Part shown: in pieces, positions 1 to 64,000 of the stretch
Position numbering within the stretch: position 1 is the first letter of the stretch
Layout: each line of letters begins with the position of its first letter
Source: Calditrichia bacterium
GTDB taxonomy: Bacteria > Calditrichota > Calditrichia > RBG-13-44-9 > J075
NCBI GenBank assembly: GCA_050633245.1
Contig: JBOEGD010000004.1
Span: forward strand, 1 to 64,000
Direction: 5' to 3'
Length of the DNA: 64,000 nt
Position numbers and translations under genes: made by a program
Notes under the pieces: model-generated
Seen by the model: the letters and a program-made list of their open reading frames with translations, nothing else
Databases searched by the model: none
Told to the model about the DNA's origin: nothing

Positions 1-21
1 CTTCTCACTTCTCACTTCTCA
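1..21. repeat. End of a heptamer tandem repeat (CTTCTCA x3), probably continuing left of the window
   Basis: cttctcacttctcacttctca; same TCACTTC unit as in the 5459-5696 array. Confidence 0.75.
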
Positions 22-120
22 AAAAGATACACCGAATAGCGAACTTAAAACCAGACAATTTTGCCCATGAAATAGAATCAATAATTACGTATATTGTGCC
101 GATTGTAGTTTATATAGAAG

Positions 121-2394
121 TTGAAAAGAGTCACTGGAGTTTGTTCCGATACGAATCGATTGGTAATGCTGATGAACGATACTAAAACTGCTGTTTTTCT
201 AAAAGCGATGCTTCTGTCCTCCACAACAATCGGTCTTACATCAGGTGAGCATACCGAAATTAAGATTGAAGATGTAAAATTGACGCCAACCGTTGCTCTT
301 AAAAGCTGTGTAAAGGATGGGACTAACTGGTTAGTTACCACTGCCGACGCTCTTCAAATTGATCAGTCTTATACCATTTCTATTGGCCCCCTAACTCTTC
401 CTGTGCTTATTGGCGACTCGTTAAATCATTTATACTCGAAGAAACCCCTCGGTTATACTCGCGGTAAGGCCGGTTCTATTTTCCGTGTTTTCGCACCCAG
501 GGCCTCCCGGGTTCATCTTGTCATTTTTAACAGGTTTGATGATTTGAAGGGGCGTGAACTCGAGATGCGTCGTGACAAAGATGGGGTCTGGGAGTTGGAA
601 ACAACTGCAGACTGGACCGGAAAATTTTATGGTTATCGGATTCATGGTCCGCAGGGGGCTATCGAAAAGTTTGATTCCTCAGTAATTATTGCCGATCCCT
701 ACAGCAAAGCAGTCGTAAGCCAAAACCACTATCTGCATCCTGCTAAAACGCATATCCTGCCGGATGATGATTTCGATTGGGAAGGGGACACCGGCGTTTC
801 AATTCACGAACGTGACCTCATTATATATGAAGCACATGTGCGTGATATGACAATGCATCCTTCGTCCGGATTACACTCAAAAAGACGTGGCAGTTACCTC
901 GGCTTGATAAATGAAAACCAACGCGGTGGATTGCCCTGGATGCGTCAGCTCGGCATTAATGCAGTTGAGCTACTCCCGGTTCAGGGATTCGGCACTTTCG
1001 AAATTCCATATAAAGAGCAAACCGGTGAAGCATATAATACCTGGAACCCATATGCCCGGAATCACTGGGGATACATGACCAACTATTTCTTCGCACCTGA
1101 GGCGTTTTATAGCAGCGGCGGAAAAAAAGACGCAGGGGAATGGAATGGTGCCGATGCCAGACAAGTGAAGGAGTTCAAAACGCTGGTAAAAGAATTCCAT
1201 CGCAATGATATTGCTGTAATAATGGACGTCGTTTATAATCACGTTTCACAATATGATCTCAATCCATTTAAGTATCTGGATAAACAATACTATTTTCGCA
1301 CCGATGCAAAAGGCGAGTTCTGGAACGATAGCGGATGCGGTAACGACTTTAAGTCTGAAAGCCCGATGGCAAGGCGAATGATTATCGACAGCATTCTGTA
1401 TTGGATGAAAGAGTACCATATTGATGGGTTTCGCTTTGATCTTGCAAAAATCATCGATTGGGAAACCTGTGAAGCGATTATTGCTGCAGCTCGTGAAGAG
1501 AACCCGAACGTAATCATTATTGCCGAGCCGTGGGGTGGTGGCTATGATCCGGCCGGATTTTCGAATCGTGGTTGGGCTGCTTGGAATGATAAAATCCGAA
1601 ATGGAATAAAAGGGTGGGACCCGGAACACAGTAAAGGGTTCCTCTTTGGCGAATGGCAGGGAGATAATAACCTCGAATCGCTACGCAGTTTTGCGATGGG
1701 AACGCTACAGAAGCACGGCGGTCTTTTTGCGAAAACCGAACATGCTGTAAACTACTTGGCTTCCCATGACAACCATACTCTCGGAGATTTTATTCGTATT
1801 GGTCTGGGTGAAGTCAATGCGAATAAACCTATCGATGACCTTCAGAAACATGCGCTTCTTTCTCCTGCGCAACTCCGATTGAATAAGTTGGCTGCACTCA
1901 CACTGTTTTCTGCCCAGGGCCCGCTTATGATACATGCTGGTCAGGAGTTTGCCAGAAGTAAAGTTATTGCTTCGACAACCGTGCCGGATACCAATGTCGG
2001 GCTAATCGATCATAACAGTTATGAAAAGGATGATGAAACGAACTGGCTGAACTTTGATCATGCTGAAGCAAATAGTCAATTGGTCGATTATTATCGCGGA
2101 TTAATACTGCTGCGTAAGCGCTTGCGAGCACTCCGTTGGGCCGACCCGGAACATTTTTATTTTGCTAACACCAGCGACCCACTATTGCTCGTCTATCTGA
2201 TCAACTATAACAATGAAGAAATTCTTGTCGCGTTGAATGGAAATCCTAATCAGGTCCACGATGTTGAATTGCCCGCAGGAGATTGGGCCGTTTGGGTCGA
2301 TGCGAAAGCTGTTTACGCAGATAAGCCTGCGGCAAGATTAACCGGAAAGCTTACAATCGCCCCATCGAGCGGCTGTCTGTTGGCGAAGCAATAA
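121..2394 (+). CDS. GH13 alpha-1,6 debranching enzyme (type I pullulanase/isoamylase-like) with CBM48
   Basis: FRVFAPRAS CBM48 start, IIYEAHVRD, NHWGY, MDVVYNH; catalytic DGFRFDLA / IAEPW / SHDN. True start may be ATG 166 or 172. Confidence 0.9.
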   Translation: MKRVTGVCSDTNRLVMLMNDTKTAVFLKAMLLSSTTIGLTSGEHTEIKIEDVKLTPTVALKSCVKDGTNWLVTTADALQIDQSYTISIGPLTLPVLIGDSLNHLYSKKPLGYTRGKAGSIFRVFAPRASRVHLVIFNRFDDLKGRELEMRRDKDGVWELETTADWTGKFYGYRIHGPQGAIEKFDSSVIIADPYSKAVVSQNHYLHPAKTHILPDDDFDWEGDTGVSIHERDLIIYEAHVRDMTMHPSSGLHSKRRGSYLGLINENQRGGLPWMRQLGINAVELLPVQGFGTFEIPYKEQTGEAYNTWNPYARNHWGYMTNYFFAPEAFYSSGGKKDAGEWNGADARQVKEFKTLVKEFHRNDIAVIMDVVYNHVSQYDLNPFKYLDKQYYFRTDAKGEFWNDSGCGNDFKSESPMARRMIIDSILYWMKEYHIDGFRFDLAKIIDWETCEAIIAAAREENPNVIIIAEPWGGGYDPAGFSNRGWAAWNDKIRNGIKGWDPEHSKGFLFGEWQGDNNLESLRSFAMGTLQKHGGLFAKTEHAVNYLASHDNHTLGDFIRIGLGEVNANKPIDDLQKHALLSPAQLRLNKLAALTLFSAQGPLMIHAGQEFARSKVIASTTVPDTNVGLIDHNSYEKDDETNWLNFDHAEANSQLVDYYRGLILLRKRLRALRWADPEHFYFANTSDPLLLVYLINYNNEEILVALNGNPNQVHDVELPAGDWAVWVDAKAVYADKPAARLTGKLTIAPSSGCLLAKQ

Positions 2395-2395
2395 T

Positions 2396-2779
2396 ATGTA
2401 TTTGCAGATGCTGATCGTCGGTGTCGGTGGATTTGTCGGTGCCATTTTGCGCTTTATTCTCTCCGGCTGGGGAAATTCGCTGGTAGAAAACGGTTTTCCT
2501 GCAGGCACATTTCTGGTTAACGTGATTGGGTGCTTTCTTCTGGGCACGATCTATGGCACTGCAAGTCAGTTTACCGCAAGTCCCAACCTGAAGTTGTTTC
2601 TTGCAACCGGCCTTCTTGGGGCATTAACAACGTTCTCTACCTTTTCCCTCGAAACGATTTCTCTTGTGCAAAATAGTGAATTTCAGAAAGCCTTGCTGAA
2701 CATAATTGGTAGTCTGGTTGTGGGAATTGCTGCTGGTTATGCCGGTATTGCTTTAGGGCGATTCTTTACCGCTTCCTGA
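2396..2779 (+). CDS. crcB: Fluoride efflux channel CrcB/FluC
   Basis: 127 aa, 4 TM; GGFVGAILRF, FPAGTFLVNVIGCFLLG, TGLLGALTTFSTFSLE. Confidence 0.95.
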   Translation: MYLQMLIVGVGGFVGAILRFILSGWGNSLVENGFPAGTFLVNVIGCFLLGTIYGTASQFTASPNLKLFLATGLLGALTTFSTFSLETISLVQNSEFQKALLNIIGSLVVGIAAGYAGIALGRFFTAS

Positions 2780-2828
2780 ATAGCCCTCACTCGTGTTTTT
2801 AAAAGTCTTATCTTTATTTGGAGGAAAC

Positions 2829-5351
2829 ATGTCTCATCGCTTGATGGCTCTTATAGCCGGTCTGTTTATCTGCATATTCAGCTGCTCCTACAAAACAACT
2901 GTCCAACCCGGCAATGATATCCCCGATGACATCTACGTGCTTCCAACCAGCGAGATTACGGATGTTATTCCAGTTGTTCATGCAACAGCTTCCGAGAAGA
3001 TCGCTATTCCACTCCAGGATCTATTTTATGCTGAAAGTTATGATTTACAGGTTGATGCCGAAAGATCGGATCAGCAGGATCTGAACGCCAAAATTCTGAA
3101 CGATAGTCTTTTCCTTCATCCGGATGCGGAAGCAGAAGGGCTTAAGTCGCTGTGGGTGAATTTGAATGGCAATTTTTATCAGATTCCCGTTAAAGTGACC
3201 CGACTTGTTGAAAAGACGTTTCGCTTAAACAAAACTGATATCAATTCTGGAAACGTAACGATCTTCGGAGAATTTAACGCATGGAATCGCGTTCAGTCTC
3301 CATTGATATTGCAGGCAGATGGTAGCTATGAAATTACACTTAAGTTACAGCCAGGGCGTTATCAGTATAAGTTTTTTGAAGATGGCCGGGAGTTTCTCGA
3401 TCCGGCGAATCCTGATTCTGTGCCGAATGGCTTTGGCGCCTTTAACTCCCTTTTGACCATAAAGCCTCGCAATGAACATTCTTTTGAACTTTTTCCTGAT
3501 TTTTTCGAAGAGAAAGCTGATAGTCTTGTATTGAACTTTAAGTATCTTTATATCAGAAATCCACTATGGGAAGCTCATCCTATATTACAGTCCGCTCTTA
3601 TTCCGCGGACCAAGTTCTTTATCGATAATATGGCTGTGCCGGTCGATTGGATTGGTCCTTTGAGAAACCTTGAGACCTTTAGCCTTGTGATTCCTAAATC
3701 TTACTTCATCCCGGGGCGACTTTATACTGTTCGTGTGGCCATTTATAGCAAAAGATTTAATGGCATTTCAAGCAACTTTCACCAAACTCTTTTGAAGGAT
3801 GGGCGCATTGTTGGGACAGAAACCGGAATTGAAAGCAATTACGATCGCGTTATATACTCGCTGATGGTCGATCGCTTTCGCGATGGCGATCCTGAGAATA
3901 ACTGGAAGGCAGAGCATGCTGAGCTCGACCCGCGTGTTAACTATCATGGTGGCGACTTACAGGGAGTCATTGATGCACTTAAAGAAGGCTACTTCGATTC
4001 TCTTGGTGTGAATACGTTGTGGCTCTCGCCGGTAATTCAAAACACGCAACGCGTAGAGCAGGAGTTTCCTGAGCCACATCGCTGGTTTACATCCTATCAT
4101 GGCTATTGGCCAACCGATCCCGAAAAGGTAGACTCGCGCTTTGGAGACATGAGGCTGCTAAAGGAGATTGTTGTGGAAGCAGGGAAACACGATTCAGAAG
4201 TATTGTTGGACTATGTCGCCAACCATGCACATCGCGATCATCCTTGGTTTACTAAACATCGTAGCTGGTTTGGTAAACTCGACTTGCCGGACGGGCGTAA
4301 AAACCTGCGCTTCTGGGATGAGTTCAGGTTAACCACTTGGTTCGAACCGTATTTGCCCTCGTTTGATTATGTGGACTCTCCCGAGGCACTGGATGCAATG
4401 ACTGAAAATGCTATCTGGTGGTTAAGGGAGAGCGGGGCTGCAGGTTTTCGCCATGATGCCGTGAAGCATATTCCAAATCGCTTCTGGCGGACTCTTACAA
4501 GGAAAATTCGTAAGATGGATGAGCAGCGTGCCGTGCCGCTCTTCCAAATTGGCGAGACCTTTGGCGGTTATGATCTAATTTCATCCTACGTGAATAATGG
4601 ACAGCTAAACAGCCAGTTTAACTTTAACCTATTCGACGCGGCTCGAAATACTTTTCTGCGCACAGATGCCTCTTTTGCCGATCTGGAAAAGGAAATGCAG
4701 AAGACGCTTGAGGTATATGGCGTGAATCATTTAATGGGTAATCCAATCAATAGCCACGATAAAGTTCGCTACCTGTCCTATGCGGATGGCGATTTATCTC
4801 TTGATTCCGGCAATGCGAAAGAACTTGCCTGGAATAACCCACCGCAGGTTGACAATCCGGACAGCTATCGCCGGATGCGTCTCTACATGGCCTACATGAT
4901 GACGATTCCCGGAGTCCCGATAGTTTACTATGGCGATGAGATTGGCATGACGGGATCGGAAGACCCGGACAATCGGCGACCGATGCGGTTTGGAAAGCAG
5001 CTTTCTGACAATGAAAACGAAATGCTACGGGAGAGTCGCAAGCTTATTGGGATCAGGCAGGAACATTCAGCTTTGCGTTATGGAGACTACCATTCTCTGC
5101 GTGCGGACGAAGATTGTCTTGTGTTTATGCGCAGCGATTTTAATGAAAAGCTTGTAATTGCATTCAATAAATCGGGAAAAGATGTTCGTGCGGAGGTTCC
5201 TTTTGGAATCTTAAACTCGAGAAACTCGGGTCTGTGCAACCTGACTGATGTACGAACAGGCACCCAAGCTGACAAGTCTACCAGAAACTATACGATAATG
5301 ATCCCTGCTGGCAAGTGGGGAATTTGGAAATACGTTGAGGCGAAGCAGTAG
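2829..5351 (+). CDS. GH13 alpha-amylase/cyclomaltodextrinase-like lipoprotein with a glycogen-binding CBM48 domain
   Basis: GGAGG SD before ATG 2829 (track start 2793); lipobox-like IFSC; GEFNAWN...PGRYQYKF; YHGYW, DYVANH, GFRHDAVKH, GET, SHD, PGVPIVYYGDEIG. Confidence 0.9.
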   Translation: MSHRLMALIAGLFICIFSCSYKTTVQPGNDIPDDIYVLPTSEITDVIPVVHATASEKIAIPLQDLFYAESYDLQVDAERSDQQDLNAKILNDSLFLHPDAEAEGLKSLWVNLNGNFYQIPVKVTRLVEKTFRLNKTDINSGNVTIFGEFNAWNRVQSPLILQADGSYEITLKLQPGRYQYKFFEDGREFLDPANPDSVPNGFGAFNSLLTIKPRNEHSFELFPDFFEEKADSLVLNFKYLYIRNPLWEAHPILQSALIPRTKFFIDNMAVPVDWIGPLRNLETFSLVIPKSYFIPGRLYTVRVAIYSKRFNGISSNFHQTLLKDGRIVGTETGIESNYDRVIYSLMVDRFRDGDPENNWKAEHAELDPRVNYHGGDLQGVIDALKEGYFDSLGVNTLWLSPVIQNTQRVEQEFPEPHRWFTSYHGYWPTDPEKVDSRFGDMRLLKEIVVEAGKHDSEVLLDYVANHAHRDHPWFTKHRSWFGKLDLPDGRKNLRFWDEFRLTTWFEPYLPSFDYVDSPEALDAMTENAIWWLRESGAAGFRHDAVKHIPNRFWRTLTRKIRKMDEQRAVPLFQIGETFGGYDLISSYVNNGQLNSQFNFNLFDAARNTFLRTDASFADLEKEMQKTLEVYGVNHLMGNPINSHDKVRYLSYADGDLSLDSGNAKELAWNNPPQVDNPDSYRRMRLYMAYMMTIPGVPIVYYGDEIGMTGSEDPDNRRPMRFGKQLSDNENEMLRESRKLIGIRQEHSALRYGDYHSLRADEDCLVFMRSDFNEKLVIAFNKSGKDVRAEVPFGILNSRNSGLCNLTDVRTGTQADKSTRNYTIMIPAGKWGIWKYVEAKQ

Positions 5352-5372
5352 GTCAGTGAGCATTGAACCCGT

Positions 5373-5396
5373 GTCAGGCTGAGCGTCGTCGAAGTC
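5373..5396. repeat. Single REP-like element GTCAGGCTGAGCGTCGTCGAAGTC (CTGAGC..GTCGAAG type)
   Basis: Intergenic, just after the amylase stop; resembles a short extragenic repeat family I recall from FCB-group genomes; one copy in window. Confidence 0.4.
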
Positions 5397-5458
5397 AAAG
5401 CGAGCTGAAGGCACTAAGGCTTAAAAGTGATAAACGGTCAGAAATGGTCAGCACTAAC

Positions 5459-5696
5459 GTCTTGCTTCCGGCTACTCACTTCTCGCTACTGATGTCTTGC
5501 TTCTTGCTACTCACTTCTGGCTACTGATGTCTTGCTTCTTGCTACTCACTTCTCGCTACTGATGTCTTGCTTCTCGCTACTCACTTCTCGCTACTGATGT
5601 CTTGCTTCTCGCTACTCACTTCTCGCTACTGATGTCTTGCTTCTTGCTACTCACTTCTGACGTTTCACTTCTGACGTTTCACTTTTCACTTTTCGC
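5459..5696. repeat. 35-bp tandem repeat (5 full + 1 partial unit) built from five heptamers, decaying into 14- and 7-bp repeats
   Basis: Unit GTCTTGCTTCT(T/C)GCTACTCACTTCTCGCTACTGAT starts at 5459, 5494, 5529, 5564, 5599, 5634; tail TCACTTCTGACGTT x2 then TCACTTT. Confidence 0.95.
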
Positions 5697-8036
5697 TTAC
5701 CGCTGTAAGACAATCGATCTAACAGCAGTGTTCGCTTCTGTAGCTACCCGATAGAAATAGTGCCCACTTCCTACCGCAGAACCCTGATCGTCAAGTCCAT
5801 TCCATTGCAATGAATGTTCCCCGGCAGATAGGCGACCGTCAAATAAGGTACGGATACGTTGTCCAAGCGCGTTAAACAGAACGACAGCTACTTCCGCATC
5901 GTTTGGTACGGCAAAGCGTAGCGTATTTTGTCCGTTAAATGGATTCGGATAAGCAGGGAAGAGTACAAAACGATCAATGGTTGTCTCATCTCCGTTTTGC
6001 GTTAGCTTTACCGCCGGGAATGAGCTAATCGTTCCCTGTACGTCAACTGCCTGTAACCGATACCAGTTTTCTATGCCCGCTACCGGTGTAGCATCGGTGA
6101 AGCAATATGTTCGTCTGTGGTTGCTGTGCCCTGCGCCGACAAGTTCACCTGATGTGGTATAATCTGCCAGCACCTGAAAAGGACCTGCGGCATTTACAGC
6201 GCGCGACAGGATAAAACCGACGTTGTTAATTTCACTCTCGGTAGTCCAACAAATTTCGCCGGCACCATTTGACAGAATCTTTGCTGTAAATGCAGAAAGC
6301 TGTACGGGTAAGGCCTGATCGCTGCCGCCGAATCCAGGTGAACCCAGGTCTCCGCTGCTGGAAGGCCAGGCAATAGCTGCACTTTGCCAAAAGCTTAGAT
6401 TGTTATTGTCATCGGTGGTTGATCCAATAAAAACCATTGAGGCCCCACTCGTTCCGGAGGACTGCACGCTTCCGTCATAGTCAACGTTATCGATTATCGT
6501 CGTACCGTCGCTACCTACTAAAACGATCTCATCAGCACCATTTGCCAGAAAGTAGCTGGTATATTGATAATCGATGTTCACGCCACCATTTGCGGCAAAA
6601 TTGCTATTTCGACCAAGTGTTACAAATCCTTGTGCCGGAACAATCAATGCAGAGCCATTCGTAATAACGTGACTATCGATGTCATCGTCTCTAATTGTCC
6701 ACCCATTAATATCAATCGGGAAGCCGGTTGCGTTAAACAACTCAAACCATTCTCCGTCTGCATCGCTTACTACTGCAGGATTTTTCATAATCTCGCTGAT
6801 TATTATGTCTCCGGATCCCGGGGTGCCTCCAGAGCCGGTTGTGGCATTATTACGTGTAGGAGTTCCTGAATACATGGTGTTGGTAAGCGTATTCCAGAGT
6901 GCGAAATGGTAAACGGTTCCATTTGTGAGTCCGCGTATAATTACGCTGTTGCCATCGCCTTTATACATGGCAAAGCTGCCGCTACCAATCTCGCTGCCGG
7001 CGCCGAAGGTTGAGTTTGCGGCATAGGAAGACACTCCCGTTGAACTCGGGTCATCATCAATAATCGAACCTTCCTGGACAAGCAGTAAGAGTTCATTATT
7101 TGCATTATCGTAACCTATGGGAAGAGACCAACTTAATGCTAACGTGTCTGAGCCAATTGCAGTCAGAATAAGAGGGGAGGGAGCAGCAGTGGTCGCATTA
7201 CTAAAATACGATCGATTTGCCAATGACGTGTCGACGATAAATGGATTTACCAAGCCATCTTGCCAGTGAGCAATAGAGTCAGTGCGGGCGATTTCTGTTG
7301 AGTCAGGTGGATCTTGCCGGTGCCAGTCCAGAAACACATCTTTTTGAACATCAAAAAAGTTGGGATCGGCATTGTCCGCTTCGGTGCGATACATCGTATA
7401 AAAATAGAACATGATGCGTGCTACATCGCCTTTGTAGGATTCACGCGGTTCGAACAGGTTGCCGTCACTATCGGCTTCGGTATATTCTTCAATCAATGAG
7501 CCTGGTGTAGAACTGAGTTCCTGATCTCGGCGAAACCAGCTGTCGGTATCGTTGTCATCTATCTCGCCAAAGGGAAAGTTGCTCCGTGCGGAGTTTACCT
7601 GAACACGGGCAGGGCGTAGCGAGTGCATATCGCTTCTCGGATTGCCGGAGGATGCTCCTTTACTTTGTGGCCAGGTATGTTCTGCGTTTATTCCCTTTGC
7701 AAAAGCATCTGAACTGGGGTCGAGTGCGGGATCGATATAAACTGTATATAAACTGTATATGCCGCTGAGACTGTCATTTACATTAAATATTCTTCCATAG
7801 AGCGTATCCCGGGCGGCATTATAACTCAAAACCGTTGTGGTTTTATAGTTTGCCGCTAGTGAATCGAGCAATTGTTGTCCTGTAAGACCCGGATAAAGCT
7901 CCATTTTTGTGTTTTCAGTAGCGCTTTTCTTTTGTTGAGCGCCAATAGGGCTCACCAAAGTGCTAAATAGGATGATGACGATCACTATTAGGCGGATTGC
8001 CTGAATAAATTTTCGGTGTTTTAAATACGATTTCAT
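5697..8036 (-). CDS. Secreted endonuclease I family nuclease with FN3-like, lamin-tail (LTD) and C-terminal sorting domains
   Basis: NAEHTWPQS, SDMHSLRP..VNSARSN, FEPR..KGDVARIMFY, NPFIVD; IIISEIM.NP..GEWFELFN (LTD); LPVQLSAF; AYPNPFN CTD. Track start 8072. Confidence 0.9.
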   Translation of the reverse strand: MKSYLKHRKFIQAIRLIVIVIILFSTLVSPIGAQQKKSATENTKMELYPGLTGQQLLDSLAANYKTTTVLSYNAARDTLYGRIFNVNDSLSGIYSLYTVYIDPALDPSSDAFAKGINAEHTWPQSKGASSGNPRSDMHSLRPARVQVNSARSNFPFGEIDDNDTDSWFRRDQELSSTPGSLIEEYTEADSDGNLFEPRESYKGDVARIMFYFYTMYRTEADNADPNFFDVQKDVFLDWHRQDPPDSTEIARTDSIAHWQDGLVNPFIVDTSLANRSYFSNATTAAPSPLILTAIGSDTLALSWSLPIGYDNANNELLLLVQEGSIIDDDPSSTGVSSYAANSTFGAGSEIGSGSFAMYKGDGNSVIIRGLTNGTVYHFALWNTLTNTMYSGTPTRNNATTGSGGTPGSGDIIISEIMKNPAVVSDADGEWFELFNATGFPIDINGWTIRDDDIDSHVITNGSALIVPAQGFVTLGRNSNFAANGGVNIDYQYTSYFLANGADEIVLVGSDGTTIIDNVDYDGSVQSSGTSGASMVFIGSTTDDNNNLSFWQSAAIAWPSSSGDLGSPGFGGSDQALPVQLSAFTAKILSNGAGEICWTTESEINNVGFILSRAVNAAGPFQVLADYTTSGELVGAGHSNHRRTYCFTDATPVAGIENWYRLQAVDVQGTISSFPAVKLTQNGDETTIDRFVLFPAYPNPFNGQNTLRFAVPNDAEVAVVLFNALGQRIRTLFDGRLSAGEHSLQWNGLDDQGSAVGSGHYFYRVATEANTAVRSIVLQR

Positions 8037-8475
8037 TGGTATTCGATCTCTTGAGAGGCGGTGATGGGGCAAAATGTAATACGATGCGGTGATTTAATGG
8101 CAACATTTACTCATTTAGCAGCAAATATCCAATAGGGGGATAATTTTTTTTGCTTTGAAATGGTCCATAAGTGACTGAAATAGACAGAAAAGCCTGTTTT
8201 TTGGTAGATTATTTCTTCTGATCGCATTTTCATGCGTCAAATCAATGCTTCCAGGGTGTAGCGCCGTATATTGATTGCAGTCATTTGGACAGAGCAACAC
8301 AGGGTTGAACCCGGTGATGAGCCTTCAGTGGAGTGGGGGATTTTGATCAGAATGGCGCTGCCCGCTAGTATTTGGCAGTCCGCATTTGGTTCCTTTTCAA
8401 TAGCCAGAGTAATCAAGAATGAAATCATGAGAAATCGTGATTGTAAAACCTATGCCCAATACAGGAGGCGGACAA

Positions 8476-8736
8476 ATGAAATGCCAACACCCAGGATGTA
8501 ACAGCACTCTCGTAATCGACTGCATTAAGTCGGATGAATTCGAATACATGTCTAACAGTTTTGGAGACGATATGCCGGCGAATGATTATGACGATGAAGC
8601 CAGCGTGGAATATTACTGTGTTCACCATTGTGCAGAGCATGGCTACTGCTGGAAATGCGGCTCGCCGCTGGACGTCAGCTGGTCGCCTGAAAGCGAAGGC
8701 ACCTGCAGTCTTTGCAACGACAGCAACTTGTTTTAA
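8476..8736 (+). CDS. Small Cys/His-rich putative double zinc-finger protein (paralog A)
   Basis: AGGAGG SD before ATG 8476; CQHPGC...IDC...YYCVHH...YCWKCG...CSLC; paralog at 9559. Confidence 0.8.
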   Translation: MKCQHPGCNSTLVIDCIKSDEFEYMSNSFGDDMPANDYDDEASVEYYCVHHCAEHGYCWKCGSPLDVSWSPESEGTCSLCNDSNLF

Positions 8737-8768
8737 TAGCGGAATAAGAGAATTTACCTGAGCAACGC

Positions 8769-8805
8769 GATCCGCTAAGGCTACTTAACGTAGCCGGATC
8801 TTTTT
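8769..8805 (+). terminator. Rho-independent terminator
   Basis: gatcc..ggctac-ttaac-gtagcc-ggatc followed by a T-run. Confidence 0.65.
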
Positions 8806-8993
8806 ATACTGATTTGTTCCGTAACGTTTTCCGACTCTGCCTCATGCGGAATTACTTATGATTACGAATACGGATACGGACTTCGATTTTATGGAACGGT
8901 GACTCATACGACTCTTCAAGCGACTACTGGACGGAATTGGTTGTGGAAGCGTTATCGGTTCAAATTAGTATTAAAAGATGAATTAATCTCGCC

Positions 8994-9347
8994 TTAATCT
9001 AGTCTTTTCTTTAATAATCCTTCAGCAAGCCTTAGCAACAACTCCCGTTCCTCGCTATTTAACTGGCGTGCGATCTGCTGTATTTCCACCAGATAGCGCT
9101 CATCGTATTTGGGAGTCTCTTCAGCAACGCTGTCTCCACCAGGTGCAGCTCTTCCGGTAATCAACCAGTGCAGGTCGCTGTTTAGAAAATTAGCTATGCT
9201 GCGTGCTTTTTCGATGGAGGGAAGTTTTTTTTCTTTGATGATATCGCTAAGTGTTGACTGTGGTATGCCGGATTCCTCGGCGAGTCTCTTTTGAGACTGG
9301 CGATTTTCCTTAAGGAGTTTTTTGACACGAGATCCAAAACCAGGCAT
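8994..9347 (-). CDS. XRE/Cro-C1 family HTH transcriptional regulator
   Basis: GSRVKKLLKE..SQKRLAEESGIPQSTLSDI...PS....IANFL..DLHWLITG; no S24 peptidase domain. Confidence 0.9.
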   Translation of the reverse strand: MPGFGSRVKKLLKENRQSQKRLAEESGIPQSTLSDIIKEKKLPSIEKARSIANFLNSDLHWLITGRAAPGGDSVAEETPKYDERYLVEIQQIARQLNSEERELLLRLAEGLLKKRLD

Positions 9348-9353
9348 TTTTTT

Positions 9354-9413
9354 TCCGCTTTTGCGAATTTTTTGAACAATTAGATTGACTTGTCCGCTTT
9401 TGCGAATTATCTT
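9354..9413 (+). promoter_or_regulatory. Sigma70 promoter (TTGACT-N17-TATCTT) with two identical quasi-palindromic operators TCCGCTTTTGCGAATT
   Basis: Operators at 9354-9369 and 9393-9408; -35 at 9385-9390, -10 at 9408-9413; the second operator fills the spacer. Confidence 0.75.
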
Positions 9414-9558
9414 TCCTTCGAATATATCACAATAAAGGTTTTCTGACTAAAATGCCAGAAAATTGTTGCTCTTACTGTCGCCCGGGAACTGACAGTAGGG
9501 CAGGATACCGGTATCGCATTTCCCCACGTCCCCAGTTACAACGTGAAAGGAGATTGCG

Positions 9559-9816
9559 ATGAAGTGTGAACACAGAGGTTGCAGACGGACGCTTTTAATT
9601 GATTGTATGTCAGTGATGGAGGATGCGCCTGATGAACAGAATGGGCATACCGTGATGCCGACGGTGGTTGTGCGTTACTACTGTCTCTATCACAGTCAGC
9701 AATATGGCCATTGTTGGCACTGCGGATTTTATGCAGCGCATGAACCGAATTTTCGCTTGAGTTTATTGGGTTTATGTCGAGATTGTTTTGGCGAATTTGC
9801 ATCAGCGAGTGGCTAG
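9559..9816 (+). CDS. Small Cys/His-rich putative double zinc-finger protein (paralog B)
   Basis: AAAGGAG SD; CEHRGC...IDC...YYCLYH...HCWHCG...CRDC; aligns with 8476-8736. Confidence 0.8.
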   Translation: MKCEHRGCRRTLLIDCMSVMEDAPDEQNGHTVMPTVVVRYYCLYHSQQYGHCWHCGFYAAHEPNFRLSLLGLCRDCFGEFASASG

Positions 9817-9880
9817 TGTTGCATTGTTTGCTATATTTTCGAAATTGAGTAGAGCATTGTATTGAAAAAGAGAGGACCGC

Positions 9881-10429
9881 ATGACGGCATCTAAAACAGA
9901 TTTACCCGACCATACGCTAACGATTGAACCGACAGTAGCTGAGGATAGTTTTATTGCCCGTGGAGCGAGAGTGATGGGCGATGTAACGTTGGCTGCGGGT
10001 TCGTCTGTCTGGTATAACTGTGTTCTGAGAGGTGATATTAACAGCATTCATATCGGAGAGCGCAGTAATATTCAGGATGGCGTTGTTATTCACAATGAAA
10101 ACTTTCTGCCCTGTGTGGTTGGCAACGATGTTACGATAGGGCATGGTGCGATACTACATGGATGCCATATCGAGGATGGATGTTTGGTAGGGATGGGCGC
10201 GACAATCTTATCGGGCGCCGTGATAAAGCGCGGCAGTATAATTGGTGCCGGTGCACTGGTACGTGAGCGTGCAGTTATTGAGCCCGGAAGTTTAGTGGCG
10301 GGTGTTCCTGCAAAGCTTCTGCGTGAATTAACAGAAGACGCCTACGAGACGAATTTGAAGTGGTCGGCAAAGTATGTAAAGCTGGCCAGGTTGCATAGAC
10401 GAAAATACGGTATGGAATCGGTAATGTAA
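9881..10429 (+). CDS. Gamma carbonic anhydrase family protein (YrdA/CaiE-like hexapeptide repeat)
   Basis: LRGDINSIHIGERSNIQDG, H..TIGHGAILHGC, GVPAK. Confidence 0.92.
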   Translation: MTASKTDLPDHTLTIEPTVAEDSFIARGARVMGDVTLAAGSSVWYNCVLRGDINSIHIGERSNIQDGVVIHNENFLPCVVGNDVTIGHGAILHGCHIEDGCLVGMGATILSGAVIKRGSIIGAGALVRERAVIEPGSLVAGVPAKLLRELTEDAYETNLKWSAKYVKLARLHRRKYGMESVM

Positions 10430-10458
10430 TAAAAGGAGTCTTTACTGAGAAAAGATTC

Positions 10459-10474
10459 AGGCACACGGTTTGCA
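10459..10474 (+). promoter_or_regulatory. Putative sigma54 (-24/-12) promoter
   Basis: AGGCACACGGTTTGCA: GG-N10-GC with GGCAC and TTGC, intergenic upstream of the FG-GAP gene. Confidence 0.5.
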
Positions 10475-10626
10475 TTTGTAGGGATTGATTTGTAGAGCTT
10501 CATCCTAAAAGCGCGTATTTTAGCACTTAGCGCCTTTGAGAAGGACATCTTCAGGCTAGACTGAAAATAAAAATGTATAAACTCTACACAATTTCAGACA
10601 CCTATTTCAGAATGGGGAACTTACGA

Positions 10627-12120
10627 ATGCGACAATTTTTACGGATGGTGTGGATCTTTTTAGTACCGGGTATGCTGTTTGCCCAATTGGCAGAAAATAA
10701 AATAGTAACCAGCGATGCGACAAATTCAGATGAGTTTGGAATTACACTCGCTGTCGATGGAGACATTGCCGTTGTGGGCGCGCATCGCGACCGTCCAAGC
10801 GGAAGTTATTCTGGCTCAGCTTATATCCTAACGCGTAGCGCGGGAGGTTGGACCGAACAACAAAAGTTGCTTGCAAGCGATACCGATTCTTACAAGCGCT
10901 TTGGTAACGCGGTTGATATATCCGGATCACATATTGTTGTTGGAGCTATGGGCGACGATCATTCCGGACCGGCTACCGGTTCAGCATACATCTTTCGTAA
11001 TGAGGGTGGAAGCTGGCAGGAACAGACAAAGCTGCTGGAATCGTCTGCCGAGCGGGACGATGAATTCGCAACGGCTGTCTCCATCGACGGCGAGTATGTT
11101 CTTATTGGCGTACCCGGTGATGACGATGAAACGGGCTCTGCCTACATCTATACGGGAAGCGGAGCAAACTGGAATGAACAGCAAATCCTGACAGACGGTA
11201 ACGGTCAACAGGATGACAAATTTGGTTACGCCGTTGCTCTTCAGGGAAACCTGGCTGTCATTGGTTCCCCGGGTGACAAATCTGTCTTTGTTTTCGAGCG
11301 TAGTGGAAGCAGCTGGAGTCAACTTCAGCGTATTTCTCCAGCAGGGGTTGTCGGGAGCGATGAATTCGGCGAAGCCGTTGCCATATCCGGAGACTATATT
11401 GTTGTTGGTGCTGCCAGCGATAGTGAGTCTGCCAGTGAAGCAGGAGCGGTATATGTGTTTAAACGCGGTGGAAATAGCTGGAGTCAGACAGCAAAAATTC
11501 GCCCGGCCGACGCAGCTGCGGAAGATAACTTCGGTATTTCAGTGTCCATAGAAAATGATGTATTGGCAGTCGGTGCACGGTACAATGATGAATCTGTCGC
11601 AGACGGAGGTGCCGCATACATATTCACCCGCGCCGGTGAAAACTGGACTGAAATTAATAAAGTCATGGCGTCTGATGCCGGCGAAGATGACCGTTTTGGA
11701 AACTCGATCGATATTCAAGGCGATGTGCTTCTGGTTGGTGCTTATAAAGACGATCAGCCAGGCTCGCAGGATACCGGTTCTGTATATGCCTTTAGCGGAT
11801 TTGGAACGACTGGAATCGGTGATGAAGACCTTTCCGGAATTGCAACCTTTCGGCTCGATCAAAATTACCCTAATCCGTTTAATCCCAGCACTCAGATTAC
11901 CTATCAGGTTGCCACTGCAAGTGAAGTGCGATTGACAGTTTATAACTTGCTTGGGCAATCGGTTCGCACGCTTGTGAATGGTTCAAGCGCGGCTGGTAGT
12001 TATTCGGTTAGCTGGAATGGCGTAAACGATTTGGGCTTTAAGGTGCCTAGTGGTGTATATCTCTATCGCCTGGAAGCAGGAGAATTTGTTGAAACAAGAC
12101 GAATGATTTATCTGCAATAA
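10627..12120 (+). CDS. Secreted FG-GAP repeat (integrin-like beta-propeller) protein with C-terminal sorting domain
   Basis: About 7 repeats of D.FG..V.I.G....VGA......G.AY.F; signal peptide; NYPNPFNP/FlgD-like CTD. Track start 10573. Confidence 0.9.
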   Translation: MRQFLRMVWIFLVPGMLFAQLAENKIVTSDATNSDEFGITLAVDGDIAVVGAHRDRPSGSYSGSAYILTRSAGGWTEQQKLLASDTDSYKRFGNAVDISGSHIVVGAMGDDHSGPATGSAYIFRNEGGSWQEQTKLLESSAERDDEFATAVSIDGEYVLIGVPGDDDETGSAYIYTGSGANWNEQQILTDGNGQQDDKFGYAVALQGNLAVIGSPGDKSVFVFERSGSSWSQLQRISPAGVVGSDEFGEAVAISGDYIVVGAASDSESASEAGAVYVFKRGGNSWSQTAKIRPADAAAEDNFGISVSIENDVLAVGARYNDESVADGGAAYIFTRAGENWTEINKVMASDAGEDDRFGNSIDIQGDVLLVGAYKDDQPGSQDTGSVYAFSGFGTTGIGDEDLSGIATFRLDQNYPNPFNPSTQITYQVATASEVRLTVYNLLGQSVRTLVNGSSAAGSYSVSWNGVNDLGFKVPSGVYLYRLEAGEFVETRRMIYLQ

Positions 12121-12264
12121 TACGGAATCAAAGTAAGGTTGGACTGTATTTCGATACAATTCAGCCTTTATCCAGGCATAAATCCGTAAATTTATGATCT
12201 GTATCAACATTTTGAGATAATTATACTGCATATTGAAATATCATCAGATTCTGGATTCATTTTT

Positions 12265-12981
12265 ATGCAATGTGTTCGCACCCTTTTTTTTATTTTGACA
12301 GTTTGTGTCACCTCTCTATTTTCTCAGGAATTCCCGAAAATATTGCGTTCTCCTATACCTGCATCGGCCCGTTTTGATATCGGGGCTTGTCTGGGACAGG
12401 ATTTTGCTGCCTTCTATCCGGTCGGATGGTCCGAAAAAGGCCGTTTCGCATGGATTATGCGTGAAGAGGGTAGCACAGCCAATTCCTATAAATTCAGCTA
12501 TTTTGTGCAAGATTTGGTTAGCGGTGAAATGTTGTGGAAAAAGAGCAATATTTTATCCCTTGCGGAAATGCAGGATAATATTGAAGATTCAACTACTGCT
12601 TCATTTCAAAAACAGCTGAGTGCATATGGTATTGTTCAAGCCAGTGATGAGGTGCGTGTTAAAAAGTTTCCATTGCCTTTTGGAGCAGATACGTTGAATG
12701 TTCAGCTGGACAAATTGAATGGCATGTATCAAAATAAAGAAGTTTTAAGAGAAATATCCCTAGATCTGATCTCTAAGATAAGGGGAACAAAACGTGTCTT
12801 CTTTCGTCAGAATGACCCAAACTCCCCGGCAGTGCAGGATATTGCACTTTGTGCATCTTTACGCAGTCCTTATGAAGAACGACTAGCATTGATCCTTTGT
12901 AAGCGCTATCTTGGTTTTAACGATGTCTGTGTAGTTCGCTTTCAGGTCATCGGTGTTCACATGTCTGACGGCTGGAAATAA
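12265..12981 (+). CDS. Hypothetical secreted protein
   Basis: 238-aa ORF with a signal peptide; no family recognised. Confidence 0.7.
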   Translation: MQCVRTLFFILTVCVTSLFSQEFPKILRSPIPASARFDIGACLGQDFAAFYPVGWSEKGRFAWIMREEGSTANSYKFSYFVQDLVSGEMLWKKSNILSLAEMQDNIEDSTTASFQKQLSAYGIVQASDEVRVKKFPLPFGADTLNVQLDKLNGMYQNKEVLREISLDLISKIRGTKRVFFRQNDPNSPAVQDIALCASLRSPYEERLALILCKRYLGFNDVCVVRFQVIGVHMSDGWK

Positions 12982-13120
12982 TGAATATACCTAAAACAAG
13001 CTGGCTCCGAATGGATTCAGCATCTCGATACATTTATATGAATGCGGCAGCTATACTGGGGAATGGTTCTTCACTGTAGTTTAGTCGATTTTGTTTCTCA
13101 ATTTTCAAGGAGTAGTGGTA

Positions 13121-13333
13121 ATGGAAGATCGTGTAACTGGCACTGTTAAGTGGTTTAATGCAACCAAAGGTTTTGGATTTATTTCTTATGATGGAGGCGA
13201 TGACGTTTTTGTGCATTATTCCTCGATCCGTGACTCTGGAGGCTTTCGCTCTCTGGAAGAAGACCAAAAGGTGGAGTTTACAATCACCGAAGGTAAAAAA
13301 GGTCCGCAAGCTCAGGATGTAGTGCCGATCTAA
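13121..13333 (+). CDS. cspA: Cold-shock protein (CspA family)
   Basis: [30 protein letters not shown]; AAGGAG SD. Confidence 0.95.
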
Positions 13334-13339
13334 GTTCTT

Positions 13340-13378
13340 CCTTTAGAGGCGCAAATTTTTGCGCCTCTAAAGGCTTTT
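13340..13378. terminator. Strong hairpin, likely bidirectional terminator
   Basis: cctttagaggcgcaaa / tttgcgcctctaaagg between convergent genes. Confidence 0.8.
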
Positions 13379-13403
13379 GTATTCCATCTAGTCTCTCACC
13401 TGC

Positions 13404-13697
13404 TTAGTCCAATACATCTAACTGCATTTCCCCGGCAATTAGTGCTTTTTTATGCCGCACCGAAAGTTTTCGCACGCGATATTCCAATCGTAAGGCAGTG
13501 CTTTTGTCACCAACCTGCTGATAAAATACTAATTCTAATGGTGCTTTTCCTCTAAGATAGCGCGCCGATTTTTTTCCACCATCACAATGCTCCTGAAACC
13601 GCCGTTCAACATTTGTGGTAATTCCGGTATAGTGGCTTCCGTCTTTGCAGCGAATCAGATATAGAAACCAGTTTGCTGCCAACGAGCTGTTTCGCAT
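13404..13697 (-). CDS. Small GIY-YIG nuclease (UPF0213/YhbQ-like)
   Basis: WFLYLIRCKDGSHYTGITTNVERRFQEH..GK..ARYLRG..P; ALRLEYRVRKL. Track start 13736. Confidence 0.9.
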   Translation of the reverse strand: MRNSSLAANWFLYLIRCKDGSHYTGITTNVERRFQEHCDGGKKSARYLRGKAPLELVFYQQVGDKSTALRLEYRVRKLSVRHKKALIAGEMQLDVLD

Positions 13698-14285
13698 TGA
13701 CGATTCCTGCGTTGTTATCGCATAATTTATTAGCATTCAGTAAGATCCTAATATAAATTCTGCCATATCGTTTGGCACTCTTATTATTTTAAAGCAATAT
13801 TTTTTGCGTTTGATCCCATTTGTTGTTGTCGACAGTAACGATATTATCAGCATGGGGAGAGGCGCTTCACGTACGAAGCGGCTGGAGATTCAATTGTGAT
13901 GTTAAGTGAATTCTATTCCTTCCTTTATACTCCAAACCTTTTTGCCCTGAAAAAATCAAATATTCAGCTTATGAAAATCGAACGCATTACAATACTTGCT
14001 GGATTTAACGCTTTGCATTATTCGTCATCTCTCTAATAAAAATATAGACTGTATATAATCTGACCCGCTACTCTGCGTTGAGTTGCGAACTAATCCAATT
14101 AGCATTACAGACGCCATAGGCGAATTTTACGCTATTAATGCCTGCAAATAATGAGTGGGGGCCGTTCCAGAAAAGGAAGGTCGAGTGTTCATCCCTGACA
14201 AAAAATGCATCCCGGGACTCCAAAAAGCATCCTGCATCTTATATCAATTTTTTAGAATTACTCTTCGTAGAAGCAATATCGGGAA

Positions 14286-14317
14286 ACTGTGTCACAGTAT
14301 ATGGCACGTGTTAAGCT
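14286..14317 (+). promoter_or_regulatory. Palindrome ACTGTG-T-CACAGT next to a possible sigma54 promoter TGGCACGTGTTAAGC
   Basis: Perfect 6-bp inverted repeat at 14286-14298; GG-N10-GC at 14303-14316 with a non-canonical -12 (AAGC). Confidence 0.35.
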
Positions 14318-14434
14318 TTCAGTGACAGAGTTATTAAAAATATTCTTCCCTTCCAATATGAAATTAGATTTTTCTTTGGAGCATTTTGTATTATCTTACC
14401 TTTATTCAATTGGTCAATTTCCAGGAGTTCTGCT

Positions 14435-15601
14435 GTGCATCGTAGCATCTTACATCTTCTACATTTGTGTTTACTGGTTTCGGCCTCGACAGTCTTTGCC
14501 CAATCTTCAGAGACGCCTATTCGAATATTCGGCTACTTTCAGAATCAATTTGAGGCCCAATCTTCTATTGATGCCGAGCCCAAACATTCGAATAACTCGT
14601 TTATTCTTCAACAATTGAACTTATTCTTCCAAAAAGACCTTCACAAGGCGTGGTCGGCTTTTATCAGCGTTGAAATGCTTAATTCCTTTTCTGACTCGCG
14701 CAGAACCGGTGCAGTAAATCTGGATGAGGCTTGGGTAAAGTTTCGTTCCAGCAAGCATTTTAACCTCAAGCTGGGTTTGCAAATTCCAATTTTTAATAAC
14801 TTTAACGAGATTAAGAATAGAACACCGCTACTACCGTATATAATACGCCCGTTGGCTTATGAGACCTCTTTTAATGAAACTATTGACATAGAAGCATTTA
14901 TTCCCGGGCAGGCCTTTGCTCAGGCTTATGGTTTTAAACCGATTGGCTCTGCCAAGCTGGACTATGCCTTATATTTAGGAAATTCCCCTAACATCATTCA
15001 GAATAACGCCGTTCTGGCAGACCGCTCCGGTGCCGATAGCACCACCGCAATTTTAGTTGGCGGTCGATTAGGACTAAGGCTGGGGGAAGTGAAGTTGGGA
15101 AGTTCGGTTTCCTATGATCGCGTAAATGATTTTAAGGGATTAGAGGTTGTGTTTGGCGGTAATGCAGATCGCTTCGAACTGTTGCCACGAGTGCGATTTG
15201 GCTTAGACCTTTCTGCTAACTGGAAGAGCTTGGCTTTTGAATCTGAATTCGTTCAGGTACAGCATGATGACGACCTCGAGGATTTTAGTATCGACAAGCA
15301 GTTTCTCTACGCAACGGCAGGCTGTCGCTTTCTGGACGACAGGCTTTTTGCTTTTCTGAGTTACTGGCAGACGAACGAAGATCAACCATTTATCTTACAA
15401 CAAAATGGAATTAGCCTTGCAGTTGTTGATATCCAGGCACAGGTGCCAAATATTGGTTTCTCGTATAACTTGACAGACCTGATTAGACTGAAGGCGCACC
15501 ATGCGTTTGTAACTGTTGAGGGAAACCCTGTATTCACGGATCTTTTCCTTAAGCAAAGGTTTAACTATTTCACAGCAGCTGTTTCCGTTATTTTTAAGTA
15601 A
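14435..15601 (+). CDS. Outer-membrane beta-barrel (porin-like) protein
   Basis: Signal peptide; alternating amphipathic strands (LDEAWVKF, LKLGLQIPIF); aromatic C-terminal strand AAVSVIFK; CAGGAG SD before GTG. Confidence 0.75.
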   Translation: MHRSILHLLHLCLLVSASTVFAQSSETPIRIFGYFQNQFEAQSSIDAEPKHSNNSFILQQLNLFFQKDLHKAWSAFISVEMLNSFSDSRRTGAVNLDEAWVKFRSSKHFNLKLGLQIPIFNNFNEIKNRTPLLPYIIRPLAYETSFNETIDIEAFIPGQAFAQAYGFKPIGSAKLDYALYLGNSPNIIQNNAVLADRSGADSTTAILVGGRLGLRLGEVKLGSSVSYDRVNDFKGLEVVFGGNADRFELLPRVRFGLDLSANWKSLAFESEFVQVQHDDDLEDFSIDKQFLYATAGCRFLDDRLFAFLSYWQTNEDQPFILQQNGISLAVVDIQAQVPNIGFSYNLTDLIRLKAHHAFVTVEGNPVFTDLFLKQRFNYFTAAVSVIFK

Positions 15602-15607
15602 AAAACT

Positions 15608-16081
15608 ATGATGAAAACCGATACGAACAGACTAAAATATTTTACCGTTTTCTTAGCGCGTCCGATTTTGTCCGCACTATTCTTTCTCTTAGTGCTGTTT
15701 GCATACAGTGCGAATGCACAGGTTGCGGTTATTGCCCATCCTTCCGTTCCCGACGAGGGGCTGGATGAAGGAGTATTGCTAGACTTTTATTCCGGCGATA
15801 TTCAGGAATGGAGCAATGGCGATAAAATTGTTGTTTACGATTTAAAAGACCCGAAAAAATTAAAAGATATCTTCTACAAGTTTCTGGGTAAATCTTCGTC
15901 GAGAATGAAGTCGATTTGGATGAAAAAAATGTTGGCCGGCGAGAGCGTTCCACCTGAATCGCTGGATGATGAAGAAAAAATGCTGAAAATGGTTGCCGAG
16001 ACACCAGGGGCTATTGGATTTATAAGCGCAGAAAAGGTAAAAGATACCGTTAAGTTAGTTGCTACTATTGATGGCGGCTAA
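15608..16081 (+). CDS. Small periplasmic PBP-like protein (about half the size of PstS)
   Basis: Signal peptide; VAVIAHPS..L.....L.DFYSG....W.NG; VAETPGAIGFI. Confidence 0.75.
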   Translation: MMKTDTNRLKYFTVFLARPILSALFFLLVLFAYSANAQVAVIAHPSVPDEGLDEGVLLDFYSGDIQEWSNGDKIVVYDLKDPKKLKDIFYKFLGKSSSRMKSIWMKKMLAGESVPPESLDDEEKMLKMVAETPGAIGFISAEKVKDTVKLVATIDGG

Positions 16082-16127
16082 TAAGTTTTCTCTGTAACCG
16101 CGGAACAAGTAGATCGTAAACCCCACC

Positions 16128-17822
16128 ATGAACTTAAAAGACTTTAACCTTGCCAGTAAACAGATGATCGGCTTTGGAGCTATCCTGCTGATTATGACGA
16201 TAATGAACGGCGTGACCCTTAATCGCTTTCGAATGGTTAAAGAAGACCTGCGCTCAATTAGTACAGACTGGATGCAGCGGGTAGTGGCAGTTTCCGACAT
16301 TAATTTGGCGATGGCTGACCTGCGAAACAATCAGCTTCAGTGGGCCTATGCCGGCAACGAGGAAGAAAAAAAGCAGATTGCCAATGTGATGATAACGTTG
16401 ATCGACAGTATTAACGTTAATTTGGACATCTATAATGAACTAAAAAATACCGGTGAACTCGATAACGAGTTTGCCGCTCGCGAAACCACAATTTATAATG
16501 GGTTCGATGAAGGTTGGGATCAGTATCAGACTGCCAGCCTCAGCTTCTTCCAACTTATAAATAGCAATGAGAATAACCGAGCTGTCGAGCTTCTCAAAAC
16601 CGAAGCCCAGAAAGCATACGCATCGGTGTCTGTTAGTCTGGCAAGCCTCGAAGAGATTAACAGACAGCAGACGCTTCTAGCCTCGGAGCGCGCCGAGAAC
16701 TCGTTCAACCGTACTCGCACCGGAACCATCATTCTCCTAATCTTTACGATTATTACATCACTGGGACTTTCCGGTGGACTGATTCGCTGGGTGACGGTGC
16801 CTCTGCAAAAACTGGATCTTGCTGCGCAGGATATTGCCCGCGGAAATCTGGATGTACATTTAAAAATTCCCAGCAAAGATGAAATTGGTAGTTTATCTGT
16901 CTCCTTCAACAAAATGGCACAGTCGCTGAGAAATACAACTGAAAAACTGGAACAGAAAAACCTCGATCTGGAAAAAACGTCTGCGTCTCTTGCCAAGCAG
17001 AAAGCTGAAATCGAAAGTAAAAACACCGAATTGGAAGATGCGCTTCTACAGCTGAATAAAACTCAACAGCAGTTACTAATGAAGGAAAAGATGGCCTCTC
17101 TTGGTGACCTTGTCGCTGGCGTAGCACATGAAATTAATACGCCGGTCGGCAGTGTAACCAGCGCAGCAGATGTGTTGATTCGCTGTCTCAACAAGATCGA
17201 GAAAGAACTGGAAGCCAATCCGGATGCCGCTGCCAACGCAAAGCTGAATAACCTGTTGAGCATGCTCCGCGACAATATTCACGTTACCACTTCTGCAAGT
17301 GAACGTATAACCAATATTGTAAAAAGCCTGAAAAACTTTGCCCGCCTGGATGAAGCGGCATACCAGGATGTAGACTTACACGAAGGTCTTGAAAGTAGCT
17401 TAACACTTTTGGGAAGCGATATGCTTAAGGGCATCGAGCTAAATAGGCAGTATGGAGGAATCCCAAAATACTATTGCAATCCCGGACAGTTAAATCAGGC
17501 CTTTATGAACTTGCTGCGTAATGCCTGTGAAGCTGTTGAAAAGCAGCAGGGAACCATAACAATCAGCACCAACCTTTTGCCATCAGACAATGGTGAACCC
17601 GCTACCATCTGCATTAAGATTGCCGATAATGGCAGAGGCATTGAAAAAGAAAGACAAAATCGCCTTTTCGATTTTAACTTTTCCGCAGGACAGGGGAGAA
17701 TGAAAATGGGCTCTGGCCTGGTAAGTGCCAACAGCATCGTTCAGGAACACAATGGCGAAATTAAGGTCGAGTCGATGCTGGGTAAGGGAACAACGATGTC
17801 TATTCTGTTGCCGATTCGCTAA
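16128..17822 (+). CDS. Membrane sensor histidine kinase (MCP-type four-helix-bundle sensor, HAMP, HisKA, HATPase)
   Basis: 2 TM around a helical periplasmic domain; HAMP (DEIGSLSVSFNKM); EKMASLGDLVAGVAHEINTP; NQAFMNLLRNA; DNGRGI. Confidence 0.9.
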   Translation: MNLKDFNLASKQMIGFGAILLIMTIMNGVTLNRFRMVKEDLRSISTDWMQRVVAVSDINLAMADLRNNQLQWAYAGNEEEKKQIANVMITLIDSINVNLDIYNELKNTGELDNEFAARETTIYNGFDEGWDQYQTASLSFFQLINSNENNRAVELLKTEAQKAYASVSVSLASLEEINRQQTLLASERAENSFNRTRTGTIILLIFTIITSLGLSGGLIRWVTVPLQKLDLAAQDIARGNLDVHLKIPSKDEIGSLSVSFNKMAQSLRNTTEKLEQKNLDLEKTSASLAKQKAEIESKNTELEDALLQLNKTQQQLLMKEKMASLGDLVAGVAHEINTPVGSVTSAADVLIRCLNKIEKELEANPDAAANAKLNNLLSMLRDNIHVTTSASERITNIVKSLKNFARLDEAAYQDVDLHEGLESSLTLLGSDMLKGIELNRQYGGIPKYYCNPGQLNQAFMNLLRNACEAVEKQQGTITISTNLLPSDNGEPATICIKIADNGRGIEKERQNRLFDFNFSAGQGRMKMGSGLVSANSIVQEHNGEIKVESMLGKGTTMSILLPIR

Positions 17823-18084
17823 GTCTGTTTTGTAGAGACCGGATTAGAAAAACCGAACCGAAAAATGTAATCATGGACATCCGCTGATTGTATAATCTCG
17901 GTATTGTTGTCCTGTTTGGAAGCAGGGTTATGTCGTTTTCCATAAGCCTTTTCAACATCGAAACACGGTTTAGATATGATGATTCTTGATGGATCCAATC
18001 TATCTGCCTGACGTTTTAAGTGCAGGGGAAAGCTCGATACGTGTGTGGAGAACACGTTAAAATGGGAATTAAGCGGAGTCGTTG

Positions 18085-20328
18085 ATGAAATACTTTTACC
18101 TGGCAAGTCTACTGCTACTCTACACCAGCCTATTTGCACAGGAACTATTCGTTCAGGATGAACCCTACGCCATATCTGCTACCGATCGATTGACCGATTT
18201 TGATGCCACCAGTTATTTGAAAGATTTGCGTACGACCGATCCGGCGAAATACCAACGTTTGCTGGATCAGGAAAACGATCGCCGTGTATTCAATGCCGCG
18301 CACAAGACGCAGCAATTCTTTTGGGCATTAAACCTGGAAGATTTGAGCGATCCGATCTTTTATCAAATTACCGCTACGCTACGCTCAAGTTCGATGAATG
18401 ACAGCCTGCGAATTTGGGTCGATGATGAGAGTTGGAACGCTGGTTATGTTGATGCTTCCACTTTATCTGCTTTAACAACCGGCTTATTAACGGCAACTCC
18501 ACAGGGAAGCATTGATTCTTCCAGTGGTATTCTTAAAATAACGGAACAAGTTTTCGGCGTGCGTCCCAATAAGGGTGGGGACGGCTTTTTGAATATTCTG
18601 ATTCTTGATATCCAGGATACCTTCGATCCTGAGAGCGCCAACCGCGCATTTGTAGGGGGATACTTCTTTCCTTTCGATCAGTCAGATTTTGATATGAGTA
18701 ATCAGCAAGACCTACTCTATCTGGATTCATTTCCCGGAATCTTTTCGCCAATCACTCAGGAGTTGAGAACAGAATCGGTTCTTGCGACAACCGCTCATGA
18801 GGTTCAGCATCTGATTCACTTTACCTATGATTCAGATGAGAATACCTGGCTGAATGAATCAATGTCTGAGCTGGCTTCCTTTCTGTGTGGCTATAGCCCT
18901 GGTAGTCCCGCTCTTTATCTTGCAGAACCGGGGCGCAGTTTAATCTCCTGGAATAATGAGGTTTGGGACTACAGCCGAGTAGGCCTTTGGGGCGTCTATC
19001 TGTATGAGCAATTCGGCCTCGAATTTATTACTGCTGTAACCCAGGATGCCCGATCGAGCTTAATCTCTCTGGAAAACTTATTGGCAAGCAGAAGCTCTGG
19101 TTTTGAAACCACGTTCAGGAATTTTGCGATAGCGAACATTCTAAATGATGCAGCATCGGATAGTCGCTTTGGATATCAGGACAATGCATATTCAGGGTTG
19201 AGGGCAACTACCAATGATGTCGTTTCATCATTTCCGGCCCTACTGTCGACAAACTATGACGATTACGGAGTAGCTTATTATCGGATGCAGGGAAGTGATC
19301 TATTTACTCTTTCCCTCTCCCAGTCGATTGACATAGGCTACTTAATAAGAAATACCGGCAGCGGCGTCGAGTTAATACCAATCAATGGAGATACCCTCTC
19401 ATATTCTCAATTCAACAGCGACGATGAGTTTTATGTTATGTTGTCTGGCAGCACGGCGAGGAATCTGAATATTTGCGCCTATGCTTCCCGCTCATTTGAT
19501 GGCAGGGAAGACGTATACGATTCCGGACAAATTGATTTGCGCATCAACGGCGCTGTCCAGATCGCAAATCGATTTGTATTACCGGCAGGTGGGTTCGATC
19601 TTCGTGAGATCGAATTTCAAAATACAACCTCCGGTCAGTTTACCATTCGATTTCAGCGCGATAGCAACGGAGTTCCCGGTGGTGTAATCGCCTCTATAAT
19701 TGATACTTCTTTGCAGAGTGGGCAGTCTGTCATAAGAATTCAACCACCGGCATCCGTTGTCAATTCACTTATTCCGGGGCAGCCATTTTATGTGAGCATC
19801 AACGCGAACGCTGCAGACTTTGCTTATGCTTATAGTGATGGTGATTTAAGTAATGGCAACAGTTTTATTTACCGAAATCCTGCTGAAGGTTGGCAAAACC
19901 TCTCCAACTTTCAAATAGACGGAGAGCGATTGCAGGGAAATTGGATGATCCGAGCGTTTTATGATGGTGAGTTAATTGCATCAGGAAACCCAACTTGCGC
20001 TGCGGAATCATTCTCCGGTGAATTGAGGCTGACCAATGTGTTTCCAAACCCAACGGCGAGTGGCATTACCGTAAGCACCGAATTTAGCGGTGCCGGCACG
20101 CTTCGCCTGACGCTTTACAATATGCTGGGACAGGAAGTCAGCAATTTTCAGCAGATATATAATGGTGTTGGCAAAATTCTTTCGGTTTCATGGCCAAATG
20201 CTGCTAAAAAAACCGTTGATGAATCATTCGCTCCGGGTATCTATTTTATTCGTGGAGAGTTTACGGACGCTGAAACAGGTAAGACGACTTATTCCAACAC
20301 ACAAAAAATAATAATTCTAAAGAATTAG
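18085..20328 (+). CDS. Secreted zincin metallopeptidase (M30/hyicolysin-like) with a divergent C-terminal sorting domain
   Basis: [19 protein letters not shown] (HExxH), WLNESMSE; [20 protein letters not shown]. Confidence 0.75.
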
Positions 20329-20371
20329 AACGGAATCCGAACGCGATTCAAATCCAAGAAGGAAGAAACAG

Positions 20372-20983
20372 ATGCAGTTCCCGCAGAAATTTTATCGTTG
20401 GCGTCCACACCCATGGCACGGATTGTCGGTGGGCGAAAACGCACCAGAAATTGTAACATCGTATATTGAAATTACCCCATTTGACTATGTTAAATATGAA
20501 GTAGATAAAGCTACCGGTTATATGATGGTCGATCGCCCACAACGCAGTTCTTCACAGCCCCCGGCGCTGTATGGATTTATTCCCAAAACCTATTGTGGTG
20601 ATCGAATCCAGGCACTTTCACCGAGTTCGGAAAAAGGTGACGGCGACCCATTGGATATTTGTGTCTTAAGCGAACGTCCGATTAACCGGGTAGAGATTCT
20701 GCTTAATGCGCGGGTAGTTGGTGGTTTGCAGATGGTTGACAATGGCGAGGCAGATGATAAGATTATTGCTGTTTTGCAGAATGATAATATTTATCGCAGT
20801 GCCAAAGATATTACAGACTTACCCGAGGTTTTGATAGAACGTTTACGCCATTATTTCAGTACATATAAACTGATCCCGGGTAAAAAAGAAACCACGCGGA
20901 TAGAACAGATCTATGGTGCTGATCATGCCCATGAGGTTATCCGCGCGGCAATGAAAGACTATGATGATGAATACGGTGGCTAA
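20372..20983 (+). CDS. ppa: Soluble inorganic pyrophosphatase (family I)
   Basis: [41 protein letters not shown]. Confidence 0.95.
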
Positions 20984-20990
20984 TTGAACA

Positions 20991-21025
20991 CTCTGCTGCT
21001 CGTAATAAGGGCAGCAGAGGTTTTT
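20991..21025 (+). terminator. Rho-independent terminator
   Basis: ctctgctgc...gcagcagag followed by T5. Confidence 0.75.
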
Positions 21026-21030
21026 CCAGC

Positions 21031-21372
21031 CTACTCGGCCTTTTTTTCCAACCGCCCAACAAGAAAATGATAAATTAGCAAACCAGTGCCTGCAAAAGTC
21101 GCAACAAGGCCGGTTAAACCAGGTTCATCAAGCTCATGTCTGAATTCATTTCCGATCAGAAATGCCAGACCAACACTTACCAAAACCATGCCCCACTTTA
21201 AGGCATTCGCTGAGTCGTTAACCTTACTTCTTGCGGTAAATAATTCCAAATTTCCTTCTGCATCGCCGCGTTCGATCATAATACGCTTTAAACGATTATC
21301 GGATACAACCCGAACAATGGTAACAAGGGCGTAGAACATAACCGGAACAATTACAATCTCTGATGAAAACAT
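21031..21372 (-). CDS. Small 3-TM membrane protein (DUF6249-like, often ECF-sigma associated)
   Basis: N-terminal TM, MIERG, LKWGMVLVSVGLA, FAGTGLLIYH; CAGGAG SD. Confidence 0.75.
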   Translation of the reverse strand: MFSSEIVIVPVMFYALVTIVRVVSDNRLKRIMIERGDAEGNLELFTARSKVNDSANALKWGMVLVSVGLAFLIGNEFRHELDEPGLTGLVATFAGTGLLIYHFLVGRLEKKAE

Positions 21373-21417
21373 AATTAATTCTCCTGAATGTGTGTTTTTT
21401 GACTCGCATTACCCACT

Positions 21418-21444
21418 AGACAGACGACATTGTAAAAGGTTGCA
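21418..21444 (-). promoter_or_regulatory. Putative ECF sigma promoter TGCAAC-N17-GTCT for the DUF6249-like gene
   Basis: Minus strand gTGCAACCTTTtacaatgtcgtctGTCT; same layout as 22595-22621. Confidence 0.7.
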
Positions 21445-21591
21445 CAATTTTTTCTCATTCGTATCCTGTCTTGAACGGCATATGGTTTCATCTTATATTA
21501 GAAATAACTAATTCTTTAAATCACTGCATATTTTTGGACGATGTTTGTTCCGATACTACAATCTAGTGTAGATCGAAAAGACGAGGATATT

Positions 21592-22593
21592 ATGGCGCAG
21601 AACCAACCGATACGGATTCTGTACATGGAAGACGATCATGGACTTGCACTTTTGTTTCGAAAGAAGCTCGAGCCTTTGGGCTATGATATCGAAATTGCAC
21701 AAAACGGTAGCGATGGTATTAAACTGGCAAAGAAGAATACCTATGATATAATGGTTGTCGATTTTAACATGCCCGGCTACAATGGGCTTGAGGTTATCCA
21801 AATGCTTTCGGCCGATGGTCTTTTACTACCGACTATCATGCTAACCGCTGCAGGCAGCGAGGAAGTTGCCGTTGAGGCATTAAAATGGGGGGCAACAGAT
21901 TATGTTGCCAAGGGGCCTGGCTATTTGGAAAGACTTCCCGTTGTTATTAAGCAAACCCTGTTGCATACCAGCATGCTGCAGGAAAAGCTTGCTGCCGAGG
22001 AGGCGCTCTTCGAAAGTGAGGCAACTAACCGAGCTTTGGTAACGGCAATGCCCGACTTTATCATGCAAATAAGCAAAGATGGAAAAGTGCTGAGCGCGAA
22101 TGAGGCAACGGAAGGCATTTTTCACTTTCCTGAATTGCTTGAAGGAAAGTCTTTAATAGATATTTATCCAAAGGAGCAGGTTGAAACCCTCTTTAGTATT
22201 ATTCAGCAGACGATTCGTACAGGCATTGCACAAAACCACGAGTTCAGCATTGAGGTAAAAAACGAAACCTTCTATTACGAGAACAGAATTGCCCCCTGTG
22301 GGGAAGAGAAGGTGCTCTCTGTCGTGCGAGATATTACTGCCCGGGTTAGAGCGGCACAGGAAAAAGAATGGCTATTGCAGGAGTTTCAGGATGCTCTGGC
22401 CAGAATCAAAACCCTGAATGGGCTTATTCCGATATGCGCAACATGCAAAAAAGTTCGCGATGATAAAGGATATTGGAATCGTATTGAAGAATATATTACA
22501 ACGCACTCTGAAGCTGAATTTAGTCATGGCGTTTGTCCGGGATGTATGGAAGAGCTATACTCTGAACACATGACCAAGAATAAAAAGTCCTGA
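21592..22593 (+). CDS. Response regulator: REC-PAS plus C-terminal Cys/His-rich domain
   Basis: ILYMEDD, DFNMPG, ATDYVAK; PAS (MPDFI..SVVRDIT); LIPICATCKKVRDDKGYW..FSHGVCPGC. GAGG SD; track start 21541. Confidence 0.85.
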   Translation: MAQNQPIRILYMEDDHGLALLFRKKLEPLGYDIEIAQNGSDGIKLAKKNTYDIMVVDFNMPGYNGLEVIQMLSADGLLLPTIMLTAAGSEEVAVEALKWGATDYVAKGPGYLERLPVVIKQTLLHTSMLQEKLAAEEALFESEATNRALVTAMPDFIMQISKDGKVLSANEATEGIFHFPELLEGKSLIDIYPKEQVETLFSIIQQTIRTGIAQNHEFSIEVKNETFYYENRIAPCGEEKVLSVVRDITARVRAAQEKEWLLQEFQDALARIKTLNGLIPICATCKKVRDDKGYWNRIEEYITTHSEAEFSHGVCPGCMEELYSEHMTKNKKS

Positions 22594-22594
22594 G

Positions 22595-22621
22595 TGCAAC
22601 CTTTCGACTTTTCACCGGTCT
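22595..22621 (+). promoter_or_regulatory. Putative autoregulated ECF sigma promoter TGCAAC-N17-GTCT
   Basis: gTGCAACCTTTcgacttttcaccgGTCT about 35 bp before the sigma ATG. Confidence 0.7.
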
Positions 22622-22654
22622 TGTTAATAAACAGCAGATGGATTGCAGAGGCCG

Positions 22655-23248
22655 ATGGACGCGGAAAAACAACTTGTACAGTCAATTCTTGATGGAAACA
22701 GGCATGCTTTTAGAGAGCTGATTAGCTCCTATGAGCGTTTGGTTGCTCATATGGTATATCGTATGGTTACCAATCAGAATGATCGTGAGGATATTTGCCA
22801 GGATGTTTTTGTTAAGGTCTATCAAAACCTCTCGAAATTTCAATTTAAATCGAAACTCTCTACGTGGATTGCCAGGATTGCTTATAATACCACGCTGAAC
22901 TATTTGGAGAAAAAGCGCGTTGCTCTTTACGATGATCTTGGTGCGCGAGACAAAACGATTTCAAGCGGTGGACAGTTCGAATCCTATGATCAGCACTATG
23001 CCTCGGCTGAACTCTCTCCGGAAGAAACGCTGCTTGAAACCGAAGTATCTCTGCAGCTTCATGCGCAGATAGAACGTTTACCTATTTTATTCAGAACGGT
23101 TCTAACGCTGTTCCACTTGGATCAGCTTGGATATAGAGACATCTCGGAAATAATGAATTTACCGGAAGGCACGGTAAAAAGTTATCTTTTTCGTGCCAGA
23201 AAGCGGTTGAAGGAGCTGCTGCTCGAAGAGCAGGGCGCTAAAATATAA
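22655..23248 (+). CDS. ECF RNA polymerase sigma factor (SigW/RpoE-like)
   Basis: EDICQDVFVKVY, STWIARIAYN, YRDISEIMNLPEGTVKSYLFRARKRL. Track start 22643. Confidence 0.95.
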   Translation: MDAEKQLVQSILDGNRHAFRELISSYERLVAHMVYRMVTNQNDREDICQDVFVKVYQNLSKFQFKSKLSTWIARIAYNTTLNYLEKKRVALYDDLGARDKTISSGGQFESYDQHYASAELSPEETLLETEVSLQLHAQIERLPILFRTVLTLFHLDQLGYRDISEIMNLPEGTVKSYLFRARKRLKELLLEEQGAKI

Positions 23249-23280
23249 CAGCATGTTTGCAGCATACGGAGACACAAAAC

Positions 23281-23757
23281 ATGACAAACTACAGCGATAA
23301 AGACATTCAAGCCTACCTTGATGGTAGTAGCGAGATTGATCGAAAAGCCTTTGAAATAGCTCTTTCTGAAGATAGTTTGCTGAAGAAGCGCTATGAGAAC
23401 TATTCGTTGTTATACGGACAGTTGGCCGACGACAAAGGATTTATGCTTTCTGCCAGCTTTGCTGATAATGTTATGACCCAGATTTCCGGCAGCGATTCGA
23501 CCGACTTTGAAGTCAGTGATACGACGCTGATAATTCTTGCAACATTGGTAAGTTTCGGTACTCTCATCTATTTGTTTTTTCCTGAGATCTCGAACAGCAC
23601 ACTCTTAGCAGATTCTTTTGGGAATTTAACAAGCGGGTTTTCCAAACTACCGTCTTCTACCGGATTGTCTTTCAATCTGATTTTTATTACATTTCTCGTT
23701 TTAGCGGGTGTCGCGGCGATGGATAAACTTATTGTGGAGTGGCGCAGCAAGTTTTAG
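23281..23757 (+). CDS. Putative membrane-anchored anti-sigma factor
   Basis: Directly after the sigma gene; IQAYLDG..., SASFADNVM; 2 C-terminal TM. Confidence 0.7.
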   Translation: MTNYSDKDIQAYLDGSSEIDRKAFEIALSEDSLLKKRYENYSLLYGQLADDKGFMLSASFADNVMTQISGSDSTDFEVSDTTLIILATLVSFGTLIYLFFPEISNSTLLADSFGNLTSGFSKLPSSTGLSFNLIFITFLVLAGVAAMDKLIVEWRSKF

Positions 23758-23772
23758 TGGTTTGTTCCAATC

Positions 23773-24891
23773 TTATTCATCGTCATCTCCGGTTAACCAG
23801 TTCCAGAGAGTGCGCGCGCCTTCTTCTTGTTTAGCTTCCCTTTCCCTTTGGTTTAACAACCAATGCCAAAATGAACCTCCCTCATCGCGTTTGCGCATTT
23901 TTTCCCACTCGCGATAAACGCTGCGTTTAGAAATTCCGATCGGCCCCTCAAAAATTCCTCCACCCTGGAAACCGTCGTAGACCTTTACGCTTATCGTGTT
24001 TTCACCACCGGGATCCAGTAAATCGGCTGGAACAAAATACGCGCGAACCTCCTGCCAGTAGTCGCCAAGGTCATTGCGATTACCGGGATTATCAACATCG
24101 CCGGTGCGGCCGATTCGCTCTCCATTTACATAGGTTTCATCAAGATCATCGATTTTACCCAGTAACAATACAAGCTTTTCATCGGCCAGTTCGCGTGGCA
24201 TATAAAACGTTGTTCGATACCAGGCATAACCATTGTAATCCTGATATCCCTGATTTTCCCAATTACCGGGAACCACGATGTCTGTCCACTCACTGTCGTC
24301 GAGATTTCTGGCATGCCATTCGATGTTGTCGCCAATGCGAAACTTCCAGCTGCCGGCAAGCTCTATAGCGACATCCATTCCATCCATTCGTTCATAGATG
24401 CCAATCTGATTGCCGGTAATACCGCCTTCCAGTTGTGAATCATAAACGCGGATTGCAATTACGTTCTCTTCTTCGAGATTAAAAAAGGGGGTTGGAATCA
24501 TGTATTCGCGGAAATGATTGTAGGCGGTCTGAAAGTTTGGTGGGAAGCCGCCGCTACCACCAACTCGTCTTCCATTAAGAAATACCTCATCGACATCGTC
24601 AATTTGTCCCAAGCGAAGCAAAAGTAAACTCGCGTCTGTTTGCTTTTCCAGCCTGAAAGAGGTTCGATACCAGGCATAGCCGTCGTAACTCGGAAAACCT
24701 TCATCTTCCCAAAAAGACGGCACGAATATTTTGTCCCAACCGCTGTCATCATAATCGGCATTTGCCCATTCCGCATCGTCACCAATTTCAAACTTCCAGC
24801 GTCCACGCAAATCGAGCAGGCGCCTGGTTTCAGCTGCCAGAGTCTCTGAGAGCGTAGAGAAGGTGATAAGTATAATTAAAGCCTTAATCAT
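23773..24891 (-). CDS. Secreted protein with two tandem beta-galactosidase-type jelly-roll (sugar-binding) domains and no catalytic domain
   Basis: Two repeats of L.G.WKF.IGD..W...D.DDS.W..I.VP..WE..G..Y.GYAWYR.F...LG.IDD.DE...NG; signal peptide. Confidence 0.8.
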   Translation of the reverse strand: MIKALIILITFSTLSETLAAETRRLLDLRGRWKFEIGDDAEWANADYDDSGWDKIFVPSFWEDEGFPSYDGYAWYRTSFRLEKQTDASLLLLRLGQIDDVDEVFLNGRRVGGSGGFPPNFQTAYNHFREYMIPTPFFNLEEENVIAIRVYDSQLEGGITGNQIGIYERMDGMDVAIELAGSWKFRIGDNIEWHARNLDDSEWTDIVVPGNWENQGYQDYNGYAWYRTTFYMPRELADEKLVLLLGKIDDLDETYVNGERIGRTGDVDNPGNRNDLGDYWQEVRAYFVPADLLDPGGENTISVKVYDGFQGGGIFEGPIGISKRSVYREWEKMRKRDEGGSFWHWLLNQREREAKQEEGARTLWNWLTGDDDE

Positions 24892-24904
24892 GATTTTTCC
24901 TTTT

Positions 24905-25585
24905 CTATGGAATTAGTTTGTAACCAATTCCATGAACGGTAATAATGTGACGCGGATGTGCCGGGTCTTTTTCCACGCGTTTCCGCAGCTTTAGAATAAA
25001 GTTGTCTACCGTGCGGGTTGTGGGAAAATCTTCATATCCCCAAACGTCGTTGAGCAGTTTATCTCTGCTGATCGTTTGGTTTTGATGCTGCCACAGAAAC
25101 TTTAATATTTCTACTTCCTTATGAGACATAGGTTCTGGTCTACCACCGATTTCGGCATCGTAGGTGTCGAAATGGACGGTGAGGTTGCCGATCGTTATGG
25201 AACTGTCATTTTTGCCGGATGGTACCTTGCGTCTTAGCACGGCTTTAATTCTGGCCAGTAACTCGCGCAAACCAAAAGGCTTTGTCATATAATCATCAGC
25301 ACCTAATTCCAGGCCGAGAACCTTATCAATTTCTTCTCCCTTTGCAGTCAGCATAATAACCGGGGTGCTGATTCCTTTGGCACGGCTTTGCTTGCAGACA
25401 TCGAACCCGGACATACCGGGCATCATAACGTCCAGCAAGATGAGGTCATAGGAGTCAGTGAGAATCTTCTCGAGCCCACTGCTCCCATCAGGTGCGGTGT
25501 CGACTTCGTAGCCTTCGAATGAGAGATTGTCGCCAAGCCCCATACGCATTTGTTCATCATCTTCTACAATTAGAATCTTAATCAT
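24905..25585 (-). CDS. OmpR-family response regulator
   Basis: KILIVEDD, LDVMMPG, GADDYMTKPF, RTVDNFILKLRK, TVHGIGYK; start overlaps the kinase stop. Confidence 0.95.
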   Translation of the reverse strand: MIKILIVEDDEQMRMGLGDNLSFEGYEVDTAPDGSSGLEKILTDSYDLILLDVMMPGMSGFDVCKQSRAKGISTPVIMLTAKGEEIDKVLGLELGADDYMTKPFGLRELLARIKAVLRRKVPSGKNDSSITIGNLTVHFDTYDAEIGGRPEPMSHKEVEILKFLWQHQNQTISRDKLLNDVWGYEDFPTTRTVDNFILKLRKRVEKDPAHPRHIITVHGIGYKLIP

Positions 25586-27143
25586 TTGAGTCTCCGCTCG
25601 GGAATCGTATTTCGAAGCGCGTGCCATTATTAAGTTTACTGGTGACGTTCATCTCGGCATTGTGAGCGTCTACGATATGTTTTACCAGACTTAGCCCCAA
25701 TCCGCTACCCCTGGTTGTGTGAATAAGATCGTTTGGTACGCGGTAAAACTTATCAAAAATATGTTTTAGGTTCTCCTGCGATATACCTACGCCACGATCA
25801 CTGATAGAAAGTTCAACATGGCCGTTTTCCGCGGTCGTTGAAATATTGATTTGCTTCTCATCTTCGCTGTATTTGATTGAGTTGTCAAGCAGGTTGATAA
25901 GCAGCTGCTTTAAGGCTTCATTATCGCCGCTAATTATCGGCAGCTTCTCAGCCAGTTTGGTATGGAGCTCGAAGCCGGCATTTTTCAGATGATATTGATA
26001 GGTCTCGATAACTTCGCTAACCACGCTGTTGAGTTCTGTGGGCTCGCTGTTGTACGTTTTCTTTCCTGCTTCCATGCGAGAAAAATTCAGAATATTGTCT
26101 ACCAAATGGCTAAGTCGTTCAGTTTCCCGGCCAATTATGTTTAAGTAATGTGCCTTTTTTTCTTCTGTGTTCACTCTGTTTAACTGTAGCGTTTCGGTAA
26201 ACATACGAATTAGAGCAAGCGGCGTTCTCAGTTCATGTGAAATATTTGATACAAAGTCTGCCTTAATGCGAGCAAGTTCAATTTCCCTGCGAATAGCGCT
26301 GTAGACGACCCATGCGCCTGCCATTGCAAAAAGAGCGAGAACGGAAATGATTAGTAGATTTTCACGAGTCCGGGTGCGAACGATATCTGCAATTGTTTCG
26401 CCCTGTAGACCTATTCCCAAATAGATATCGGGGAAAACCCACATTTCTTTTCTTTCGCTGATTTCAACATCGCCTTTTTCAGGTAAAATATTATAGCGCT
26501 TTTTATCTGAGATAACTTCCAGATACAGATTGTGTCCTGCCAACTCGGCAAGCTTCGGATTGAGAACGGTAGTAATAAATCCCGGCGCATTCAATCGCAT
26601 ACCTGCCACACTATATGAAGAGTCTCCATTAGTTCGCGGCAGGCGAAACAGCAGCACCACGGTGCTGGAATCTGCAATGCCTTCAGTTTGCAAGATTAGA
26701 GGTTCAAGTTTTAAATAGTTTTGATCCTGGTAACGTTCCAACCGCTGAAGCAGATCGTGCTTCTTTTTGATGGTTTGAGCAAATGCATTTTTGCTTGCAG
26801 TACTGTCTTCGGGAAGCTGTGTATAGGCAAGCGTCTTCTGATTCGTATCGTTATAGAAAAAAATGCCATCGACTGTCGAGGTACTCTCGAGGAACGCAGC
26901 AATGTCCTCGTCCGACTTTCCGTCAAGCTGCTCTACTTTTTGTCGCAGGCTATTTGCCGATTCCCAGGCATATTGATTTACCGAAAACAGAATCGATTCC
27001 AGTTGACGTAGGTAGATGTCTTGTAGTAACTGATCGCGCTCATTGCTCGACTGCACCTCTTTTACCGTATATACGATGACGGGAACGAGAACCACGAGAA
27101 GCAGAATGATGCCTATACGAGTTAATGTTGAGAAGCGATTCAT
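25578..27143 (-). CDS. Sensor histidine kinase (2 TM)
   Basis: FVSNISHELRTPL, NLLDNSIKYS, DRGVGI, FDKFYRV, GSGLGLS. Confidence 0.95.
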   Translation of the reverse strand: MNRFSTLTRIGIILLLVVLVPVIVYTVKEVQSSNERDQLLQDIYLRQLESILFSVNQYAWESANSLRQKVEQLDGKSDEDIAAFLESTSTVDGIFFYNDTNQKTLAYTQLPEDSTASKNAFAQTIKKKHDLLQRLERYQDQNYLKLEPLILQTEGIADSSTVVLLFRLPRTNGDSSYSVAGMRLNAPGFITTVLNPKLAELAGHNLYLEVISDKKRYNILPEKGDVEISERKEMWVFPDIYLGIGLQGETIADIVRTRTRENLLIISVLALFAMAGAWVVYSAIRREIELARIKADFVSNISHELRTPLALIRMFTETLQLNRVNTEEKKAHYLNIIGRETERLSHLVDNILNFSRMEAGKKTYNSEPTELNSVVSEVIETYQYHLKNAGFELHTKLAEKLPIISGDNEALKQLLINLLDNSIKYSEDEKQINISTTAENGHVELSISDRGVGISQENLKHIFDKFYRVPNDLIHTTRGSGLGLSLVKHIVDAHNAEMNVTSKLNNGTRFEIRFPSGDSND

Positions 27144-27195
27144 TTACCATTCGTCCTTTCTGTTAAAATAATATAGAGTTGCCTCTAATATCCAA

Positions 27196-27230
27196 AGTTA
27201 ATTCCTGTAATAGAATGTAAAATAATGTCA
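27196..27230 (-). promoter_or_regulatory. 10-bp-periodic direct repeats (TGACA/TTACA/TTACA on the minus strand), candidate OmpR-type binding site
   Basis: TGTAA at 27206 and 27216, TGTCA at 27226, upstream of the kinase. Confidence 0.5.
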
Positions 27231-27384
27231 CCAAAAGCGCAGAAAGGGCGATTTATCGCGCGAGATTCCTTAAAGTTCCCGCTCGGCGAACCCGTTTATG
27301 ATACTACATAAAACGAACTTCCGGAAGTGGATTGACATATGTGTATCCACCAGCCGGAGTTGCAATGATCAAAAGGAGTTGAGA

Positions 27385-29028
27385 ATGAAGCGTTTGTTGA
27401 TACTAGCTTTGCTGTTACTGGCAAATTGTGTGTTCGCACAATCTTATGCGTTCGAATGGGCTCGTCAGGGCGGGGGAGTGGAAGATGATGAAATTTGGGG
27501 ACTTGCCGTCGATGTTGAGAATAACTACTTCATTGCGGGCGCATTTGAAGATGTATTCGGTCTCGGCGATACCGTCCTAACAAGTTCCGGTGAAGCTGAT
27601 ATCTTTCTGGCCAAATACAATCAAGACTCACAATTGTTATGGGCAAAGCGTTTTGGTAGCGAACATTATGACGCAGGCCTTACGACAACGACTGATAAAG
27701 AAGGCAATGTATATGTCGGCGGACTGACCGTTGAAGAAGATAATGAGGGTAATACTGACAGCAATATATGGTTTGCGGCGTTGACAGGAGATGGCGATTT
27801 GCTTTGGTCAGAGCAGATTCGTTCTGCGAGTAACGATGTGCTGTTGGATATGGTTATTGATAGAAATGGAATATTGTATTTGACAGGTGAATATGAAGGT
27901 GCCGGAAGTATGGGCGGTTTCCGCCTGGAAGAATTTGGTGGCAGCGATATTTTCCTTGCTGCGTATAGTATCTCCGATCGTCGCTTTACACATGTTGCCT
28001 CAACAGGGGGACCAGACTACGATTACGGGCTGGCACTGCATCTGGGGAATTCAGGTGAACTTGTCTGGTCTGGAACATTTTATGATTCTGCTTCTATTTT
28101 AGGCGAGCCTAAAGTCGCAGTGGGAATGGATGATGTATTTGTTGCTCATCTTGATGCTGCGACATTCGCGGTTAACTGGTTGGCTACTGGTGGCAGCGAT
28201 GAAGAAGATGCCGTTAACGGACTTACTATTGATAATAACGGAAACGTATTTCTTGCCGGAGACTTTCGAGCGCGTGCCCTATTCGATGGTGTTGTGGTTG
28301 AGAGTAGTGGCGAAAACGATGTTTTCCTTGCGAAGTACGACGCCTCGGGATTTGTTCAGTGGGTACGTCAGGCTGGCGGACGTGCTGAAGATCGGGCACT
28401 CTCTGTTGCTGTTGACGCCTCGGGAAATAGTTACGTCACTGGTGGCTTTAAGGAAACCGTGTGGTTCGACGACATCGAGCACCAGTCTGTTGGTGAGCTT
28501 GATATCTTTTTGGCTCGCTACGATGCAAATGGCACTTTGTTAACAGCTGTTAGCACTGGCGGCGAACGCAATGATGCTGCAACACGTTTGGAAATAGACG
28601 GCAGCGGTTCGCTTGTGATGGCAGGAGTTTTTCAAGCCGAAGCGGACTTTGGTGATACCAGTTTGGTTAGTGGTGGCGAATTTGATGTGTTTATCGGTCG
28701 TTTGTATGGTGCAGACATTACCGGTATTTTGCCAGCTGGAAGGATTGAAGAAGACTTTCGTCTGGCACCAAACTATCCAAACCCGTTTAATCCATCAACA
28801 ACTATACGCTTTTCCCTGGAAAAGGCAGCTGACGTTCGGCTGAGTATTTATTCGATTTTGGGTGAGGAAATTGCGGTACTGGTGCAGGGAGCTATCGAAG
28901 CAGGTGAGCACGACGCAATCTGGGATGGTCTTAATGCCGCAGGACATGAAGTCGCTAGTGGTATGTATCTCTATCGTCTTCAAACAGACCGGCATAGTGA
29001 AACGCAGCGGATGATTCTGTTGAAGTAA
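27385..29028 (+). CDS. Secreted SBBP-repeat beta-propeller protein with C-terminal sorting domain
   Basis: AAGGAG SD; repeats of D..GN.Y..G.F / D.FLAKYD..G...W; NYPNPFNP. Track start 27298. Confidence 0.88.
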   Translation: MKRLLILALLLLANCVFAQSYAFEWARQGGGVEDDEIWGLAVDVENNYFIAGAFEDVFGLGDTVLTSSGEADIFLAKYNQDSQLLWAKRFGSEHYDAGLTTTTDKEGNVYVGGLTVEEDNEGNTDSNIWFAALTGDGDLLWSEQIRSASNDVLLDMVIDRNGILYLTGEYEGAGSMGGFRLEEFGGSDIFLAAYSISDRRFTHVASTGGPDYDYGLALHLGNSGELVWSGTFYDSASILGEPKVAVGMDDVFVAHLDAATFAVNWLATGGSDEEDAVNGLTIDNNGNVFLAGDFRARALFDGVVVESSGENDVFLAKYDASGFVQWVRQAGGRAEDRALSVAVDASGNSYVTGGFKETVWFDDIEHQSVGELDIFLARYDANGTLLTAVSTGGERNDAATRLEIDGSGSLVMAGVFQAEADFGDTSLVSGGEFDVFIGRLYGADITGILPAGRIEEDFRLAPNYPNPFNPSTTIRFSLEKAADVRLSIYSILGEEIAVLVQGAIEAGEHDAIWDGLNAAGHEVASGMYLYRLQTDRHSETQRMILLK

Positions 29029-29047
29029 AAAGTCAACTTTAGCTAAT

Positions 29048-29091
29048 ACAGCCTGCCACTCTTTTTTAAGAGGAGCGGGCTGTCTTTATTT
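29048..29091 (+). terminator. Rho-independent terminator
   Basis: acagcctgc...gcgggctgt followed by ctttattt. Confidence 0.6.
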
Positions 29092-29332
29092 AGAAAAAGC
29101 CAAATTGGAAGCTTCGGATTAAAAAACGCATATTTGTTGCATTCAAATCAGCTAGACTTTTATATTGTGCGGTGTTGACGATCGTCAATTTAGTTTATTT
29201 ACTATAGCACTACTTTCTTGCTTAGTGAAGCATTGCCTTGTTGATTTTGCGTGATACGAGATGAGGCTGACTGGGAAATCAGGGAGCTTGGGGACAGTTA
29301 AAGTTACTTATTCATAACGTGAGGAACGTATT

Positions 29333-30775
29333 GTGACCACCTATCTCCGTCATTGCTGTATCGCCTTTTTTATACTCTTTTCTTGTACTATATCGTTTAG
29401 TTTTGCTCAAGCTCCGGTTGCAGAAGGTTTTTTTGAGCACAAACAGGATGGTCCTTGTTTGACTGACGAAGCCAGAGCAGAAATGATGTCGCGTTTAAAA
29501 GAGCGTATTGCCGAACTTCGCAGAGACAATAAATTAACGCACTTGAAAAAAAATGCTGAAGTAAAGTATTCCTGGCCGGTTGCAGTCTCTCCCGAAATTG
29601 ATGCCTTTGCAGTTCACGCGGTGTCGAATTATGTTGATCATGACAATGATAGCAATTCACTACAAGATTATGAGTGTGGCAATCGCACCTACGATAGCGG
29701 AAGCTATGATCACAAGGGAACCGATTATTTCTCCTGGCCATTTAGCTGGTATAAAATGGACAATGACCATGCCCAGGTTGTTGCGGCGGCAGACGGAGTG
29801 ATCGTCGAGATATACAGCGGGAATGATGACCGCAGCTGTAGCTTGAACGGATCCCAGTGGAATGCTATTTTTGTTATGCATGCCGATACATCGGTGACCT
29901 GGTATGGTCACATGAAGGAAAACAGTTTAACAAATAAAGACCTTGGCGATTCAGTCTCAGTTGGAGAATACCTGGGAATTATCGGGAGCTCCGGTAATTC
30001 AACGGGCCCGCATCTGCATTTTGAAGTCTATGATGGCGATAATCAATTAGTCGATCCGTACTTTGGGCCCTGTAATGAGCTAAATGATGATACCCTGTGG
30101 GTAGAGCAGCGCCCATATTACGACTCTGCTATCAACGCCTTAATGACGCATTCAGCACCACCGGTATTCCCGTCTTGTCCTAATCCGGAAACACCAAATG
30201 AGAAAAATATCTTTCTTGCCGGTGAAGAGGCCTTTTTTGCTGCCTATTATCGAGATCATAGAAGAGATCAAGTCTCCGATTTTGAAATCCTTCAGCCGGA
30301 CGGCAGCGTTTTTCAAAACTGGACGCATAGCCCGACCCGAAATTTTCGCAGTGCCGCCTACTATATATGGTCTTTTGATATGCCTTCTGATGCCATGCAG
30401 GGCACCTGGATTTTTCGCGCATCATTCGAGGGTGAAGTTTATGAAAAGACGTTTGAGGTTCCAACACTTACCGGGACAGGTGATGACGTTGTTCCTGTTA
30501 CCAGTGAGCTGGTTCAGAACTACCCCAATCCATTCAATCCCGAGACAACCATTGCTTATACTGTTAACCGGCCGGGAAGCGTTCGATTAACCATCTTCAA
30601 CTTGCTTGGTGAAGAAATTCGTCAGCTGGTAGACGTAAATCAAAGTTCTGGCCGCTATAGCGTTAAGTGGGATGGAAGAAATAATGAGGGTGCAACTGTG
30701 GGAAGCGGAGTTTATCTATATCGTCTGGAAACGGTTGAATTAACTGAGACCAGGCGTATGACGCTTGTCCGATAA
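29333..30775 (+). CDS. Secreted M23 family metallopeptidase with C-terminal sorting domain
   Basis: HKGTD (HxxxD), VVAAADGV, YGHM, GSSGNSTGPHLHFEV; NYPNPFNP. Confidence 0.9.
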   Translation: MTTYLRHCCIAFFILFSCTISFSFAQAPVAEGFFEHKQDGPCLTDEARAEMMSRLKERIAELRRDNKLTHLKKNAEVKYSWPVAVSPEIDAFAVHAVSNYVDHDNDSNSLQDYECGNRTYDSGSYDHKGTDYFSWPFSWYKMDNDHAQVVAAADGVIVEIYSGNDDRSCSLNGSQWNAIFVMHADTSVTWYGHMKENSLTNKDLGDSVSVGEYLGIIGSSGNSTGPHLHFEVYDGDNQLVDPYFGPCNELNDDTLWVEQRPYYDSAINALMTHSAPPVFPSCPNPETPNEKNIFLAGEEAFFAAYYRDHRRDQVSDFEILQPDGSVFQNWTHSPTRNFRSAAYYIWSFDMPSDAMQGTWIFRASFEGEVYEKTFEVPTLTGTGDDVVPVTSELVQNYPNPFNPETTIAYTVNRPGSVRLTIFNLLGEEIRQLVDVNQSSGRYSVKWDGRNNEGATVGSGVYLYRLETVELTETRRMTLVR

Positions 30776-30833
30776 GCGAAATAATAAATAATGTAGCAGC
30801 AGAGAACGCAGTAATTGCAAGGAGGCATTTCTA

Positions 30834-32276
30834 ATGCTAAATGACCTGAGTTTAAGGCATATACTTTATGGTATATGCCTTGTTATTTTCACCGGTGTTT
30901 CTGTGCTCTCGCAGGAACTCGCTGGCTTTGGGAATTACGAACACCGTCAGACAGAACCCTGTATTTCGGATGCTGAACGAACTCATATTAAGCAAGAGCT
31001 TAATAAAAGCATTCAGCAGCTTAAAGCCGAGGGGCGTTTGAAATTACCACGGCAAAATGGAACCGTCACATTTATAGAACCAATTCGTACTGCGCCAGGT
31101 GTTGATGCCTTTCAAACTTATGGCACGTCAAACTTTGTTGATCACAATGGAAACGCGAATGCGCTACAGGATTATCAGTGCGGAACCCGTACCTATGATA
31201 CGCCATCGTATAATCATAGCGGAGTTGATTATTTTGGCTGGCCGTTTGGCTGGTATCAAATGGATAACGATCAGGTTGAGATAATTGCCGCCGCAGACGG
31301 TGTGATCATTCAAAAGTTTGATGGTTGGTTCGATCGTAACTGCTCGTTTAACGGTTCTCAATGGAATGCGATTTATCTAATGCATTCAGACTCTACAGTT
31401 ACATGGTATGGACATTTGAAAGCAAACAGCGTTACCAGCAAAATAGCTGGAGAAAGCGTTGTGGCCGGTGAGTATCTTGGTATTATGGGAAGTTCGGGTA
31501 ATTCGACTGGCCCACACCTGCACTTTGAAGTATATGATGCATCGGGCAACCTTCAGGATCCGTTTGCGGGGCCTTGTAATAATCTTAACACGTCATCAAT
31601 GTGGCAGAATCAAACATCTTATTACGATGCCGGAATAAATCAGCTGTTATTACATTCCGCGCTGCCTGTTTTTCCAGCTTGTCCGACGCAGGAAGTGGTT
31701 AATATCAAGGAAACGGTAGCTCCTGGTGAGTTGACGTACTTTGCATCCTACTATCGCGATCATCAACAAGGACAACGTAGCGACTTTAGTATCCTGCGCC
31801 CTGACGGCACTGTGTGGGTGGTTTGGGATCATACGCAAACGGCGCCGTATTTTAACGCCTCGTATTATGCCTGGACCTGGATTTTGCCAACGAATGCAGA
31901 GGCCGGTACGTGGACATGGCGAGCGGAATTTCAGGGGGTAGTATACGACAAAACCTTTATTGTAAACTCTCCGACCGGCATTGGAGACGAGCCGGAGAAT
32001 ATGGCGATTCCTCAGTCGCTGGAGCTCTCGCAGAACTATCCGAATCCGTTTAACCCGACGACTATTATAAGTTATTCCTTACCGGAACGAACCAGCGTCA
32101 GGTTGCGTGTATACAATACGGCAGGGCAGGAAGTGGCAGACCTCGTGAATGCTAATCAGTCGGCTGGAAACTATAGCATTGACTTCGATGCTGCTAATTT
32201 ACCAAGCGGAAGCTATCTGTATCGCTTAACGACCTCAGCAGGTACAATTACCAATAAGATGACACTGTTAAAATAA
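30834..32276 (+). CDS. Secreted M23 family metallopeptidase (tandem paralog) with C-terminal sorting domain
   Basis: HSGVD, IIAAADGV, YGHL, GSSGNSTGPHLHFEV; NYPNPFNP; AGGAGG SD. Confidence 0.9.
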   Translation: MLNDLSLRHILYGICLVIFTGVSVLSQELAGFGNYEHRQTEPCISDAERTHIKQELNKSIQQLKAEGRLKLPRQNGTVTFIEPIRTAPGVDAFQTYGTSNFVDHNGNANALQDYQCGTRTYDTPSYNHSGVDYFGWPFGWYQMDNDQVEIIAAADGVIIQKFDGWFDRNCSFNGSQWNAIYLMHSDSTVTWYGHLKANSVTSKIAGESVVAGEYLGIMGSSGNSTGPHLHFEVYDASGNLQDPFAGPCNNLNTSSMWQNQTSYYDAGINQLLLHSALPVFPACPTQEVVNIKETVAPGELTYFASYYRDHQQGQRSDFSILRPDGTVWVVWDHTQTAPYFNASYYAWTWILPTNAEAGTWTWRAEFQGVVYDKTFIVNSPTGIGDEPENMAIPQSLELSQNYPNPFNPTTIISYSLPERTSVRLRVYNTAGQEVADLVNANQSAGNYSIDFDAANLPSGSYLYRLTTSAGTITNKMTLLK

Positions 32277-32300
32277 ACAGAGCGACACCTACAAAAGCTT

Positions 32301-32336
32301 ATGCCGGTTTCTAGTATAGAAATCGGCATTTTTTTT
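32301..32336 (+). terminator. Rho-independent terminator
   Basis: atgccggtttcta / tagaaatcggcat followed by a T-run. Confidence 0.85.
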
Positions 32337-32504
32337 AAGCAAAAAGACGTGGAACATGTAAGATATACTGTCATTCAATTGTCAGCCGAACATAGGTAGA
32401 AAGAATACACCGGCAAAAGTATCAGTACTTGATTAGATTGCCGAAATATTTTATAATAAGGAGCTTTGTTCGGTTAGAGATTCGAAATGGAATGAGGAGA
32501 ATAC

Positions 32505-33596
32505 ATGAACACCATAAGCATAACAAAAAATTACCTGACAACAATTACAATTGTCCTTTTGACAGGGGCGATGTCGCTGCTGGCGCAGAAAGTTCCGCAG
32601 GTACCTGCCGATGCAATGGCACCAATGGACTCAACTTTTGATAAGCCGCTAAAAAACGGTATTGCAATGGTATATGGCGATAACTATCAGGGCAGTATCG
32701 CCTTGTTTGATAGTCTACAGAAGGTTTACCCGGCACATCCTGCACCATATTTCTATATGGCAGCTTCGTACCAAGCCTGGATGGGAAGTTATCGAATTAA
32801 CAAGTTTCAAAAAAAGCTTGAAGATAATGTTGAATTTGCCATCGAGAAGGGCAATGATCTTATTGAAAAAAATCCTGCTGATCCGTGGCTAAACTTTTAT
32901 GTTGGTGCTGCCTACGGGTATCGCGCGTTTAACCGCTTTCGCAACTCAAACTGGATCGGCGCTTATTTTGATGGTCGTAAGGGGATCGGAAACTTTGAGA
33001 AATCACTGGAAAAAGAAGAAACGCTCTACGACGTTTATCTCGGACTTGGCTCATATTATTACTGGCGAACTGCGCGTTCCAAGTTTATTCGTGCCGTCGC
33101 ATTCTGGATGCGCGATAAGCGTAAAGAAGGACTCAAACAAATAGAGTTCTCCATTAAACATGGTCGTTACTGTCCACCGGAATCCATCTTCGGTTTGGTG
33201 ATTGCTCTTTATGATGATGAGCAATATGACAAGGCGTATTCTATTCTGAATACATATATGGAAGATGAGCAGCAGAATATAATCTCAGGACTCTATCTAC
33301 GAGGCTTACTTGAAGCTCAGCGACAGGACTGGACAAAAACTCGGGAATTGTTTACTAAAATTCTAACCCGTCTGGAATCTCATCAATATCAGTCGATTGG
33401 CTATCAGGTGGAGTGTAAATACTGGCTGGCGTTGGCTGCCCAGAAGCAAAATGATCTGGAAAACGCCAAAAAACTTGCGACTGAAGCAAGGGCAATGAGT
33501 AAAAAACGTAACAAAGATGTAGAACTTGAAGGCCCAATCTTTGAGTTTAATGCGATAATGGATCGTCTTAAAGAGCTGGAAAAGCAGCTCGGTTAA
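32505..33596 (+). CDS. Secreted TPR-like helical repeat protein
   Basis: Signal peptide; HPAPYFY, FYVGAAYGY, DVYLGLGSYYYW helical repeats; GAGGAG SD. Confidence 0.75.
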   Translation: MNTISITKNYLTTITIVLLTGAMSLLAQKVPQVPADAMAPMDSTFDKPLKNGIAMVYGDNYQGSIALFDSLQKVYPAHPAPYFYMAASYQAWMGSYRINKFQKKLEDNVEFAIEKGNDLIEKNPADPWLNFYVGAAYGYRAFNRFRNSNWIGAYFDGRKGIGNFEKSLEKEETLYDVYLGLGSYYYWRTARSKFIRAVAFWMRDKRKEGLKQIEFSIKHGRYCPPESIFGLVIALYDDEQYDKAYSILNTYMEDEQQNIISGLYLRGLLEAQRQDWTKTRELFTKILTRLESHQYQSIGYQVECKYWLALAAQKQNDLENAKKLATEARAMSKKRNKDVELEGPIFEFNAIMDRLKELEKQLG

Positions 33597-33606
33597 TACC
33601 CTCTTT

Positions 33607-33640
33607 TAAACCCTGGCGATAGATAGTCGCCGGGGTTTTA
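33607..33640 (+). terminator. Hairpin terminator
   Basis: taaaccctggcga / tcgccggggtttta. Confidence 0.7.
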
Positions 33641-33775
33641 CTCTGCAACAGTTCATCCCTTCGCCAATTTCTTTCAAAAATAAAGCTTCATTACCCCGAA
33701 TTTATCACGCTCTCCCTTATGATGTTTTTAATCTTGTTGTATTCGAAAACAATATTCTCTTACTCTGAGGTGACC

Positions 33776-35320
33776 ATGAAATCCTACTCTTCCTTCTTAG
33801 CCGTTTTGTTCCTTTTACTACCATTTTGGACTTTTGCACAGATCACGCCGGAAGACGGCGATTGGGCAGAGCGCTATGTGGTTTTAGTTAATACTCCTCA
33901 GGCCGATTTGATGGCGCGAACGGGAGATATCGATAACCTCGGATTTGGTTGGCCAACGAACTTCGATCCTTTCTCCGGAAATAACACACCAAGCCATAGT
34001 TTCCCCTGGGCACCAGACTCAACGGACGTTCAGGGGCTCGATCGCGTACTTGTTCTCAGCAGTTATAATGGAAGTCCTCCGGCCGGAAGAGATGGTTATG
34101 CCAGAACAACAGACCGACCAGCGAATAGCGTGGTTCCGGTTACCGTTGCCTGGCCTGCTGGCAGCATCTCGCAGATCGATTCTGCATTGCTTCAAATATT
34201 TGTGGACGATTTTCAAGCTCCGGTTTGGCAGGCCGATTACCAAATGCGCCTTGATGGCGTGCGTGTTCCGGTTATGGAAAATGTTATTAACAGTCTTCAA
34301 CAGACCGGTCCAATTGGCAGAATTGTTAACTTGCCGATTCCAGGTAATTTGCTGTATTTATTGGCCGATGACTCCCTGACAATCTTAATAGATGATTCCA
34401 CGACCGGAGCAGGAGATGGTTTCGCGTTGGATTTTGTTAAAATTCTTGTCAATCCAACAAATATTAGTCAGACCGGTATTGTAACAGGTACCATTCGGGA
34501 CGACTCAACCCAGGACTTGCTCAGTGGAGTGAGGGTAACCGCAAATGGACTTGTGAGCGACACCACGGATTCCAGTGGTGTGTATTCGATACAGGGAGTG
34601 TTGGCTGGGTTAGTCACTCTTGAAACCTACAAAGCTGGTTATGGTAGCGTAACTCAACGTTCACAGATAGCCACCGGGCAAACAGCTACCGTCAATTTCT
34701 CACTGCAGGCACCAGCGCCGCAAATTATATCTGTTGCTCCGGCGAACGGCATGACAATGGTAGCTGTAAACACCACATTGGTAGTAGATTTCAATTCTGC
34801 GATGGACACAGCATCTATAAACACAAATAGCTTTATTGTAACCGGTGGGCAAAATACCATCAGTGGAAGCATTACATATAATGGGAACCAGGTCGTTTTT
34901 ACACCAACACAAACGCTAGAGCCAGGTTTGGTGTTCTCTGCCACGCTTACGACTGAAGTTACGGATGAGAGTGGCGTTGCTATAGAAAGATCATTTAGCT
35001 GGAGTTTTACAACGGAGCAGCCAACGGGGATCTCCGAGCTGAGGGAAAACGTATCGGAAATTTTTGTGCTGGAGCAAAACTATCCCAATCCGTTTAACCC
35101 TTCAACAACAATTCGATTTACCTTGACAGAAGCAGCAGCTCTAACCCTAAGTATTTTTACACCAGATGGCCGACTTGTACAAATACTGGACAGCGGTAAT
35201 TACTCCGTAGGGCAGCATCAGGTGATATGGAACTCTAAAGGATTTGCAAGCGGAATATATCTGTATAGGCTATCCTCATCTGCAGCTGTTCAGACGCGCA
35301 AAATGATGCTACTTAAGTAA
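33776..35320 (+). CDS. Secreted multidomain protein: unknown N-domain, carboxypeptidase-regulatory-like, Ig-like (Big_5) and C-terminal sorting domains
   Basis: GAGGTG SD; VTGTIRD..LSGVRV..TDSSGVY; P.IISVAPANG..V.FNSAMD..FTPT..WSFTT; NYPNPFNP. Confidence 0.8.
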   Translation: MKSYSSFLAVLFLLLPFWTFAQITPEDGDWAERYVVLVNTPQADLMARTGDIDNLGFGWPTNFDPFSGNNTPSHSFPWAPDSTDVQGLDRVLVLSSYNGSPPAGRDGYARTTDRPANSVVPVTVAWPAGSISQIDSALLQIFVDDFQAPVWQADYQMRLDGVRVPVMENVINSLQQTGPIGRIVNLPIPGNLLYLLADDSLTILIDDSTTGAGDGFALDFVKILVNPTNISQTGIVTGTIRDDSTQDLLSGVRVTANGLVSDTTDSSGVYSIQGVLAGLVTLETYKAGYGSVTQRSQIATGQTATVNFSLQAPAPQIISVAPANGMTMVAVNTTLVVDFNSAMDTASINTNSFIVTGGQNTISGSITYNGNQVVFTPTQTLEPGLVFSATLTTEVTDESGVAIERSFSWSFTTEQPTGISELRENVSEIFVLEQNYPNPFNPSTTIRFTLTEAAALTLSIFTPDGRLVQILDSGNYSVGQHQVIWNSKGFASGIYLYRLSSSAAVQTRKMMLLK

Positions 35321-35593
35321 TAGACTACGACGGGTGGGCTGTAAGGGTGTGCGGGAAAGCTTATAGGTTGTGCAACAGCTCGTAAAAGCTACACATAACC
35401 CCAGAATTACAACGAGTGGCTTTATTCGAACAAGACTCATACATACCTCCAATGTTTTAGTCTCTTTTCCATTTTGTCCGTATTCTGATTTTTGCTGAAA
35501 AATAGATATTTTATTTAAACCAATCTTCTGATTGGCTTATATTTATGTTATTAAAAGGGTTGTGTTTTTTCGCAGGAATTAATTTTCAAGCGG

Positions 35594-37237
35594 TTGTCAA
35601 GAATGGATCAAGTGACCAGAGCAACGATAAGAGTACTAGTCTTCATCCTTGTTTCCGCCTCTCTAATGTCCGGTAAGGAGCCATCAGGTCTTTCGATTCC
35701 CTTATTTCGTCAGCATCTGGATGTTCTCGGAAGTGATCGTTTAAATGGGCGTGGAACCGGCACCGAGGGTGAGCTGATGGCAGCTCGTTATATTGCGCAA
35801 ATGCTTCGTAATTCCGGAGTTAAAGCAGGTGTTGGCGATGATAACTACTTTCAGCTCATACCGATGCAGGGTAGTCGTATATCCGCAGAGAGCAAGTTAA
35901 CAGTTCATTTTTCCGACATTAAGGTCGATTTACTGCTTCAGAAAGATTATTTGGTAGACAATGCCGGTGGTCTCGATTTCTTCGCGCAGCCAGTTGAAAT
36001 GGTTTTTGTCGGTTATGGAATAGTGGCTCCTGAGTTTGACTATAGTGATTATCAAGGCATTGATATCCGTGGCAAAATTGCGGTTTATCTTGATGGAGAA
36101 CCAGAGTCTGACGACGAGAGTTTCTTTTTTGGCAACATGCGAACTATATACAGCTACCCGGAGGCAAAGCAGAGAATTGCTCAAAGCCGTGGTGCGCTTG
36201 CCACCATTCTTATTCCCGCAAAATCTGATGAGCAAAACTGGGCGAAATGGCAGCGCTCATTTGGGTTTGAGGAAGTAAAACTTGCTTATTCTGCCGCAGA
36301 AATACTTAGTCTGATCGTTCCTGCTAATGTTGCCGGCACCTTTTTTCGCGAAGCAGGCTTTTCGCTTCAAGAGGCTTTTGACTTTAAGGCAAGGGGCGAT
36401 ATGCGAAGCTTTCCGTTGAACTCCAGCTTACACTTTTCCGGAGAATTCTCCCGACGGGAATTTAATGCGCGTAATGTAGCCGGAATGATTCCCGGTCGAA
36501 ATTCGCGATTGCGGGATGAATTTCTGCTGTTAAGCGCTCACTACGATCATCTCGGAGTAGGATCGGCGATTGACGGTGACTCTATCTATAACGGTGTTTT
36601 TGATAATGCTGCCGGCGTAGCAGCGGTGTTAGAACTCGCTCGTCTATTTGCTGAGAACCCACCCGAGAAATCGGTTTTATTCTTATTTGTTACCGGGGAA
36701 GAGAGAGGATTACTGGGATCGAGCTACTATGTTGACCATCCCATTGTGCCGCTATTTAAGACTATTGCCAACGTAAATGTAGATGGTATTTCAATGTTCG
36801 AACAACTGCGCGAAGTTCTGGGGGTTGGCAGCGGGCTGTCTTCATTGAGCGATTATTTAATGGCGAGTGCCCACGCAATGGACATGTCTGTAGGAAGTAT
36901 ACCCGATGGATTTTCCATACTCGAAAACTTTGCGCGATCAGATCAGATCTCGTTTGCCCGTGCCGGTGTCCCCGCTATTTTAGTTGTTGAGGGCAACAAA
37001 TATGTTTCTACGCCGGATGTGGATGCTGTGCGGCGGATGCAGACATGGGCGCAGACTATTTACCATACACCGTTTGATGATCTTTCCCAGTCTGTAAACT
37101 ATGCCGCCGTAGAGCAACATGTCCTTTTGTTGGAGCATCTGTGCCGCGCACTGACCAATTCTAAAGAACCGATCGTTTGGAATTCCGATGTACGGTATCG
37201 GGTAGAGCGTTATCGTACGAGGGCAGAGCGCAGATGA
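35594..37237 (+). CDS. M28 family aminopeptidase with PA domain
   Basis: SAHYDHLG, NGVFDNAAG, GEERGLLGS, NVDG, RSDQ, YHTPFD; PA insert VFVGYGI..DY.GID.RGKI. Confidence 0.92.
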   Translation: MSRMDQVTRATIRVLVFILVSASLMSGKEPSGLSIPLFRQHLDVLGSDRLNGRGTGTEGELMAARYIAQMLRNSGVKAGVGDDNYFQLIPMQGSRISAESKLTVHFSDIKVDLLLQKDYLVDNAGGLDFFAQPVEMVFVGYGIVAPEFDYSDYQGIDIRGKIAVYLDGEPESDDESFFFGNMRTIYSYPEAKQRIAQSRGALATILIPAKSDEQNWAKWQRSFGFEEVKLAYSAAEILSLIVPANVAGTFFREAGFSLQEAFDFKARGDMRSFPLNSSLHFSGEFSRREFNARNVAGMIPGRNSRLRDEFLLLSAHYDHLGVGSAIDGDSIYNGVFDNAAGVAAVLELARLFAENPPEKSVLFLFVTGEERGLLGSSYYVDHPIVPLFKTIANVNVDGISMFEQLREVLGVGSGLSSLSDYLMASAHAMDMSVGSIPDGFSILENFARSDQISFARAGVPAILVVEGNKYVSTPDVDAVRRMQTWAQTIYHTPFDDLSQSVNYAAVEQHVLLLEHLCRALTNSKEPIVWNSDVRYRVERYRTRAERR

Positions 37238-37282
37238 TTTGCTCTTTTGAGCAAATAGTCTTATGCTTGTCTACAAAAGGTT

Positions 37283-38131
37283 ATGAACAAAAAATATCAT
37301 AAAATGTGTTCAGCACGGATTGCAGTTCTCTTATTCAGCTTACTCTTCCTACTGCAATGTGCGGGAACTTCGCAGCGTGAGTCGGCGATTCTCCGAATCC
37401 AGGGCTCGGATACCATGCTGAAGCTTATGCAGCGTTGTGCGACCGAGTATATGTCAAAGCACTCCACTGTCTCCGTCTACGTTGATGGTGGTGGAACCTC
37501 ACTGGGCTTGGAACGCCTTATTTCCGGGGGGGTTGATATATGTATGGCTTCACGAACCCTTCGTCCGGATGAATCAGTGGCACTGGCAGATAACTATCAA
37601 AGTGTCGGCTTGTCTGTACTGATTGCAAAAGATGCCCTCAGCGTCTATTTAAATCCCGCTAATCCGGTCAGGAACCTTACAACCTCCCAGCTTAAATCAA
37701 TCTTTACCGGGGAAATTGATAATTGGAAAGAGGTCGGTGGAAACGATGAGCCGATTCTTCTGGTTACGCGACCCACGAATTCCGGTACACATTTTTACTT
37801 TCGGGAACGAATTTTGGAGGGTGAGAAATATGGTGATTCCAGCCTTATTCTAAACACGACTGATAGCGTGATTAACTATATTCGCAAGCATTCTGCTGCA
37901 ATTGGATATGGTGGTTTTGCCTATGGACCGGACTTACCACATATTAAAATTGGCGGAGTTGCGCCGACCGTAACGTCCATTCGGGACGATAAATATCCAA
38001 TTACGCGATATCTGCTACTCTACACACTGGAAAAGCCACGCGGAGCGAGCAAGAAATTCATTGACTGGATGCTCAGCGTGGATGGACAGGTTGTCGTTCG
38101 TGAATCCGGCTACGTGCCGTTATGGAAGTAA
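37283..38131 (+). CDS. pstS: Phosphate-binding lipoprotein PstS
   Basis: Lipobox LLQC; IQGSDTM, GGGTS.G, MASR, AKDALSV, SGT..YF, YPITRYL. Confidence 0.9.
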   Translation: MNKKYHKMCSARIAVLLFSLLFLLQCAGTSQRESAILRIQGSDTMLKLMQRCATEYMSKHSTVSVYVDGGGTSLGLERLISGGVDICMASRTLRPDESVALADNYQSVGLSVLIAKDALSVYLNPANPVRNLTTSQLKSIFTGEIDNWKEVGGNDEPILLVTRPTNSGTHFYFRERILEGEKYGDSSLILNTTDSVINYIRKHSAAIGYGGFAYGPDLPHIKIGGVAPTVTSIRDDKYPITRYLLLYTLEKPRGASKKFIDWMLSVDGQVVVRESGYVPLWK

Positions 38132-38144
38132 AGTTATAACCAAA

Positions 38145-38177
38145 GAAGCAATGCCTGTTACTGCCTGGCATTGCTTC
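38145..38177. terminator. Hairpin between convergent genes
   Basis: gaagcaatgcc / ggcattgcttc. Confidence 0.7.
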
Positions 38178-38230
38178 CTGGTATTACGGGAGTTTGTTTG
38201 TATTACATCCGCATTATGTGTTCTGAAAAC

Positions 38231-41188
38231 TTACTTCATCAGAATCATCTTGCGGGTTTCAAGTACGTTTTCTGCCTTCAGGGTGTAGAAATACAGTCCA
38301 CTTGCCAGGTTCTCAGCATTCCAGGTAACTGCGAAGCTACCGGCGTTCTTAAAGCCATCAACCAGTGTTGCAACCTTCTGACCGGCTACGTTAAATACTG
38401 CAATCTCTACAGCACCAGCCTTCTGAACCTGATACTCAATCGTCGTGGATGGGTTGAAGGGGTTCGGATAGTTCTGCTCCAGCTTATAGTCTTCCGGAAT
38501 AACAGAGCTAATCTGCTCGTCTACAATACCTGTAACATTATTGCTGTAAAGCGCAGTCCACCCGTTTGTCCATAGCGGAGTATTCGGATCGAATGCACCG
38601 AGATAGTCAACATTATCGATGAAAGGATCGTTGACAGTTGTAGCACCTGAACCAGCCGGGCCAGCTGCTGCCGGACGAGGATCTAGGCCGTTAGTATTGT
38701 CGCGAGCGATTGCACCGAGCTGCGGGTCTGCAATTTGATTGCCATTTGCACTGAGGTGAGTCTGCACGAAATCCTGAGGGGCAATATCAGTAAGGGCATT
38801 ACCATTACCAAAGTTCCACCAGACGTTGGTACTTACAATCAGCTGATTATTCTCAAGACGACTGCGTGAGTCTTCACCTGAGGCAAGATCTTCAATTGTG
38901 ATACCGGCACCGCCGCCACCACCATTATAATCGGTAAAGATGCTGTTGTAGTAAAAGCCACCGGAGTTATCACGGAAAATCAACATCTGGCTACCGTCAC
39001 CATTTGGGAAAGCAGAAGCCCCAGGGCCGATGTATGTTGCGTTTGCTACTGTCGGGGTTGCATAGGGCGTTCCGTCTTCCGGATCGGTTCCGCCATCCAT
39101 CTCGGCAGTACGTCCGGCATTGTCAGAACCCTGCAGAGCAAATAGATACTGATTACTTCCACGGAAACCTTCGTCCCAGTCAAATGCATCGTCACCGCAA
39201 AAAGCAGCCACAAGATGCTTTGCGTTTACTGTGCCGCCGAACCACTCGAAACCATCATCAAGGTTTGAATACACTTCGATGTATTCTATTTCTGTGTCAG
39301 AACCAACACCACCCATGGTTAGACCGTTGATCTCGTTACCGGGACCAATAAGCGCTCCGCCGTGACGGATAGATACATAGCGAAGAACACCAGAATCGTC
39401 AGCGTCGTTCGGACTGGTGCCGCCGCCATACTGTCCGCGAGGCTCATTCGGGTCGATACCTTCAATTTGTCCAACGCCGGAAGTGGTGTTCAGTCCGGCA
39501 TTACCAAGAACCAGAATTCCACCCCAGCGTCCACGTTGCTCAGGCGCAAGATCGTTCGGGTCGAAGATGTCATCATCTTCGGAGGTAAAGATAATTGGTT
39601 TGCTGGAAGTACCAGTTGCATTAATCTTACCACCACGAGCGATAATCAGAGCACTGGTGTTGTCTCCATTAGTCGGGTTCTGCACTGCTTTCAGAACGGT
39701 ACCAGCAGCAATGTTTAGCGTAGCACCAGACTCGACATACATTAAGCCGTCTATCAAATACTCGTTATCAGATGTAAGGCTAAGCATCTCACCTGCATTA
39801 ATGCTGGCATCGGTAAGAGTTACCATGCCGTTACCTGCAGTGAAACCAAGGCTATACATTGCTGTCCAACCATCAGTCCACAGGGAAGCAGAAGGGTCAA
39901 AAGCACCAATGTAATCAACAGAAACAATAAAAGGATCGCTTACAGCAGTAGCGCCGCTTCCTGCCGGGCCACTTGCGGAAGGACGCGGATCCAGTCCGCC
40001 ATTGTTGGTGCGCGAGATTCCACCAAGAAGCGGATCGGAAATCTGATTTCCATTTGCACCAAGGTGCGTTTGAACGAAGTCTTGCGGAGCTATATCGGTA
40101 AGGGCATTACCATTACCAAAGTTCCACCAAACGTTTGTGCTAACGATCAGTTGATTGTTCTCAAGGCGGAGGCGTGAGTCTTCGCCGGAAGAAAGATCTT
40201 CAACAGTGATACCGGCACCGCCGCCACCACCATTATAATCGGTGAAGATGCTGTTGTAGTAGAAACCACCGGAGTTGTCACGAAAAATCAACATTTGGCT
40301 TCCGTCACCATTTGGGAAAGCAGAAGCGCCGGGTCCAATATAAGTTACATTGGCAAGCGTCGGAGTGGCGAAAGGCATGCCATCTTCCGGATCCGTTCCA
40401 CCATCCATCTCGGCTGTGCGGCCAGCCGCGTCTTCACTTTGCAAGGCTAAAAGAAACTGATTGCTTCCGCGGAAACCTTCATCCCAGTCATATGCATCGT
40501 CACCACAAAAAGCAGCAACAAGATACTTGGCATTTACAGTTCCACCGAACCACTCATAGCCGTCATCAAGATTCGAATATACTTCGATATATTCAATAAC
40601 AGTTCCGTTTCCAACACCACCCATTGTTAGACCATTAATTTCGTTACCAGGACCAATAAGAGCTCCACCGTGACGGATGGATACATACTTTAATACACCA
40701 GAGTCGTCAGCGTCGTTCGGGCTGGTGCCGCCGCCATACTGTCCGCGAGGCTCATTCGGGTCGATACCTTCAATTTGTCCAACACCGGAAGTGGTGTTCA
40801 GCCCGGCATTACCAAGAACCAGAATTCCACCCCAACGTCCACGCTGCTCAGGACCAAGGTCGTTAGGATCACTGAGGTCATCACCTTCAGCAGTGAAGAT
40901 AATTGGGTTATTTGCACGACCCACAGCGTTAATCTTACCACCACGAGCGATAATAAGTGCCGTGGTGTTGTCTCCATTGGTAGGATTCTGCACGGCTTTA
41001 AGAACAGTTCCGGCCTCAATATTCAGGGTGGCGCCAGTCTCAACATAAATTAAGCCATCCATCAGATACTCATTGTCTGCTGTCCAGGTGACGGTCTCAC
41101 CTGCATTAATACTTGCATCGGTAACGGTGACCTGAGCAAACAGGAATACAGGGGCGAGAAGGGTTAGAAATAATAACTTAAACTTCAT
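38231..41188 (-). CDS. Secreted protein of the TBDR-associated beta-helix-like family, with the whole ~436-aa module duplicated, plus C-terminal sorting domain
   Basis: Two copies of ALIIARGGKINA.G..PIIFT..WGG..LGNA..DDSGVL.YVSIRHGG..NEINGLTMGGVG..DDG.EWFGGTV..DDA.DWDEG; NYPNPFNP. Confidence 0.85.
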   Translation of the reverse strand: MKFKLLFLTLLAPVFLFAQVTVTDASINAGETVTWTADNEYLMDGLIYVETGATLNIEAGTVLKAVQNPTNGDNTTALIIARGGKINAVGRANNPIIFTAEGDDLSDPNDLGPEQRGRWGGILVLGNAGLNTTSGVGQIEGIDPNEPRGQYGGGTSPNDADDSGVLKYVSIRHGGALIGPGNEINGLTMGGVGNGTVIEYIEVYSNLDDGYEWFGGTVNAKYLVAAFCGDDAYDWDEGFRGSNQFLLALQSEDAAGRTAEMDGGTDPEDGMPFATPTLANVTYIGPGASAFPNGDGSQMLIFRDNSGGFYYNSIFTDYNGGGGGAGITVEDLSSGEDSRLRLENNQLIVSTNVWWNFGNGNALTDIAPQDFVQTHLGANGNQISDPLLGGISRTNNGGLDPRPSASGPAGSGATAVSDPFIVSVDYIGAFDPSASLWTDGWTAMYSLGFTAGNGMVTLTDASINAGEMLSLTSDNEYLIDGLMYVESGATLNIAAGTVLKAVQNPTNGDNTSALIIARGGKINATGTSSKPIIFTSEDDDIFDPNDLAPEQRGRWGGILVLGNAGLNTTSGVGQIEGIDPNEPRGQYGGGTSPNDADDSGVLRYVSIRHGGALIGPGNEINGLTMGGVGSDTEIEYIEVYSNLDDGFEWFGGTVNAKHLVAAFCGDDAFDWDEGFRGSNQYLFALQGSDNAGRTAEMDGGTDPEDGTPYATPTVANATYIGPGASAFPNGDGSQMLIFRDNSGGFYYNSIFTDYNGGGGGAGITIEDLASGEDSRSRLENNQLIVSTNVWWNFGNGNALTDIAPQDFVQTHLSANGNQIADPQLGAIARDNTNGLDPRPAAAGPAGSGATTVNDPFIDNVDYLGAFDPNTPLWTNGWTALYSNNVTGIVDEQISSVIPEDYKLEQNYPNPFNPSTTIEYQVQKAGAVEIAVFNVAGQKVATLVDGFKNAGSFAVTWNAENLASGLYFYTLKAENVLETRKMILMK

Positions 41189-41295
41189 GAATGGATCTCC
41201 TCCATTTTATAATAGTGATTTGGGTATATGTTGTATGTGCATCAAAATGTCCATTTTCTTCATGTCGTTTTTATGTCGCCCCGGTTACTCTTTGT

Positions 41296-44235
41296 CTACA
41301 GATCGTAGCTAAAGCTAAGTCCTACTTGTCGTCCGCTGCGATACTGACGGCGGATGAATTCCTGGCCTTTAAAGTCATGTGAGTAGGTGTTTTTGGCATC
41401 CAGGATATTCTTCATGCCCAGCTTTAGCGTTAGGTTTTTGAAGATCTGCTGGCTCAGATTCAGATCCAGAGTATGGCGTCCACGCTCAAATACATCTGGC
41501 GTTGCACCGGCAGCAATCTCATACAAACGATCGCCAAAGGTGTTGTAGGACAGGGTAACGCTGCTTCCGGAAACGGGTCGGAAGTAAGTGAGGCCAACGT
41601 TCAGAAGATAGGGGGACTGACCAACCAGGTCACGCGTATCATCAGCATTTGGATCAAGGGCTACGATGTTCTCAAGCTCTTCTTCCGGAATCTTTACTTC
41701 AGACTGCGTGAAAGACATGTTGGTGTTAATTGTAAAGTTGTTCAGAGCAGACGCGACGAAGCCGAGACGCTTACGGAATTCGAATTCAAGACCCATGACT
41801 TCAGAACTCTCGATATTACGGAATTCAATTACGTCATTTTCACCGCCGCTCTCCTCATCAATAACGCGCTCAATCGGGTTCTTGAAATCCTTGTAGTAAC
41901 CACTAATTGCGATAATCTCGCCCGGAGCCATAAACCATTCCCAACGAACGTCATAGTTGTTAATGAGCGTTCGTTCGAGATCGATGTTACCGTTAAAAAT
42001 GAAGTCACCAATAAAGTTGAAGCTCGCATACGGCGCCTTCTCACGGAAGTTTGGACGTGCCAGCGTGCGGCCATAGGCAAGACGCAGGAAGTGGTCACGT
42101 ATAAACTGGTAGTTCAGATTGAAAGATGGTAAGACATCATCATCATTTAGCGAACCGCTATCGATACCATTTGTTACGTTCATACGTGTTGACTCTAAAC
42201 GAGCGCCACCAATAACGCGAATAGCCGGGGTCAGTGGTATGTCGGCCATTAAGTAGGTGGCGTTAATACGCTGATCACCCGTATAGCTTCCGACAGATCC
42301 AAGCGCTCCGGTAATACCTTCGTTGATGTATACGCCGAACTCATTTGTCGTCGAGTTGAGACCAATATTGCTTCCACCAAAGTAGGCATCCGGATCGCCC
42401 TGATAGCGCGCTGAACCAGGTCCTTCCAGGTATTCAAAGATACGTTCGTTGAAATCACGATCTTTTTCTTCATAACTATATCCCAGCTTAACCTTCGCTG
42501 TCAGATTATTCCATACGCCAACCGGTCTTTCAACATTGAACTGAAACGTGCGGCTGGTTTCATCAGTGTCGCGAAAATAGCGTGACGGCGGATCGAAAAC
42601 CGCTTGAGGAATAGAATAGATAGTCGTATCCCGACCCATAAAAGGACGAACGGCAAAGATGTCACCGAAGAATCGAGTATCAGGCTGGTCAAGTTTGTTT
42701 GATGAGTATGAACCAATCCAGGTTGCCTTCAGGTCGCCAAAATTGGCGAATTCCTGATTTCCGCGAAGCTGAACAGAGTTTAAGGCGCGTTCGGAGTAGG
42801 TGAGGGCACGTGTCTCAAGATTCTCTACATCCTGAGCCTGCCAGCTCCCCGAGAGAAAACGTGAAGAGGCAGTGCCACCCTGAGTGCGGATGTAATTTAT
42901 CTGAAACTGCTGCCCAGCCCAGGGTTCATAACTCAGTGTGCCTATTGTTCCCCAAAGAACATCATCGGTTCCCTTGGAGTCACTAAGCTCGGTTTCCGGG
43001 TCCAGTTCGTTTTTAGTATCAATTTGTCCCTTTAGCTTATAGCTGCCGAAGAACTCGTTCTCGTATAAGGAGTAGCTTCGCTTGTAGCTAACCGATGCCA
43101 GGAAACCGAGCGGGCGTCCGAAAAGCTCCAGTTTGTTTCCAATGGAAAAACCGAAGCTGGAGTTCACAGGTACCTCATTATTAATCGGGGACATATTTGA
43201 ATTGAAAGCGCGTGAGACGCGATTCAATACTTGTGCATCTTCTTCCGAAAAATCAGGAGAGAGAGGATCGGGTATTTCATCGAGGTTTTGAATCTCATCC
43301 GGAAGTTCACGTGTTCCGTCATCCATTCCGAGCCAATCCCGGTTACCGCTAGCCTGGCTAAGGAACTCCGAGCTAAATGAAGACTGACTATTCCAGCTGG
43401 TTCCGGTAGAGAAGGAAATCTCCAGTTGATCGGGATAGGCACGCGTTCCAAGATCGACTATTCCACCGCTAAAGTTACCGGGTTTGTCCGGAGTAAATGT
43501 TTTAAGCGTTACAATGTTATCCAGCATCTTTGCCGGAATAAGGTCTAGCTGAAAGCTGCGTTTGTCCGGATCGGCGCTTGGCAATTCAACTCCATTAAGC
43601 TGAGTTGAAGCGTAACGGTCGCCAAGACCACGCACATACACATACTTGCCGTCCAGTACTGAGGCTCCAGTAACCTTCTGCATGGCGTCGGCGGCTTCTC
43701 CGGCACCTGATTGAGAGATAGCTTCGGCACTCAACGCGTCGCTAATGGAAATAGATTTCTTGCGCTGAGAGAGTAATGCGGCTTCATTATTCTGAATAAC
43801 ACGTGCTACGATTTCAACTGCTTCGCCTTCGATGGTTTCGGATTGAACCGTTACGTCATCAATGGTAGCTAGTTTACCTGCTTCAACGACAACATCCGGA
43901 ATGCGGGTTTCAGTATATCCCACAATTGAAACAATGACGGTATAGGTTCCGGCGGGAACGTTCTCGATAAGAAAGATGCCATCCATATCGCTGGCAGCTC
44001 CGAGTAATTGCCCCTCGATGACAACATTGGCAAATATGAGTGGCTCGTTAGTATCACCGGCAATGAGCTTACCCATAATTTTGCCTGTATCTTGTGCGGA
44101 AAGAAATTGTGTAAAAAGTGTCACAAGAAGGAATAGCGCAATCGATATTAATTTAGGCTGTTTCGAGTTGTGGCGTTTGCCGTTGCGGTGCCAGGGGACC
44201 TTCCCGGCGTCTAAAAAAGAGTGAAACGATTTCAT
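41296..44235 (-). CDS. TonB-dependent receptor with N-terminal carboxypeptidase-regulatory-like domain
   Basis: Plug VTGASV..YVYVRGLGDRY...LNG..LDLIP..K.FTPD.PG.FSGG; ARPNFRE..GN.DL; NILD; terminal strand LSFSYDL. Confidence 0.92.
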   Translation of the reverse strand: MKSFHSFLDAGKVPWHRNGKRHNSKQPKLISIALFLLVTLFTQFLSAQDTGKIMGKLIAGDTNEPLIFANVVIEGQLLGAASDMDGIFLIENVPAGTYTVIVSIVGYTETRIPDVVVEAGKLATIDDVTVQSETIEGEAVEIVARVIQNNEAALLSQRKKSISISDALSAEAISQSGAGEAADAMQKVTGASVLDGKYVYVRGLGDRYASTQLNGVELPSADPDKRSFQLDLIPAKMLDNIVTLKTFTPDKPGNFSGGIVDLGTRAYPDQLEISFSTGTSWNSQSSFSSEFLSQASGNRDWLGMDDGTRELPDEIQNLDEIPDPLSPDFSEEDAQVLNRVSRAFNSNMSPINNEVPVNSSFGFSIGNKLELFGRPLGFLASVSYKRSYSLYENEFFGSYKLKGQIDTKNELDPETELSDSKGTDDVLWGTIGTLSYEPWAGQQFQINYIRTQGGTASSRFLSGSWQAQDVENLETRALTYSERALNSVQLRGNQEFANFGDLKATWIGSYSSNKLDQPDTRFFGDIFAVRPFMGRDTTIYSIPQAVFDPPSRYFRDTDETSRTFQFNVERPVGVWNNLTAKVKLGYSYEEKDRDFNERIFEYLEGPGSARYQGDPDAYFGGSNIGLNSTTNEFGVYINEGITGALGSVGSYTGDQRINATYLMADIPLTPAIRVIGGARLESTRMNVTNGIDSGSLNDDDVLPSFNLNYQFIRDHFLRLAYGRTLARPNFREKAPYASFNFIGDFIFNGNIDLERTLINNYDVRWEWFMAPGEIIAISGYYKDFKNPIERVIDEESGGENDVIEFRNIESSEVMGLEFEFRKRLGFVASALNNFTINTNMSFTQSEVKIPEEELENIVALDPNADDTRDLVGQSPYLLNVGLTYFRPVSGSSVTLSYNTFGDRLYEIAAGATPDVFERGRHTLDLNLSQQIFKNLTLKLGMKNILDAKNTYSHDFKGQEFIRRQYRSGRQVGLSFSYDL

Positions 44236-44299
44236 TAATTAGCTCCCGTAATAAATAAAAAGTATGTTATAAAAACCGGTATTAACTTACCGGAGCTGT

Positions 44300-44337
44300 G
44301 TTACAGTGGCGTTAACATGCTGTTGGTGACGTATTAA
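44300..44337 (-). promoter_or_regulatory. Pho-box-like 11-bp-periodic direct repeats upstream of the TBDR
   Basis: Plus strand GTTAC 44300, GTTAA 44311, GTTGG 44322, ATTAA 44333. Confidence 0.6.
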
Positions 44338-44482
44338 ATTAAGTCACTTCTGGTGTTGCATTTATCAAAGTGAATAGCTTGTAAGGGGTTGATAAATTGT
44401 TGCTTAGGTGAGATTGAGGCTGTGTTGCAGTTTAATTGATGGGCTGCAACATAAAGGATATGATATATGAGAGGAAGAGGCG

Positions 44483-46264
44483 TTAGCCGGAGTGACGCAG
44501 AAACTTGAGTGAGAAGCAGCTACCAGAGTTTGGCTGGCTGCGTAACTCAACCTCGGCTTCCTGAATTTCCGCAAGGTGACGAACGATAGAAAGACCTAAA
44601 CCAGTACCGGCAGTTGTTGAGGAACGCGATTTATCGACGCGGTAAAAACGTTCAAAAATGCGTTCCTGATGTTTTTGTGGGATGCCTATTCCGCTATCTT
44701 CCACAGAGATAAAGGCATGTTCCGAGTTGACCGAGCTGGATATCTTTACCGTCCCATCAAATGGAGTATACTTAATCGCATTGTCTATCAAATTTGCTAT
44801 GATCGAGCGAAACATTTCCGGATCGCCTTTGATTTTGAACGGCTTTTTAGACAGGCGACTGGAAATCTCAATATCCTTTCCTTCTGCGAGTTCAAAATAC
44901 TGATTAATTACGTCATGAATAACCGGGCTCGGGTTAAATGCTTTTAACTCGATACTTTGTAAGCGCTCTATTCGCGCCAGCTGCAATAAATCGGAAACCA
45001 GATTCTCCAGCTGTCGAGATTGTTTTACAATTTTCTTTACATATTTCTTGTTCAGTCTACTATCTGCAAGCGCCCAATCGAGCAGCGTTTCACTATATCC
45101 GCGGATAGCCGAGAGGGGAGTCTTAAATTCATGAGAGACGTTCGCTACGAAGTCGCGTCGAATTTTTTCCAGCGTTTTAAACTTTGTTATATCCCTGAGC
45201 ACGACAACGGCACCTTCGCGCTTGCGATGGCGAATCGAAAACGGATTTAGTACGACCTCAATGATGGAGTTGTCTTCTGCGTTCAGCTCATCCGAAATGA
45301 GGTAGGGGGTCTTTAAGAAGTTTTCAATCAGGCCGATTAGGTGCGGATGTTCGATTACCTCAGAGAAGTGGCGATTGCTGATTCCTTTTTTCCTGGCATG
45401 TTTCAACATATTCAGACCAATATCGTTAAAAAGAATGATACGACCATTTTCGTCCAGGGCGATAATTCCTTCTTTTATCGAAGAGAGCACCATGTTAAGA
45501 TCCTCGCGCTCATGCGAGAGTTTGGTGATAGTGGAAGAGAGGCGTGACGACATTTCGTTTAGAGCGATACTTAGCTTCCCAAGTTCATCTTTCGATTCAA
45601 TATTCAGCTTGGGTTTAAGATCACCGCTGGCAATATCACCTGCATGCTGAATAACCTTACGCAAATTACTGTTGATTCGCCTTGAGAGTAACAACAACAG
45701 CATTCCGGAAATAAGGAGAATGATAAGTCCACCATAAATTGAGTAGCGGCGAATGGTTGCCAGAAGCTTATCGGTGCTTGCGGCGAATACGGAAACCCGG
45801 ATAAACCCGATATTGCCATCACTCACATAGACGCTTCTGCTGATGTAGAATTGTTCTTTATTAATTGTGCTGCTAAATCGCCTGTCTGTGCCAAACTCAT
45901 TATTGAGGGAGGCTTGAACTTCAGGGCGCGTTAAATGATTTTCGACTGTGGCAAGGTGTTTAATGGGGATTTCAGAATCTGCAATAACTCTTCCGTCAGC
46001 AGCAATCAGCGTAAAGCGGCAATTGGTTATGCGGCTTTGTTCATCGGCAAAGGACTTAAGGTATTCCAAATTGGCAGTCCTGAGGCTGTCGGTCTCAAGT
46101 GCTTTTTCCGAAAGCAAAACGTATTGTTGCAGTACGGTTTCAACCTGTGTGTACAAATAGCCCTTAAATTGATAATAGAGTGCAGTGCCTACGCTGGTGA
46201 TTCCAAAAAGAATGGACAGCATGACAATGGTAAATAGCTTAAATCGAAGGTCGGTTTTAATCAT
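44483..46264 (-). CDS. phoR: Phosphate regulon sensor kinase PhoR-like (Cache-like, HAMP, PAS, HisKA, HATPase)
   Basis: ENHLTRPEV..A..G..RFSST; RRDFVANVSHEFKTPL; NLIDNAIKYT; FERFYRVDKSRS; GTGLGLSIV; Pho context. Confidence 0.85.
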   Translation of the reverse strand: MIKTDLRFKLFTIVMLSILFGITSVGTALYYQFKGYLYTQVETVLQQYVLLSEKALETDSLRTANLEYLKSFADEQSRITNCRFTLIAADGRVIADSEIPIKHLATVENHLTRPEVQASLNNEFGTDRRFSSTINKEQFYISRSVYVSDGNIGFIRVSVFAASTDKLLATIRRYSIYGGLIILLISGMLLLLLSRRINSNLRKVIQHAGDIASGDLKPKLNIESKDELGKLSIALNEMSSRLSSTITKLSHEREDLNMVLSSIKEGIIALDENGRIILFNDIGLNMLKHARKKGISNRHFSEVIEHPHLIGLIENFLKTPYLISDELNAEDNSIIEVVLNPFSIRHRKREGAVVVLRDITKFKTLEKIRRDFVANVSHEFKTPLSAIRGYSETLLDWALADSRLNKKYVKKIVKQSRQLENLVSDLLQLARIERLQSIELKAFNPSPVIHDVINQYFELAEGKDIEISSRLSKKPFKIKGDPEMFRSIIANLIDNAIKYTPFDGTVKISSSVNSEHAFISVEDSGIGIPQKHQERIFERFYRVDKSRSSTTAGTGLGLSIVRHLAEIQEAEVELRSQPNSGSCFSLKFLRHSG

Positions 46265-46305
46265 AGGTAGTGACTGATATTCGTCTGCGCATAATGCGTG
46301 TCAAA

Positions 46306-46989
46306 TTATCGCATATTCCAGCGATATCCAACGCCTTTAACAGTGAGTATCATCTGATTGTCGGAGTCGATTTTATCACGGAGTCGAGTGATGTGGACAT
46401 CAACCGTTCGCGGATCGCCGAAGTAATTTTCGCCCCAAATTGAATCGAGTAAGTTTTGACGCGACATCGCCTTGCCCTGTGCCTGTATCAGATGCTTCAG
46501 CAGCTTAAACTGAATAGGTGTAAGATTAATAATATCCTCTTTAACGAATACTTCGTGTGTGAAAAAGTTGACGCGTAAATCTGCCTGGTGAAATTCCTCA
46601 AACGTAGCTTTTTTTACTCGTTTCAGCTGCACCTTAACTCTGGCAATTAATTCCCTTGGGCTGAACGGTTTGGTTACATAATCATCCGCACCAACCTCAA
46701 AGCCAATAATCTTATCAATCTCTTCACTACGCGCTGTTAACATGATGACCGGAATTTCTGCAGTGCGTTCATCGTTACGAATATATTTGCAAAGTTCAAT
46801 GCCACTCATCTCCGGGAGGTTGAGGTCGAGAATCAGCAGGTCAGGGGGACTGGCAATAATTGCATCGTGAGCTTTTAACCCATCCATAAAAGTGCGGATG
46901 CGATAACCTTCCCGCCAGAGATTATCTTCGAGGATTTCGTTAATATCCGGATCGTCCTCAACAACATAAATGGTGAAATTTTGATTCAT
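46306..46989 (-). CDS. phoB: Phosphate regulon response regulator PhoB/PhoP-like
   Basis: VVEDD, LDLNLP, IPVIMLTARSEE, GADDYVTKPFSPRELIAR, RTVDVHITRLRDKI, TVKGVGYR. Confidence 0.85.
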   Translation of the reverse strand: MNQNFTIYVVEDDPDINEILEDNLWREGYRIRTFMDGLKAHDAIIASPPDLLILDLNLPEMSGIELCKYIRNDERTAEIPVIMLTARSEEIDKIIGFEVGADDYVTKPFSPRELIARVKVQLKRVKKATFEEFHQADLRVNFFTHEVFVKEDIINLTPIQFKLLKHLIQAQGKAMSRQNLLDSIWGENYFGDPRTVDVHITRLRDKIDSDNQMILTVKGVGYRWNMR

Positions 46990-47038
46990 ATCCCTATTCC
47001 ATTTTTTACTTCAAGTTGCTGGAATATAGAATCGGCAT

Positions 47039-47065
47039 GTTACAGTTTGATTGCAAGTCAATTAC
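47039..47065 (-). promoter_or_regulatory. Pho-box-like 11-bp-periodic repeats upstream of phoB (autoregulation)
   Basis: Plus strand GTTAC 47039, ATTGC 47050, ATTAC 47061. Confidence 0.55.
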
Positions 47066-47105
47066 TGTTTGCTTCAAAAGAGGTGTTCGTTTCGATAAAT
47101 GCCAA

Positions 47106-48017
47106 TTATTCGCTGGTTAATTTAACCAAAAGATCTGAGTAATAGCGATGTTTCGCTTTGTAAACATCATACTCTTCATCACGGTTCCGTTTTTGAAGGC
47201 CGGTTAGATAAATGGCGAGCTTGGTTAAAATGACCTGAGTTGCAGCACGTTGATTGCTGTTGGTAAGGCCGTTGGAACGAATAATTTTTTCCAAAGCGTA
47301 GATGCGAAAGCGATCCATTCCCCAATATCGTTGGGATAGTTGATCGGCATGTCCACCGTATTTGGCAATCAATGGTTCTTCGATAAACAATACAGGATAA
47401 GCCGCACAAATTCGTAGCCAGAGATCATAGTCTTCACAGGCAGGTAGTGCCTCATCGAACAGGCCAATGTTCTCAAAGATGGTGCGATGGATAATAACGG
47501 AAGAAGGGGAGATGCAGCAAAGTGGAAGACAGCGGCGGAAGATGTGACCACCCGCTTTTTCATGCTTCTTTTTTTGGTTGACGCGTTTTCCGGCGCGATA
47601 CCAGATTTCCTCAGTATGGCAAATTTTATATTGAAGGTTAAATATGCCAGCCTGAGCAGGGAGGTCGGCAATACCGTTGGCTGTTGAGCCTTTTGCACTG
47701 GCATAGAGAGCATCTATTTGTGTTTCCAGCTTTTGATCCAGCCATTCGTCATCCGAATCCAGAAAGGCCATCCATTCGCCGGTGGCGGCGCGTATACCGC
47801 GGTTGCGTGCAGAGCTGACGCCTTTATTTTCTTGCTTTAAGTAGATGACATTAGGAAAATGTCGGGAAACCATCTCTGAGGTGTGATCGGTTGAGCCGTC
47901 ATCCACAACAATTATCTCGTCCGCCGGACGCGTCTGTTTGGCAACAGAATTCAGAGCGCGCATCAATAATTTAGCGCGATCGTGAGTTGGAATAATGACG
48001 GATATTCTTGCAGACAT
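47106..48017 (-). CDS. GT2 family glycosyltransferase
   Basis: ISVIIPT, VVDDGSTD, NKGVSSARNRG, AFLDSDD, CEDYDLWLR. Confidence 0.93.
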   Translation of the reverse strand: MSARISVIIPTHDRAKLLMRALNSVAKQTRPADEIIVVDDGSTDHTSEMVSRHFPNVIYLKQENKGVSSARNRGIRAATGEWMAFLDSDDEWLDQKLETQIDALYASAKGSTANGIADLPAQAGIFNLQYKICHTEEIWYRAGKRVNQKKKHEKAGGHIFRRCLPLCCISPSSVIIHRTIFENIGLFDEALPACEDYDLWLRICAAYPVLFIEEPLIAKYGGHADQLSQRYWGMDRFRIYALEKIIRSNGLTNSNQRAATQVILTKLAIYLTGLQKRNRDEEYDVYKAKHRYYSDLLVKLTSE

Positions 48018-48107
48018 ACCTGATAATGCCCGGTCTGTAATAATGTTAAGTTATTTCTCCGAAACTCCGAGAGAAGCATACAGCGTGAGACAATATTAAA
48101 TTGTGGC

Positions 48108-49340
48108 CTATCTCTCCAAAATATACCCGATTCTTTCAAATTTCCCATCGATATTTTGAACTGGGTAGATGTTCAGTATTGCACAAAGTAGGGGATAGAG
48201 GTCAATTGTCTGTAAGGTGCCCGTCCGAAAATTGCGTCGAAAGCTCGGCCCGGCGGCGTAAAAAATACCGTGCATGTTTATTAAGTGTGGGCTATATCCA
48301 TGATTACCTTTGCCCGGCAGCCAGTCTCCTGATGCCCCGTGTAAGAGTGTCCACCCCGGTTCGGCGATAAGCACAATGTCGGAAATAAACGGATGATTTG
48401 AAAAATGCAGATGTTCAGGCACCTCTGCCCGTAAGTATGCTCTAAAGTGCGTCTCATTGTTTTTTAGAATCTTATAAATTCTATCTGTGTCACCGACTTT
48501 TGGCTGAACCATCATAATTGGACCGTCTGAGGTAAAGCGGCACTCTTCCGCAGACAGCAGGTCTTCCTCAATGCGAATAGATTTTTCCTTAAACGTCTCA
48601 ATCATTCCATGATCCGAAACGACGATGATGTCTGTTTTATCCAGCAAATTTTTCTGTGCTAGTCCATCCATCAACAGGCCGAGCATAGAATCCTGACGTG
48701 CAATGGCGAAGTTTACTTTAGGCGATTCGGGTCCGTAGTCATGTCCATAGCTGTCGGATAAATGAAAATACATGGTTATAAATTGCGGGCGTTCATTCTT
48801 AGGAAGACTTAACCAATTGAGTACGCCTATTACTCGGGTTTCAAAGGGACGATCATGATCGTACACTTCAAAGCGTTCAGGATGGCGTCCTTCCTGAACG
48901 ATACTGCTTGCAGGCCAAAAATAGGAAGCACTTTTAACACCCTGCTTTTGAGCGGTCTCCCATATAAACTCGCAATCGTACCAGTTGCCATTCCTTACAG
49001 CAGCCCGATTGCCGAGGGCATAGTCTGCTCCGGTAAACGGATTGATAAAGTCGTTCAGAATTATTCCATGGTTCTCCGGATAGAGCCCGGTGACGATCGA
49101 AATGTGATTTGGAAAGGTCTTGGTTGGAAAAACGGCTTTGAGTCCGGTTGCACTTACGCCTCGCTCTCGTAGTTTCTGCATATTTGGCGTCAGTCCGCGT
49201 TCGGGATAATCCCATCGAAAGCCGTCGAAAGAAATGAGAATAACGTGTTCAGATTTTCGCTGTGTATTTTGGCAATGTAGAGTTGAGATGAAGGTTGAGC
49301 AGACGAAAAGAGTAATTAGCAAAAAGATACGATTTTGCAT
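48108..49340 (-). CDS. Secreted nucleotide pyrophosphatase/phosphodiesterase (NPP, alkaline phosphatase superfamily)
   Basis: LISFDGFRWDY, FPTKTFPNH.SIVTGLYPE.HGI, D.YGH.YGP, VSDHGM, GNHGY. Confidence 0.93.
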   Translation of the reverse strand: MQNRIFLLITLFVCSTFISTLHCQNTQRKSEHVILISFDGFRWDYPERGLTPNMQKLRERGVSATGLKAVFPTKTFPNHISIVTGLYPENHGIILNDFINPFTGADYALGNRAAVRNGNWYDCEFIWETAQKQGVKSASYFWPASSIVQEGRHPERFEVYDHDRPFETRVIGVLNWLSLPKNERPQFITMYFHLSDSYGHDYGPESPKVNFAIARQDSMLGLLMDGLAQKNLLDKTDIIVVSDHGMIETFKEKSIRIEEDLLSAEECRFTSDGPIMMVQPKVGDTDRIYKILKNNETHFRAYLRAEVPEHLHFSNHPFISDIVLIAEPGWTLLHGASGDWLPGKGNHGYSPHLINMHGIFYAAGPSFRRNFRTGTLQTIDLYPLLCAILNIYPVQNIDGKFERIGYILER

Positions 49341-49359
49341 TTAGTTCTCTCCTTTTTTG

Positions 49360-49396
49360 AAAAAAAAGAGCCGACAACAAAACTGTTGCCGGCTCT
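49360..49396 (-). terminator. Rho-independent terminator between the Oar-like TBDR and the NPP gene
   Basis: agagccgacaaca / tgttgccggctct with an A8 tract on the plus strand. Confidence 0.8.
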
Positions 49397-49423
49397 AAAA
49401 AGATTATTCCAATTCAGAATTAC

Positions 49424-52400
49424 CTAGAAGGAATATCGCAGACCAAGCTGAACTCTCCAGCGAGAAAGCAGATTGTCTGTCAGGAAGATATCGTCAAAGT
49501 CCTGAACGCCGTCACCATTTCTATCACTTGGAGCGAAGAAACGAACTCCCGGCTTGCCTGTGACTTCATCATAACTGTTAAAGTCAAAGAGCTCATATGC
49601 TTGGAAGTTTACGAATTCCTGCTTGCCCCAGTCTTCGCTAAGAAGAGAGAGGAAGTTTAACACATCAGCAGTCAGCTCAAACTTCTGACCACCAAAGTTG
49701 AAATTTTGAGCAAGACGCAGGTCAAGCTGATTCAACCAAGGCTCATTCAGGAAGTTACGCGGTGCGATTCCACCACGAACAGCAGCAAGATCGTCGTTGC
49801 TGTTTAGGAATGCATCAAGTGCTGCCCAACCGTCGCCGGTTACTTCGGAGAGATCATCTTCGTTCAGCGGAACGAATGCCAGGTCATTGCTACCAAAGGA
49901 GCCGTCACCGTTTGCATCATTGTCGTACACCAGGCTAAATGGACGTCCGGATCGACCTTCATAGAATAGACCAAATGTGGTTCCGAAAGAGAATGAATAA
50001 GAGGCATTCAACAGAATGCGGTGCGGAATTTCAAAGTCAGAGACTCCTAATCCGGGATTATTCGGATCCAGAGTTTCATTGAACGCCCAGTTGGAAGAGG
50101 CGGTACTTGAGCGACCGGAGTTAACGTCACGAGACTGGCCATAGGTATAAGAAATACTACCAGCAAGACCAGGCATGAAGTCGCCACCGTTCAGCTTCTG
50201 AAGCTGAGCTGTCAGGTTATAGCGCCAACCTTTGGAGGAGTTATCCAGTTCATAAACACTGGTGAACTCATTGGATATCACGGCATTACGATCATACAAC
50301 GGCCGACCATCAGGTGCATTACCATTTGGTGCAAGCAGGTTGATGTTGCGAACAACCACGTCGTTGATTGACTGGCTAAATACACCTTCGAGTGTTAGAA
50401 TGGTGTTACCGGCCATTTTCTGATCCAGTCCCAGATTAGTTCGGAAAACCTGCGGCTGTTTGAAGTCTTCAGACGTAATATTGATTTCAGATCTTGAAAT
50501 CGGGCTCAAGTTCGGATTCGTTCCCGGACGAGGCTGATTGTTAGGATCGGTAACTAGACTTGGTACAAGATCGCCAAAGCGAGTTTGAGCATCTACACGA
50601 CCATATTCAACACCGGTGTTGGTATAAGCATTAGATAACCAAACGGTGGGGCTACGTCCCGAGAAGATACCAACGCCACCACGAAGCTGCGTTTCACGAT
50701 CGCCGGTTGCATCATAGTTAAAACCTACGCGAGGTGACCAAAGCACGTTGCCACTCGGTACATCTGTTGTGCTGCGACCTTCGAAAAGCTCACCAAAGCG
50801 CTCATTCTCGGAAGGTGTGTCCGGGAAAATCGGAACATCAGCACGAATACCATAGGTAAGAACAAACTGAGAATTCATCTTCCACTCGTCTTGAGCGTAC
50901 AGGCCGATTTGGTATGATTTCCAGTCTGCACTGGGAGTAGGATCGTTGGGATCCAGTGAATAGCTATAGCGATAGCGACTTGGAGTATTGCTGGCAAAAG
51001 CTTCAGCAGCAGATACTTCATTACCACTCGCATCTTCAAAAGAGTCGAACTCATAAGCGCCAAACAAATGCTGAACAAACAGGTTGTCGAAACGATAGAA
51101 TTCGTTGTGAGTTCCAACGGTGAATGTGTGATCACCGGAGAAATACACAAGGTCATCTGTAATTTCCAAAATATCCTGATCCAGTGAGTTGGCCTGAGAG
51201 GAACGCTCACTACCGAAAACAAAATCGATATTATCGGTGTCAACAGTGATTTCCGGGAATTTCGGGCCTTCGAGATTACGCGCATCGCGGATTGTAGAGA
51301 AAGAAGCGCGGAACATATTCGCTTTGTCTGAACCAAGGGTGCTGTTCCACTGAAGGACAGTGCTGTTAGTCACGCTATTGAAAACATAGTTCTGCGAGGA
51401 AAGACCGGCTTCGAAACCGTTACGATTAATACCACGATCCAACTCAGCATCCACAAAGTTGTGACGTAGCGTTAGCGTATTGCGGTTGTTCAGGTTCCAG
51501 TCTAAACGAGCAAAAGCCTTATTGTCATTGGTTCCCGCAGTATACTCATCAAAATTACCAGCTTCGTAGCCATAGGTGTTACGAGCGGTATTGATAATGG
51601 CATTACCATCGGCAGTTGCTTCGGCAAGGTCAGTACCAGTGAGCAAACCGCTCAGGCCGAGACGAGGATCGTTACGACGCTTAATCTCTGCATTTACAAA
51701 GAAGAACATCTTATTCTTTGCAATCGGGCCACCAATGCGGAAACCAGTCTGCAGCTCGTCGAACTCAGACAGTTCAGTCTCTGTATCACCAACGGTCAGC
51801 GTGCTCTTTGTGATGGACTGATTCCGACCAAAGCCGTATACAGAACCTTCCCAGGTGTTGGTTCCACTACGTGTTACAGCATTGATGAGGCTACCGGTGA
51901 ATCCACCAGAGCGCACATCATACGGAGCAACTGAAACGTTGAATTCCTGAACGGCGTCCAGGCTGATAGGCTGGGCATTCGCCTGGCCACCAGGAGTTCC
52001 ACTTGCTGCCAGACCAAAGGCATCATTAGTAACGGCACCGTCGATCTGAACGTTATTATAGCGGTTGTTCGTTCCACCACTGCTGGAACCACCAGTGTTG
52101 TCACTGGAACCAATGTTCGTTCCAACAATCTGCGGAGACAAACGAGCAAAGTCCTGGATACTACGCTCAATGCTCGGGAACTTCTGAATGGTTTCTTCAG
52201 TTACTGTGGTGTTGGCACCGGTGCGGGAACCGGACAGAATTTCATTTTGCTCAGCAACAACATCAACTGCCTGACCTTCATATGTCGTCTCGGTCAGTGT
52301 AAAATTAATAGTGCGGTTTTCCGTAATGGCAACAACCACGCCTTCGATGCTTTTGTCGGTATAACCAACATAGCTTACGCTGATCTCATAAGGACCACCA

Positions 52401-52612
52401 ACGCGAACGTTCGGAATGTTGTAGCGTCCATCAACGCGAGTCGATGAGCCATACTGACTTCCAGACGGTAAGTGAACGGCAACAACGTTAGCGCCTGCAA
52501 GCGCATTTCCATTGTTGTCGGCAACACTTCCGTTGAAGGAAGCAGTGGTAACACCCTGCGCGAAGAGGCCTACGGAAATCATCATAAAGAGTACCGTAGA
52601 GATTAACTTCAT
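49424..52612 (-). CDS. Oar-like TonB-dependent outer-membrane receptor
   Basis: CarboxypepD_reg N-terminus; NNRYNNVQIDG, PISLDAVQE..VAPYDVR.GGFTG..INAVTRSGTN, SPRVGFNYD, QLGLRYSF. Confidence 0.92.
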   Translation of the reverse strand: MKLISTVLFMMISVGLFAQGVTTASFNGSVADNNGNALAGANVVAVHLPSGSQYGSSTRVDGRYNIPNVRVGGPYEISVSYVGYTDKSIEGVVVAITENRTINFTLTETTYEGQAVDVVAEQNEILSGSRTGANTTVTEETIQKFPSIERSIQDFARLSPQIVGTNIGSSDNTGGSSSGGTNNRYNNVQIDGAVTNDAFGLAASGTPGGQANAQPISLDAVQEFNVSVAPYDVRSGGFTGSLINAVTRSGTNTWEGSVYGFGRNQSITKSTLTVGDTETELSEFDELQTGFRIGGPIAKNKMFFFVNAEIKRRNDPRLGLSGLLTGTDLAEATADGNAIINTARNTYGYEAGNFDEYTAGTNDNKAFARLDWNLNNRNTLTLRHNFVDAELDRGINRNGFEAGLSSQNYVFNSVTNSTVLQWNSTLGSDKANMFRASFSTIRDARNLEGPKFPEITVDTDNIDFVFGSERSSQANSLDQDILEITDDLVYFSGDHTFTVGTHNEFYRFDNLFVQHLFGAYEFDSFEDASGNEVSAAEAFASNTPSRYRYSYSLDPNDPTPSADWKSYQIGLYAQDEWKMNSQFVLTYGIRADVPIFPDTPSENERFGELFEGRSTTDVPSGNVLWSPRVGFNYDATGDRETQLRGGVGIFSGRSPTVWLSNAYTNTGVEYGRVDAQTRFGDLVPSLVTDPNNQPRPGTNPNLSPISRSEINITSEDFKQPQVFRTNLGLDQKMAGNTILTLEGVFSQSINDVVVRNINLLAPNGNAPDGRPLYDRNAVISNEFTSVYELDNSSKGWRYNLTAQLQKLNGGDFMPGLAGSISYTYGQSRDVNSGRSSTASSNWAFNETLDPNNPGLGVSDFEIPHRILLNASYSFSFGTTFGLFYEGRSGRPFSLVYDNDANGDGSFGSNDLAFVPLNEDDLSEVTGDGWAALDAFLNSNDDLAAVRGGIAPRNFLNEPWLNQLDLRLAQNFNFGGQKFELTADVLNFLSLLSEDWGKQEFVNFQAYELFDFNSYDEVTGKPGVRFFAPSDRNGDGVQDFDDIFLTDNLLSRWRVQLGLRYSF

Positions 52613-52707
52613 GAATCCTCCAATCTACTGATTAGTTTGTTTGCGTTTCAAAAATGACGAAACACGAATTAAGGTTCTGATTTAAGGTAGATATTACGGC
52701 AGGAGAC

Positions 52708-52734
52708 ATTAAAAAGCCATTGCAAACAGATTGC
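52708..52734 (-). promoter_or_regulatory. Pho-box-like 11-bp-periodic repeats upstream of the Oar-like TBDR
   Basis: Plus strand ATTAA 52708, ATTGC 52719, ATTGC 52730. Confidence 0.45.
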
Positions 52735-52975
52735 GATGACGTAAATCTGATCCCCTAACTCATAATCGCTCCACCGATAATAAGCGCAAAAAGTTACTGT
52801 GCACGGTAGTCTTATTCAAGAAAAAATAAAGAAATAGAGATATCTTGAAAATATTCATTAAAGTGCTGTTTATCTGTCCTTTAGGTGGTCTTCTTGCAGG
52901 CGTTGTGCAAAGCTTTTTCAAGCATTTGCACATTAAGGCGTCGACTTTCGACTACAATAGCAGATATTTAGTCCA

Positions 52976-54187
52976 CTATTTTTCGGGGTGAAAGCGTGGG
53001 AACGAAGAAACTTGCATGATGTCTGCGATCTTTTTCGGAATCCGAGTGTTGTCGTACATTCCGGTAAATTTTAGACATTGAGGGCCGTATGCAAAAACCG
53101 CAACCGGTTCGGCAGTATGATAATCTGTGGTCCAACCAAAGGTTAAATCTGATCCGTCATTGTTGCCACCATGCAGTCCCATGCCGCCGGTCTCATGATC
53201 TGCTGTTACAACAACCAGTGTCTGTCCGTCGTTTTTAGCAAAGTCAAGAGCGTATTTCACAGCCTCATCAAATGCGATCATCTCGCGTATAACATACTCC
53301 GGATCATTATTATGCCCGCCCCAGTCAATCTGGCTTCCTTCCACCATAAGGAAGAAGCCCTTTTCGCTGTCCTTTAGCAGGTTAAGCGCTTTTTCTGTCA
53401 TCTGTTTTACCGTAGGCTCGTGAGCATCGTTCTTCAATCCGCTTGCGGCGAACAAACCAAGCACATCGCCATTTTCTATTTGCCGCATTTCATCGGCAGA
53501 CATAGCCAGCTGGTAGCCATTAGTTGTGGCCTCTTGTAATAGGTTGCGTTCATCTGGTCGTCTTGAGAGCGTGTCTGACTTCGGTATAAAAAAGGATTTT
53601 CCGCCCCCAAGCATTACGTTTACGCCGGAAGCAATTAGCTGCCGCGCGATAATGGGTTCAAACTTGCGTGATGTTACGTGTGTGGCAAAACAGGCGGGGG
53701 TTGCATGAGTAATGGAAGACGTCGATACCAGGCCCGTCTTCATGCCCAAATCTTGTGAAATTTGAAGTAGGCTTACCGGTTTTCTTCCGTCCGGCAGCAT
53801 GCCGATCATACCATTGTTGGTCTTAACGCCGCTGGCCAATGCTGTTGCGCTGGCAGCTGAATCGGTCACTAATTTGTCCTTTGCATGCGTATGGACGATT
53901 CCGGTTACCGGCATTTTTTCAATCGCCAGCGTTCCATCTGCACCGTTTGCGGTAATACGTCCGGCACTCATTTGTGTTAGACCCATCCCATCACCGATAA
54001 GAAAAATAATGTTTTTGATGGGGCCGTCTTGGGGGATAGGGTATTCGCTTAGCGTTGCATCTGGTAAGGCGTATCGAGCAACGGGTGCATCTTGCTTAAT
54101 TACATTGGAGCTGCAGCTGCTTATCAGTACCCCAATTGAGGCGCTGCTGATAAATAGCAATTTTGCAAGGTGAGTAATGCGTTTCAT
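52976..54187 (-). CDS. phoA: Alkaline phosphatase PhoA-type lipoprotein
   Basis: IFLIGDGMG, VTDSAASATA (catalytic Ser), THATPA, VEGSQIDWGGH, TADHETGG, HT; lipobox ISSC. Confidence 0.93.
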   Translation of the reverse strand: MKRITHLAKLLFISSASIGVLISSCSSNVIKQDAPVARYALPDATLSEYPIPQDGPIKNIIFLIGDGMGLTQMSAGRITANGADGTLAIEKMPVTGIVHTHAKDKLVTDSAASATALASGVKTNNGMIGMLPDGRKPVSLLQISQDLGMKTGLVSTSSITHATPACFATHVTSRKFEPIIARQLIASGVNVMLGGGKSFFIPKSDTLSRRPDERNLLQEATTNGYQLAMSADEMRQIENGDVLGLFAASGLKNDAHEPTVKQMTEKALNLLKDSEKGFFLMVEGSQIDWGGHNNDPEYVIREMIAFDEAVKYALDFAKNDGQTLVVVTADHETGGMGLHGGNNDGSDLTFGWTTDYHTAEPVAVFAYGPQCLKFTGMYDNTRIPKKIADIMQVSSFPRFHPEK

Positions 54188-54262
54188 ATTAAATTCTCCG
54201 ATAGGGTCTCTGCGCGTTCTTTGGGCGTGACGCGAGGTGGGGGAGCCGTGGTAGATCAGTCT

Positions 54263-54739
54263 TTAGACAAAAGTTTTCACAATTTCTTTATGAATGCCCT
54301 GCAAATCTGCGTAAGCGCGATTAATTTGTTCAACTTTCTCCTGCAATTTTTTCATTAGCAACTGCTTCTCAAGGCCATTGCGCAGGATAATCAGAAGGTC
54401 ATCATTGTCCCATGGTTTTTCGAGATATTGGTAGAGACCGACCTCATTTATCGCTTTAATAGCATTTTCTTTATCTGCGTATCCGGTCAGAATAATTCGC
54501 GGGATCTCCGGTTTGGCGTCTCTTACGTGTCCCAGGAAGGTTATGCCATCCATTTCAGGCATCAGATAGTCTGATACCACAAGGTCAACTTCCGAGGAGG
54601 TAATATAATCCAGAGCTTCTTTTGCAGAAGTAAAGGTATGTACATCGTATTCTGTCTCCAGCATTAAAAAAGAGCTGAGGCTGGTCAGCACCATCTCTTC
54701 ATCATCTACGAGCACAATAACTGCATTCTCATCTGCCAT
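54263..54739 (-). CDS. Receiver-only response regulator with a short C-terminal coiled coil
   Basis: VLVDDE, VSDYLMPEMDG, IILTGYAD, YLEKPWD; CAGGAG SD. Track start 54790. Confidence 0.9.
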   Translation of the reverse strand: MADENAVIVLVDDEEMVLTSLSSFLMLETEYDVHTFTSAKEALDYITSSEVDLVVSDYLMPEMDGITFLGHVRDAKPEIPRIILTGYADKENAIKAINEVGLYQYLEKPWDNDDLLIILRNGLEKQLLMKKLQEKVEQINRAYADLQGIHKEIVKTFV

Positions 54740-54852
54740 TAGGCTTTCTCCTGTAAAATGTTGTCCTGCACACTCTTTTTTGCTGTTCAAACCGCTCGCT
54801 GGTCGAACCGACTCAAAAGATACATCAAACTGGTGCTCAATGCACCGTCAAT

Positions 54853-55665
54853 TTATTCAGAAGGCAAGAAAATTGTAAACATCGTACCTTCACCCGGAGT
54901 GCTCTCAACTTCTATACGACCCTTATGCAGGTCTATCAGCTTCTTAACGATAATCAAACCCATACCCATGCCGCTATCTCTGGTCGTATGCCCATCGCTA
55001 AACAATCCGGCAAGGCGACTGTTTTCGATTCCTACACCGGTATCGCGTATCGAGATAACGACCTCACCGGCTACTGATTTTACAACAATCCAGATGTTAC
55101 CTTTGTGCTCGATTGCCTGACAGGCGTTGGCAAGAAGATTGAGAAATATCTGTCCGAGCCTGCCGGGATACCCTTTGACACTGGCTTTTTCGACGTCTGT
55201 ATGTACCTCGATGCGTCCTTTAGTCTCGTGCCTTAATATAACAAGTGCGTCTTTTATCAACTGCTCAATATCAACAGAAACCGGCTCCTGTTTATTGCCG
55301 CGGGCATAGCTCCTAACGCTTTGCACTACTTCATGAATTCGTTTGCAGGCTGTTCTGTTAACGCCTGTGAGCTGTTCAACCATCGCCATCATTTTCAAGA
55401 TTTTTTCTGCCGACGGTTCGGGCAAATTATCGTCATCGGTGACAGTGTTACGAATCTTATCGACTACTCGATCAAAAACCTCGACATTGTTTTTTATGGC
55501 GGCAATCGGTGTATTGATTTCGTGAATGATACCTGCGAGCAATTGTCCTAAAAGAGCCAGCTTTTCAGAACCAACCAACTGTGTTCGCATTGCTTCGAGC
55601 CTTATCAGGGTTTCCTGATGTTGCTTTAGCAGCTCTTCATGCGTCAATTTGTCTAGATTCTTCAC
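54853..55665 (-). CDS. Cytoplasmic histidine kinase with no sensor domain
   Basis: EKLALLGQLLAGIIHEINTP, QIFLNLLANACQA, DTGVGI, GMGMGL; no TM. Confidence 0.9.
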   Translation of the reverse strand: MKNLDKLTHEELLKQHQETLIRLEAMRTQLVGSEKLALLGQLLAGIIHEINTPIAAIKNNVEVFDRVVDKIRNTVTDDDNLPEPSAEKILKMMAMVEQLTGVNRTACKRIHEVVQSVRSYARGNKQEPVSVDIEQLIKDALVILRHETKGRIEVHTDVEKASVKGYPGRLGQIFLNLLANACQAIEHKGNIWIVVKSVAGEVVISIRDTGVGIENSRLAGLFSDGHTTRDSGMGMGLIIVKKLIDLHKGRIEVESTPGEGTMFTIFLPSE

Positions 55666-55704
55666 TCTAAATCCACAGTTAATAAAACGTTTACAGGCGC
55701 TTTG

Positions 55705-56145
55705 TTATCGAGATACCGGTGCTCCGGAAAATGTATTCATCAGGGTGCGCATGCGTTTAACAGCTGTTTTGAAAACGCCCCGTGTAATCTGGATATGGTC
55801 GGAAAGTAAATCAAAAAAATCTTCTTTATCAATGCGAAGCAGCAAGCATTCGCTGGTTGGTGTTGCGGTAACCACGCGAGGAGCTTCATCAAAAAGCGCC
55901 CAGGTACCAAAGGCTTCCTTTGGGCCGGCAGTGGTTATTTCACGATCACCTTGATGCAACCGGACATGGCCTTCAAGGACCAAATAAAGCGCATCTGAAT
56001 TCTCGGATTCGCGATAAATAATTTCATCGGCACTGTAGGGAACTTCTTCAGCAATTGCAGCGAGATAAGACAGATCTTCCGTTGGAACATCGGAGAATAC
56101 GTCTACATTTTGCAGAAAAATAACTTTTTCAATTATGGTTAACAT
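55705..56145 (-). CDS. Stand-alone cyclic-nucleotide-binding domain protein
   Basis: EKVIFLQNVDVFS, LYLVLEGHV, FGTWALFDEAPR..TA, LLRIDKEDF. Confidence 0.88.
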   Translation of the reverse strand: MLTIIEKVIFLQNVDVFSDVPTEDLSYLAAIAEEVPYSADEIIYRESENSDALYLVLEGHVRLHQGDREITTAGPKEAFGTWALFDEAPRVVTATPTSECLLLRIDKEDFFDLLSDHIQITRGVFKTAVKRMRTLMNTFSGAPVSR

Positions 56146-56272
56146 AGCTTCCCAAAAAGAAATAACACTATTTATTTATGCGACAGTAATACCAAAAGTA
56201 TACGGTTTTCTTCGCTTCAAATCCAACGCATTGTTTCTTTATTTGTTTCCGGCAGCCGATATAAATCACAAG

Positions 56273-57496
56273 TTATTTGCCAAAACGCAGTGCTTCCAGA
56301 AGAGACATTTCACCATCGTCCTCCCGCGGAGCCAGCCAGGTCTCTATCAGAAGGCTGTCTGAAGTTACTTGAACTTCAGTGAAATGGTAGTCACTTAATT
56401 GGCGAACATTTTCAGCCTCAATTCCAAACGCTGCCAGATCTTGCTCACGTTGAAGAATCAACTGCTCCCCAGCTTCAGCTCGTAGCGGAACCCCGCCACT
56501 GCTACTGATAACAATATGCAATTCTCGTCCGGCAAGATCAGGACGCGTTTTATCCCGCTTAACAATATTGTGTTCGTAGAGATGTTCATGACCGGTGAAG
56601 ACAACCTGCACGTTATTTTCCAACAGGCGATCTATAAAGCGAATTCGTTTTTCATTCAAATCGCTTCCATAGTCTGCACGCAGCCAGTTGCTATAGTGTC
56701 TTCCAAACGACACGGGAGGATGATGCATTGCCACGATTTTAAAGCGTTTGTCTGCAAAACGGATTAATTGCTGCTCCAGCCAGGATGGCTTAAGCGAATC
56801 ATCGGATACAAAATACTGAGAAAACAGCGTTTCTTGAATTTGATCTGCAATGTCGTTTTTTTGATCGACCAAATAGTTAGAATCGAGGCAAATAAGCACG
56901 GCATCCTTAAATTCCAAGGCGTAAAAAGGAGGCCTGTTAAAAACCGCCTTATAGTTTGCTTCGCCTTGTGGATTCGCTGTGCGATCGTGATTTCCAGGCA
57001 CGGTTACGATTGGCACCGAGTTGAACAGCGGCGTCTGATTGCGGTTCTCTTCAATAAAGTATTTCCAGTGCAGTGGTCGTGTGCCATCACTGGCGCAGAG
57101 ATCACCCAAAATAAGCAGAAAATCGTTGTTGTTGCTTATTGCGCGATTATAGAGGGTATTTCGCATGTGGTCGCGAAAGGTGGGATGATACTCCGGGCGC
57201 TTGGTCAAAAAACGCAGGCCCCCGGAAATGCCGTTGCTCAATAGATAGAGCTGGTAAAATGGAACCAGCGCCATCCATTTGGATTTCCAGTTCTCTCCAC
57301 GCAGGAACTTCTCGTTTATTCGCCAACCGCGCTGTGTGTCGCCGGTTACCAGAAAACGCGGGTTCTGCGTTTGCAGACTGTCTTCATTTAATAGATTCTT
57401 AACCTGATAAAAGTCTTGATCGTAATGATCTTTCAACTCGCCATGCCCCGCACATCCGGCGAGGAGAATGACAAACAACAACAGAAATCGTTTCAT
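56273..57496 (-). CDS. Calcineurin-like metallophosphoesterase lipoprotein
   Basis: Lipobox LAGC; TGDTQ, LGDL, PGNHD, MHHPP, FTGHEHLYE. Confidence 0.88.
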   Translation of the reverse strand: MKRFLLLFVILLAGCAGHGELKDHYDQDFYQVKNLLNEDSLQTQNPRFLVTGDTQRGWRINEKFLRGENWKSKWMALVPFYQLYLLSNGISGGLRFLTKRPEYHPTFRDHMRNTLYNRAISNNNDFLLILGDLCASDGTRPLHWKYFIEENRNQTPLFNSVPIVTVPGNHDRTANPQGEANYKAVFNRPPFYALEFKDAVLICLDSNYLVDQKNDIADQIQETLFSQYFVSDDSLKPSWLEQQLIRFADKRFKIVAMHHPPVSFGRHYSNWLRADYGSDLNEKRIRFIDRLLENNVQVVFTGHEHLYEHNIVKRDKTRPDLAGRELHIVISSSGGVPLRAEAGEQLILQREQDLAAFGIEAENVRQLSDYHFTEVQVTSDSLLIETWLAPREDDGEMSLLEALRFGK

Positions 57497-57517
57497 GTAC
57501 CGTCCAGTAGTCGTGCC

Positions 57518-59182
57518 CTATCGGCGAATCCCGATAAGTGTCCAGTTGTTTTGATCATCTGCTTCCAGATACACTGACACAGCTTTGTTCCAACCGCCGT
57601 CGGTTTTCTTTGCACTGATGCTCACTTCGTATTGTTCACCAGCCACCGCACTTACATCAGAAAGTAAGACGCGCCTTTCCGTCTGGTCTACCAACTTCTT
57701 TCCCATTATGCTGACCTGATATTCTGGCGAATCCATCAATCCGGTCTCTGCGGCAATATCGCGAAAAGCAAGTGCTGTTGCACCATCGGCTGTTTGTTCT
57801 AGCTGGAACTGATCGAGTGGACTGAGGCGATTGAAGGCATAGCGACCTACTTTATCCCGACGCTGAATAAGGGTCTGAAGAATGTAGGCCTCAGCTTGCG
57901 GATCTGAATATTGTCCCTTTTGCACTGCCAGGCGAAGCTGTTCATTGGTAAAAGACATAATAATGCGCGCAGCCCAAAAAGCATCTCTGGCCGTCATATT
58001 TTCAAAGGCCGGATTGGGAATTTGCGGCTTGTAGTCTTCAGGTTCAAAGGTTTCGGCATCAAATACACCAACTGCCGGATAGCGCGTTTTATCTTTGTTC
58101 TCCCACGGATGAACATAGAAGCCAAGAGTGACGAAATTAAACATCATTCGGTTCGGATCGAAATCATTCTCATGGCCTCGCCAAATGTGATTCGGACCCC
58201 AAGATGCGCTGCCCAGTGTTGCACCAAAGTCGATGAGATTATGTCTGACAAAAGAGCGGCCATCTTCCTCGATAAACATATCTAGACTGTTGCCGTCCTT
58301 TGTATCAAAGTGATTTAGCCAGGCACTGAACAATCTTAAGCCACGCAGTTCACGCCGATGCTGATGGGGAATGAAGTCGTTGGGATCATCCTTGCGCACG
58401 CCCTTATATTTGAAGGGCCCTAGCGGCTTACCAGGGAGCCACTTACTGGCAAGTGCCCGGATTCTTCCATCCGGTAGAAAGTCGACCTTTTCGAATAGTT
58501 TGTCCAGATCGCTTTCCAGCATTAAGCGCTTTTCACCTTTTTCATCGGTGAACTTTACGCCTTCACCCAATTTCAAAATCTTTGGGTGAAAAACGACAAT
58601 ATAGTTTTCAGGAACAAAATAGCCCATCGCGTGAAACAGAGTGGTGGAAACCACTTCAGCACCGGAGGCTATCTCGCGAAATCCTTTGGGATCAAATTTT
58701 ATCAGATAGCCATCGCCGCGGGAATCGCGAATAGCAAAACCGGGTGTTACCCCCTGGCTCTTGGCACTGATAATTGTCCATGCTGCTTCGGTGTCGGGGC
58801 CGGTTCCACGGTCGGGGCCTCTGGCAAAATCGTCCTCTGTGGCAGAGCTCAGGTGATGACGGTTTGTAAACCAGCTGGAATTGAAAACTTCGTCAAAAGC
58901 ATCCACGTTGAATGCTTCTTTTGGCTTATTGAAAAGTCTGCGGCCGGCTCGGGACAGACTGAGGCCTTCTTCAATTTGAAGGCTGAACACTTTATCAAAG
59001 CTTTCTGCCGCAGGAATGATTTTCTGTTCCGCCGGCTCAGCAATATTTTCCATGTCCGACGGTGGTCGAAGCGGTGCGGTAAATTGCTTCGAACTGCTGC
59101 ATGAGAATAGCAAAAGTGTTATCAGGCAAGCGATGATTAGTCTTACAGGTGATATATGCTTCATAAGAGAATCCTGATTCAT
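57518..59182 (-). CDS. Exported lipoprotein with a protein-kinase-like fold (hypothetical)
   Basis: Lipobox LFSC; KSQGVTPG, YLIKFD, GAEVV, NHFDTKDGN (HxDxKxxN), LIDFG. Confidence 0.75.
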   Translation of the reverse strand: MNQDSLMKHISPVRLIIACLITLLLFSCSSSKQFTAPLRPPSDMENIAEPAEQKIIPAAESFDKVFSLQIEEGLSLSRAGRRLFNKPKEAFNVDAFDEVFNSSWFTNRHHLSSATEDDFARGPDRGTGPDTEAAWTIISAKSQGVTPGFAIRDSRGDGYLIKFDPKGFREIASGAEVVSTTLFHAMGYFVPENYIVVFHPKILKLGEGVKFTDEKGEKRLMLESDLDKLFEKVDFLPDGRIRALASKWLPGKPLGPFKYKGVRKDDPNDFIPHQHRRELRGLRLFSAWLNHFDTKDGNSLDMFIEEDGRSFVRHNLIDFGATLGSASWGPNHIWRGHENDFDPNRMMFNFVTLGFYVHPWENKDKTRYPAVGVFDAETFEPEDYKPQIPNPAFENMTARDAFWAARIIMSFTNEQLRLAVQKGQYSDPQAEAYILQTLIQRRDKVGRYAFNRLSPLDQFQLEQTADGATALAFRDIAAETGLMDSPEYQVSIMGKKLVDQTERRVLLSDVSAVAGEQYEVSISAKKTDGGWNKAVSVYLEADDQNNWTLIGIRR

Positions 59183-59199
59183 TTTTAGTCGTTGGTCTT

Positions 59200-60495
59200 T
59201 TAGTCGATGCTTAGGATGAGTCGAAAGCCATCGGAGCTGAAGCCCACTTCAAATTTTGTAAGGAGCCCACTCTGCTTCCAAACGCGAAATCCCAATCCAT
59301 AAGTTACTTCCAGATTGTCTGCATTGAAACTGTCATACAGATCGGGAGTAACCTTGCCGGCATCGACAAAGAACAACGCACTTATGCTCTCTTTCGTCGT
59401 GCGATTGCGTAGCGGGAAGCGATACTCAGCAGAGCCTAATAGCATATCTTCATCATGAAAGCGACCTCGTGGAAAACCACGAACGGTTTCCTGACTACCA
59501 ATTTCACTTAGATAGTAGAACGGTATTTCTTTGTCGTCCCGGGCTGCAACATCTTCTGCCGCAAGGCGAAGAACTAATGTCCGCTCTTTGAACAAATTAA
59601 AGTGTTGGGATAGATCCACTCCGGTGCGCGTAAACCCGTATTGCTCTTCATCTCCCATTTGAGAATAGAGGCCGGTATGAAACGAAGCGAGAAATCCGCT
59701 GGATGGATTGCCAAGACTGTTTGTGCCATTATATTCCAGACTTATCGCAGCGCGTCCTAACTTGACACCGGTTTCGACACCGGAAAGCGTGGTCAGATCA
59801 AAAACTTCGCCGAGCTGATCACGAGTAGAGCTTCGTCCGGGCAGAATATTATTGATCTCATAACCGAAGGTCAAATCTGTTTTTAAGCGGGGCGTAAAGT
59901 TAGGACCAAGGTTTAACTCAAATGCCGCCATTTCTCGCGCGTAGTTTGCGCGATCTTCTTCAGGGGCATTGATGCCGACGCCAAAGAACGATTCATCCGG
60001 CATATTGTAATAGCCGGCAGATGCACCGATGACCAGATTTCCGTTCAGTATGGTAATGCGTTTTGCAGATAGTTCATATGCCTGTCTACGAAGTAGGCCA
60101 ATCGACGCTTTTGGCGTAAGACGGCCACCAGGCGTGATAAAGTCTTTCCAGAAGAACTTTAATCCAAACCCGCTGCGCGAAGAGTAAATGGGTCTCAGCC
60201 CGCGCTTACCATCATCTGAGGTTAGCGCACTCGCAATGCGAGGAAGCAAATGATTGTCATAAACTACAGCAATGCCTGAACTGGTGGCACCAAAGATCAG
60301 CCTAAAGGGGAGAAATATAATTTCCCCTGGTAAATCAATGACTTTTTCAAAATTGCTTTTCGATGTGTAATCACTTTTCTTTGCAGTTGCAGTTGAATCC
60401 TGAACTGCCTGCAGCGAAGAAATACCGAAAAGTAGCGATGTGCTCACGACGAGGCGCAATACATTAGCTCTAAGAAATTTGTCGAAAAACATCAT
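59200..60495 (-). CDS. Omp85/BamA-TamA superfamily beta-barrel without POTRA domains
   Basis: Signal peptide; IGSQETVRGFPRGRF, SAEYRFPL, FVDAGKV, YGLGFR. Confidence 0.85.
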   Translation of the reverse strand: MMFFDKFLRANVLRLVVSTSLLFGISSLQAVQDSTATAKKSDYTSKSNFEKVIDLPGEIIFLPFRLIFGATSSGIAVVYDNHLLPRIASALTSDDGKRGLRPIYSSRSGFGLKFFWKDFITPGGRLTPKASIGLLRRQAYELSAKRITILNGNLVIGASAGYYNMPDESFFGVGINAPEEDRANYAREMAAFELNLGPNFTPRLKTDLTFGYEINNILPGRSSTRDQLGEVFDLTTLSGVETGVKLGRAAISLEYNGTNSLGNPSSGFLASFHTGLYSQMGDEEQYGFTRTGVDLSQHFNLFKERTLVLRLAAEDVAARDDKEIPFYYLSEIGSQETVRGFPRGRFHDEDMLLGSAEYRFPLRNRTTKESISALFFVDAGKVTPDLYDSFNADNLEVTYGLGFRVWKQSGLLTKFEVGFSSDGFRLILSID

Positions 60496-60595
60496 AAATT
60501 AGTCCGATATAGTTTCCGGCAGACGTGAGGATCAGCAATGACTCTTTTTAAGCCTGCCATGTACTTGGTGAAGTGCTTAATAGGAGTAAAAGGAA

Positions 60596-60626
60596 ATTCC
60601 CGATTAATTGTTCCTAAATCGGGAAT
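60596..60626. promoter_or_regulatory. Perfect 10-bp inverted repeat between the two divergent Omp85-type genes
   Basis: ATTCCCGATT-N11-AATCGGGAAT. Confidence 0.45.
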
Positions 60627-60778
60627 GCTCTTTTAACCTGAATGTCGAAAGTTTACTGATCAGAGCTGATAAAGTCAAATAAAACCATAATATTTTTAGT
60701 GGAAATGTAATATATTTTGCCCTATCCTGTTCATCTCAACAATATGCTGCCGCTATTTCTATTTAAAGGTATACTGTA

Positions 60779-61915
60779 ATGAAATCTTGCCAAACTGTTT
60801 TTTTCTCTATAATTCTTCTGACCTTTGCTGCTGTCAACTTTGGATTCGCAAAAGAAAAAAAGCAAATTGCTGGAAAAATGCCTGTTGAACGAACTGATTC
60901 AACCAAGACATCCTTTGTTGCGCTGCCTTATGCTTTTTACGCACCTGAAACCAACCTGGCTTTTGGAGCCGGAGTCTTTTATTCATATTTACAGACAGGA
61001 AGCAGGGTAGGGGGCAGACCGGCAACCGTGAAAAGTTCATTTACTTATACACTAAATAATCAGCTGCTTTTTGTCCTTTGGCCGGAGCTCTATTTTGATG
61101 ATGAGCGCTACTTCTTTGAGGCGTATTTGAATTACTTTAAATATCCCAGTCAGTTTTACGGCATTGGAAATAATGCAAATGACGAATTTGAGGATTATAC
61201 GCCGACAATCTACCGAGCCTGGCTAAATGGAATGCGCCGCGTGCTACCGGGCTTGTATGTCGGCGCAAAGTTTCAATATGAGTATACGCGGATTGATGAG
61301 TCAGAAGATCCGGCTGAGAACCCGATGGCCATTCTACGAAACGGCACGCTTGCAGGAAGTGAACCGAACCACATTGCGGGTCTTGGCGCTTCCATAGAGT
61401 ATGATACCCGAGATAACCTCAACTACCCTCTTGGAGGTCGATATTATCAACTTAGTGCAATTTTTCATGATGGCGCCTTCGGCAGCGACTATGCCTTTAA
61501 CAGTTTCTATGTAGACCTGCGAGAGTATTTACAGCTGACCGGTGATCATGTAATTGCGCTTCAGGCGGTATGTAGCCTTAAAACAGGAGACGTGCCGTTT
61601 CACCAGCAGTCGTTGTTTGGCGGTCAATTCTTAATGCGTGGATATTTACAAGGTCGCTTCAGAGATGATCAAATGGTCGCAGTACAGGGGGAATATCGAA
61701 TGCCGCTTTGGAAGCGATTGAAGTTGGTAACGCTGGTTGGGGCAGGTGAGGTCGCAGACAGCTATGGCAATCTACAGCTCAGTCGCTTAAAAGCGGCAGC
61801 GGGAATAGGTTTACGCTATCTCTTCTCGGCAAAGGATCGAATTCATCTTCGTGTCGATTTTGCCTTTCTCGGTGGGCAATTTGGGCCTTACGCCAATGTT
61901 TTGGAAAGTTTTTAG
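60779..61915 (+). CDS. Second POTRA-less Omp85/BamA-TamA superfamily barrel
   Basis: LPYAFYAPET..AFG, YDTRDN..YP..G, MRGYLQGRFRD, QGEYR, GIGLRY, terminal F. Confidence 0.85.
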   Translation: MKSCQTVFFSIILLTFAAVNFGFAKEKKQIAGKMPVERTDSTKTSFVALPYAFYAPETNLAFGAGVFYSYLQTGSRVGGRPATVKSSFTYTLNNQLLFVLWPELYFDDERYFFEAYLNYFKYPSQFYGIGNNANDEFEDYTPTIYRAWLNGMRRVLPGLYVGAKFQYEYTRIDESEDPAENPMAILRNGTLAGSEPNHIAGLGASIEYDTRDNLNYPLGGRYYQLSAIFHDGAFGSDYAFNSFYVDLREYLQLTGDHVIALQAVCSLKTGDVPFHQQSLFGGQFLMRGYLQGRFRDDQMVAVQGEYRMPLWKRLKLVTLVGAGEVADSYGNLQLSRLKAAAGIGLRYLFSAKDRIHLRVDFAFLGGQFGPYANVLESF

Positions 61916-62674
61916 CGGAAAACCTGTCACATCAAACCCCTTAATCGAGAACTGACGTTTTAGATTGCGAAACCAGCCATTGCGTGGCAACAGGTTGCGC
62001 TGTAGATTTTGGATAATGCGTTCTTTAAATATCGTATCGATAAAACGCTGCGGACTCGGCGCCAGAAAATAACCCCCTCCAATTAGTAAATACAGAAGCA
62101 GCGATAGCGGCACATTCTTCGAATCGAATAGCTTTAATGCTGTTCCAAAGGACTTCTTTATTTTCTTATTCTCAAGATCGACGCTAAAAATTTCATCGAG
62201 AATAAGATGAACCATATACCCAAAGAACACGAAGAAGCCAACTGCCCAAGACATCAGAGAGGTGTATGCCAGTGAATTGTAGCAAAATATTGTTGTAACA
62301 ATCCATGCGACGCCACCTGCCGGGACGGAGTGAAATAGACCGCGATGAACGGTGTACTTACTAAAAGCTGTAAAAATTACAAAGTTGATAACCAGATAGA
62401 AAACAATCCAGATAATCAGTAGCTCTGCGATGGAAAACAGGCTGCTCTGAATAAACATTAACAGGAATGAGAAGAAAACGGCAAAGATCCCAAAGAGCAC
62501 CTTCAGAATAATTGAATTATCTGAATCTACGTCTGGTAAAAGCCCGCCGATTGTGCCGGCTGTAAAGTAGACTAGCACATCTTCAGAAGACGCAATTTGC
62601 GCTCCGAGAAGTGATGTGGATAAGATACCGCTTAATGCAGCAGCAGTCGTTAGATGTGTTTTAAAGTTTGCCAC
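61811..62674 (-). CDS. Membrane-bound metal-dependent hydrolase (YdjM/DUF457-like)
   Basis: (M)ANFKTH, GGLLPDVDSD, HRGLFHS, GYMVHLILDE; GTG start at 62674 (track 62704). Confidence 0.85.
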   Translation of the reverse strand: MANFKTHLTTAAALSGILSTSLLGAQIASSEDVLVYFTAGTIGGLLPDVDSDNSIILKVLFGIFAVFFSFLLMFIQSSLFSIAELLIIWIVFYLVINFVIFTAFSKYTVHRGLFHSVPAGGVAWIVTTIFCYNSLAYTSLMSWAVGFFVFFGYMVHLILDEIFSVDLENKKIKKSFGTALKLFDSKNVPLSLLLYLLIGGGYFLAPSPQRFIDTIFKERIIQNLQRNLLPRNGWFRNLKRQFSIKGFDVTGFPLKTFQNIGVRPKLPTEKGKIDTKMNSILCREEIA

Positions 62675-62748
62675 AAATACATCATTGTTTTCGCGTGAAT
62701 GCAATATTCTTCTGTCCCGGCAAATGTTACAACATTACCGGCATATTT

Positions 62749-64000
62749 TCAATACGTTGCCGCTGTCCTTTTTAAATCTATTAAAAACTCTTCCAGAGCA
62801 GCAGCCGTGGGGTCGAGATCCTGAAGCAAGTGATCCAGAGAATAGATCACCTGACGATCCGGTTCGATTCTTGTTGGAAAGGATGAATAGTCCGGTTTAA
62901 GCCACCGGCTCGTGGTTAGCTTGAGCGTAAGTCCGGAAGGGAGTTGATGGCTTTTTTCGCTGCCCAACTGAGTCGAGACGTCATAGCCAACGTGATATGA
63001 ATGTGAAAATAACTCTCGGGCAGCTTCCAGCGCAATCGAGGCGTGAGGTGATGTTGCCCGATCGCTAAGCCAAATGAGCGTTCCCGAGAATCCGACAGAT
63101 GCTTTTTTAGGCGTTGCCAGCAAATAGTGCGGATCACTAAAGTAGGCCGAATCTGCAGGTGGTTGTTGCGCTGCCGCTATTGCCATAAGAATCTTGCGTT
63201 CTGCCGTATTCCAGTGAGATGATTGCAGCGGATGAAAGCTGCCGTTTGGGTTAAATCCGGCTTTGTCGTTAGCGTCTCTCCATTCATCGCAGCGATATTG
63301 TTCGATTGCCAGAAGCTGGGGTTTGGACTCTGGTGAAAGCAACAAGCTGATAAGATCGGCGAAAATGTCAATGTCTATATCGGCGGTCTGGCGTAAATCA
63401 ATGACCAAAACATCATCATCATTCCGGACTTTAACTCTTTTTTCAAGATTCGTAAGTCGGGCCTCTGAAGTCAGTCCTGATAGGGATATATAGGCATATG
63501 AGTCGGACCGCAATTCAGAGAGGATCTGATTCTTAGAGAAGACAGGCAATTTCGATTGCGCTGAGAACTCCTGTACCAGCGTGTGCGCTCCATCCGCAGA
63601 TTCCAGCGCGAGCAGAACGGTTTGGTTTGGTTCAACTCCAAAGCGTTGCGAAACCAAATTGATACGACTCATATCTAATGTGGCTGAACTTTGACGGGAT
63701 AGGTATTGGATATTATCACCAAATATTTTGTCTGCTGCTTGAAGCCAATCGTTAACCGGCACCGTATTTATTTGATGAACGAATGGGTGTTGTGGGCTTA
63801 ATAGTTTATTGCCTACACCGGTGCAGGCAACAAAGCGTTTATTCATTTGTTGTATTCGAAATGGAGAAAATGCATTTTTTGCGGTGATAGTACCTTCTTC
63901 GAACCGAATCTGGCTCCCGGCATCCTGACAAAGAGAAATAAACAGTTGAAGCTCAGCATAAAAATCTTTTTTCGGTAGTTTATCTTTTCCAAGATATCTG
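62749..64000 (-). CDS. Divergent S41 (tail-specific protease)-like protein, 5' end outside the window
   Basis: Frame stays open from 63846 to the window edge; YAYISL, VIDLR, LPSGLTLKLTTSRW..P, IEPDR; canonical active-site motifs are degenerate. Confidence 0.55.
   Translation of the reverse strand, partial: RYLGKDKLPKKDFYAELQLFISLCQDAGSQIRFEEGTITAKNAFSPFRIQQMNKRFVACTGVGNKLLSPQHPFVHQINTVPVNDWLQAADKIFGDNIQYLSRQSSATLDMSRINLVSQRFGVEPNQTVLLALESADGAHTLVQEFSAQSKLPVFSKNQILSELRSDSYAYISLSGLTSEARLTNLEKRVKVRNDDDVLVIDLRQTADIDIDIFADLISLLLSPESKPQLLAIEQYRCDEWRDANDKAGFNPNGSFHPLQSSHWNTAERKILMAIAAAQQPPADSAYFSDPHYLLATPKKASVGFSGTLIWLSDRATSPHASIALEAARELFSHSYHVGYDVSTQLGSEKSHQLPSGLTLKLTTSRWLKPDYSSFPTRIEPDRQVIYSLDHLLQDLDPTAAALEEFLIDLKRTAATY

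Follow-up and report, generated by a model that had tools for sequence, protein, structure and literature searches.

A POTRA-less Omp85 barrel, a kinase-like lipoprotein, a phosphoesterase and a small signalling unit form a conserved, hitherto undescribed gene set in a Calditrichia bacterium. Within the window (the whole 64,000-nucleotide stretch of DNA that was analysed), this set is a cluster of six co-oriented minus-strand genes at positions 54263-60495. In the ORF list, successive genes are separated by 17, 21, 127 and 39 bp, and then the histidine kinase (HK) and receiver genes by 113 bp with the receiver ATG at 54739 or by 62 bp with an upstream TTG. A phoA gene starts 75 bp past the receiver gene. 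A sequence-only reading had proposed these six genes and their domains, and the ORF list and the Pfam and NCBIfam profiles used for the domain calls bear them out; signal peptides and lipoboxes were assigned by eye. The same reading took the six genes for a single system, in which the kinase and the phosphatase would be a writer/eraser pair. The cluster instead consists of two conserved units that lie side by side in the window: the barrel (Omp85A) and the lipoprotein (KinL), with an occasional metallophosphoesterase (MPE), and a second unit of a cNMP-binding-domain protein (cNBD), a small HK and a receiver.

Next to the cluster is a divergently transcribed second POTRA-less barrel, Omp85B (60779-61915, plus strand; PF01103, 67.5 bits), which is 28% identical to Omp85A across 251 residues. 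Omp85B is not a conserved member: in none of 79 KinL loci (best 80 of at least 507 relatives) was a divergent barrel of this kind called. The gene for a YdjM-family membrane protein (61811-62704, minus strand; PF04307) is a syntenic flank, found directly 5' of Omp85A in L001/G068 and directly 5' of cNBD in G065.

The barrel-kinase pair

Omp85A (59200-60495, minus strand; PF01103, 62 bits) is a 431-aa Omp85 protein of the 'noNterm' type with a Sec-type signal peptide and no match to a POTRA domain among the Pfam profiles. Its AF2 model (pLDDT 88) has a signal helix, helices at 48-80 and 83-91, and then 16 strands, and the best Foldseek matches are the barrels of BamA and TamA (E 1e-11). The lid-lock motifs VRGF (338-341) and FVDAG (376-380) are present in the sequence, with R339, G340 and G380 invariant across 28 sequences; our own search found no longer relatives. 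In having a 16-stranded barrel and lid-lock motifs without POTRA domains, Omp85A resembles the noNterm proteins described previously (PMC4104836; PMC11358297). The accessible text of these papers describes their function as poorly understood and mentions no kinase-like partner, although lipoprotein genes lie immediately 3' of some of the Leptospira members LIC12252/12254/12258 (PMC11358297). Unlike those proteins, Omp85A has a conserved N-terminal helix that is predicted by co-folding to hold KinL.

KinL (57518-59182, minus strand) is a 554-aa lipoprotein (lipobox LFSC, Cys28) of an undescribed protein-kinase-like family, assigned by fold and motifs. It comprises an N-terminal region of docking helices, followed by a kinase-like core (about 126-453) and, at the C-terminus, an FN3-like sandwich (454-547). 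We found no Pfam or NCBIfam family for it, even at E<=10, and no PDB sequence match, while the family itself numbers 2959 representatives at E<=1e-3. Searches with the AF2 model (pLDDT 87.5) by VIA-align returned CtkA (Z 13.5), Fam20 (13.2), PI4KIIalpha (12.5) and CotH (12.4). The HxDxKxxN (291-298) and DFG (318-320) motifs are invariant across 24 relatives; in an alignment of 72 family sequences, K162, D293 and D318 are each kept in 71 and N298 in all 72, and the helix-C Glu is kept in 55 and replaced by Asp in seven more. The kinase motif claimed earlier from the sequence thus belongs to a real kinase fold with its catalytic residues. Like CtkA of H. pylori (3AKJ), the Golgi casein kinase Fam20C (4KQA) and Bacillus CotH (5JDA), which align over 231-262 residues with Z 12.4-13.5, KinL combines intact catalytic residues with a signal for leaving the cytoplasm. 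Unlike them, it is lipid-anchored, carries the docking region and FN3-like tail and has a barrel partner, and the identity is only 11-12%. We infer that KinL is catalytically active as a phosphotransferase and works on the periplasmic side of the outer membrane, where a protein, a glycan or a lipid might be its substrate; fold rank does not tell these classes apart.

The fold matches also bear on whether KinL is a lipid or sugar kinase that acts on the inner leaflet, LPS or other envelope glycans at the barrel, with MPE, PAP2 and patatin proteins as the matching lipid hydrolases. PI4KIIalpha, the lipid kinase MavQ (Z 10.4) and sugar-bound Fam20 score within about 1-3 Z of protein kinases, a PAP2 gene lies just 5' of the barrel in 4 of the 79 loci (best 80 of at least 507 relatives), and a patatin-Omp85 protein follows a paralogous barrel-KinL pair on contig C24. 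However, PAP2 and patatin are infrequent neighbours and the substrate class is not readable from fold rank, and we consider this explanation rather unlikely.

In 70 of 72 loci, KinL is directly preceded by a co-oriented Omp85A-like barrel gene; a match ending -200 to 600 bp upstream was accepted, and loci with at least 1300 bp upstream were counted (best 80 of at least 507 relatives). The choice of the best 80, which gave the 79 KinL loci, makes them lean to close kin; the locus records are labelled Calditrichota, Ignavibacteria, KSB1, Zixibacteria, Latescibacterota, Acidobacteriota and Gemmatimonadota. Because the adjacency recurs in this way, the pattern exceeds chance. The two genes overlap or are at most 20 bp apart in 45 of 56 called pairs, and a natural fusion in the order lipobox-KinL-barrel (P0121) was seen on four contigs. 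The second, paralogous KinL of the host genome, on C24, likewise lies 3' of a barrel that belongs to this family but is divergent (hhalign 99.2%, E 2.5e-19). The POTRA-less Omp85 barrel and the KinL lipoprotein are therefore an obligate gene pair.

Co-folding of Omp85A with KinL gave ipSAE values of 0.63, 0.64 and 0.60, as against 0.01 for the best control; the score expresses the confidence of a model, and the ipSAE mark is reached by 58 of 80 solved complexes versus 2 of 110 mismatched pairs. The runs share at least 85% of contacts (partner pLDDT 86), which involve residues 36-80 and the periplasmic turns 302-305 and 358-375 of the barrel, and residues 37-91 and 332-361 of KinL. The prediction thus places KinL against the periplasmic face of Omp85A, held by the N-terminal helix of the barrel. 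In the complexes BamA-BamD and BamA-RcsF, which were among the Foldseek matches, an Omp85 barrel likewise holds a lipoprotein on its periplasmic side. Omp85A differs from those BamA complexes in lacking POTRA domains to hold the partner and in having an enzyme as that partner, and a role in protein insertion is unsupported.

The earlier proposal that the kinase-motif lipoprotein is docked on, or exported through, the barrel holds for the pairing, and the co-fold favours docking at the periplasmic face over export. According to the export explanation, the barrel would be a dedicated type V-like translocase, as in PlpD or two-partner secretion, that carries KinL, and MPE with it, out to the cell surface or into the medium for an ATP-independent or host- or prey-directed activity. 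The Omp85-family proteins PlpD and FhaC are described as moving passengers (PMC4104836), fusion P0121 places the passenger first and the barrel second, and the secreted kinases CtkA, Fam20 and CotH are top fold matches. Against this, Omp85A has no POTRA domains, its barrel is like BamA and TamA and unlike TpsB, the lipobox is retained by KinL even in P0121, the co-fold sets KinL at the periplasmic turns, and a tight genome-level tie to inner-membrane carriers (below) better fits a periplasmic enzyme. We therefore regard export as improbable.

Phosphatases in and around the cluster

The MPE gene (56273-57496, minus strand; PF00149, 61.9 bits) encodes a 407-aa calcineurin-like lipoprotein with a LAGC lipobox and the motifs GD, GNHD and GHEH; weak PDB sequence matches are to Mre11 and purple acid phosphatases (E about 1e-4). 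Orthologues start 32-97 bp past KinL in 11 of the 79 loci (best 80 of at least 507 relatives), and MPE is present in 9 of 39 loci with full flanks. The phosphoesterase is thus accessory and not, as had been supposed, a core member. Fusions of Omp85 barrels to metallophosphoesterases, to which the sequence-only reading pointed, are published as PF00149-Omp85 proteins (Heinz and Lithgow 2014, PMC4104836). These 'Metallo' fusions, whose barrels are described as similar in sequence to noNterm barrels, and PlpD (type Vd secretion) likewise tie an Omp85 barrel to an extracytoplasmic hydrolase (PMC4104836), and the patatin-Omp85 of the host genome, which adjoins the second KinL pair, parallels PlpD. 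Unlike in the Metallo fusions, the phosphoesterase here is a separate and optional lipoprotein, and the constant partner is kinase-like.

The gene that follows the receiver encodes a PhoA-type alkaline phosphatase lipoprotein (52976-54187, minus strand; PF00245, 312 bits). Also downstream in the window are an OMP_b-brl_4 barrel, an NPP phosphodiesterase, a PhoB-like response regulator (RR), a PhoR-like HK, a TonB-dependent receptor and a PstS-like protein. These neighbours raise the possibility that the cluster belongs to a phosphate-starvation locus for scavenging nucleotides or organophosphates, with KinL as a nucleotide-binding or salvage enzyme rather than a signalling kinase. MPE, PhoA, class B acid phosphatase and NPP would degrade nucleotides or esters outside the cell, the products would cross the outer membrane through TonB-dependent receptors and the barrel, and NTT carriers would import nucleotides, the direction reported for characterised NTTs (PMC5381601). 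In each of the three other genomes of the family that were examined, the receiver precedes PhoA and/or class B acid phosphatase: phoA is 3' of the receiver in G065 too (58% identical) and is followed there by class B acid phosphatase, which comes after the receiver in G062 and G068, with a TonB receptor next in these two. However, PhoA occurs in none of the 79 KinL loci of other genomes (best 80 of at least 507 relatives). This makes the connection to phosphatases a local one, and the phoA neighbourhood is conserved only within the host's own family. Moreover, many loci have the barrel-kinase pair without a hydrolase or carrier nearby, binding or hydrolysis would not need a strictly kept kinase active site, and we know of no Omp85 barrel that acts as a nutrient channel. 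Scavenging is therefore an unlikely, though not negligible, explanation.

The signalling unit and its carriers

The second unit begins with a cytoplasmic, stand-alone cNBD protein of 146 aa (55705-56145, minus strand; PF00027, 63.6 bits). Its phosphate-binding cassette reads FGTWALF...PRVVTA, and 18 of 18 aligned orthologues have another residue in place of the usual Glu of FGE. The Pfam-assigned soluble HK (54853-55665, minus strand; 270 aa) consists of a coiled coil, HisKA and HATPase_c, with neither a sensor domain nor a hydrophobic segment; full-length orthologues of 274 and 276 aa (40-42% identity) lie between cNBD and receiver in G062 and G065. The receiver-only RR (54263-54739, minus strand; PF00072, 91.7 bits) is 158 aa long from ATG 54739, a start chosen because orthologues align there, within an ORF open to TTG 54790. 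It has a conserved C-terminal helix and retains the acidic pocket as well as the SDYLMP Asp, the T and the K residues; identity is 67-80% in loci of several phyla and 72-88% within the phylum.

These three genes had been read as a relay dedicated to the barrel, but they make up the regulatory tail of NTT-HEAT carriers, whose arrangement with an adjacent or fused cNBD is published (Major, Embley and Williams 2017, PMC5381601) and recurs in L001, G062 and many other loci; the window cNBD is 76% identical to its orthologue directly after NTT-HEAT in L001. The accessible text of that paper mentions no link to a receiver, small HK, Omp85 barrel or kinase-like lipoprotein. Unlike in such loci, the cluster in the window contains no carrier gene; the host genome has its carriers on contigs C8 and C1. 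Of 39 full-flank loci, 19 have an NTT-type gene no more than 10 kb from KinL, and the other 20, which lack one within that distance, all have a TLC match elsewhere in the genome (22 of 22 when L054 and L020 are added). The anticipated co-occurrence around KinL homologues thus held for the Omp85 barrel, and for MPE, cNBD and NTT in only part of the loci.

At the genome level, a TLC/NTT-family carrier is present in 39 of 39 KinL-bearing genomes tested and a TLC carrier in none of 14 control genomes, although some matches are barely above the cut-off (23 bits in G102 and G103). PF03219 matches occur in 17 of 17 KinL genomes of the phylum versus 4 of 69 KinL-free ones, in related and hence not independent genomes with the host's phylum as the KinL-free comparison set; in family f3, the same 4 of 17 genomes carry both.

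The two units could also be adjacent by rearrangement alone, the barrel-kinase-MPE and cNBD-HK-receiver-phoA genes having no joint function. In G065, a YdjM-cNBD-HK-receiver-phoA run lacks the barrel-kinase pair, which sits more than 2 Mb away, and pair, NTT-HEAT and signalling unit occupy three separate sites of one 6.28-Mb contig; the MPE and cNBD genes in the window are 127 bp apart. Yet among 39 full-flank loci, 13 have a cNBD gene and 13 a receiver gene no more than 10 kb from KinL, in several phyla, and 14 of 15 receiver-bearing genomes of the phylum also have KinL, which makes mere juxtaposition very unlikely.

Proposed function

The window may hold a reduced copy of a recurrent envelope module, the fuller order of which would be [sensor HK] [PAP2] Omp85-KinL-[MPE]-NTT-NTT-HEAT-cNBD-[HK]-receiver. 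We hypothesize, with about even confidence, a periplasmic kinase platform on the outer membrane that is fed or controlled through nucleotide carriers. KinL would phosphorylate a protein, glycan or lipid at the inner face of the outer membrane, and the MPE lipoprotein, here perhaps with PhoA, would remove the phosphoester or clear spent nucleotide. The TLC/NTT carriers may swap cytoplasmic ATP for periplasmic ADP to fuel KinL, and the cNBD-HK-receiver unit may gate them, probably via the HEAT domain. ATP is not known to occur in the periplasm, from which it would escape through porins. ATP export is a guessed direction, since characterised NTTs import. The off-cluster carriers of the host, the 20 of 39 loci without a carrier within 10 kb, the low frequency of MPE, the incomplete conservation of the helix-C Glu and the split arrangement in G065 count against the platform. 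A parallel is found in the Golgi and ER, where a luminal kinase is fed by an ATP/ADP exchanger. That the signalling unit accompanies ATP/ADP-type carriers elsewhere hints at ATP-driven chemistry outside the cytoplasm.

Gene cluster and its layout

Six co-oriented minus-strand genes are followed by phoA. In order, they encode an Omp85 barrel without POTRA domains (Omp85A, 59200-60495), a kinase-like lipoprotein that matches no Pfam or NCBIfam family (KinL, 57518-59182, lipobox LFSC), a Metallophos-type metallophosphoesterase lipoprotein (MPE, 56273-57496, lipobox LAGC), a cNMP_binding-domain protein (cNBD, 55705-56145), a histidine kinase with HisKA and HATPase_c domains but no sensor (HK, 54853-55665), and a response regulator with a receiver and no output domain (REC, 54263-54739). 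The phoA gene (52976-54187, minus strand, lipobox ISSC) begins 75 bp after REC. The three lipoboxes and the Sec-type signal of Omp85A were read by eye. Intergenic gaps from Omp85A to REC are 17, 21, 127, 39 and 113 bp; the last requires that REC start at the ATG at 54739, the start used by its orthologues, the frame being open to a TTG at 54790. The ORF list and the Pfam and NCBIfam assignments thus bear out the positions, gaps and domain types of the sequence-only reading. The gene gaps suggest an operon; a promoter and terminator scan found sites no more numerous than in shuffled sequence. A stem-loop that separates the stop of HK from the start of REC (54819-54846, minus strand) is likewise not above the shuffled level.

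Omp85A and its pairing with KinL

Omp85A matches PF01103 (62.2 bits, cut-off 24) and neither of the POTRA profiles PF07244 and PF08479. In its AF2 model (pLDDT 88), only helices 48-80 and 83-91 precede the first of 16 strands, and the top Foldseek matches are the barrels of BamA and TamA. The sequence contains VRGF (338-341) and FVDAG (376-380); among 28 sequences R339, G340 and G380 never vary, and at least 90% have F376. In the available portions of PMC4104836 and PMC11358297, the noNterm Omp85 subfamily is defined by a 16-stranded C-terminal barrel, the absence of POTRA or other folded periplasmic domains, and lid-lock motifs (loop 6, (V/L)RG(F/Y); strand 13, FxDxG). With these motifs, a predicted 16-stranded barrel and no folded periplasmic domain, Omp85A falls within this subfamily. 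We rejected two-partner secretion, as TpsB has two POTRA domains and Omp85A none; a TpsA partner would have a TPS domain, and KinL has no Pfam domain. We looked for longer Omp85A relatives with a fused domain and obtained none, so the fusion of a metallophosphoesterase to Omp85 cited in the sequence-only reading rests on the accessible text of PMC4104836, which in 2014 described a PF00149-Omp85 fusion as the 'Metallo' subfamily. On the other side of the cluster lie a second, divergently transcribed POTRA-less barrel, Omp85B, and the membrane protein gene YdjM; their ORFs are convergent and overlap by 105 bp at 61811-61915, and the C-terminus of this YdjM is about 45 residues longer than in its relatives.

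We compared the cluster with 79 related loci; at least 507 relatives were confirmed, of which these stand for the best 80, a choice that favours closer kin. They carry labels including Calditrichota, Ignavibacteria, KSB1, Zixibacteria, Latescibacterota, Acidobacteriota and Gemmatimonadota, and their neighbours were counted by tblastn because simple ORF calling was unreliable in some high-GC loci. Seventy-two of these best-80 loci extend 1300 bp or more upstream of KinL, and in all of them but two, L020 and L070, an Omp85A-like match on the KinL strand stops immediately ahead of KinL (70 of 72). Where pairs were called, 45 of 56 overlap or lie no more than 20 bp apart, an approximate figure since starts were taken from the longest ORF.

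The genome itself (G000) encodes a KinL paralogue on contig C24, 36% identical to KinL. It is preceded by a 459-aa protein that lacks a Pfam match yet belongs to the Omp85A barrel family (hhalign 99.2%, E 2.5e-19). This second pair (G000:C24:267166-275145; L088:8167-16146) is followed by a patatin-Omp85 protein (PlpD-like, 728 aa), a 7TMR-DISM histidine kinase and a HAD hydrolase. A natural fusion, P0121 (981 aa, on four contigs), joins a lipobox-bearing KinL (8-567) to an Omp85A-type barrel (601-975) that matches Omp85A 62-428 at E 3e-41. The candidate barrel-then-kinase fusion P0144 was set aside, as long stretches of it resemble out-of-frame translation of high-GC DNA. Barrel and kinase lipoprotein are thus a recurring unit, by adjacency and by natural fusion.

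Co-folding of Omp85A 31-431 with KinL 29-554 gave ipSAE values of 0.63, 0.64 and 0.60, against 0.01 for the best control; 2 of 110 mismatched pairs attain the pass mark, compared with 58 of 80 solved complexes. The runs share 85% or more of their contacts, and partner pLDDT was 86. The result is unlikely to reflect memorization by the model, as no solved complex includes a relative of KinL. The predicted interface comprises the N-terminal helix (36-80) and periplasmic turns 302-305 and 358-375 of Omp85A, and N-terminal helices 37-91 and residues 332-361 of KinL. The sequence-only reading had the kinase either docked on the barrel or exported through it. The co-fold supports docking of KinL on the periplasmic face, with export through the barrel as the rival explanation.

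KinL as a kinase-like family

Even at E<=10, neither Pfam nor NCBIfam has a model that KinL matches, and PDB sequence searches with the single protein and with a profile of 24 sequences were negative. AF2 models it with confidence (pLDDT 87.5, pTM 0.88), and both Foldseek and VIA-align recognize an atypical protein-kinase-like fold at about residues 120-455. The VIA-align Z scores are 13.5 for CtkA (rmsd 4.2, 231 residues aligned), 13.2-12.7 for Fam20, 12.5 for PI4KIIalpha, 12.4 for CotH, 11.0 for actin-fragmin kinase, 10.9 for HipT and 10.4 for MavQ; Foldseek assigns probability 1.00 to the same CtkA and Fam20 entries. Residues 454-547 form an FN3-like sandwich (Z about 8.5). The strand-3 lysine (K162), the HxDxKxxN loop (291-298) and DFG (318-320) lie where the fold expects them, in canonical secondary-structure order. 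Across the window and the 79 related loci (best 80 of at least 507 relatives), 72 KinL sequences were called; of these, K162, D293 and D318 are each kept in 71 and N298 in all 72, while the helix-C glutamate E176 is kept in 55 and is Asp in 7 more.

By predicted fold and motifs, we place KinL in the PKL superfamily and in no described sequence family among those testable. The tie to Fam20, CotH and HipA-CtkA is one of modelled fold, and the fusion P0121 has a weak HipA_2 match (E 0.13). Fold ranking cannot tell whether the substrate would be protein, lipid or sugar. A rival to the mechanism proposed below is lipid or glycan kinase chemistry, favoured by these fold ties and by the rare PAP2 and patatin neighbours.

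At E<=1e-3 the KinL family numbers 2959 of 1.84 billion cluster representatives, and at E<=1e-30 it numbers 869. The literature searched contained no description of a paired Omp85 and kinase-like lipoprotein; the 32 novel PKL families of KINtaro may include KinL. In P0122-P0143 (971-1164 aa), an N-terminal KinL is followed by a C-terminal extension of 420-610 aa without a Pfam family. The 23 long forms, P0121 included, keep the catalytic Asp in one case and the Lys in two, and P0122-P0143 look like a pseudokinase-like branch.

The cNBD-HK-REC unit and nucleotide carriers

The closest named relative among the matches listed, L001 (a MAG labelled Calditrichia, identical to G068:C21), has a gene for a 984-aa TLC/MFS-HEAT protein between MPE and cNBD. 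Clustering all locus ORFs gave a recurrent string, [sensor HK] [PAP2] Omp85 - KinL - [MPE] - NTT - NTT-HEAT - cNBD - [HK] - REC, in which NTT (about 440 aa) and NTT-HEAT (about 940 aa) are nucleotide carriers of the TLC/ATP-ADP-translocase type without and with a HEAT domain. Near KinL in the 39 loci with full flanks (best 80 of at least 507), NTT-type carriers occur in 19, cNBD, REC and an HK core in 13 each, and PAP2 in 3. Major et al. (2017, PMC5381601), in the portion available, report NTT-HEAT genes that have a cNBD gene a few bases downstream or are fused to one, and give the function as unknown. The window cNBD is 76% identical to that of L001, which follows NTT-HEAT, and REC is 80% identical to its L001 counterpart; given this orthology and the published arrangement, these window genes are the tail of that NTT-HEAT module. 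Here, unlike in the module as described in that portion of the paper, the carriers lie outside the cluster. The window cNBD is preceded at 127 bp by MPE rather than by NTT-HEAT, and the genome's own NTT-HEAT (G000:C8:28102-30990) and 488-aa NTT (contig C1) have no module neighbours.

The six genes had been proposed to form one system; synteny in two related genomes speaks against this. G062 has NTT-HEAT - cNBD - HK (42% identical, 274 aa) - REC - acid phosphatase B - TonB receptor. G065 has YdjM - cNBD - (one opposite-strand gene) - HK - REC - PhoA - acid phosphatase B, with its barrel-kinase pair more than 2 Mb away and NTT-HEAT at yet another place. From these differing layouts, the cluster comprises two separable units, and comparison of the sequences identifies the small sensorless HK as a conserved member of the second, cNBD-HK-REC. 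A rival explanation is that the two units are simply juxtaposed in the window; against it, among 86 genomes of the phylum, G000 included, REC occurs in 15 (E<=1e-40), 14 of which have KinL.

HK has the H-box IIHEINTP, and REC an acidic pocket and phospho-acceptor Asp, as expected of a two-component pair. REC is unusually conserved (67-80% identity across loci of several phyla, 72-88% within the phylum), and its C-terminal end is a conserved helix some 45 residues long. In the Zixibacteria-labelled loci L031 (6112-7317) and L033, a gene for REC-SpoIIE, a PP2C-type phosphatase, lies between the module HK and REC, with the barrel just downstream. The canonical phosphate-binding cassette of cNMP-binding domains begins FGE. 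Nearly all of 18 aligned cNBD orthologues read FG[T/V]W; the Glu is found in none and the Arg is mostly kept. As this Glu is replaced, the ligand may be other than cAMP or cGMP.

The link to carriers extends to whole genomes. In the phylum set, KinL is present in 17 of 86 genomes (E<=1e-20), NTT-HEAT in 21 (E<=1e-30) and the TLC profile PF03219 in 21. PF03219 matches all 17 KinL genomes and 4 of the 69 kinase-free genomes that served for comparison; within family f3, four of 17 genomes (G074, G079, G082 and G085) have KinL, and it is these four that have PF03219. Outside the phylum, a TLC match was found elsewhere in the genome for all 20 full-flank loci lacking a nearby NTT, and for 22 of 22 genomes when L054, whose carrier turned out to be nearby, and L020 are added, against 0 of 14 control genomes under the same search. 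Co-occurrence thus holds in 39 of 39 genomes, of which two have TLC matches of only 23 bits, and among which related genomes do not count as independent. Carriers occur without KinL, and KinL was never seen without a carrier in these 39 genomes.

Phosphoesterase and phosphatase neighbours

MPE matches PF00149 (61.9 bits, cut-off 21.5), distantly resembles Mre11 and purple acid phosphatases in sequence, and has GD, GNHD and GHEH, which we take to be the metal-binding motifs of calcineurin-like metallophosphoesterases. An orthologue lies 32-97 bp past KinL in 11 of the 79 loci (best 80 of at least 507), and follows KinL in 9 of the 39 with at least 8 kb on both sides. Of the proposed writer/eraser unit, barrel and kinase are constant, while MPE is by these counts a frequent accessory among closer relatives and not a core member.

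PhoA was found near KinL in none of the 79 related loci (best 80 of at least 507), including the 39 with full flanks, and a general phoA link was rejected. The surrounding region (37283-54187) is Pho-like, with a PstS-like binding protein, a TonB-dependent receptor, a PhoR-like HK (HAMP-PAS) and a PhoB-like response regulator; it also holds a GT2 glycosyltransferase, an NPP-type phosphodiesterase, a large OMP_b-brl_4 barrel and PhoA. This neighbourhood favours nucleotide or organophosphate scavenging as a rival function, and the tie to periplasmic phosphatases is local. Two proteins with Por_Secre_tail, the T9SS C-terminal sorting domain (33719-35320 and 38231-41188), fit an FCB-group organism.

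Proposed mechanism and implications

Building on the barrel-kinase pair, the kinase fold with its conserved active site, the predicted periplasmic docking and the carrier co-occurrence, we propose that KinL would be an active phosphotransferase at the inner face of the outer membrane. TLC/NTT carriers would bring ATP to it and take back ADP. MPE, or in this family also PhoA or acid phosphatase B, would hydrolyse the product or spent nucleotide, and cNBD, HK and REC would tune the carriers, plausibly via the HEAT domain. We consider this mechanism as a whole evenly poised between right and wrong. The fuller proposal, that some diderms carry out ATP-dependent phosphorylation in the periplasm, with a barrel-clamped KinL fuelled by carriers that send out ATP and take in ADP under cNBD/HK/REC control, is more doubtful, and we think it rather unlikely.

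To our knowledge, the periplasm is held to be ATP-free and there is no established periplasmic kinase system; the literature searched likewise contained no description of a carrier-fed periplasmic kinase. A widespread family of kinase-like lipoproteins (2959 representative clusters), paired with a barrel and carriers, would challenge that view. If the ATP-export reading is true, the system would parallel, in bacteria, the kinases of the eukaryotic secretory pathway and the ATP supply of its lumen, and would give a function to three orphan groups: the noNterm Omp85 proteins, the carriers (NTT and NTT-HEAT) that free-living bacteria possess, and the cNBD and receiver partners of these carriers.
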